Below are positions 1 to 32,769 of a stretch of DNA of 32,769 bases, one piece after another (position 1 is the first letter of the stretch; each line of letters opens with the position of its first letter). The notes beneath the pieces were generated by a model. It was not told the DNA's origin and did not search any database. It was given only the letters and a program-made list of their open reading frames with translations. Position numbers and translations under genes: made by a program. Location of the stretch: assembly GCA_964613075.1 (NCBI GenBank), contig CAZTFV010000004.1, positions 1 through 32,769 of the forward strand, read 5' to 3'. Origin of the DNA: an uncultured Gammaproteobacteria bacterium. GTDB lineage: Bacteria > Patescibacteriota > Microgenomatia > Levybacterales > UBA12049.

Positions 1-1
1 T

Positions 2-55
2 CCTATATTCGATAATGCTAAGGACGCAATCGCATGGCTTCATAGGAAAGAATGA
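2..55 (+). CDS. 3' end of probable RelB/DinJ-type antitoxin (partial, runs off window start)
   Basis: Frame reads PIFDNAKDAIAWLHRKE*. Its TGA overlaps (ATGA, 52-55) the start of a RelE/YafQ-like ORF. Confidence 0.6.
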   Translation, partial: PIFDNAKDAIAWLHRKE

Positions 56-184
56 AAGCGCGCTATAGCCCGGACTTCTATAGGCAATACAAGAAAGCAG
101 ATATCATAATTCCCAACAGCGTTGACAAAAGAATAAAAATATTTATAAAGAATCCCCACGACCCACAAACAGCTCTATAAATGA
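52..184 (+). pseudogene. RelE/YafQ-family toxin, internally deleted and frameshifted
   Basis: N-terminus MKARYSPDFYRQYKKADIIIPNSVDKRIKIFIKNPHDPQ stops at 180. The family-typical C-terminus THKQLYK* is present in another frame (161-184), and the middle is absent. Confidence 0.65.
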
Positions 185-226
185 GTTTTACCGCAAATTT
201 GCAATTGCCCAGCTTTGCACGGTTTT

Positions 227-985
227 CTATTCTGGTCTAGAAAGGATTTCCTGAATCCTTCTTGTTCCTTCCACAAGTCTCGGACCGGGGCGGTTGAGCA
301 AGGCATCATCAACAGTGAATAATTTATGATTTTTGACTGCATCCAAAGACATCCAACCATCTCTTTCTAGTACAAGTTTACGATTGAACTTCTCGCCGAA
401 CCCACACCAATGAAAGAGCATAAGATCTGGATCGAAATCTTTTAGCTCTTCCAAGGAAAACTCCCGACTTTGTTTGCCGCTCTTCACCATGCCTTCTACG
501 CCGCCTGCGATCTCCACAAGCTCCGGTACCCAGTTCCCAGAAACCATCGGAGGTTTGTACCATTCTTCCATATAAACCTTAGGGCGGTTGGGGCGGTTTG
601 GGAGGTTAGGGCTGTTACGGAATTGAGCAAATTCTTGCTTCATTTTTTTAACAATTTCTTCTCCTTTCTTGAGGCTATTTGTACTTTCGGCAATGGTAAA
701 AATGTTTTCATAGACTTCTTGGAGTGTTTTTGCTGCAACGTGGACGATCTTTCCTGGCCCTTTCCATTCTCGCAAAGGAGGGGGTAAAAAGTATGACGTA
801 AAAATTAAGTCAGGAGAAAGATCATTGATCTTTTCTATCATCGGCGTTGTCCACCCGCCGAGCTTTGGTTTGCTATTTGCTTCTTTGGGGTAATCGCAAA
901 ACGCAGTTACACCGACTATCTGGTCGCCAAGCCCAAGAGCATAGAGAATTTCAGTGTTGGATGGAGCAAGCGAAACAAGCTTCAT
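227..985 (-). CDS. BtuF/TroA-like helical-backbone substrate-binding protein (cobalamin/iron-complex type), no signal peptide
   Basis: LVSLAPSNTEILYALG, VGVTAFCDYP and RPGPRLVEG motifs. Confidence 0.85.
   Translation of the reverse strand: MKLVSLAPSNTEILYALGLGDQIVGVTAFCDYPKEANSKPKLGGWTTPMIEKINDLSPDLIFTSYFLPPPLREWKGPGKIVHVAAKTLQEVYENIFTIAESTNSLKKGEEIVKKMKQEFAQFRNSPNLPNRPNRPKVYMEEWYKPPMVSGNWVPELVEIAGGVEGMVKSGKQSREFSLEELKDFDPDLMLFHWCGFGEKFNRKLVLERDGWMSLDAVKNHKLFTVDDALLNRPGPRLVEGTRRIQEILSRPE
582..617. repeat. 9-nt periodic array in frame in the BtuF-like gene (NSPNLPNRPNRP)
   Basis: gggcggttg gggcggttt gggaggtta gggctgtta. Confidence 0.75.
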
Positions 986-1464
986 GATGTGCCTTTTTTA
1001 TATTGCAGTCTTTGTTTGAAAAGATTCTCGCGAAAACCGCCTTCCGTAACAAATTTTGCTCTGAGCGCTTCGATTTGTCGGTTAAGGAGGTATGATGCCA
1101 TCTGGCAAAAGGTAAGGAGCATGTTGGCTGCTTCTTCGGGATTATTAGGGAGATTGGGGGTATTAGGTATATTAGGGCGGTCGTCTTTTCTCCAGGTAGA
1201 GAAACCTTTTTGTCTAAGGAAGTCCTCATAGTCAGCAGCTAATTCTTTGATCGATCCGTCAGCAACGCCGAGAAGCTTTATGTAGCCTTCAAGGCTTTGC
1301 ATGGTGTAGCCTTCTGCTATATTTTGCTTTCCGGATCGTGCCGCCTGTTCCATTTGGTCGTTGGTTCGGGAGTAAGGGGGGATAAAGCGTTTACAAAACT
1401 GTACCGTCAAATCATAAATCACCGTAGCAAGGACATAACAGTTGAGGTTTTTATACCCTTCCAT
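982..1464 (-). CDS. Four-helix-bundle protein (TIGR02436-like) with four-helix-bundle suffix domain (TIGR04258-like)
   Basis: RTNDQMEQAARSGKQNIAEG and ELAADYEDFLRQ motifs, with suffix AANMLL...LLNRQIEAL...FVTEGGFRENLF. ATGA overlap with the downstream gene. Confidence 0.88.
   Translation of the reverse strand: MEGYKNLNCYVLATVIYDLTVQFCKRFIPPYSRTNDQMEQAARSGKQNIAEGYTMQSLEGYIKLLGVADGSIKELAADYEDFLRQKGFSTWRKDDRPNIPNTPNLPNNPEEAANMLLTFCQMASYLLNRQIEALRAKFVTEGGFRENLFKQRLQYKKGTS
1138..1182. repeat. 9-nt periodic array in frame in the four-helix-bundle gene (RPNIPNTPNLPNNP)
   Basis: gggattatt agggagatt gggggtatt aggtatatt agggcggtc. Confidence 0.8.
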
Positions 1465-1505
1465 GAGAAAATTATAACAGAGCAGGTCAGGCAGATGGTA
1501 AGAAG

Positions 1506-1934
1506 CTATTCGCCAACCTGATCGAGAGGTCCTTCAATAGAGTATACATCTCCCCAGACATTCTGATTAGCATAAAAAGGATGTTCCCCACTATCAATCC
1601 TACGCAAAAAAGCCTTTTCAAACCCCTGCATATGAGCTGCGATAATATGAGCCTGCGGTGCGCAAGGAAACCCCATTGTAGTTGCAAAATCGACGACATC
1701 ACCGTGAGTAGAGAGGACACCACCATTGTAGCGATAGGGCTCGTGACCGATAACGCGGCCATCTTGGTCTACCTCAATGCCGTCCTGACCGTTTCTCCCG
1801 CCATAGCTTAAATGGCAAATAACTCGTCGTTGAGGCGTTTGTCCTAATTCTTTTGCTCGGTGAACAATGGAAAATGTAGCTTTCCATCCATCTGGAAGTA
1901 TGCCTGTTCGTAATTCGGCCAACGGTGCTCCCAT
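1506..1934 (-). CDS. Hypothetical protein
   Basis: Longest ORF in the gap (142 aa from the ATG at 1934), co-oriented with its neighbours. No motif recognised. Confidence 0.55.
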   Translation of the reverse strand: MGAPLAELRTGILPDGWKATFSIVHRAKELGQTPQRRVICHLSYGGRNGQDGIEVDQDGRVIGHEPYRYNGGVLSTHGDVVDFATTMGFPCAPQAHIIAAHMQGFEKAFLRRIDSGEHPFYANQNVWGDVYSIEGPLDQVGE

Positions 1935-1986
1935 AGAAGTATAACTCAACAATAATTATATATTTTCCTGACAATTTTGTAAATAT

Positions 1987-2014
1987 ATATACTAAATGTA
2001 TACATTTAGTATAT
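1987..2014. promoter_or_regulatory. Perfect 28-bp palindrome in an AT-rich divergent intergenic region
   Basis: atatactaaatgta|tacatttagtatat. The symmetry is certain, the function is not. Confidence 0.5.
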
Positions 2015-2114
2015 TTTTGATTATTACAAATAATATATAAGTATTCTTTATTATCACTCAAAAGACTGATAAGTATCAAATAGTCTTAAAGATATACATG
2101 TCAATAAGGCTCAA

Positions 2115-2143
2115 TAGCCATAGATACAAAAGTCCTGTATAAT
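2115..2143 (+). promoter_or_regulatory. Putative sigma70 promoter for the tRNA pair
   Basis: TAGCCA-17 nt-TATAAT, 27 nt upstream of tRNA-Pro. Confidence 0.55.
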
Positions 2144-2170
2144 ATGAAGACAAATTCTGCTTTGCAAAAA

Positions 2171-2242
2171 CGGGGTGTAGGTCATCGGTAGACCGCGCGA
2201 TTCGGGTTCGTGAAGTAGGAGGTTCAATTCCTCTCACCCCGA
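2171..2242 (+). tRNA. tRNA-Pro (anticodon CGG)
   Basis: Acceptor cggggtg/caccccg, D arm ggtc/gacc, anticodon stem cgcga/tcgtg with loop ttCGGgt, T arm ggagg-ttcaatt-cctct. CCA not encoded. Confidence 0.93.
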
Positions 2243-2274
2243 CAAAACAACTCTATTTTGCAGTGGAGCATTCT

Positions 2275-2346
2275 GTCCCTGTAGCTCAATGGATAGAGCA
2301 GCGCACTCCTAAGGCGCCGATGGAGGTTCGATTCCTCTCGGGGATA
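2275..2346 (+). tRNA. tRNA-Arg (anticodon CCT)
   Basis: Acceptor gtccctg/cggggat, D arm gctc/gagc, loop ctCCTaa, T arm ggagg-ttcgatt-cctct. CCA not encoded. Confidence 0.93.
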
Positions 2347-2388
2347 CTCAGAACTTGACGATTGAAGATGGAATGCCGTCTAGTCATT

Positions 2389-3084
2389 ATGCAACGTTCC
2401 GAGAAAATAAAATTCCTTGTTCTCCGTTCAATCGGCAATTTCCTCGTTCTCATGAGTATCTACGCTGTCTTCGCGACCTTTGGGCCGGCTGCATGGTATG
2501 AGGTGAAGTTCAATATCCTCAAAGCGCGCGGAATTCACTACACAGTGGCACAAGTCACAGCGCCGCAACAAGAGCAGAGTGAAAGTGGCTTGACCCTGCA
2601 ATCTGTTCTTGATTCGCAAACAACACAAACTATTATCCCCAAAAACACGGACTTTTCAATCGTCATACCCAAAATCGGCGCCTCCTCAAAGGTAATCCCA
2701 AATGTTGATTCCACAGACCCCGCGGTATTTAGACCCGCCTTAATGGAAGGGGTAGCACACGCCAAAGGCACTGTTTTTCCTGGGCTTGCCGGCAACACGT
2801 ACATCTTTGCTCATTCTACCGATAACTGGTGGAACGTAGGCCGCTACAATGCCGTGTTTTACCTTCTCAAGGACCTCGCGCCTGGCGATGATATTGTCGT
2901 GTTTTTTGAGGGCAGACGGTATAACTATGTCGTTGAGAGGAAATTCATTGCAGATCCGTCTGAGGTTAGTCTTCTCATCAATAGCCACGGCGGCCCGGAG
3001 CAACTCGTCCTGCAGACTTGCTGGCCGCCCGGGACCACGTGGAAACGCATCTTTGTTATAGCAAAGCCGAAGTCCTCAACATAA
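2389..3084 (+). CDS. Sortase family protein
   Basis: N-terminal TM helix. GNTYIFAHS (His), LQTCWPPG (Cys) and downstream Arg form the triad. ATG 2389 preferred over TTG 2362. Confidence 0.92.
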   Translation: MQRSEKIKFLVLRSIGNFLVLMSIYAVFATFGPAAWYEVKFNILKARGIHYTVAQVTAPQQEQSESGLTLQSVLDSQTTQTIIPKNTDFSIVIPKIGASSKVIPNVDSTDPAVFRPALMEGVAHAKGTVFPGLAGNTYIFAHSTDNWWNVGRYNAVFYLLKDLAPGDDIVVFFEGRRYNYVVERKFIADPSEVSLLINSHGGPEQLVLQTCWPPGTTWKRIFVIAKPKSST

Positions 3085-3085
3085 C

Positions 3086-4366
3086 TTATTTTAGTGAGAC
3101 CGTATACAAGTTCGGAGGGATATTCTGGTTGCCCAGATTCGTGAGCACGATGATCTTTGATCCATTGGGCCAGGGGAAGACGTAGTTATCAATAAATGGC
3201 CCAGCGTAAATCGTGGTTTGATTTGCCCCATCATACTCAACAATATCAATCTTATTGTCATGAACATAGATGAGATGCTTTGAATCAGGGAACCAGGAGA
3301 CAGGTAAGCGGCATTGTTCAAGTTCTATTGCGCAGTATCCAGTCAAATCATCAAGCAGCTTCCAATTCGTATCCTCCTTACTATCGTAAATATATACGCT
3401 TCCGCCTGATATAGTTCGTTGTTCTTTGAGATTGTTAATACCGATGAGTCGAGGCTTGATAATAAGTGGCAATGTGCTGTCTTTTTTGGCTTTATAAAGG
3501 ATTTTCGTGTCATCCGGTGACCAGGCAAGGATAGTAAAATAGTCCCTGATCATCTTCTGCAGCAGTTTTTTCAAGCCATCCATTCTCGCTTTTTCCCTCA
3601 AGGCTTTTTCATTTTGCCACGTCTCCTCAACCGATGCCAAAATCGCCGTAACATCCTGGGGTGCCTCGTTAAAGGTTCCCGCATCCAAGAGGTAATAGCT
3701 TGTGATTAATGCACTTGAGACAGACGCGATCATCTGGTCACCATCCGGTGACCAGGTATAGCTGGCTTTCGAAAAGGTATTCACCGTATCATCGACTATT
3801 TGCTTGACCGTACCCTTAAGGGCAAGGACAGGGTTGGCGCTGGTGTCAAAGACATACATACCGTTTTTGCGGGTGTTTTGGGATGAAATGCGATAGGCAA
3901 TTTTTGTGCTTGAGGCGTCCATAATCGGATTATCAACACCCGTTGCGGTAATACTCTCAAGCTTTGGGGCTGTTGGGAAAAGAAGCGCCTCAGCCTTGAT
4001 GACTTCCTCTTTTTGAATCCTGACTCTTTTTTCCCAGGGAAAATAGCCGTCTTTTTGTATCTTGATCGCATACTCCCCCGGCGTCAGATTAATCGTGTTA
4101 TCTGTCGCCGTTGTCAAATGGTCATTCACAAAAACTTGTGCCCCGTTTGGCAGACTGGTTGCAACCAAAATGCCGGTTTTTGCTACTTCCGGCTTACCGT
4201 CGTCATAGGAGAAGCGATACCCGCGGCCGTAAAGGACAGCAAAGACTGTACCTGCCGCAAGGAAAAAAAGAACGGCAAGTGAAAAAAACAGTTGCTTGCG
4301 AAAAGCATTGAGGGGATGGGAGGAGGAAGAGTATTTGTGGTTATTGGTATGGATTGATGCTGCCAT
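3086..4366 (-). CDS. Membrane-anchored PEGA-domain protein with TolB-like beta-propeller
   Basis: TM helix, then TSLPNGAQVFVND...LTPGEYAIKIQKDGYFPWEK (PEGA), then WSPD/WFPD repeats. Start uncertain. Confidence 0.85.
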   Translation of the reverse strand: MAASIHTNNHKYSSSSHPLNAFRKQLFFSLAVLFFLAAGTVFAVLYGRGYRFSYDDGKPEVAKTGILVATSLPNGAQVFVNDHLTTATDNTINLTPGEYAIKIQKDGYFPWEKRVRIQKEEVIKAEALLFPTAPKLESITATGVDNPIMDASSTKIAYRISSQNTRKNGMYVFDTSANPVLALKGTVKQIVDDTVNTFSKASYTWSPDGDQMIASVSSALITSYYLLDAGTFNEAPQDVTAILASVEETWQNEKALREKARMDGLKKLLQKMIRDYFTILAWSPDDTKILYKAKKDSTLPLIIKPRLIGINNLKEQRTISGGSVYIYDSKEDTNWKLLDDLTGYCAIELEQCRLPVSWFPDSKHLIYVHDNKIDIVEYDGANQTTIYAGPFIDNYVFPWPNGSKIIVLTNLGNQNIPPNLYTVSLK

Positions 4367-4391
4367 AGTCGGAAAAAACTAAGCCAGAGTA

Positions 4392-4444
4392 ATTATACAT
4401 GCTACATACTACCACTTGCAACAAAGTCTCAGGCTGAATATAAT
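4392..4444. promoter_or_regulatory. Putative divergent sigma70 promoters sharing one palindromic -35 (TTGCAA 4416-4421)
   Basis: + strand: TTGCAA-17-TATAAT (4439-4444). - strand: TTGCAA-18-TATAAT (4397-4392). Confidence 0.55.
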
Positions 4445-4504
4445 CGATGATAAAGCAGGCCAAACGGAAAAATGATAATGTTTGATAGTAGTTTGATCGC
4501 TTTA

Positions 4505-4544
4505 TAAGTTACCTAAGTGACTTAAGTTACCTAAGTTACTTATG
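4505..4544. repeat. TAAGTTACC-family 9-mer array upstream of mreB
   Basis: taagttacc taagtgact taagttacc taagttact tatg. Confidence 0.9.
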
Positions 4545-4554
4545 AAAACTCACC

Positions 4555-5589
4555 ATGATTTCTTTTTCACTGCCTACCTCAAAAAGAATCGGCATCGATT
4601 TAGGAACCGCCAATACACTGGTGTATCTTGTGGGAGAAGGAATTGTGCTTAATGAACCAACGGTTGTTGCCGTAACCGCAGAAGATAACCGCGTCGTCGC
4701 GGTTGGTAAAGAAGCCAAAGACATGCTCGGCCGCACACCCGGCAACATAGTCGCACAGCGGCCCCTGCGAGAGGGCGTGATTGCAGACTATACTATAACC
4801 GAAGCAATGCTGAGCTATTTTATCGACAAAGCTTGTGGCAGATCACGCTTCCTCAAGCCCGAAGTCATGGTCTGTATCCCCTCAGGCGTTACACAAGTTG
4901 AGAGGCGAGCAGTGCTGGATGCGACGATGTCAGCTGGTGCCAAAGTTGCCTATCTGATCGATGAGCCCCTTGCCGCCGCAATTGGCGCAAATGTCCCTAT
5001 TGCCCAGCCTGCCGGGCATATGATTGTCAATATAGGCGGTGGTTCCACAGAATCAGCCGTCATCTCTCTTGGCGGGGTAGTCGTCCATAGCTCTGTGAGA
5101 GTTGCAGGTAATAAGATTGATGAAGCAATTACTCGCTATGTTCAAAAAAAATTCAATCTCCTGATAGGCGAAACAACAGCAGAGATGATAAAGATTGAGC
5201 TGGGGAATGCAGTCGTTGAGGACGGGAAAAAGGAAGATGTAAAGAGCAGGGAAATTCGTGGCCGCGACAATGTAACCGGCCTGCCTCGGACGATTACGCT
5301 TACAGAAGCCCAGGTCAACGAAGCCGTAAAACCCGTGCTTATTGAGATCATCCAAGGTCCCAAACAGGTTTTGGAGCAATGCCCGCCCGAGCTGGCAGCA
5401 GATATTATTGACAAAGGTATTATCATGAGCGGAGGGACTTCTTTGTTAGCGAATTTGGATAAGCTGATGACGGAAATCACCGGCGTGCCCTGTCACGTCG
5501 CCGAAGACGCACTGCTTTGCGTAGCCCGAGGAACAGGTGTTGCGATGGAGAATATTGAGCTGTATAAGCGGGGAATCAACCGTAGATAA
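4555..5589 (+). CDS. mreB: Rod shape-determining actin-like protein MreB
   Basis: IGIDLGTANT, RPLREGVIADY, IDEPLAAAIGA and IGGGSTE motifs. Confidence 0.97.
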   Translation: MISFSLPTSKRIGIDLGTANTLVYLVGEGIVLNEPTVVAVTAEDNRVVAVGKEAKDMLGRTPGNIVAQRPLREGVIADYTITEAMLSYFIDKACGRSRFLKPEVMVCIPSGVTQVERRAVLDATMSAGAKVAYLIDEPLAAAIGANVPIAQPAGHMIVNIGGGSTESAVISLGGVVVHSSVRVAGNKIDEAITRYVQKKFNLLIGETTAEMIKIELGNAVVEDGKKEDVKSREIRGRDNVTGLPRTITLTEAQVNEAVKPVLIEIIQGPKQVLEQCPPELAADIIDKGIIMSGGTSLLANLDKLMTEITGVPCHVAEDALLCVARGTGVAMENIELYKRGINRR

Positions 5590-5710
5590 ATTGACCTAAT
5601 TGCTCTAATTAACCTAATTTCTAAAAAAGCACCAATGCAAAATGTTTAAAAGACTTTAGATAAATTGGGATTTGATTAGGTCAATTAGGAATTAGAATAA
5701 TTAGAAATTT
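5590..5710. repeat. Two-armed 9-mer element (TTGACCTAA units, then their reverse complement)
   Basis: Left arm ttgacctaa ttgctctaa ttaacctaa tttctaa. Right arm attaggtca attagga attagaata attagaaat. Confidence 0.75.
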
Positions 5711-5949
5711 TATATGTTGTCCTATATTAACCAAATTTATCTTTCAGCTTCAATTAAAACCTACTGTGAAGCATTGTTTTTCACGCTTGAGTAGTGCTAT
5801 AGTACTATATCTTATTGACAGCAAGAATTTGGCGTATATTTAGCCATAGGAAGAAAAAATTATAGCTAAAAATTGCACAGAAAAAGTAAACAAAATTTAA
5901 TAAAAAGAAAGGAAGATTTTCAACAAAAAGGTAATATAGTAGGTAAAAT

Positions 5950-6681
5950 ATGTTAGCAAAAAATGTGCTACTGGGTGTAGGGATCACAAACGAAACGAAA
6001 GAAAATATCCTGGAGTATATATTCAAAAATCTGGAAAAAAATGCAGATCCTTCTTTTATCGTCACTCCGAATCCTGAGATTCTAGTTTTTGCCCACAAAC
6101 ACAAATCGTTTCGAGCAATACTCAACAAGGCTGATTTAGCCTTGCCAGACGGGGTAGGGATCATACTAGCAGGCAAATTTTTGGGTAAACCCGTAAAAGA
6201 GAGGCTAAGCGGCACTGATCTTATGGATGCGATTTGTAAAGAGAGTGCCAAAAAGCCTATAACAGTGGGATTTTTGGGAGGCAGGCAAAACGTAGCAGTC
6301 CGAACCGCAGACTGCTTGAGAGAAAAGTACCCGGGACTCTACATAGGTTTTGCCGCAGAGGAATGGGATGATAAGTTACCTAAGTTACCTAAGGCACCTA
6401 TGTTGGACGTACTCTTCATCGCCTTCGGTTTCCCAAAGCAGGAGGAGTGGATGGCAGCACGCGTCGGTAAAATTCCTGTGCAAGTGATGATAGGAGTCGG
6501 CGGCGCCTTTGATTACTTTTCAGGCCGCATCTCCCGCGCACCAAGGTTTGTCCGTTCTCTCGGCTTAGAATGGTTGTATCGTCTCATCCGCCAGCCATGG
6601 AGAATAAAACGCCAGCTGGCATTGATCGAGTTTGTGATACTCCTTTTCAAGGAGCGATTTGGGATGTCATCCTCGACTTGA
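5950..6681 (+). CDS. WecB/TagA/CpsF-family glycosyltransferase (GT26)
   Basis: IVTPNPE, LPDGVG, GFPKQEEW, GVGGAFD and GLEWLYRL motifs. Confidence 0.95.
   Translation: MLAKNVLLGVGITNETKENILEYIFKNLEKNADPSFIVTPNPEILVFAHKHKSFRAILNKADLALPDGVGIILAGKFLGKPVKERLSGTDLMDAICKESAKKPITVGFLGGRQNVAVRTADCLREKYPGLYIGFAAEEWDDKLPKLPKAPMLDVLFIAFGFPKQEEWMAARVGKIPVQVMIGVGGAFDYFSGRISRAPRFVRSLGLEWLYRLIRQPWRIKRQLALIEFVILLFKERFGMSSST
6372..6402. repeat. TAAGTTACC-family array in frame in the GT26 gene (KLPKLPKAP)
   Basis: taagttacc taagttacc taaggcacc tatg. Confidence 0.85.
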
Positions 6682-6691
6682 TCGAGGATCT
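6665..6691. repeat. GTCAT-type palindromic half-element carrying the GT26 stop codon
   Basis: tgtc atcctcga cttga tcgaggat ct, with TGA at 6679-6681. Confidence 0.7.
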
Positions 6692-6699
6692 GATTCAAC

Positions 6700-6796
6700 A
6701 GGCTTGATCTATCTTCCAATTTCCAACTTCAAGATACGTTCATGAAACTGAACGTATCAAGATCCAACTTCTAGCATCCAGCGTCTAGCCTCAACA
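6700..6796 (-). repeat. Heptamer-arm element copy 1 (partial); 97-bp inverted repeat of 12936-13032
   Basis: Reverse complement matches 12936-13032 at 96/97 positions. Contains hairpin gatacgttca-tgaaac-tgaacgtatc. Confidence 0.95.
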
Positions 6797-6888
6797 TAAA
6801 AGATCACTATTCAGATTAATTCGGACTAATTTCATTGGGATGAATTCGGATTAAATTCTTACTTGAATTATTGTAAAAAACAGTCTTA

Positions 6889-6897
6889 TGCTATAAT
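6889..6897 (+). promoter_or_regulatory. Putative extended -10 promoter for the glycosyltransferase operon
   Basis: TGcTATAAT 9 nt before ATG 6907, implying a nearly leaderless transcript. Confidence 0.5.
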
Positions 6898-6906
6898 GGC
6901 GCGAAT

Positions 6907-8091
6907 ATGCAGTTAAAAAGAAAACGTCGGGTCTTAATGCTCTACGATTTTCCTATAAAAGGCGGTGGGTCAGGTGCGTATGTAAAATATCTTACCCTAA
7001 GGCTCAAAGAAAGCAAGAAATATGAGATCGCCGTGGCCTTGCCTGACAGGACAGAGATAGATCCAAGCCTTAAGCAATACTATATCAAACTACCCCAGAT
7101 ACCGGTCTTTATTGGAAGACCCGGCCTTGAGAAGTCAAAAAAGTATAGCGAGCTAACGCGCCAGGAAATTACCGATTTCTATACTGCTTTCCTTAAAGAA
7201 ACGATCAGGATTGTCGAAGACTTTAGGCCGGAGATTATCCACGTCCATCATTTACTTGTTAATGGCTGGGTGGCAGACTTTATCCGAGGAGTCTATGGTA
7301 TTAAATATGTAATAACCTCCCACGGTAGTTGTCTTCAGGCAGTTAACCAGGACCGCCGCTACTTCCGAAAGACCCGCGAAGCGCTGCGCGCAGCCGATGC
7401 CATCACAGTCGTTTCAGGAGATACAAGGGCAAAACTCCTACGGATGTTTGGCTCAGACCTGCAAAAAAAAACTCGCACTATCCCGGGTGGAATCAGGCTT
7501 TCCCTATTTCCTGGAAAGATGAAAAAAAACGATCTGGACGATCTATCCGAAAAGCTAAATATAAAGAGCAATAAAATAGCACTATTCACCGGTCGGCTTA
7601 TTAACGAAAAGGGAATTGATTATCTGGTCAAAGCAGCAAGTAAAATAAACGGCGATGTTGTTATAGCAGGCGATGGACCACAAAAAAAGCGTCTTGAGCA
7701 AATGATAAAAGACCGAAAATTAGTCAATGTCCATCTTCTTGGCCATTTCGATTATCTGACCCTCATAAAACTCTATTACTTGGCCACGGTCTTTGTCGCG
7801 CCTGCTGTGTGGGACGAGCCACTCGGATTAACTATCATAGAGGCAATGGCAGCGGGGAAACCGGTTATCGTCACGAGAAGGGGTGGAGTAACGATGGCTG
7901 TCAAAGATGGACAAAATGGGTTCTTCGTGAAATCACGAAACGCTTCCGACATCGCCGAAAAAGTAAATAAGCTTTTTGCTAATACCTCTCTGGCAAAGCG
8001 CATGGGTGAGAATGCCCGAAAAGTTGTTGAAGAGAGATTTACTTGGAAAAAAATCGCCAAGAAGTTTGACACGCTATATAGTAAAATGTAG
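6907..8091 (+). CDS. Glycosyltransferase family 4 protein
   Basis: FTGRLINEKG and EPLGLTIIEAMAAG (EX7E) motifs. Confidence 0.93.
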   Translation: MQLKRKRRVLMLYDFPIKGGGSGAYVKYLTLRLKESKKYEIAVALPDRTEIDPSLKQYYIKLPQIPVFIGRPGLEKSKKYSELTRQEITDFYTAFLKETIRIVEDFRPEIIHVHHLLVNGWVADFIRGVYGIKYVITSHGSCLQAVNQDRRYFRKTREALRAADAITVVSGDTRAKLLRMFGSDLQKKTRTIPGGIRLSLFPGKMKKNDLDDLSEKLNIKSNKIALFTGRLINEKGIDYLVKAASKINGDVVIAGDGPQKKRLEQMIKDRKLVNVHLLGHFDYLTLIKLYYLATVFVAPAVWDEPLGLTIIEAMAAGKPVIVTRRGGVTMAVKDGQNGFFVKSRNASDIAEKVNKLFANTSLAKRMGENARKVVEERFTWKKIAKKFDTLYSKM

Positions 8092-8096
8092 GAGAC

Positions 8097-9194
8097 ATGC
8101 GTATTCTTCTTGTCTCCACTCTCAAACGCAAGGTTGCTGCGGATGTTAGTGCCTCGCGCTCTCGGATTATCTATCAGCTAGGAAAGGGTCTAGTGGCTAA
8201 AGGACATACTGTTGGTCTGCTAGGAACGGCAGATAGCCATATCGAGGGGGTGAAGACCCATCCTGTCATTGATAAAGCGTTTGTTGAACTGCCGCCTTTT
8301 GAAAACCCCTTTTACGCCGAAACCGGCTTCCTCGTGCAACTTGAGAAAAAAATTGAAGAGTTAGCCGCGGATTATGATGTGATACATAACCACACGTTTC
8401 CAGAGTTCATCAACCTCTACGCTTCAGAACGAGTCAGTACACCTATGGTTACGACCCTCCACGCGCAGGCAACACCTGAGTATGATACGGCGCTTAGTCT
8501 TTTTCCCAAAGCCAACCTCGTCTCGATCTCTCAAGCCCACAAAAGTCATTTTCACAAAGCACATATCGGATGGATCGTCTACAACGGCGTGGATACTGAC
8601 ATTTATGCATTTCAAGAAAAAAAGCAGGACTACCTGCTCTGGCTAGGAAGACTAGGGAAAGCCAAAGACGAGCAGGGCAACTTCATGGACGCAAAAGGAA
8701 TCAAATGGACAATAAAGCTGGCTGAGGATACAGGTGAGCCTCTCATCATCTCCGGAAATGTTGAAGACATGGAGTTTTATGATCGGCAAGTAAAGCCGCA
8801 CCTCTCAGAAAAAATCCAATGGTACGGCCCGGTAACAAGCGAACAGGTACTAAAAAGAGAAGAAGTCGTAAAGCTCATGCAGGACGCAAAAGCGTTCTTA
8901 ATGACAATCAATTGGGAAGAGCCATTTGGACTAGTCATGGCAGAGGCAATGAGCTGCGGGACGCCGGTAATCGGATTCAACCGAGGATCTGTTTCTGAGC
9001 TGGTGCTTGATGGTTTGACTGGGTTTGTGGTAGATCCACAACAAGGGCTGGACGGGTTAAAGGAGGCGTTGGTAAAGCTCCCGATTATTTCGCCTAAAGC
9101 ATGCCATGAGCATGTGGAGAAAAATTTTAGCCTGCACAGGATGGTCGACAACTATGAGAAGGTGTATCAGGATATAGCCTCATCTGCTTTATGA
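8097..9194 (+). CDS. Glycosyltransferase family 4 protein
   Basis: VYNGVD and WEEPFGLVMAEAMSCGTPV motifs. Confidence 0.93.
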   Translation: MRILLVSTLKRKVAADVSASRSRIIYQLGKGLVAKGHTVGLLGTADSHIEGVKTHPVIDKAFVELPPFENPFYAETGFLVQLEKKIEELAADYDVIHNHTFPEFINLYASERVSTPMVTTLHAQATPEYDTALSLFPKANLVSISQAHKSHFHKAHIGWIVYNGVDTDIYAFQEKKQDYLLWLGRLGKAKDEQGNFMDAKGIKWTIKLAEDTGEPLIISGNVEDMEFYDRQVKPHLSEKIQWYGPVTSEQVLKREEVVKLMQDAKAFLMTINWEEPFGLVMAEAMSCGTPVIGFNRGSVSELVLDGLTGFVVDPQQGLDGLKEALVKLPIISPKACHEHVEKNFSLHRMVDNYEKVYQDIASSAL

Positions 9195-10366
9195 GAATAG
9201 GACTTTTACTGCCCAGTATTTTCGCTTCAAAGCACCTTTATCAGGACAGGATTTTTGCCCCGCGCGATTTACTGACCGAGTTAGCAGATGGTTTAGTTGC
9301 GAGAGGGCATAGTGTTATTGTCTTTTCCACGCCTGACTTTAAGACGAAGGCACAGGTTGCACCGGTCTCTTTAGAATATGTCGAAAAGCAGCTACCGTAT
9401 TATAAATTTCGCAATTTAGAGGAACCAAGACGGGCAATACTCAACGATGAGGCAAAAAAACGGTTGTTTGAGATAGAGGTTATCACTATGGCTTTCCAGG
9501 CGGCGCAAAAAGGAGAGATTGAGGTTATTCACTCATATCATTCCTCGATCTTTTTCACGGATCACTATCTGCAGGAGCTTGTGAAAACTGTTCCGGTGAT
9601 CTATTCATTGCACGATCCGGTTCCCCCTGGAGAAAGTATAGAGTGTCACGAGCTCGCAAAATTCATGCATCATTCTTATATAGCTATCTCAAAAAATATG
9701 ATAGAAACTGCGCCATTGGCATTAAATTTTGTCGAGACAATCTATCATGGTCTTGACGTGAACGACTATCCATATATGGAGGAGCCGAAGGGTGATCTTC
9801 GCTTTGTCGGGCGGATCATACCCGAAAAAGGCCTCGCCGATGCGTTGGAAGCGGCGCTGCAGCTACAAATTCCGCTCGCCTTTAGCTCAAGCAAAAACTT
9901 TATGGACACAAAGTATTTTCAGACACATATTGAGCGGTACATGCAGGATCCTCTTACGAGTGAACAAAATATTCCCGATATGAGCAAAAGAGCAGTCTTC
10001 TATGGAGACGGGAAAGCGCTACTTTTTCCTATTCATTGGGAGGAGCCTTTCGGTATGGTAATGATTGAGGTAATGGCCTGCGGCACACCGGTTATCGCGT
10101 ATGCCAGGGGATCGACTCCTGAAATAATTGCAGATGGGAAGACGGGTTTTATCGTCAATGAGTCAGACAGTCTGATCCGCGGAGACTGGGTCGTGAAGCA
10201 GACAGGGATAGAAGGTTTAAAAGAGGCGGTAAAAAGACTCTATGCACTGTCTCCTGATGAGTACCGGTGTATGCGTCAGGCATGCAGAGCACGGGTTGAG
10301 GAGATATTCACGCTTGAAAAAATGGTTGATGGCTACGAAAAAGTCTATCAACGACTACTCCAATAA
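9191..10366 (+). CDS. Glycosyltransferase family 4 protein
   Basis: GRIIPEKG and WEEPFGMVMIEVMACGTPV motifs. ATGA overlap with the previous gene. Confidence 0.93.
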   Translation: MRIGLLLPSIFASKHLYQDRIFAPRDLLTELADGLVARGHSVIVFSTPDFKTKAQVAPVSLEYVEKQLPYYKFRNLEEPRRAILNDEAKKRLFEIEVITMAFQAAQKGEIEVIHSYHSSIFFTDHYLQELVKTVPVIYSLHDPVPPGESIECHELAKFMHHSYIAISKNMIETAPLALNFVETIYHGLDVNDYPYMEEPKGDLRFVGRIIPEKGLADALEAALQLQIPLAFSSSKNFMDTKYFQTHIERYMQDPLTSEQNIPDMSKRAVFYGDGKALLFPIHWEEPFGMVMIEVMACGTPVIAYARGSTPEIIADGKTGFIVNESDSLIRGDWVVKQTGIEGLKEAVKRLYALSPDEYRCMRQACRARVEEIFTLEKMVDGYEKVYQRLLQ

Positions 10367-10372
10367 GCTAGT

Positions 10373-11809
10373 ATGAAAAATCCTGCCCGGGTTCTTATCG
10401 TTGGCTTTGAGGCGACGCCTTTTTTTAAAACCGGTGGTTTGGGAGATGTGATGCATGCACTCCCCAAGGCACTTCGCGGAATAGGAGTCGATGTCAGAGT
10501 AGTCATACCATATTACGCTAGTCTGAAGAAGGAGTTGCCTCAAAAAAAGATAGGTGAGATGTATATTCGCTTCGGCAAAGAACTTCGTTCAGTCAAAATG
10601 TACGAGGGAGTATTTCCGGATAGTTATACGCCGATTTATTTTCTTGAGAACCAGCGTTACATTAATCTTGAAGTAACGAAAATCCGTAGTCTTGAGCCTT
10701 TTGTTTTTTTCGATATCGCTGTAAGCTACTTCACCAACTGGCTTAGCATGCAGAATATCTGGCAGCCAGCAATTATCCATTGCAACGATTGGCATACCGC
10801 GCTTATCCCGTTGCTTTTAAAAAGTAAGCTACAATCTTCAATCCGCACCCTCCTGACCATACACAACTTGCTTTATCAAGGAAGCGCATCATATCATGTA
10901 CTGGACTTACTCAATCTTAAAGACGAAGAAACAAAAGGCATTAAGCATAACCAGCCGGTGAGTCAAATGAATATCTTGGGTGAGGGGATCTTGCACGCAA
11001 CGCGCGTCTCAACTGTCTCGCCAACCTACGCAGACGAGATCTCCAAGGGTCGCCACCTCGAGCTCATCTATGCGTATCTCCAGAAAAGAAAAGAAGAAAA
11101 AAGCCCAGACGGCAAAGTGGTCGGCATCTTAAACGGTATTGATTATGAAGAATGGGATCCGTGCCACGACAAGGTTCTAAAACAGAAATACGGGTTTTCT
11201 GACCTTGCATCAGGTAAAGCAAAGAACAAGCAAGCGCTCCTCAAGCAGCTAAATCTTCCTGATAAACCAACCTTTGCCTTCGTCGGGCGTATGGCCAACC
11301 AAAAAGGATTAGACCTTCTCAGCAATAAAATCGATGATATCATGAAGCTCGATCTAAATATCATCCTCTTAGGTACCGGCCAGCCAGATATTGAAGAGTC
11401 AATGCGCCAAATTGCCAGAAAATACAAAGACAGATTCCGCGCTGAAATCCACTATGAAGAAGAGTTTGCTCATGAGTTATATGCCGGATCGGATTTCTTG
11501 CTCATCCCCTCCCATTACGAGCCTTGTGGCCTGATCCAAATGATTGCCATGCGCTACGGCACGATACCAATCGCCGCCAAGACAGGGGGTCTTGCCGATA
11601 CTATTAAAGACGGCAAAACAGGTTTTTTGTTTGAGAAAGATTCATCCTCGGGTTTGCTATCCGCTATCAAAAGGGCGCTGTCTGTATATGAAAAAAAGGA
11701 TAGTTTTGAAGCTATGCGAACGAGCGGTATGAAAGAGGATTTCTCCTGGGATAAAAGCGCAAAACGATATAGAGATTTATATATTGATATATTAAAGTTA
11801 AATGAATAA
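10373..11809 (+). CDS. glgA: Glycogen/starch synthase (GT5)
   Basis: KTGGLGDV, HCNDWHT, TIHNL, NGID and PSHYEPCGLIQMIAMRYG motifs. Confidence 0.93.
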   Translation: MKNPARVLIVGFEATPFFKTGGLGDVMHALPKALRGIGVDVRVVIPYYASLKKELPQKKIGEMYIRFGKELRSVKMYEGVFPDSYTPIYFLENQRYINLEVTKIRSLEPFVFFDIAVSYFTNWLSMQNIWQPAIIHCNDWHTALIPLLLKSKLQSSIRTLLTIHNLLYQGSASYHVLDLLNLKDEETKGIKHNQPVSQMNILGEGILHATRVSTVSPTYADEISKGRHLELIYAYLQKRKEEKSPDGKVVGILNGIDYEEWDPCHDKVLKQKYGFSDLASGKAKNKQALLKQLNLPDKPTFAFVGRMANQKGLDLLSNKIDDIMKLDLNIILLGTGQPDIEESMRQIARKYKDRFRAEIHYEEEFAHELYAGSDFLLIPSHYEPCGLIQMIAMRYGTIPIAAKTGGLADTIKDGKTGFLFEKDSSSGLLSAIKRALSVYEKKDSFEAMRTSGMKEDFSWDKSAKRYRDLYIDILKLNE

Positions 11810-11816
11810 ATACTTG

Positions 11817-11845
11817 TTGACAAAGAGCAATATTCCAGTTATTAT
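11817..11845 (+). promoter_or_regulatory. Putative sigma70 promoter of the RHH-PIN pair
   Basis: TTGACA-17-TATTAT, 8 nt before ATG 11854. Confidence 0.65.
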
Positions 11846-11853
11846 TACAGTGT

Positions 11854-12096
11854 ATGAAAAGTATCCAAAGAAATACTGAAGTTGTATCTGTATCCCTCCC
11901 AAAAAGCCTAGCTCAGAAACTTGATCAAATTCGAGTAATAAAAGGGCAGTCTCGAAGTGCCTTTATTGCCTCGCTTATACAGCAGCAAACAGAAGACGAT
12001 AGGTGGCAAAGACTCTACAAAAAAGGAGAAAAAACTGCGAGAAAACTGAAGATTACCTCAGAAGATGCGATAGACCGCATTCTCCATGGAGCATAA
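11854..12096 (+). CDS. Ribbon-helix-helix (CopG-type) antitoxin
   Basis: VVSVSLPKSLAQKLD...SRSAFIASLI. Overlaps the PIN gene. Confidence 0.85.
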   Translation: MKSIQRNTEVVSVSLPKSLAQKLDQIRVIKGQSRSAFIASLIQQQTEDDRWQRLYKKGEKTARKLKITSEDAIDRILHGA

Positions 12097-12505
12097 AGCA
12101 AAAGTCGTTTTTGATACCAATATCTATATTTCAGCCATCATCTTTGGTGGAAATCCACGAACCTGCCTTGAGCTCGCCAGAAGCAGAGAAATAGAGCTGT
12201 TTGTCAGTCGAGAAATACTGGTGGAGCTTGCTGATAAGCTACGTAGCAAATTTTTTTGGGAAGAAGAGGACATACGGGATGTGATAGAAGGAATAATGGT
12301 TTTTGCAACACTCGTTTCTCCACGGGAAAAAGTCACTATTATTCATGATGACATATCGGACAATATAATACTTGCGTGTGCAAAAGAAGCAAAGGCACAA
12401 ATTATTATATCAGGGGACAAAAAGCATCTCTTAAGCCTTGAGAAGTTTGAGAAGATCCCAATAATCCCAGCCAAAACATTCCTCGATCAATTCTATAATA
12501 ACTAG
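12086..12505 (+). CDS. PIN-domain toxin (TIGR00305-like)
   Basis: VVFDTNIYISA, EILVEL, DDISDNIILACA and IISGDKKHL motifs. Confidence 0.92.
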   Translation: MEHKAKVVFDTNIYISAIIFGGNPRTCLELARSREIELFVSREILVELADKLRSKFFWEEEDIRDVIEGIMVFATLVSPREKVTIIHDDISDNIILACAKEAKAQIIISGDKKHLLSLEKFEKIPIIPAKTFLDQFYNN

Positions 12506-12508
12506 ATA

Positions 12509-12928
12509 CTACTTCACCGTTATCACCATTGTCGCGCCGGAGTTTTTCTCCTGTACAGTAAATTGCCCTTTCGTATCCTGCCGGACGCGCACTTCTTCTT
12601 TATACCCATACCCCCGAGGCGTTGTGAGTCCTTTTTGATTTGATAGAAGGAGCATCAGCCTATCCTGACTGTCATTCAGAATAGCCAGGTAGCGGCTGAA
12701 AGGCACAGTAAGGTTTGTTCGGCTGAATCGCTCACCATCAAACGTAACCGTATAAACAGCTTGATCTGGCGGTTTTTGCCTTGATGGTGTAGGCGAGATA
12801 TCGTTACTCAGTATTGACCGCGCAGACGGGAAGAGGATGCCATTTGAAAGAAGATCAGGGAAGACAAGAGCGTGGAGGAGAAAGCCTGCCATAAAGGAGA
12901 AGAATAGAAGAATAAGCACTTTAAACAT
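12509..12928 (-). CDS. Membrane-anchored hypothetical protein, possibly a metal-free cupredoxin-like fold
   Basis: N-terminal TM helix followed by a beta-rich domain (VTFDGERFS...LTVP...GQFTV...ITVK). Confidence 0.65.
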   Translation of the reverse strand: MFKVLILLFFSFMAGFLLHALVFPDLLSNGILFPSARSILSNDISPTPSRQKPPDQAVYTVTFDGERFSRTNLTVPFSRYLAILNDSQDRLMLLLSNQKGLTTPRGYGYKEEVRVRQDTKGQFTVQEKNSGATMVITVK

Positions 12929-12935
12929 AAGAAGG

Positions 12936-13083
12936 TGTTGAGGCTAGACGCTGGATGCTAGAAGTTGGATCTTGATACGTTCAGTTTCATGAACGTATCT
13001 TGAAGTTGGAAATTAGAAGATAGATCAAGCCTCTAACTTCTAACATCAAATTCTAACCTCTAGCTTCTAGTGTCTAACATCAG
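12936..13083. repeat. Heptamer-arm element copy 2 (complete, two inverted arms, central hairpin insert)
   Basis: Left arm tagacgc tggatgc tagaagt tggatct. Right arm ctaactt ctaacat ... ctaacct ctagctt ctagtgt ctaacat. Confidence 0.9.
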
Positions 13084-13088
13084 ATTAT

Positions 13089-14003
13089 TCATCCCTTAAA
13101 CAATATTCTCAGCGCTTTTCCGAGGCGTTTTCGCATCAGGAAGAGTATAAAGATTATGCCAAGGATTATCCCTGCAATCTTGACCGGGAAGACAAAAAAT
13201 GTTTCTGTTGCAGTCAGTGTTTGATTTTCCGTATTGCCGTAGTACATGACTGCAGTTGCTGTATGCGGGCCAAAAAGAAACCGCTTATTCAGCTGCGCCG
13301 TCACAATGCGGCTTGCCTGTGGAAAGACATTTGTTCCCGGCACCACAATATCTGCCGCTTTCTGCCCAAACATATTCGTTACGCCAACTATGCCGTAGGT
13401 CTTTACATGCACGTTTCCTTTATTGATAAACTTCATTGAGAAAGGAATTGGGCCAAATTCGGAAAAGGCGGGGGCAGTAAAGTCAGTAAGTTCTAGCACC
13501 TCATTGACTGGTCCTGAGATACGGACTAAAAAAAGCGAGGCAATCTGCTGTGAAAGAGATGCAGCATTTGGGTCTGCTTTTGACTCAACGCCAAAGACAA
13601 ATGATCCATAGCGCCCGCCCGCAGCATCTTTGGGAACAGAAATAGTAGCCGTAATTTCTTGCTCCTCTCCTGCATAAAGCATAAAGCTTTGCGGGCTGAC
13701 CTTTGTCCATGAGGCAACGCTCCACGGACTGGCCGATGAGAGTGCCACCTGTCCTTCCTCGCCGCTTGCGGTAAAATCCTCAACCCGAACTGCAATTGGT
13801 AAAGAGCCGCTGCTGCGATTGCGGATTTTTGCCGTCACCGTTATTGTCTGTCCCGGGTCAGCGTTAACTTCCTGAGAGGGAGGGGATACCTCAAGCGTTT
13901 GTCCGCTATTCTGGGCGATAACCCATTGTCTGAGACTGGAAAAAAGAAGGAGTGCAATAATCACTAAAAGGCAAGAAAGAAGTAAGAACCTTGTTTGTTT
14001 CAT
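13089..14003 (-). CDS. DUF916/WxL-interacting-like surface protein (two Ig-like domains, C-terminal TM)
   Basis: Signal peptide, VSPP, TISVPKDAAGGRYG and NKGNVH motifs, C-terminal TM plus basic tail. Confidence 0.75.
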   Translation of the reverse strand: MKQTRFLLLSCLLVIIALLLFSSLRQWVIAQNSGQTLEVSPPSQEVNADPGQTITVTAKIRNRSSGSLPIAVRVEDFTASGEEGQVALSSASPWSVASWTKVSPQSFMLYAGEEQEITATISVPKDAAGGRYGSFVFGVESKADPNAASLSQQIASLFLVRISGPVNEVLELTDFTAPAFSEFGPIPFSMKFINKGNVHVKTYGIVGVTNMFGQKAADIVVPGTNVFPQASRIVTAQLNKRFLFGPHTATAVMYYGNTENQTLTATETFFVFPVKIAGIILGIIFILFLMRKRLGKALRILFKG

Positions 14004-14004
14004 A

Positions 14005-14046
14005 GTTCGACAAGCTCACTATGATCCTGAGCAGAGTCGAAGGATC
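14005..14046. repeat. TTCGACAAGCTCA-type palindromic element
   Basis: gttcgacaagctcactatgatcctgagcagagtcgaaggatc (ttcgac/gtcgaa, gctca/tgagc and gatcct/aggatc pairings). Confidence 0.7.
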
Positions 14047-14069
14047 ATGCACCTTAAGTATAGCAGAAC

Positions 14070-15224
14070 TCAATATGTCGGAGTTGCGATAAGGATAACG
14101 GTGCCAGTATACGTTCCAGCCGGTTGGACCGTATTAACCTCGAGTTCCCAACCAAGCCGTGTTGTCTGACTGCTCACGCCGGCAGTCGCGCAGATAGCCT
14201 CATCGCCGGTTGTTGTTGATCCTGCCCATTTCGCTCCGCCACTGGTGAACCGGGCAGCTGTTCCGGTACAAAGCGTTGCGTCCTCAGTTGAGTAGCCGAA
14301 AAAGCCAGTATTTGTATTTGCTGTTGAGCCATTAGGCGAACTCCAGGTAGTAGGAGTCGTGTTGGTGCCGGTAAATGCATCAATATTATTTGTTGATCCT
14401 GAAGTGAGCGGAGGATTGCCCGCTATGGTCGCGGAATGAGACGCAGTTACCGTATATCCGCTGCCAGCGTTTGTGGTAACTGTCACATCGTGGGCAGCAA
14501 TCTTCGGCGTGGCCGCAACGAGGGTACCAAAGGGGATAGTCGTTGTCGTTGATGTGACGTTGACATTGCCGGTTCCACCGTTAAAATTTCCGCCTGATGA
14601 GACTGCTGCGATAGAGAAAGAGAAATTTGCATCAACTGTTGCCGAGACGGCGATTGAGGTCGTATCAAGAGTGGCAGAGGCTGCCTGGCCTGAGTCAATC
14701 TCGGTTGTACCTGTATCGGAAAAGGTTCTGGCCCGGGCAAAAAACGTCGTATTTGTCGTAGTTGAATTGGTTACGCCGGTAAATGTCAGCTGCATTGTCT
14801 GCGTTGCCTGTGTTGCCGGTGTTGTGACAACCACTCGGAACCTGATGCCACTGGTGTCTGGATCAGATACTGTTCGTCCAGTCCCGGCAATGTTATCTGA
14901 CGCCAGCGTAGGGGTGCCGGGAGAAAAACCCGTAGGCACTGTGCAGCTATCGGTAAAGCTACCGGCAGTTGTACAGATCTTAATATCAATTTGTTTGATC
15001 GATGTGGTCACGGCGGTTGTCCAGAAGAAGCCATAGGTAACGCCGGTTGCACCGGCTTGGGAATTGTTAATTTGCAGTTTGATCGGGCTCAGCGCGCCTG
15101 CATAGCTTCTTCCGACGAAGAGATTAACTAACGGGGGAAGAGTAAGGGCAATAATAAGGAAAAAGGCAAAGAAAAGACGAGCCTTTACAGGTAGAATTCG
15201 TCGCATATATCTACAATAGAGCAT
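14070..15224 (-). CDS. Secreted Thr/Ser/Gly-rich surface protein with WxL/pilin-like C-terminal domain
   Basis: Signal peptide, VTVTTNAGSGYTVTA, GFFGYS and terminal QPAGTYTGTVILIATPTY. Start may be ATG 15206. Confidence 0.75.
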   Translation of the reverse strand: MLYCRYMRRILPVKARLFFAFFLIIALTLPPLVNLFVGRSYAGALSPIKLQINNSQAGATGVTYGFFWTTAVTTSIKQIDIKICTTAGSFTDSCTVPTGFSPGTPTLASDNIAGTGRTVSDPDTSGIRFRVVVTTPATQATQTMQLTFTGVTNSTTTNTTFFARARTFSDTGTTEIDSGQAASATLDTTSIAVSATVDANFSFSIAAVSSGGNFNGGTGNVNVTSTTTTIPFGTLVAATPKIAAHDVTVTTNAGSGYTVTASHSATIAGNPPLTSGSTNNIDAFTGTNTTPTTWSSPNGSTANTNTGFFGYSTEDATLCTGTAARFTSGGAKWAGSTTTGDEAICATAGVSSQTTRLGWELEVNTVQPAGTYTGTVILIATPTY

Positions 15225-15231
15225 TTATTTC

Positions 15232-16173
15232 TCAGGTGTCAAGCTTTAGAAGAACAATAACCGCTTTTTTCAACTGCTTCCTTCGTAGTAAAACAAACAA
15301 GGTCAATAAAAGAAGCAAGAGTAGCAAAATCGCCATACGATATGGGAAGACCAGAAGGGTTGTTTCTCTTGTGACTAGCTGTCCATTGCCGGTTGAAACA
15401 GCAATGGTTGCGTTATAGAAGCCGGACGGAAGACTCTCAAGTGCAATATCTTGTTGCCATCGCCTGACTTTGCCGGGGAAAACGACCTTTTCTTCCGGAA
15501 AGATTTTTTTCTCTGCGCCTACTAGTGGTTTTAGGGTCAGAATCGGTTTGGCTGTAAAAAAGTTAAGCGAAATATTTTTTACCCGAAGCAGGACCGGTAA
15601 AGGTTTCCAAGGCTCAATAACCCTGCGAAGCGAGAAGGTAAGAATTTCAGCCTTTTTGGCTTTAGGATCGGGCAGCCCAATATCAGCGAGTAACAAAATG
15701 CCCACACGAGTAGCAATGTTGGTTGCTTCGGTATTGTTCCGCAGAACAGGCTCGAAAAACAAAATACCGTAGTAACCACCCAAAGGGATTGATTGTGGGG
15801 TAGTAATCGTCAGGGTAATTCGCTCTTTGCTTTTTGCCGGAAGGAGAATTTCTTGCTTATCAAGTAATGTCCAAGAAAGCAAAGGGTTGGTTCGTGTTTC
15901 CGAAAAAACATATCCGCCATCCTCAGTTGCCGGCTCAAAATCACTGAAAACCGCCCGCACAGGCAGAGGAGCGGAAGTAAGGTTCTCAAGGGTAATTTCA
16001 TGTCGGTAGGTTTTAGAAGGAGAGAGGGTGACATTAATTATTACTGGTGAAACGCGAAGGATCTGCGTTTGGTTCTGGTTTTCTTGCGCACTGATTTGAA
16101 GCGGTAAATATAAAAAATAAAATATAAAAGATAAAAAAGACAGAGAAAAAATCAGAGATATTTTATATTTCAT
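15232..16173 (-). CDS. DUF916/WxL-interacting-like surface protein (paralogue of 13089-14003)
   Basis: LRVSPV, TITTPQSIPLGGYYG and VFPGKVR motifs, C-terminal TM plus RRK tail. Confidence 0.75.
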   Translation of the reverse strand: MKYKISLIFSLSFLSFIFYFLYLPLQISAQENQNQTQILRVSPVIINVTLSPSKTYRHEITLENLTSAPLPVRAVFSDFEPATEDGGYVFSETRTNPLLSWTLLDKQEILLPAKSKERITLTITTPQSIPLGGYYGILFFEPVLRNNTEATNIATRVGILLLADIGLPDPKAKKAEILTFSLRRVIEPWKPLPVLLRVKNISLNFFTAKPILTLKPLVGAEKKIFPEEKVVFPGKVRRWQQDIALESLPSGFYNATIAVSTGNGQLVTRETTLLVFPYRMAILLLLLLLLTLFVLLRRKQLKKAVIVLLKLDT

Positions 16174-16206
16174 ATGTATATTTACTATTTACTTTTTTAT
16201 ATTTAA
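16095..16206. repeat. AT-rich two-armed heptamer element overlapping the start and signal peptide of 15232-16173
   Basis: taaatat aaaaaat aaaatat aaaagat ... then tatattt/tttacta-type units. The reverse complement of 16162-16206 matches 32700-32744 at 42/45. Confidence 0.8.
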
Positions 16207-16209
16207 CTT

Positions 16210-16357
16210 ACCTTACGCAGCATGCGTCATGCTGGCCCGCTTCGCCGCGAGGCGAGCTTGTCCAGAATCTCCAAACGTAAGACCTGCCTGCCGGCAGGCA
16301 GGGATCCTGGATGCGGTCGCCTCAGGCGACCTTACCAGGATGACGCTTGCGTAAGGT
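16210..16357. repeat. Nested palindromic element (GTCAT..ATGAC scaffold with three inserted hairpins)
   Basis: accttacgca/tgcgtaaggt and gcgtcatgctgg/ccaggatgacgc inverted repeats. Inserts tcgcc-gcga-ggcga, cctgcctgccggcaggcagg (16283-16302) and ggtcgcc-tca-ggcgacc. Confidence 0.9.
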
Positions 16358-16363
16358 GAGTGA

Positions 16364-17437
16364 TTAATACTCCGGCACGACCATATAAAGCACAGTTGTC
16401 GTATACGTGCCTGATTTCTGTGTGTCTGAGACAGTAACCCGATAAGAAATGGTGAACTGCTCATTGCTAATTGCCGTTGTCACGGGTCCTGCGTGATCGG
16501 CAACCGGGTCTCCAGGACTGGCGGTTGTGAAGCCGGCATATTTTGCTCCACCGTTGGTGAAGCGATCTGCTGTACCGCCTGTCAGATTGCTGTCACTCGT
16601 TGTATAGCCAAAACCTGTGCCACTCCACGAGGTTGGGGAGGCACTGGTGCCGCTATAGTGTGAGATAGTATCACTTCCGAAGGTCAAAAGACCGCTAATC
16701 CGACCATTCACAACATATCCGTTATACGCATTTGTTGAGGTTGTTAGGACAGTGCTTTTGCTACTGTCGGTGTAGCTGTTGCCGGTATTGAGGTTGCTGA
16801 AGGTTAAAGTCGCTGAGTCAATGCCAAAGGTAAGAGAGGGCAGTGAGGTTGTAGCGCTCGCCTGCGGCCCAAGGCCTGACTCAGTGAAATTGCCTTGCCG
16901 AGCCTTTACTCGCACCTTATAGGTTGTGTTTTGACTAAGACCGGTAATCGTCGTTCCGGTAGCAGAACCCCAACCGCTATAGGTGAGCCAATCCTCGTCT
17001 CCTAGTGTTGTCCCTATTGTCCCGTCACTTTGCACCCACTGCGTTGTCGCCCAGTCACTTGAGGTTATGGCAATGGCGTATTTTGTATCAGAGGGATTTC
17101 CGCCTTGACTGATGACGATTTGCAATCGTTCATAATTACTCGACTGGTTGGTAAATGTCGGTGCAGGTGGGATATTTGCCATATGGGTAAAAACTAAGCC
17201 TGCGCGTATGTTGTAGGTTTCCGAAGAGGGGCTGCCGACATCAACCTCACCCAGTGTTCCCATAACCGCGTATGATTCTGAAGAGGAAGTTGCGCTCCCG
17301 CCTGAGCCAAAGCCATATTCGATCAGTTCGTAGTTGGTGCTTGAGGGACCAGCAGAGACGAGGGGAGGAAAAGCCAGTAGGTAAATTAAGTAACCCAGGT
17401 AACTTAAGTAACCTATGAAAAAACGAACTCTTCTCAT
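16364..17437 (-). CDS. Secreted protein with Fn3-like domain and WxL/pilin-like C-terminal domain
   Basis: ITGLSQNTTYKVRVKAR (Fn3), TTSTNAYNGYVV, GFGYT and QKSGTYTTTVLYMVVPEY. The C-terminal half resembles 14070-15224. Confidence 0.75.
   Translation of the reverse strand: MRRVRFFIGYLSYLGYLIYLLAFPPLVSAGPSSTNYELIEYGFGSGGSATSSSESYAVMGTLGEVDVGSPSSETYNIRAGLVFTHMANIPPAPTFTNQSSNYERLQIVISQGGNPSDTKYAIAITSSDWATTQWVQSDGTIGTTLGDEDWLTYSGWGSATGTTITGLSQNTTYKVRVKARQGNFTESGLGPQASATTSLPSLTFGIDSATLTFSNLNTGNSYTDSSKSTVLTTSTNAYNGYVVNGRISGLLTFGSDTISHYSGTSASPTSWSGTGFGYTTSDSNLTGGTADRFTNGGAKYAGFTTASPGDPVADHAGPVTTAISNEQFTISYRVTVSDTQKSGTYTTTVLYMVVPEY
17380..17415. repeat. TAAGTTACC-family array in frame in a signal peptide (GYLSYLGYLIYL)
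   Basis: + strand ggtaaatta agtaaccca ggtaactta agtaaccta. Confidence 0.8.
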
Positions 17438-17859
17438 ATCGGCAAATAAAACGCTGTTAACCCGAAAAGCGAATGGAGATAGTCAAAGGTACAAATCTGT
17501 GAGATACCTCGGCGGTTGGCCAGAACTGCCATCAACGCCTCAGGGAAAGAAAGTTCTGTTGATTGAAAGGCAACAAGCGCTTTAAGAGCCGCTTTTATAT
17601 CTGACGCATCATGGTAAATAACATTGATATTGCTCAGCTCCAAGCTTCGTAAAAAATCCTTTGCCAGAGAAGGGCTAATATCTTTGTATACCAGGTTATA
17701 GGTATCAATGATGTTTGTCGTATCTGTGAAAAGAAGGTACTCTTCTTGGGAAAAGAATCTAAAGTATGCCGCAGCCTGATCGTGTTTTGGGTGTACCCGA
17801 TCGATAAAGGCGTAGAAGACAGAAGAAGCGATAAAAACCTTTTTACTTAGTATTGCCAT
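17434..17859 (-). CDS. PIN-domain (VapC-like) protein with degenerate active site
   Basis: KVFIASSVFYA...HPKHDQA...LSFPEA...ICTFDY. Confidence 0.8.
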   Translation of the reverse strand: MAILSKKVFIASSVFYAFIDRVHPKHDQAAAYFRFFSQEEYLLFTDTTNIIDTYNLVYKDISPSLAKDFLRSLELSNINVIYHDASDIKAALKALVAFQSTELSFPEALMAVLANRRGISQICTFDYLHSLFGLTAFYLPI

Positions 17860-17898
17860 AAGTTACTTAAGTGACCTAGGTTACCTAAATCACCTATG
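17859..17898. repeat. TAAGTTACC-family array filling the HTH-PIN intergenic gap
   Basis: taagttact taagtgacc taggttacc taaatcacc tatg. Confidence 0.9.
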
Positions 17899-18178
17899 TT
17901 GATAGGTGTAGACTCGCCCCCCGTCCTTTTAACCGCAGGAGGGGGTCATCTACAGTAAAAATCTTCGCCGGACGCAATTTTATTTTAGGAGCTATTGTGT
18001 CAGTTTCTTGGCGTGGTTTAACGTCTCGGTTAAGATCTTGAAGTTGCGATTCTTTTATTCGTACATTACCGCCGACCTTTACTGCCTTTAATTTGCCTTC
18101 TTTAATGTATCGACGGACAGTCAGGGGATGAATCTTTAAAATAAATGCTGCCTGCTTAACGCTGAAAAGAGTATCCAT
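17894..18178 (-). CDS. Excisionase/MerR-like (HTH_17) DNA-binding protein with antitoxin-like tail
   Basis: LFSVKQAAFILKIHPLTVRRYIKEGKLKAVKVGGNVRI, with C-terminal DPLLRLKG. Confidence 0.85.
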   Translation of the reverse strand: MDTLFSVKQAAFILKIHPLTVRRYIKEGKLKAVKVGGNVRIKESQLQDLNRDVKPRQETDTIAPKIKLRPAKIFTVDDPLLRLKGRGASLHLST

Positions 18179-18406
18179 ATAAGTTATCTATGTAATAGTA
18201 TATATCTGTATACAATTTTATGCAAACTCAAGAAATATTTGACCACACCTATAGATATAGTCTTTAATAGTAATTATGCTGTCTCACTTATATCATTTTA
18301 TAGACAAACTCAGTCGTTTCGCAATAGTCCGATACGCAAAATCCCGTATACGTAAGTTCCATCGCAATTGTAACTTGGTGTATTTAGTATTAGCAACCGG
18401 TAAAAT

Positions 18407-21400
18407 ATGAATCCCGCCTGTCTGAAACCCTTATTCATAAGGGGAGTAAGTACATTGGCGGCTGTTCTTGTCGTAGCCATCTTCCTCCTTATTATCCTGC
18501 CTGCAGCCACAAGAGTTTTTGCCGCAGACGGAATACATAAGCAGATCAACTTTCAGGGAAAACTGGTCAATACCAATGGCACCAATGTCTCAAATGGCGA
18601 CTACTCAATCACCTTTACGCTGTACGATGCAGCCAGCGTCGGAACAAACTTATGGGATGAGGTACAGACAGTCACTGTCACCGACGGCATCTTCCGCGTT
18701 GCATTAGGTTCCATCGATACTACACTTGGCAATGTCAATTTCAACTCAGATAGTCTATACTTGGGAATAAAAGTTGGCACAGACAGCGAGATGACGCCCC
18801 GCATCCGCTTTGCCGCTTCCCCCTATGCGTTCAACGCGCAAAAAGTTAATGGCCTGACAGTCGTTAATACCTCAGGCAATCCTTTTGCCAGCACCACAAC
18901 CTTTCGAATAGGAGACGGGAAGACAGTGTCAGTCAACAATAGTCTGACCTTTGCCGGAACAGACAGTACGACAATTACATTTCCTAATGCGAATGACACA
19001 GTTGTCGTTTTAGATGCTACCCAAACCTTAACCAACAAAACCATTGGTACAAGCGGTCTGACCTTCTCAGGCGCGACAACCGACCTGACAACTGCAGCGA
19101 ATGAAGATTTCGTCCTGTCTCCCAACGGCACAGGAAAAATTGGATTTAACACGACAACTCCCTTAGCGACTCTCGACCTTCGCTACAAAAGCGGGACTAT
19201 TCCCGTTGCCTCAATTGCCGGTATCACAACCAATGCAACACTCGTTGTCGATAACTCAGGAGTAGGAGATATTTTTGCAGCATCAACTGCTGGGTTGACG
19301 CGTTTTGTTATACAAAATAACGGTAACGTGGGTATAGGAAAAACCATTGCAACGGAGAGACTGGATGTAGTTGGCAAGATTAATGCCACGGTTGCCTACG
19401 CCATAGATGGCGCCACCGGTCTCACCGGCAGTAACCTGAACTGCGTGAATGTGACCGGTGGTTTGGTAATCGGAACGGGTGCTTGCGCAGGCGGCGGAGG
19501 ATCATCAAATTGGAATATAGTCAATGGTACAATCTTCCCAAATCAAGCAGGCGTTCTAGATTTACTCATCGGCGGAACCGCGTCAAACGCGGCTGATTTT
19601 GCCATCATCAATGTCAATGGTTCAGGCGCAGTTACCGCTACTACCTCAGGACACTTTACCCTGACAGGAGCAAATACAGCCCATACATTTAATATTGACG
19701 ATAATGGATCACTTAACTTCATTGGCAGTCCGGGTGGAGAAGGAGGCGCAGCTGCAGCAACGAGGCTCTTTATTGCAGACACAGGAAATATTGGCATTGG
19801 AACGACGGACCCATCACAATTGTTATACCTTCTCAACAATACAGGGGCAAGAGTCGTCCTGGAATCATCAACCTCGGTTGCAATCCGGCAAGCAATTACC
19901 AATGTGGCAGGAGTCGGGCGCTGGACAACGTATGCGACGAGCAATGACGGTTCATACCGGTTTGGAAGCGCAACTGATACCTTTTCCTCTTGGACTGATC
20001 GATTAACGATTCAACATGCCTCAGGAGCAGTGGGGATAGGCATAACCAATCCGGCTGGTCATTTACAGGTAAATGGCGGTCGGTGGGGAGGAAATGCAGC
20101 TCTGGTTGTGAACCAGGTCGGCGCGACGACAAACGATATATTCACTGCGTCAGCCTCGGGGGTGACAAAATTTGTTATTAATAACAGCGGGAATGTTGGT
20201 GTTGGGACAACTAACCCATTGGCGCACCTTGATCTTCAGCATTTAGGCCTTTCCGGTCCGACAGCCTCAATCTCAGCTGATAACCATTTTGCTACCCTTT
20301 CACTTGTTAATAGGATCGGTGCAGGTGACTTACTCACGGCCAGCGCTTCAGGAGCTGAGCGGTTTACTATCCACAATAGTGGTCAGCTGAAACTTGCGAC
20401 GGATCTTTATAACACCTGCACCGCACTTGAGACAGTCGGAGGTGTCCTAACCTGCGGCACAGATGATACTGGCGGCGGTGGCGGTGGATCTGCGACCTTT
20501 ACTGTTGCCAATGGAGCGATTTTCCCCAACCAGGCCAGTGTTCTCGATCTATTGGTAGGTGGGACTGCTACAAGTAGTGCCAAATTCTCAGTTTTGAATA
20601 TTTCAGCAAATGCTGGAACTCCAGTCATCGCCTCAGTCGCCGGCAATCTGGTCGTCATGCCTGACTACACAAAAGGCAATGATACGGCAAGCGGCAATGT
20701 CTCAATCGGCACAACATCAGCTACAGAGCGACTGACGGTAAAAGGGAATATCAAGATCGAAGCCAAAGCGAATAACACGACAACACCGAATACCTGGACA
20801 AAAGTGTCAAGCAGCACAATCGGACAAATCGCAGCGGGTGGATCAATTGGTGTTGCTTCTGTGTCAGCAGCTGTCGTCTATAACGGAAGTCTGTATGTCG
20901 GCACCAGTACAGATGGAAAAGGCTTAGCAGAAGTTTGGCGCTACAATGGAACATCGGGAAGCTGGATTCGACTTAACAGTACAGCAGGTACATTCGGCGG
21001 AGAGACAGCCATAAATGGCGTTACTGCGATGGCTGTCCATAACGGCATTTTGTATATCGGAACTAGCAAGCCAAACGCTGCGCGTATCTATCGTTACAAT
21101 GGAGGAAACACAAATGGAGCAAGCTGGACAGCTCTCAACGCAACCCCCGGCACTTTCACCGCTCAGGCAAATGTTGATGCAGTTGTCAGCATGGTTTCCT
21201 TTGGCGGCATTCTCTATATCGGTACATTTGAGCCAAATGCAGGCGAAGTAATCCAGTATACAGGAGGGACTGCAAATTCGACCTGGAGAAGGGCTCACGC
21301 GACCGCTGGCACAATCTGCTCATCTGGTACAGCTTTTGATAGTGTAACAACACTGTCAGTTAACAATGGTCTTCTTTTTGCCACAGCGACAAAGGGCTAT

Positions 21401-23668
21401 AACGGCAGGATGGAAATGTGCCGCTACTCTGGTAGTAATACCTGGGTTGAGTTAGGTTCAACGACAGACGGCACCTACAGTGTGAATGGAGCAAATATCA
21501 CCGTTGCTTCAAGTAGCGCGGCTGCATCTTATAACGGAAAACTCATATATGGAATTCGTAAAACTAATAACGCAGACGCGATAAGGCTTGACAATGAGAT
21601 CGTAATCGTAAATACGGGGAATTTCTCCCGTAGTAATTCCGCAGCAGGTACAATTGCGGTCGGAGGAACAACTGCTATAGACGGCATAACTGCCCTGACA
21701 ACATATAACGGCAGGCTTTACGCAGGCACAGAAGAACCCTCAGGTACACAAATTTACCGCTACGATGCAGAGGATAGGTGGGTCTTAGTTTCGCAAACTA
21801 CTCAAGGACAAATAGCATCGGGTGGTACAACAGGGCTTCGTAAAGCAACCATCCTTATCTCCTGGAACGGCAAGCTCTATGCCGCTGTAACAAATGGCGC
21901 AGGAGCAGAAATTTATGAATATTCAGGTTATACAAAAGATCAGTCATTTGCTCTTGCCTTCCATGCGACAAATTCTGATATCGCAGGCGGAGAACAAGGC
22001 GGTTTTCAGAATTTGGCACAAATATTCTTCTCTGCATCCCAATCAGCAAGCTTTAACCAAGGAGCACCAAGTCAGGGCGCATTTGTACTGGATCATAGCA
22101 TTGTATTTACCGGTGGCGGCTTTGACGTGGCTGAGGATTATCCTACAAAAGATACAGGGCTTTCGCCAGGGGATCTGGTTTCACTTGATACATTCGATGC
22201 TGGCTATGTGCATAAAGCAAGAGCCGGCCCGTATGACCAAAATGTAGTAGGTGTCATTTCAGAAAAGCCAGGTATACGCTTGTCAGACAAGCTGGACACA
22301 AATACCAATGGTGACCCCATGGTACCAGTTGCGCTTATCGGGCGGGTAGAAGTAAAAGTTTCAAGCGAAAATGGCCAGATCAATCCTGGCGATGCGCTTA
22401 CAACCTCATCCTCGCCCGGTGTTGCCATGAAAGCGACAAAGGCAGGAAGGGTTATCGGAAAGTCATTGGGCTCCTTCTCTTGTCATCCTGAGCCCTTCGG
22501 TCATTCTGAACAAAGTGAAGAATCTCAGGGTAAACTCCGCGAAGGATCTGAAGATTCTTCGGCTTCGCCTCAGAATGACAATGCTTGTTTCGGTAAAGTA
22601 CTCACCTATATTACTGTTGCTGATTACAATGGTCAGAGTCTCTTTGCCACAACCCTGCCCGATGGATTGTCATCTGATAATTCAGCTGGGATCCTCTCAG
22701 ACAGCTTAAAGCTTGCGACAGTCATGGCAACACAAGTTGGAAAAGAACACGCGCCACTTTCTGAAATCAATACGGATCGCGTCACAGCAGGGCTTGAAAT
22801 AATTACAAAGAAATTGATTGCCGATGAAATAGTTGCAAGACATATTAAGGCAGAGCAGATTGATGGACTGGAGATAATAGAGACAGGGATTAAAAGTCAA
22901 GAATCACGAATTAAGGATTTGGAGGGTCTATTTGCCTCATCTTCCGCTGTCATTGCGAGTGAAACGAAGCAATCTCAAGGAGATAATGCTGTTCTTAGTG
23001 CCACGGTTTCTGCAGATAGCAAGTTTGACCAGCTGATGAAAGAGTCCTCTGCATTACTTGCCCAAACATCCTCAGGAAGTGCAATAACGATTGCCGGGTT
23101 AACAGTAGAAGGCAATACGACAATCGAAAGTGACCTTCGTGTGAAAGAAGACGGATTAGTAGAGGGACTCTTAAGCGTTATCGATACGATTACGACGAAA
23201 AACCTCCTCGTTTCAGGTTTAACAGAATTTTTTGGAGATGTTGTGCTGAAAGGACATATTACGTTGTCTGGTGATACTGCCGGAACTGTTGTTGTTGAGA
23301 AGGGAGAAAAGACCGCCACAGTTGCTTTCGCAAAAGAATATGAAGAGGTGCCACATATTCAGGCAGTGATTGTTTCAAAGGATCTCACGGATGATGAGTT
23401 TAAAAAACGTAAAGACGATGGAGCGTGTAACCAAGATGATGACAAAGAAACTTGCCAGGAGCGTATTGATAATCGTCTGCTCAATAGCACTATCTCCTAT
23501 GTCGTTACAAAACAGTCAACGAAAGGCTTTGTGGTACGGCTCCGAAATGCTGCTTCTGAGGACTATACGTTCTCCTGGTCAGCATTATCTGTAAAAGAAA
23601 ATCCAAAAGCTGAAAAAGATAGTGAGCTTGAGAAAAAAGCGGCAATTCTGCTAAAAGCCTTTGAATAA
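18407..23668 (+). CDS. Large secreted surface protein: tail-fibre-like GNVGIG repeats, 7-bladed beta-propeller, Peptidase_G2-like autocleavage domain
   Basis: Signal peptide and INFQGKL...EMTPR N-domain. Repeated GNVGIG/GNIGIGT. Seven (Y/H/F/W)NGxLYxGT-like blades. DVAEDY...VGVIS.KPG...PVALIGRVEVKVS.ENG.I.PGD.LT.SS.PGVAMKA. Confidence 0.85.
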   Translation: MNPACLKPLFIRGVSTLAAVLVVAIFLLIILPAATRVFAADGIHKQINFQGKLVNTNGTNVSNGDYSITFTLYDAASVGTNLWDEVQTVTVTDGIFRVALGSIDTTLGNVNFNSDSLYLGIKVGTDSEMTPRIRFAASPYAFNAQKVNGLTVVNTSGNPFASTTTFRIGDGKTVSVNNSLTFAGTDSTTITFPNANDTVVVLDATQTLTNKTIGTSGLTFSGATTDLTTAANEDFVLSPNGTGKIGFNTTTPLATLDLRYKSGTIPVASIAGITTNATLVVDNSGVGDIFAASTAGLTRFVIQNNGNVGIGKTIATERLDVVGKINATVAYAIDGATGLTGSNLNCVNVTGGLVIGTGACAGGGGSSNWNIVNGTIFPNQAGVLDLLIGGTASNAADFAIINVNGSGAVTATTSGHFTLTGANTAHTFNIDDNGSLNFIGSPGGEGGAAAATRLFIADTGNIGIGTTDPSQLLYLLNNTGARVVLESSTSVAIRQAITNVAGVGRWTTYATSNDGSYRFGSATDTFSSWTDRLTIQHASGAVGIGITNPAGHLQVNGGRWGGNAALVVNQVGATTNDIFTASASGVTKFVINNSGNVGVGTTNPLAHLDLQHLGLSGPTASISADNHFATLSLVNRIGAGDLLTASASGAERFTIHNSGQLKLATDLYNTCTALETVGGVLTCGTDDTGGGGGGSATFTVANGAIFPNQASVLDLLVGGTATSSAKFSVLNISANAGTPVIASVAGNLVVMPDYTKGNDTASGNVSIGTTSATERLTVKGNIKIEAKANNTTTPNTWTKVSSSTIGQIAAGGSIGVASVSAAVVYNGSLYVGTSTDGKGLAEVWRYNGTSGSWIRLNSTAGTFGGETAINGVTAMAVHNGILYIGTSKPNAARIYRYNGGNTNGASWTALNATPGTFTAQANVDAVVSMVSFGGILYIGTFEPNAGEVIQYTGGTANSTWRRAHATAGTICSSGTAFDSVTTLSVNNGLLFATATKGYNGRMEMCRYSGSNTWVELGSTTDGTYSVNGANITVASSSAAASYNGKLIYGIRKTNNADAIRLDNEIVIVNTGNFSRSNSAAGTIAVGGTTAIDGITALTTYNGRLYAGTEEPSGTQIYRYDAEDRWVLVSQTTQGQIASGGTTGLRKATILISWNGKLYAAVTNGAGAEIYEYSGYTKDQSFALAFHATNSDIAGGEQGGFQNLAQIFFSASQSASFNQGAPSQGAFVLDHSIVFTGGGFDVAEDYPTKDTGLSPGDLVSLDTFDAGYVHKARAGPYDQNVVGVISEKPGIRLSDKLDTNTNGDPMVPVALIGRVEVKVSSENGQINPGDALTTSSSPGVAMKATKAGRVIGKSLGSFSCHPEPFGHSEQSEESQGKLREGSEDSSASPQNDNACFGKVLTYITVADYNGQSLFATTLPDGLSSDNSAGILSDSLKLATVMATQVGKEHAPLSEINTDRVTAGLEIITKKLIADEIVARHIKAEQIDGLEIIETGIKSQESRIKDLEGLFASSSAVIASETKQSQGDNAVLSATVSADSKFDQLMKESSALLAQTSSGSAITIAGLTVEGNTTIESDLRVKEDGLVEGLLSVIDTITTKNLLVSGLTEFFGDVVLKGHITLSGDTAGTVVVEKGEKTATVAFAKEYEEVPHIQAVIVSKDLTDDEFKKRKDDGACNQDDDKETCQERIDNRLLNSTISYVVTKQSTKGFVVRLRNAASEDYTFSWSALSVKENPKAEKDSELEKKAAILLKAFE
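22480..22581. repeat. 102-bp palindromic element inserted in frame
   Basis: Termini ttgtcatcctgag/ctcagaatgacaa (12/13 IR). Encodes CHPEPFGHSEQSEESQGKLREGSEDSSASPQND. Confidence 0.88.
22948..22975. repeat. GTCATTGCGAG..GAAGCAATC half-element in frame (VIASETKQS)
   Basis: tgtcattgcgagtgaaacgaagcaatct with attgc/gcaat stem. Resembles Rickettsia-palindromic-element-type repeats. Confidence 0.7.
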
Positions 23669-24003
23669 AGATTTGAGATTAATGATTTATGAATAAGGAC
23701 GGAAAAATACAATCATTTACAGATTTAATAGTTTGGCAAGAAGGGCACAAGCTTGTTATTGCTATATATAGAATTACAAATGGATTTCCTTCGAAGGTGC
23801 AATTCTATTATCAAGCCCACGGATCTTTAACTGAATTGAAAAACCAAATTCTCATTGCTAAAGACGTTAAGTATCTAAGTAAACCTGACTTAAATCAGTT
23901 AATTGAACAGGCGAATATAACCCACCGACTCTTGCAAGGATTAATTAAGAAATCAAAAACATTCATAAATCTTAAATCATGAATCATATTTCATTAAATC
24001 CTA
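23668..24003. mobile_element. Four-helix-bundle cassette bounded by inverted heptamer arrays (putative element)
   Basis: Left arm aagattt gagatta atgattt atgaata (contains the ATG). Right arm attcata aatctta aatcatg aatcata tttcatt (contains the stop). Mobility is inferred. Confidence 0.5.
23689..23982 (+). pseudogene. Four-helix-bundle protein (TIGR02436-like) with in-frame internal deletion
   Basis: IQSFTDLIVWQEGHKLV...FPS is joined directly to KVQFYYQAHGSLTEL. The conserved QxRRAxxSxxxNIAEG helix is absent. Confidence 0.8.
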
Positions 24004-24207
24004 AAGAAAGGAGGTAGTCGTGAAACACATTGACACATAGTATGTCCGTTGTATACAAATTAATAAGAAACATACAAAACGTCCTCTTGTGGTCCTCCAC
24101 ATCTCACCCCTCAACTAAACTATTTTTAGTTTTGCATGTTTTTGGATTAACAAAACTGGTCTTGATTCTTGATAGTAAGATATAGTATCTTAGTATTTTA
24201 AGAATAA

Positions 24208-25137
24208 ATGATTCCGGCTAGCCCTTTTATTACAAAAATTCTGCTTGGCATTGTTTTATTTCTCTCAATTGCACTTGGCTTTGAGCTGTTAGGCAATAAA
24301 GGAAATAAAGTCCCACCGGAAGTTGCAAAGTATAAATACCTCTCTCCACGAATTTTACAAGAGTACCATAACGATATACTTATTAACTTTTTACCTCTTA
24401 GAAATAGACTGAAAGAAGTAACGGCCCCATGGCAAAATAGCTTTGGTCTATATTTTGAATACCTGCCATCCGGCACATCAATTGGTATCAATGAAAAAAA
24501 TGAATTCCCGGCTGCCTCATTGTTCAAAGTTCCGGTTGTCATGGCTTATTATCATAAAAAAGAGCGACTTGGACAAACAAACGACCCCATTGTAACTATA
24601 CAAGAAGGACAAATTGATAAAGAATTTGGGCAGCTTTGGAAAAAAGGACCTGGTACACAAATAAACCTAAAAGACGCAGTAAGACTCGCAATCACCGAAT
24701 CTGACAACACTGCGGTAGTCGTAATTGGAGATCAATTGACTCAGGAAGATTTTGAGCCAATTTATGAAGGATTAGACATTGATCTTCAAGTGACTGACAA
24801 GGGAAGTATAATAACAGCCAAACATTTCTCATCTATTCTAAAAGCGCTATACTTTTCATCAGTGCTGTCAAAGGAAGACTCAAATGAAATTTTAAACCTC
24901 ATGACCAAAACAAAATTTAACGACATGCTTCCCGCCGGAATACAGAGTAATATTCCGGTAGCACACAAGATAGGTATACTTAAAAATCAAGAGTATACGG
25001 ATTGCGGAATTGTATATGAGCCAAAGCGCCCCTATCTTCTTTGCATGATCTCAGCAGGTGATGAGGCAGAAGCAAGAGAACGAATGAAAATTGTCTCAAA
25101 CACAATCTACGAATTTGTCAGCACAGTAAATAAATAG
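24208..25137 (+). CDS. Class A beta-lactamase-related serine hydrolase, membrane anchored
   Basis: FPAASLFK (SxxK), ESDNTA (SxN) and AHKIG (KTG-like) motifs, plus N-terminal TM. Confidence 0.9.
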   Translation: MIPASPFITKILLGIVLFLSIALGFELLGNKGNKVPPEVAKYKYLSPRILQEYHNDILINFLPLRNRLKEVTAPWQNSFGLYFEYLPSGTSIGINEKNEFPAASLFKVPVVMAYYHKKERLGQTNDPIVTIQEGQIDKEFGQLWKKGPGTQINLKDAVRLAITESDNTAVVVIGDQLTQEDFEPIYEGLDIDLQVTDKGSIITAKHFSSILKALYFSSVLSKEDSNEILNLMTKTKFNDMLPAGIQSNIPVAHKIGILKNQEYTDCGIVYEPKRPYLLCMISAGDEAEARERMKIVSNTIYEFVSTVNK

Positions 25138-25139
25138 AG

Positions 25140-27482
25140 CTAAAGCATTGCGTGTCTTCTGAGTATCCGCAGGTGCCACAGCCAGAGAAAAAGGTTAAGA
25201 AAAGATACGAGCAGGAAGGGAAGGGTTTTTTCAGGGCCAAAGGTTACGAGGAAAAACCCTTCAAACAGGAGCGTAGTGACAAGGAGCAGTTCGAAAGATG
25301 AAGAAAGCGTGCGCAGAAAAAGCCGCCAGGCAATAGTTGTGATGTGGGGCAATCCATCGTCTCGGGTCAGCGCCAGGCGGAGTACTTTATTATCGGCTTC
25401 TTCGCGCGTATGCGTGGCAAGGGTAAAGGGAAGATACCCATCTTTCATGACAGAGACAGAGTGGGCGATTGGTTTTAGCCTTAAGACGCGAAAGCCTCCT
25501 TGCCTGTCCGTTGTGACATGAGAAAGGATTTTATGCGTATCTTGCTTGAGAATATACACACTGGCACCAACGAGCGGAGTATCTGTTTCTGCATCACTCA
25601 CTTGCCCTTTGAGAACATGGATATTTTTACTGCTTTCTGAGGCAAGTCCGTGTTGATGGCGAAGATAGAATACGAGCTTGCGCAGAGGGATTTTTATTCG
25701 CGATAAGAAAGCAAGAAAAGTAAAAATAACCAGAATAACTAAGGAGAGGGTTCTTAGGAAATTAAAGTTTCGTATCGATTCAGTCATGGGTAAAAAGAAG
25801 ACTAAGGAGCTATTAAACGTATCAAGCGCAATATTGCGGTAATATCGATAGATATTCGTGAGACTAAACCCTGCCGGCTTAAGATACACTGTTGGGAAGC
25901 CATCACTCTTGTCTGGCCCAATAACAAAGTCAACTTTTTCGCCGACATAGCCGAGGTTACCGGCTTGCGCTCTGTATTTTCCCGGGGGAAGGACGATACT
26001 CAACTCGCCGTTTTGGTCTGTAAAGCTGGGGTTGTCTATTGGAATGATATCCTTTTTGAGAGGAATGTATGATTTGTGCATATCATCATAGATCCAGAAA
26101 AGAACTCGGGCAGCATCAATAGGTTTTTTAGTCCGGGCAGCAAAGACGCGAAACGGCGGCATAACGTGAAGATCGGTTACTTTTTGTTCGGTCAGATTTC
26201 CTACCTCATCTTTGATTCTGAGCCATATCTCGTACTCACCCGGCGCGCTTGGCGTTTTCATCCTCCCCTGATACACTCCTGGCGCCAACTCTTTTATCTC
26301 AACATTTAAGGACTCGGCATACGCCTCTGTAATAAAACTAAAGGCTCCGAGGACTGATTTGTTGCGTATCACCGCCTGAATACCCGTGATTTTTTTATCT
26401 TTCTTTAGAGTAAATTCAAATGCAAAATCCGACCGTACCGGAATATTTACAGATGCTGCTTTACTGGCTTGTTCTGTTGTGTTGTTTCTAAGCGTTGGAT
26501 TATAGAGCACCATATTCTGACTCGTAATGACCAGGGTATTTTGCTGTACTCTGGGTGGTTCTGAGGCTTCTGCAGTTGTAAACGTAAACACATCAGATAC
26601 GATTTTTCCCGTCCTTCCTGCTGCCGATACCTGGAAGTAGTAGGTTGTTTTCGGCGTGAGACTGGAGAAAGAAATAACATGACTGGTAGCAAGCGAGGAT
26701 GAGGTGATTGTTTGGGTACGATTATTCGCTGCGTTTCCATAGGAAACGCGAAGAGTTGCATTTCTACTCAGACTGATGTCTGCGGATGCGTTGCTGGCTG
26801 AAATAGTCCGCATACTAATGCTGTTGAAGGAGAGCGGGGTAAGAGTCGGTGTGGGACTTGGAGTCGGTGTGGAAGTGGCACCCGGTTTGGGGGTACTTGT
26901 TGGTCCTGTCGTTGGTGTTGCTGTCGGTGAGGCGCCGGCGTTATATTGATACTTTTTACTCACAGTACTGTATGAAGTAGCTGTGCCAGGGCCAAGGACA
27001 CGACCATTGACAGCAAAATCAAGCAAACTTGATCCAGTATAGGAGCTGTTTGTTTTGAGGCTGAAGGTGACTGACTGTCCAGTGGTATTGCCCGGAAAAT
27101 TACTTATTGTCCAGGTAATTTTCCGATTCGTCAGATCAACAACGGGTGCTGTACTGTTATATGCATTACCAGCGCTACCGACCACATAGTCAAGGATTTC
27201 AACCGTGCCGAGTGTCCAGCTTGCCTCAACGGTAATTTCGGTTGCATACGCGAGATTTGAATCATAGGTTAGTTCATACTGAATGGTAGAGTTCTGAGGG
27301 AAGGTTGTGCCGCTGGTGAGAGGTGCCAAACCGGCTGAGAAATCAGTCGAATTAGCAGGAACGGTTGCGGTTACGGATAAGTCGCCGCGGTCTTCAATCG
27401 GTGCTCGAGCCAAAACAGGAAACGGAAGAATAAAGAGGGTGCTCAATACAGCAGCAAACACAAGACGGGCAGCAGTAGGCAT
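25140..27482 (-). CDS. Multi-domain membrane/surface protein (Pro/Thr linker, Fn3-like, carboxypeptidase-regulatory-like domains)
   Basis: PTATPTTGPT linker, SLTPKTTYYFQV, TDQNG..PPGKY and GQVSDAETDTPLVGASV motifs, internal and C-terminal TMs. ATG 27482 preferred as start. Confidence 0.8.
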   Translation of the reverse strand: MPTAARLVFAAVLSTLFILPFPVLARAPIEDRGDLSVTATVPANSTDFSAGLAPLTSGTTFPQNSTIQYELTYDSNLAYATEITVEASWTLGTVEILDYVVGSAGNAYNSTAPVVDLTNRKITWTISNFPGNTTGQSVTFSLKTNSSYTGSSLLDFAVNGRVLGPGTATSYSTVSKKYQYNAGASPTATPTTGPTSTPKPGATSTPTPSPTPTLTPLSFNSISMRTISASNASADISLSRNATLRVSYGNAANNRTQTITSSSLATSHVISFSSLTPKTTYYFQVSAAGRTGKIVSDVFTFTTAEASEPPRVQQNTLVITSQNMVLYNPTLRNNTTEQASKAASVNIPVRSDFAFEFTLKKDKKITGIQAVIRNKSVLGAFSFITEAYAESLNVEIKELAPGVYQGRMKTPSAPGEYEIWLRIKDEVGNLTEQKVTDLHVMPPFRVFAARTKKPIDAARVLFWIYDDMHKSYIPLKKDIIPIDNPSFTDQNGELSIVLPPGKYRAQAGNLGYVGEKVDFVIGPDKSDGFPTVYLKPAGFSLTNIYRYYRNIALDTFNSSLVFFLPMTESIRNFNFLRTLSLVILVIFTFLAFLSRIKIPLRKLVFYLRHQHGLASESSKNIHVLKGQVSDAETDTPLVGASVYILKQDTHKILSHVTTDRQGGFRVLRLKPIAHSVSVMKDGYLPFTLATHTREEADNKVLRLALTRDDGLPHITTIAWRLFLRTLSSSFELLLVTTLLFEGFFLVTFGPEKTLPFLLVSFLNLFLWLWHLRILRRHAML

Positions 27483-27533
27483 AGAATAATCGTAGCACAA
27501 AGCTGACAAACCAACAAAAGACAAAGTAATATG

Positions 27534-27629
27534 TCAGGATTTGACAAAGAAGTTATTGTTCGAGCGTAGTCGAGAACATAACTTCTCGACTCGCTACGCT
27601 CGCTCGAAGAATATTTTGTCAAATCCTGA
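27534..27629. repeat. 96-bp element with perfect 15-bp terminal inverted repeats enclosing a second palindrome
   Basis: Outer tcaggatttgacaaa / tttgtcaaatcctga. Inner tattgttcgagcg/cgctcgaagaata and agtcgagaa/ttctcgact. Confidence 0.88.
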
Positions 27630-27687
27630 GCGATTACAAGACAAAGAGTTGCATAGAAAGAAAGTTTCTTCTATGATGAGATTATCT

Positions 27688-28497
27688 ATGGCAACAAAGA
27701 GGAAGGTATCTACTCTCAAAAAAACAGAACAACCGGAGCAGCCGATTGTTGTTGCAGAAGAGGTTACGGTCAAAGATATGACGTCTGGTAAAAAGTCTTT
27801 CAAATTCACTCAATTGACATTTATCCTCCCGGTAATCGTTTTATTGCTAGTAATTATAGGTGGGGGAGGCTATTATATCTATACAGCAAAACAAAATACT
27901 AAAGCGCCGGTAAGCGAATCTGAGACGCTGGTTGAGAGGGTTGGCAAGCTTATAGAGTTATCGCAAGGAGAGGAGCCGACCCTCGCGACTGTTTCCGATG
28001 TGACAAAATTGAAAGACCAGCAGTTTTTTTCCCAGGCACAAAACGGTGACAAGGTACTCGTCTACCAGCAAGCGAAAAAAGCCATCCTGTACCGCCCAAG
28101 TAGTAATAAAATTGTCAATGTGGGGCCGATTGCTATCAACAACACCCAGCTTTCGCCAGTTGTTGCCGGAGCGCAAGTAACACCTACTGCATCAGCAAGC
28201 CCAAGCATTGCACAGCCCCTCAAAATAGCACTCTTCAACGGCACCAAGACCAATGGCTTAACCAGACAGGCAGAAAAACAACTGACTGATAAAGGTGTAT
28301 TGATAGAGGTTGTTTCAAGGAAAAATGCCAAGGAAGACCATGTCAAGAGTCTGATCGTTGTCCTCAGCGGAACAGCTGAGCAGGGGAAAGCAATAGCAGA
28401 GGTAATAGGTGGTGAGATAGGTGAGCTTCCCGCAGGTGAAGAAAAGCCCCAGGCAGACATCCTCGTCATTTTGGGCCAGGATTACGCGAATAAGTAA
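27688..28497 (+). CDS. Membrane protein with LytR C-terminal domain
   Basis: TM helix, EEPTLATV..FF.QAQNGDKVL..KKAILYRP, then IALFNGTKTNGLT...ADILVILGQD. The TTG 27541 extension runs through a repeat, so ATG 27688 is preferred. Confidence 0.85.
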   Translation: MATKRKVSTLKKTEQPEQPIVVAEEVTVKDMTSGKKSFKFTQLTFILPVIVLLLVIIGGGGYYIYTAKQNTKAPVSESETLVERVGKLIELSQGEEPTLATVSDVTKLKDQQFFSQAQNGDKVLVYQQAKKAILYRPSSNKIVNVGPIAINNTQLSPVVAGAQVTPTASASPSIAQPLKIALFNGTKTNGLTRQAEKQLTDKGVLIEVVSRKNAKEDHVKSLIVVLSGTAEQGKAIAEVIGGEIGELPAGEEKPQADILVILGQDYANK

Positions 28498-28530
28498 CTT
28501 AGGTTACCTAGGTTACTTATGTTACTTATG
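28491..28530. repeat. TAAGTTACC-family array spanning stop codon to start codon
   Basis: taagtaact taggttacc taggttact tatgttact tatg. Confidence 0.9.
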
Positions 28531-29478
28531 GCTGATTTCCAATTCTTACGAAATCCGATTTCCCAAAACTGGGTGATATTGGCTCCTCGCCGGGCCAAAC
28601 GGCCTGATGTTGCTACGGGTGTAGAACCCGTGTGTCCGTTTTGTACAGGTCGTGAGGCAGACGAGCAGGAGGTTTACAGGGTTCCGCCCTCCGAAACCGG
28701 AAAGGAACCTGGCTGGCAAATACGAGTGCTCAACAATAAATTCCCCTTTGCTCCGATTCACGAGGTCATCATCCATTCGCCGGACCATCACGCCAATTTC
28801 GGCGAGCTACCGGTAAGCCAAGTAGAGCTTATTTTCCAAACATATCGAAATAGATACAAAGCACATCAAAGCAAGGGTGAGGTATATATTTTTCACAACC
28901 GCGGAGAAGCAGCAGGCGAGAGTTTGCCACATCCGCACACCCAGCTTGCAGTTATCCCTTTTGACATAAAAACCGACATACCACGTCTTGACCCTTTTGC
29001 AACACCAGGCTTCGCGCCAAAGCCCCAGACGCCGGACAATTTACAGCCGGGGACACAGCAAGCGCCCATGGTTGAGACAGATCACCTCTATCTTTTCTGC
29101 CCCAAGACCTCGCAATGGCCTGATGAGGTCTGGGTCGCGCCGAAAAACCGCGGCCGTTCCTTTGGCGAGATTACAGACGAAGAGATAAGCGATATGGCCG
29201 CAACGCTGACGCAGTTGGTGAAAATATTTGATCTTCGCCACGGACATGAATTTCCCTATAACTTTTACATCTACCCGGGCGGGGACTGGTATTTGCGCAT
29301 ATTCCCACGCCTCAAGCGCTTAGGCGGCTTTGAAACAGGCACCGGTGTCTATGTAAATACCCAAGATCCCGATGAGACGCTATTTTTCATAAAAGAACAC
29401 TTTAATCTGCCAGCCGGCGGACTGGATGCTCAGAAGATTATGACCGAGCATAAAGCAGAGTATCACAGGAGCGTATAA
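28528..29478 (+). CDS. galT: Galactose-1-phosphate uridylyltransferase-like (HIT superfamily)
   Basis: APRRAKRP, CPFC, NKFP, HEVII and GESLPHPHTQ (HxHxQ) motifs. Confidence 0.85.
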   Translation: MADFQFLRNPISQNWVILAPRRAKRPDVATGVEPVCPFCTGREADEQEVYRVPPSETGKEPGWQIRVLNNKFPFAPIHEVIIHSPDHHANFGELPVSQVELIFQTYRNRYKAHQSKGEVYIFHNRGEAAGESLPHPHTQLAVIPFDIKTDIPRLDPFATPGFAPKPQTPDNLQPGTQQAPMVETDHLYLFCPKTSQWPDEVWVAPKNRGRSFGEITDEEISDMAATLTQLVKIFDLRHGHEFPYNFYIYPGGDWYLRIFPRLKRLGGFETGTGVYVNTQDPDETLFFIKEHFNLPAGGLDAQKIMTEHKAEYHRSV

Positions 29479-29485
29479 TTAGCAG

Positions 29486-29698
29486 CTACATTTCACTCTT
29501 TTGTTGTATGCCAAGTAGCCATAAGACTGCCTCTTTCTTATAGCGGCGGTCTCCACGTGAGTTAATGCGGATTGCGGGCAGTTTACCCCTTTTGCCCCAC
29601 CGCTTGATCGTCAGGGGAGAAACGCGAAGGACCTGGGCTACTTCTCGGACAGTTAATAGATCAGGTAGATTGTGGATTGATATATTTTGATCAGCCAT
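29486..29698 (-). CDS. Small MerR/excisionase-type HTH protein, BldC-like
   Basis: LLTVREVAQVLRVSPLTIKRWGKRGKLPAIRINSRGDRRY. Confidence 0.88.
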   Translation of the reverse strand: MADQNISIHNLPDLLTVREVAQVLRVSPLTIKRWGKRGKLPAIRINSRGDRRYKKEAVLWLLGIQQKSEM

Positions 29699-29814
29699 AG
29701 GCTCAGGAATAGGTGTTTAGTAGTCTTACTAGTCTTATTGATAATCAATGTAACTAGTAACTACTAACAAAGTAACAAAAGATAACACTTATTGTCAAGT
29801 AAGAAAATCAGATG

Positions 29815-29868
29815 ATTAGGGGAATAAGGGAGATCAGGGAAATTGGGGAGATATGGGAGATAAGGGAT
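29815..29868. repeat. 9-mer array (ATAAGGGAG family) directly after the atpC stop
   Basis: attagggga ataagggag atcagggaa attggggag atatgggag ataagggat. Confidence 0.9.
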
Positions 29869-30176
29869 TAGGCGGATTTTGTCGGCACTGGTTTTGGAGT
29901 GGGTTTGTTGGCCACTATGCCCAGGAATATCTTCACGTCATTGTTGATCGCCTTGAGAATCGCGTCATTGATGGTGAGCTTCTGTGTCTTGCCATCGGGC
30001 AGACGGATGGCAATAAAATCCTTGATAATTGAAATAAAATTTATGTGTTCAGGCAGGATATCAAAGGGTCCTGATTCATTCACCGATGAAACTGCGAGTA
30101 CAGGGCCTTGGAAAAGCAATTTCTCCCGACTGCGAATGAGAAGATGGAGGGAAGATTTGGATGGAAGTGTAGCCAT
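29868..30176 (-). CDS. atpC: F1 ATP synthase epsilon subunit (beta-sandwich only)
   Basis: GPFDILPEHINFIS motif, located directly downstream of atpD. Confidence 0.8.
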   Translation of the reverse strand: MATLPSKSSLHLLIRSREKLLFQGPVLAVSSVNESGPFDILPEHINFISIIKDFIAIRLPDGKTQKLTINDAILKAINNDVKIFLGIVANKPTPKPVPTKSA

Positions 30177-30183
30177 AGTAAAA

Positions 30184-32690
<2,507 letters not shown>

Positions 32691-32699
32691 AAACTGATA

Positions 32700-32769
32700 T
32701 TAAATATTAAAGAGTAAATAGTAAAAATACATATGAAATATAAATAGTATTATTCGAGCTTGTCGAGAA
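32700..32769. repeat. AT-rich heptamer arm followed by the start of a TTCGAG..TCGAGAA palindrome (runs off window)
   Basis: 42/45 match to the reverse complement of 16162-16206, then tattcgagcttgtcgagaa resembling 27554-27576. Confidence 0.75.

Follow-up and report, generated by a model that had tools for sequence, protein, structure and literature searches.

Genes of the TIGR02436 four-helix-bundle family are surrounded by an inverted-repeat cassette design in most bacterial phyla sampled. For the copy found in the window, the 32,769-nt stretch of DNA analyzed here, we favor with moderate confidence the interpretation of a decaying intervening-sequence (IVS)-type cassette, with RNA-processing and protein–array steps proposed alongside. 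Coordinates of all features are given in Table 1.

Table 1 Positions of the cassette, gene-less hairpins and bracketed gene in the window.
Feature	Position	Strand	Description
Four-helix-bundle ORF (TIGR02436 / 23S_rRNA_IVP)	23689..23982	+	97 aa
Left (upstream) arm	23662..23694	+	~4 tandem 7-nt units, C-free, reaching into ATG at 23689
Right (downstream) arm	23961..24005	+	Six 7-nt units, the reverse complement of the left arm
Gene-less hairpin, 9-nt unit aattgacct	5585..5715	.	Directly 3' of mreB stop
Gene-less hairpin, 7-nt unit ctagaNN, small inner hairpin	12936..13085	.	Fills spacer of two minus-strand genes
Second ctagaNN-family hairpin	30184..30326	.	Centre is the 20-nt palindrome cctgcctgccggcaggcagg
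Partial 12936 element, opposite orientation, without one outer arm	6700..6796	.	Blastn; fold z −2.2
AT-rich two-armed 7-nt periodic stretch	16095..16210	.	Partly within crude ORF; 5 places
PIN-domain gene (17434–17859) in inverted arms	17378..17896	−	40-nt arms, 9-nt units, taagttacc family

In HMM searches, the window gene matched both TIGR02436 (49.5 bits, cut-off 24; split in two stretches) and PF05635, 23S_rRNA_IVP (54.3 bits, cut-off 33.8; also split). Alignment with 27 intact relatives revealed a 32-column gap, indicating an in-frame deletion of 32 residues, and the lost block, EE..GL.SQ.RRA.SI.SNIAEG..R, is conserved in the relatives. The ORF thus lacks the full-length bundle with the Q..RR...S...NI.EG..R block and, judged by its sequence, is probably non-functional. 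A solved relative, XCC0516 (PDB 2GSC), weakly matched the window protein (E = 5.4e-4), and its entry contains five chains. The cassette is flanked by the gene of a 1753-aa surface protein and by a small-ORF/beta-lactamase-fold gene, with a surrounding GC content of 0.36–0.38. Rfam assigned two tRNAs and no rRNA in the window.

The first-pass annotation described a four-helix-bundle gene between inverted periodic arms. This arrangement was confirmed: each 33-nt arm is a 7-nt tandem array, and the inverted repeat 23662–23694/23961–23993 is 76% complementary over 33 nt with a separation of 266 nt. Additional inverted-repeat registers (I2, I3, I7) occur at the arms, as periodic arms would give. 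TRF detected period 7 at 23677–23696 (2.9 copies) and 23963–24005 (6.0 copies). Consistently, lag-7 identity reached 0.66 at 23664–23699 (p = 0.0007) and 0.63 at 23961–24005 (p = 0.0001; 10,000 shuffles each), against a background in 40-nt windows with a mean of 0.26 and a 99th percentile of 0.52. The right arm covers the final seven codons of the ORF (FINLKS plus stop) and extends beyond the stop. When the start flank of each of 1062 crude ORFs was compared with its reverse-complemented stop flank (flank score; median 13, 95th percentile 19), the window gene scored 24 and ranked 14th. In the 361-nt cassette RNA the arms are paired in the minimum free energy (MFE) structure, with a stability no greater than that of shuffles (z −0.08), and the arms have 0 other copies in the genome. 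Given the loss of 32 conserved residues, the 76% complementarity of the arms and their uniqueness in the genome, the window copy is probably an inert, decayed deletion relic.

Enrichment of inverted arms at TIGR02436 genes over other genes, the check suggested by the annotation, was strongly borne out. In this genome, five of the eight scored four-helix ORFs had a flank score of at least 24, compared with 9 of 1054 other ORFs (Fisher 9.8e-9; Mann-Whitney 3.1e-5); three of the 11 four-helix matches (C38, C4:982–1464 and C68:4521) had weak or no arms. In a phylum sample of 30 loci from 30 genomes, scored against 870 mismatched flank pairs, 25 loci lay at or above the 95th percentile and 18 at or above the 99th; the corresponding count for neighbor ORFs was 3/61. 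A sample from many phyla (77 testable of 80 loci; 5852 mismatched pairs as control) yielded 64/77 and 42/77 at the same percentiles, compared with 13/124 and 6/124 for neighboring ORFs.

The anatomy of the arms was analyzed at the 85 of 107 loci with a flank score of at least 26. The arm period was 7 in 58 of these, 8 in six and 9 in three, and TRF found period-7 arrays on both sides in 68/107 loci (median 4.3 copies). Read inward, arms contained more G than C at 78 loci and more C than G at 3, whereas the polarity of arrays near other genes was balanced (54 vs 52 and 65 vs 57). The units share an nAGT core when read inward (A 72%, G 90%, T 59%), with an information content of 3.31 bits vs 2.70 ± 0.06 in position-shuffled units. 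The median gap between the end of the upstream arm and the start codon is 18 nt, and an SD-like 4-mer was present in −22..−4 at 28/85 loci. At 86/101 loci the cassette has the same orientation as the gene that precedes it. Arm mismatches gave no sign of selection for sense-RNA pairing (79 wobble-compatible vs 89 A:C-type, p = 0.49). The literature searched contained neither the cross-phylum generality nor the nAGT core nor the genome-wide array link.

Gene and arms move together as one unit. Two intact homologues of the window gene, L034 and L035, have the same GATTnAn arm unit and the same C-terminal peptide and differ in their neighboring genes; the C-terminal peptide of the window protein, SKTFINLKS, is conserved in L034. 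Overall, protein and arm similarity correlated only weakly (Mantel p = 0.07), yet among the 10 most similar protein pairs, 6 had arms in common. The presence/absence at orthologous sites suggested by the annotation was observed at the four sites examined: congeners without the cassette were found for the window site, C47 zwf–gnd, C54 and C1 recA. Comparison of filled and empty sites showed no target-site duplication at the junctions, and the cassette carries no gene for a mobility enzyme. Across genomes that are related and therefore not independent, period-7 arrays per 100 kb had a median of 20 in 16 carriers vs 0 in 15 non-carriers (p = 0.004), their density followed four-helix copy number (Spearman rho 0.69 in 31 genomes, 0.91 in 16 carriers), and the test became marginal with one genome per family (12 vs 12, p = 0.046). 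A period-6 control of this dose relation gave p = 0.89. In a second family, 400 kb from 10 genomes with at least seven copies contained 11 arrays, and 280 kb from seven genomes without the gene contained 0 (p = 0.009).

Similar two-armed structures occur without a gene. Among the four gene-less sites named in the first-pass annotation, those at 5590–5710, 12936–13083 and 30184–30326 folded far more stably than shuffles, and the one at 16095–16206 was weak. The mreB-proximal hairpin has a fold z of −3.6 (0/200 shuffles as good), with a lag-9 identity of 0.68 in the arm 5589–5622 and a weaker 0.56 (p = 0.019) in the arm 5670–5712. Its aattgacct family occupies 17 places, all intergenic or gene-edge, including the flanks of the four-helix gene on C47. 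For the first ctagaNN hairpin, fold z was −7.9 on one strand and −7.6 on the other, with lag-7 identities of 0.51 and 0.62, and Blastn against the genome located the element at 38 places, 37 of them intergenic or gene-edge; the second (fold z −7.4 and −5.4; lag-7 identities 0.54 and 0.63) occurs at 42 places. These three strong hairpins belong to families scattered over the genome, with between 17 and about 40 copies each. The fourth stretch folded weakly (z −1.0 on the plus and −2.9 on the minus strand), with lag-7 identities of 0.71 and 0.67. All six 7-nt gene-less arms were periodic (0.51 to 0.71, all p ≤ 0.0023). A terminator scan of 12500–31000 listed none of 12936–13085, 23662–24005 and 30184–30326, by which an intrinsic (Rho-independent) terminator, with a GC-rich stem and T tract, was rejected for these three; 5585–5715 lies outside the scanned range.

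These data support an element class set by period and arm symmetry rather than by sequence, with filled and gene-less forms, as first annotated. Two cassettes, C14 (ctagaNN) and C47 (aattgacct), share arm families with the gene-less hairpins and occupy the centers of these abundant families. At one orthologous hairpin site the unit sequence differs between congeners. The top flank score of the genome (44, rank 1/1062; arms 85% alike) belongs to the gene with a PIN-domain match (24 bits), and periodic arms also surround dnaK, thyA, nusG and other housekeeping genes; the bracket is thus not exclusive to four-helix genes. The thyA–folA and zwf–gnd sites gather differing small genes.

The architecture matches that of the ORF-bearing 23S rRNA IVS of Coxiella; the design is therefore already known, and its setting is new. 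According to the available text of PMC4990558, the IVSs of Leptospira and Coxiella burnetii, the latter with an S23p ORF, have in common with the design found here a protein of the same family in the loop, terminal inverted repeats with a stem of about 28–33 bp, tandem heptamers of variable copy number directly before the ATG, decaying ORFs and ORF-less short forms. In Coxiella, three tandem GACAGAT heptamers precede the S23p ATG, the terminal stem is 28 bp and the RNase III cuts are mapped (same source). The window cassette shares the terminal inverted repeats enclosing the ORF (33 nt, stem in the MFE structure) and the heptamers directly upstream of it (TRF 23677–23696; lag-7 p = 0.0007). 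Unlike IVSs, which sit in helix 25 or 45 of 23S rRNA, it lies between protein-coding genes and not in a 23S or 16S rRNA helix, Rfam having assigned no rRNA in the window. RNase III cleavage is demonstrated for the IVS and would be a prediction for the cassette. The first-pass reading was partly supported. It had missed the published ORF-bearing IVS architecture (PMC4990558, in the part available), the nature of the window copy as a deletion relic with arms found nowhere else in the genome, and the periodic arms around housekeeping genes.

We propose that the cassette is a small, dispensable, horizontally moving unit in which a TIGR02436 gene is enclosed by a pair of terminal inverted arms; an arm comprises about 4–5 heptamers in tandem, whose core, read inward, is nAGT. 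As the data above show, such cassettes come and go among congeners and lie co-directionally between host genes, ORF-less hairpins of the same arrays are dispersed in the same genomes, and the number of these arrays scales with that of four-helix genes. By analogy with the Coxiella 23S IVS, the arms of read-through transcripts would pair into a ~30 bp duplex, and RNase III, the gene for which is present in this genome (250 bits), would cut this duplex, freeing the cassette RNA and severing it from the neighboring cistrons. A putative pentameric four-helix protein may bind the heptamer arrays with about one unit per subunit, which could allow it to control processing or to maintain and spread the arrays. 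The dose relation, the nAGT core and the 4–5 units per arm partly, though indirectly, support the annotation's view of this protein as a candidate binding or propagation factor.

Rather unlikely, in our assessment, is a mobile element acting at the DNA level, with the arms as terminal inverted repeats (TIRs), cruciform or single-strand hairpin sites, the four-helix protein as mobility factor, the ORF-less hairpins as non-autonomous derivatives (cf. REPINs/RAYTs, MITEs/transposons) and RNA processing as incidental. Such an element would account for the make-up of the arm families, in which one filled copy accompanies anything from several to about 40 gene-less ones, the joint movement of gene and arms, the relation of copy number to array density, arm mismatches without RNA strand bias, the strict inward polarity (78 vs 3) and the 0 further genome copies of the arms of the degenerate window gene. 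However, the four-helix family has no known nuclease or recombinase fold, target-site duplication is not seen at filled or empty junctions, and the co-direction of 86/101 cassettes with the upstream gene is needless for a purely DNA-level element; the differing unit at one orthologous hairpin site resembles in-place turnover rather than transposition. A MITE or TIR transposon was rejected, as the junctions lack a direct repeat, the cassette lacks a transposase and the flanks of Y1_Tnp genes differ.

Hairpins could also be generic intergenic elements (processing sites, insulators or slippage products) in whose loops four-helix genes land and survive, with no functional tie between protein and array. 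Hairpin families greatly exceed four-helix genes in number, housekeeping genes have flanking arrays too, C14 and C47 sit in the middle of abundant families, and differing small genes have collected at thyA–folA and zwf–gnd. We nonetheless judge this improbable: the same arm unit is retained, in differing contexts, by close homologues from other genera, the arm encodes the conserved C-terminus, heptamer arrays are almost absent from genomes without the gene, and the polarity of 78 vs 3 at cassettes compares with 54 vs 52 and 65 vs 57 near other genes. Translation control, with the upstream array as an SD-independent leader (cf. TAACTGA in Beggiatoaceae and the Nostoc heptamers) and the downstream copy as a masking anti-leader, fits the median distance of 18 nt to the start and the SD-like 4-mer at only 28/85 loci. 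Published arrays end 1 nt upstream of SD-less start codons (PMC4679880, accessible text), and the accessible part of a Nostoc study proposes that the heptamers are regulatory and have a binding partner yet to be identified (bioRxiv 10.1101/2022.06.06.494920). We consider it very improbable, since it leaves gene-less hairpins, cassette turnover and the dose relation unexplained and arrays near other genes of this genome are unoriented to start codons (54 vs 52). A chance or low-complexity artefact of AT-rich spacer DNA, to which the local GC of 0.36–0.38, the cassette fold z of −0.08 and the weak hairpin at 16095–16210 could point, is scarcely credible given the shuffle tests at both window arms (p ≤ 0.0007) and the mismatched-pair and neighbor-gene controls passed in three independent data sets. 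Chance is refuted for the class; for the window copy alone, only the homology to L034 and L035 speaks against it.

STRRs are the heptamer tandem repeats of cyanobacteria; these, the Xanthomonas GGGAATC and the Beggiatoaceae TAACTGA repeats have 7-nt units, as here. The available portions of PMC4692102 and PMC4679880 describe mostly 2–6 copies (mode about 4), intergenic and often abutting start codons, with 70–75 convergent (inverted) pairs in Xanthomonas (PMC4692102); in term searches of these portions, a partner protein, 23S-IVS and four-helix genes are unmentioned. The arrays described here differ from these published repeats in being linked to TIGR02436 genes, both in position and in copy number. 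We tentatively suggest, as a joint reading that we think possible but doubtful, that pentameric TIGR02436 proteins are the missing partners of the intergenic heptamer arrays over-represented in many bacteria, including STRR, GGGAATC, TAACTGA and those described here. One nAGT-cored heptamer would be recognized per subunit, with the gene lying among its own binding sites, and ORF-less array hairpins would be maintained or spread genome-wide by the protein; together they would form a pan-bacterial two-part selfish/regulatory system, with the 23S rRNA IVS as its first-noticed special case.

ORF-bearing IVSs were described in 1993, and the function of the IVS/S23p/TIGR02436 protein has since been unassigned (PMC3936711 and PMC4990558, as far as available). 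For heptamer repeats, Rehm et al. 2015 state that 'no detailed literature ... is available' (PMC4692102, available part). The function of this protein and the origin or role of intergenic heptamer repeats may be one problem. Our data add that the family is embedded in inverted heptamer arrays (64/77 loci from many phyla) and that arrays are denser where the gene has more copies. Accordingly, a TIGR02436 gene that lies in an operon, a cas locus or an rRNA gene should be taken for an inserted cassette rather than for a member of the operon.

Resemblances to other systems are partial. Like RAYT/REPIN systems, the cassettes have a single-copy gene with inverted-repeat flanks, the repeat also occurs in many gene-less hairpin doublets, and each gene copy has one repeat family. 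RAYT, however, is a Y1 (HUH) transposase, whereas the cassette gene encodes a four-helix bundle that is not known to act as a nuclease, and REPIN repeats are single palindromes, whereas those of the cassette are periodic arrays; identity was rejected, the flanked gene being TIGR02436 and not a Y1 (HUH) tyrosine transposase. TRAP-type ring proteins bind evenly spaced short RNA repeats. The analogy would extend to shared logic only, an oligomeric ring and 4–5 short AG cores at fixed spacing, with no homology to the four-helix proteins. Avd, the accessory protein of diversity-generating retroelements (DGRs), is a pentamer that binds nucleic acid and has a related four-helix-bundle fold (bAvd-like Pfam profile 15.2 bits with the window protein, below the cut-off of 40), but the window gene has no neighboring RT, template repeat or variable repeat. 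The annotated absence of a transposase or RT from the window was not contradicted: four Y1_Tnp genes, flanked by non-periodic palindromes, and one RT lie on other contigs. A DGR was rejected, as this lone RVT_1 match lies outside the window on contig C64, where it neighbors a different four-helix fragment.

The four-helix-bundle ORF of the window is enclosed by inverted arms of short tandem units. In profile searches, it matched both TIGR02436 (49.5 bits, cut-off 24) and Pfam 23S_rRNA_IVP (54.3 bits, cut-off 33.8), with each match split in two stretches. Alignment with 27 intact relatives revealed that 32 consecutive residues, comprising the family's most conserved block, are absent from the ORF, so the window's own copy of the cassette is an in-frame deletion relic. 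In the repeat search, the arms also pair in several shifted registers, and TRF assigned period 7 to both (2.9 copies in the left, 6.0 in the right). Consistently, their lag-7 identities were 0.66 (p=0.0007) and 0.63 (p=0.0001; 10,000 shuffles), the 99th percentile of 40-nt background windows being 0.52. The left arm reaches the ATG, and the right arm spans the last codons and the stop. Together, these data bear out the first-pass annotation, which had described a four-helix gene within inverted periodic arms at 23668-24003. When the cassette was folded as a 361-nt RNA, the arms paired, yet its stability equaled that of shuffles (z -0.08); the window copy is thus weak. At gathering thresholds, Rfam identified only two tRNAs across the window. 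Downstream, the stretch 24009-24185 holds a strong Shine-Dalgarno sequence, then a mini-ORF of 6 codons (MKHIDT, 24021-24041) and then a small ORF whose product begins M..KLI.NIQ. Both ORFs are kept in G001, a genome of the same genus (MENIDT; locus L037), and may represent a leader peptide or small protein.

Coordinates of the cassette and of the gene-less periodic hairpins in the window
Feature	Position	Strand	Properties	Source
Four-helix ORF	23689-23982	+	97 aa	
Inverted arms of the cassette	23662-23694 and 23961-23993		33 nt, 76% complementary	repeat search
Gene-less hairpin	5585-5715		fold z -3.6	
Gene-less hairpin	12936-13085		fold z -7.9 and -7.6, two strands	
Gene-less hairpin	30184-30326		fold z -7.4 and -5.4	
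Gene-less hairpin	16095-16210		weak, fold z -1.0 and -2.9	
Partial inverted copy of the 12936 element	6700-6796			

The window's genome (G000) contains 11 TIGR02436 matches, 10 of them above the cut-off in the profile search. We scored ORF flanks by aligning the start flank with the reverse complement of the stop flank; 1113 crude ORFs were called, and 1062 were scorable. The eight four-helix ORFs in this set scored 40, 37, 35, 33, 24, 22, 20 and 12. Scores of at least 24 were reached by five of the eight and by 9 of 1054 others (Fisher 9.8e-9; Mann-Whitney 3.1e-5), confirming that inverted arm pairs are enriched at TIGR02436 genes in this genome. Three matches lay outside the crude ORF set: the copy on contig C1 carries 37-nt arms that are 81% alike, and a search for arms at the C38 and C64 copies revealed none. 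The arm units vary among the cassettes of G000 (agatatta, aagtcct, ctagaNN, aattgacct, taagttacc, aataaacc), and the four-helix genes on C14 and C47 lie at the center of hairpins from the two families whose gene-less members are found in the window.

Similar arms bracket dnaK, thyA, nusG and others, as well as a PIN gene of the window that has the top flank score (17378-17896), indicating that inverted arms are not exclusive to four-helix genes. Arms of 40 nt, made of taagttacc 9-mers, flank the PIN-domain gene (17434-17859, minus strand) on both sides. Directly upstream of this gene, within the region 17378-18178, is an excisionase-type HTH gene (17894-18178); the two make up a toxin-antitoxin-like pair in which the arms surround the PIN gene alone. 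Arrays around other G000 genes had no preferred orientation (54 vs 52; 65 vs 57). These counts reject a general model in which each gene would be preceded by a G-type array and followed by a C-type one. A whole-genome self-blast for inverted pairs returned 124 pairs; it is insensitive and served for examples only. A second four-helix-bundle gene in the window (982-1464, minus strand), a longer form with a TIGR04258 suffix domain (63.9 bits), lacks flanking inverted arms (flank score 12); similar genes are found on C70 (with arms) and C38 (without arms). On C64 (1221-2571), the genome's only reverse transcriptase adjoins a four-helix-bundle fragment, a probable sign of a diversity-generating retroelement.

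Across the phylum, TIGR02436 was present in 103 of 201 sampled genomes, a tally that takes in one unpublished genome (G194). When 30 loci, each from a different genome, were compared with 870 mismatched upstream/downstream pairs, 25 fell at or above the 95th percentile and 18 at or above the 99th; only 3 of 61 neighbor ORFs did so. The enrichment extends beyond the phylum. A scan with one genome per GTDB species yielded 80 loci from Bacteroidota, Acidobacteriota, Planctomycetota, Desulfobacterota, Firmicutes, Proteobacteria, Nitrospirota, Chloroflexota, CPR groups and others, and 77 were retained after 3 near contig ends were dropped. Against 5852 mismatched pairs, 64 of the 77 reached at least the 95th percentile and 42 at least the 99th, compared with 13 and 6 of 124 neighbor ORFs, respectively.

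Of 107 loci, the 85 with a flank score of at least 26 served to describe the anatomy of the arms. The period was 7 in 58 loci, 8 in 6 and 9 in 3; in a further 16 it was unclear. Arms had a median length of 32 nt. Between the left arm and the start codon lie 18 nt (median), and 5 nt separate the stop from the right arm. In the inward direction, toward the gene, the arm is G-rich in 78 loci and C-rich in 3. For 68 of the 107 loci, TRF alone detected arrays of period 7 in both flanks (median 4.3 copies). Phase-aligned profiles from 56 loci displayed a common heptamer core at positions 2-4 (A 72%, G 90%, T 59%) containing 3.31 bits, compared with 2.70 +/- 0.06 for position-shuffled units. Cassette genes run in the same direction as the upstream neighbor in 86 of 101 loci and as the downstream neighbor in 76 of 101. 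Protein similarity and arm similarity gave p=0.07 in a Mantel test.

The close intact homologues of the window gene, L034 (132 aa, from another genus) and L035 (128 aa), have arms built from the GATTnAn unit of the window arms, and their neighbor genes are unrelated. They also share the arm-encoded C-terminus of the window gene (SKTFINLKS in L034). These sequence comparisons show that gene and arms form one unit. The cassette is absent at four orthologous sites in same-genus genomes (G001 and G002), showing that this unit turns over. The window site measures 23 nt in G001 and 322 nt in the window; the G001 spacer contains a stretch similar to the right arm, which makes a loss in G001 no less possible than a gain in G000. 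A search for this site in G002 returned no match. An unrelated 142-aa gene occupies the zwf-gnd site in G001, and a methyltransferase-like gene the recA site in G002. At the C54 site, 44 nt in G001 stand against a cassette in G000 that is accompanied by a second tRNA-Ile and a toxin-antitoxin-like pair; because a larger island is involved, it is weak evidence for the cassette moving alone. In this region (L001 492-1417), two tRNA-Ile(tat) copies surround the small pair absent in G001, and it looks like an island integrated at a tRNA. Neither a target duplication nor a mobility enzyme was found in the cassettes or in filled versus empty junctions. Three genomes (G010, G024 and G032; loci L036, L038 and L040) have a four-helix cassette between thyA and folA, with two different arm units among them; in G000, heptamer arms bracket thyA itself.

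The arms of the gene-less hairpins are likewise periodic, with lag 9 (5589-5622) or lag 7. A terminator scan of 12500-31000 flagged none of the hairpins in that range, which speaks against reading them as intrinsic terminators. In the 1.18-Mb genome, the ctagaNN family has 38-42 sites and the aattgacct family 17, nearly all copies being intergenic. Gene-less periodic hairpins in G000 were G-first in 6 cases and C-first in 3, numbers too small for a statement on polarity. After the mreB stop (window 5590-5715; L243 and L244 on G002:C4 and G001:C4), three congeners carry three different periodic sequences; position, period and hairpin symmetry persist at this site, and the unit sequence is replaced.

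Array density was related to the copy number of the gene. From genomes of the phylum, we sampled 40-60 kb each at fixed coordinates; one that offered just 2.8 kb was dropped. The median density of period-7 arrays was 20 per 100 kb in 16 carriers and 0 in 15 non-carriers (p=0.004). Density correlated with four-helix copy number over the 31 genomes (Spearman rho 0.69) and among the 16 carriers alone (0.91), kin not being independent in either case. The period-6 control gave p=0.89, and one genome per family (12 vs 12) gave p=0.046. In a second sample, the family of a Flavobacterium locus, 11 arrays were counted in 400 kb from 10 genomes with at least 7 copies, and 7 genomes lacking the gene had none in 280 kb (p=0.009); in one genome, G252, the sampled DNA itself includes four-helix genes. 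Related genomes are not independent, so these dose figures are indications only. The highest density was seen in G099 (L169-L171), where serial heptamer arrays of several units crowd the intergenic regions (86 in 60 kb).

The design of the cassettes is the same as that of the Coxiella 23S rRNA intervening sequence (IVS), which has a 28-bp stem of terminal inverted repeats, a decaying S23p ORF, three tandem GACAGAT heptamers before the ATG in strain-variable number, and RNase III cuts mapped within the stem (Warrier et al. 2016, PMC4990558). Unlike that IVS, the four-helix cassette here stands outside rRNA; the element is thus an IVS-type cassette outside rRNA. By analogy with the IVS, the arms would pair in read-through transcripts and RNase III, whose gene is present in G000, would excise the cassette. 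The solved relative, 2GSC (XCC0516), has 5 chains. A putative pentamer might bind about five heptamers and thereby govern processing or spread of the arrays. A serious rival is a DNA-level, RAYT/REPIN-like element: arm mismatches showed no wobble bias for the sense RNA (79 vs 89), which favors this reading and argues against an RNA-only view. The first-pass annotation had placed cassette and gene-less hairpins in one element class. Its interpretation is supported in part. The architecture, inheritance as a unit, turnover, dispersed ORF-less forms and dose relation are all observed, as is a common core, and the protein's role as binding or propagation factor is putative.

Related arrays have been described separately: GGGAATC arrays in Xanthomonas form 70-75 convergent pairs, with function not known (Rehm et al. 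2015, PMC4692102), and TAACTGA arrays abut start codons (MacGregor 2015, PMC4679880). 23S_rRNA_IVP genes lodge inside cas operons (Zhang et al. 2013, PMC3936711) and are dispersed among rRNA insertions of CPR bacteria (Tsurumaki et al. 2024, PMC11270868), and a Nostoc preprint raises the question of the heptamer repeats' unidentified partner (10.1101/2022.06.06.494920). In the passages of the literature searched, the only earlier statement linking arrays and TIGR02436 concerns one IVS (Warrier et al. 2016), and the generality of heptamer-armed four-helix cassettes has apparently gone undescribed so far. The tie between cassette and heptamer arrays is testable.

Other repeats were also seen in G000. 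A 20-nt GC-rich palindrome, cctgcctgccggcaggcagg, recurs in the genome (window 16283-16302 and 30226-30247; C4:35979-, C7, C31, C98), either alone (terminator-like at 16283-16302) or at the center of ctagaNN hairpins. Arrays of the taagttacc 9-mer at 28490-28520 and 4505-4539 of the window form a tight palindrome in a 21-nt intergenic spacer and also extend into the mreB start region. A non-periodic hairpin family of ~140 nt (arms ~41 nt, center ~58 nt), distinct from the periodic hairpins, has at least 10 copies, on C36, C38, C84, C96, C34, C50 and C6 (for example, C36:8283-8418). Four Y1_Tnp genes (IS200-like, RAYT-sized; C6:7464-8132, C29:1141-1818, C53:507-1178 and C17:6156-6860) each have their own flanking non-periodic palindromes and constitute a separate REP/RAYT-like system.
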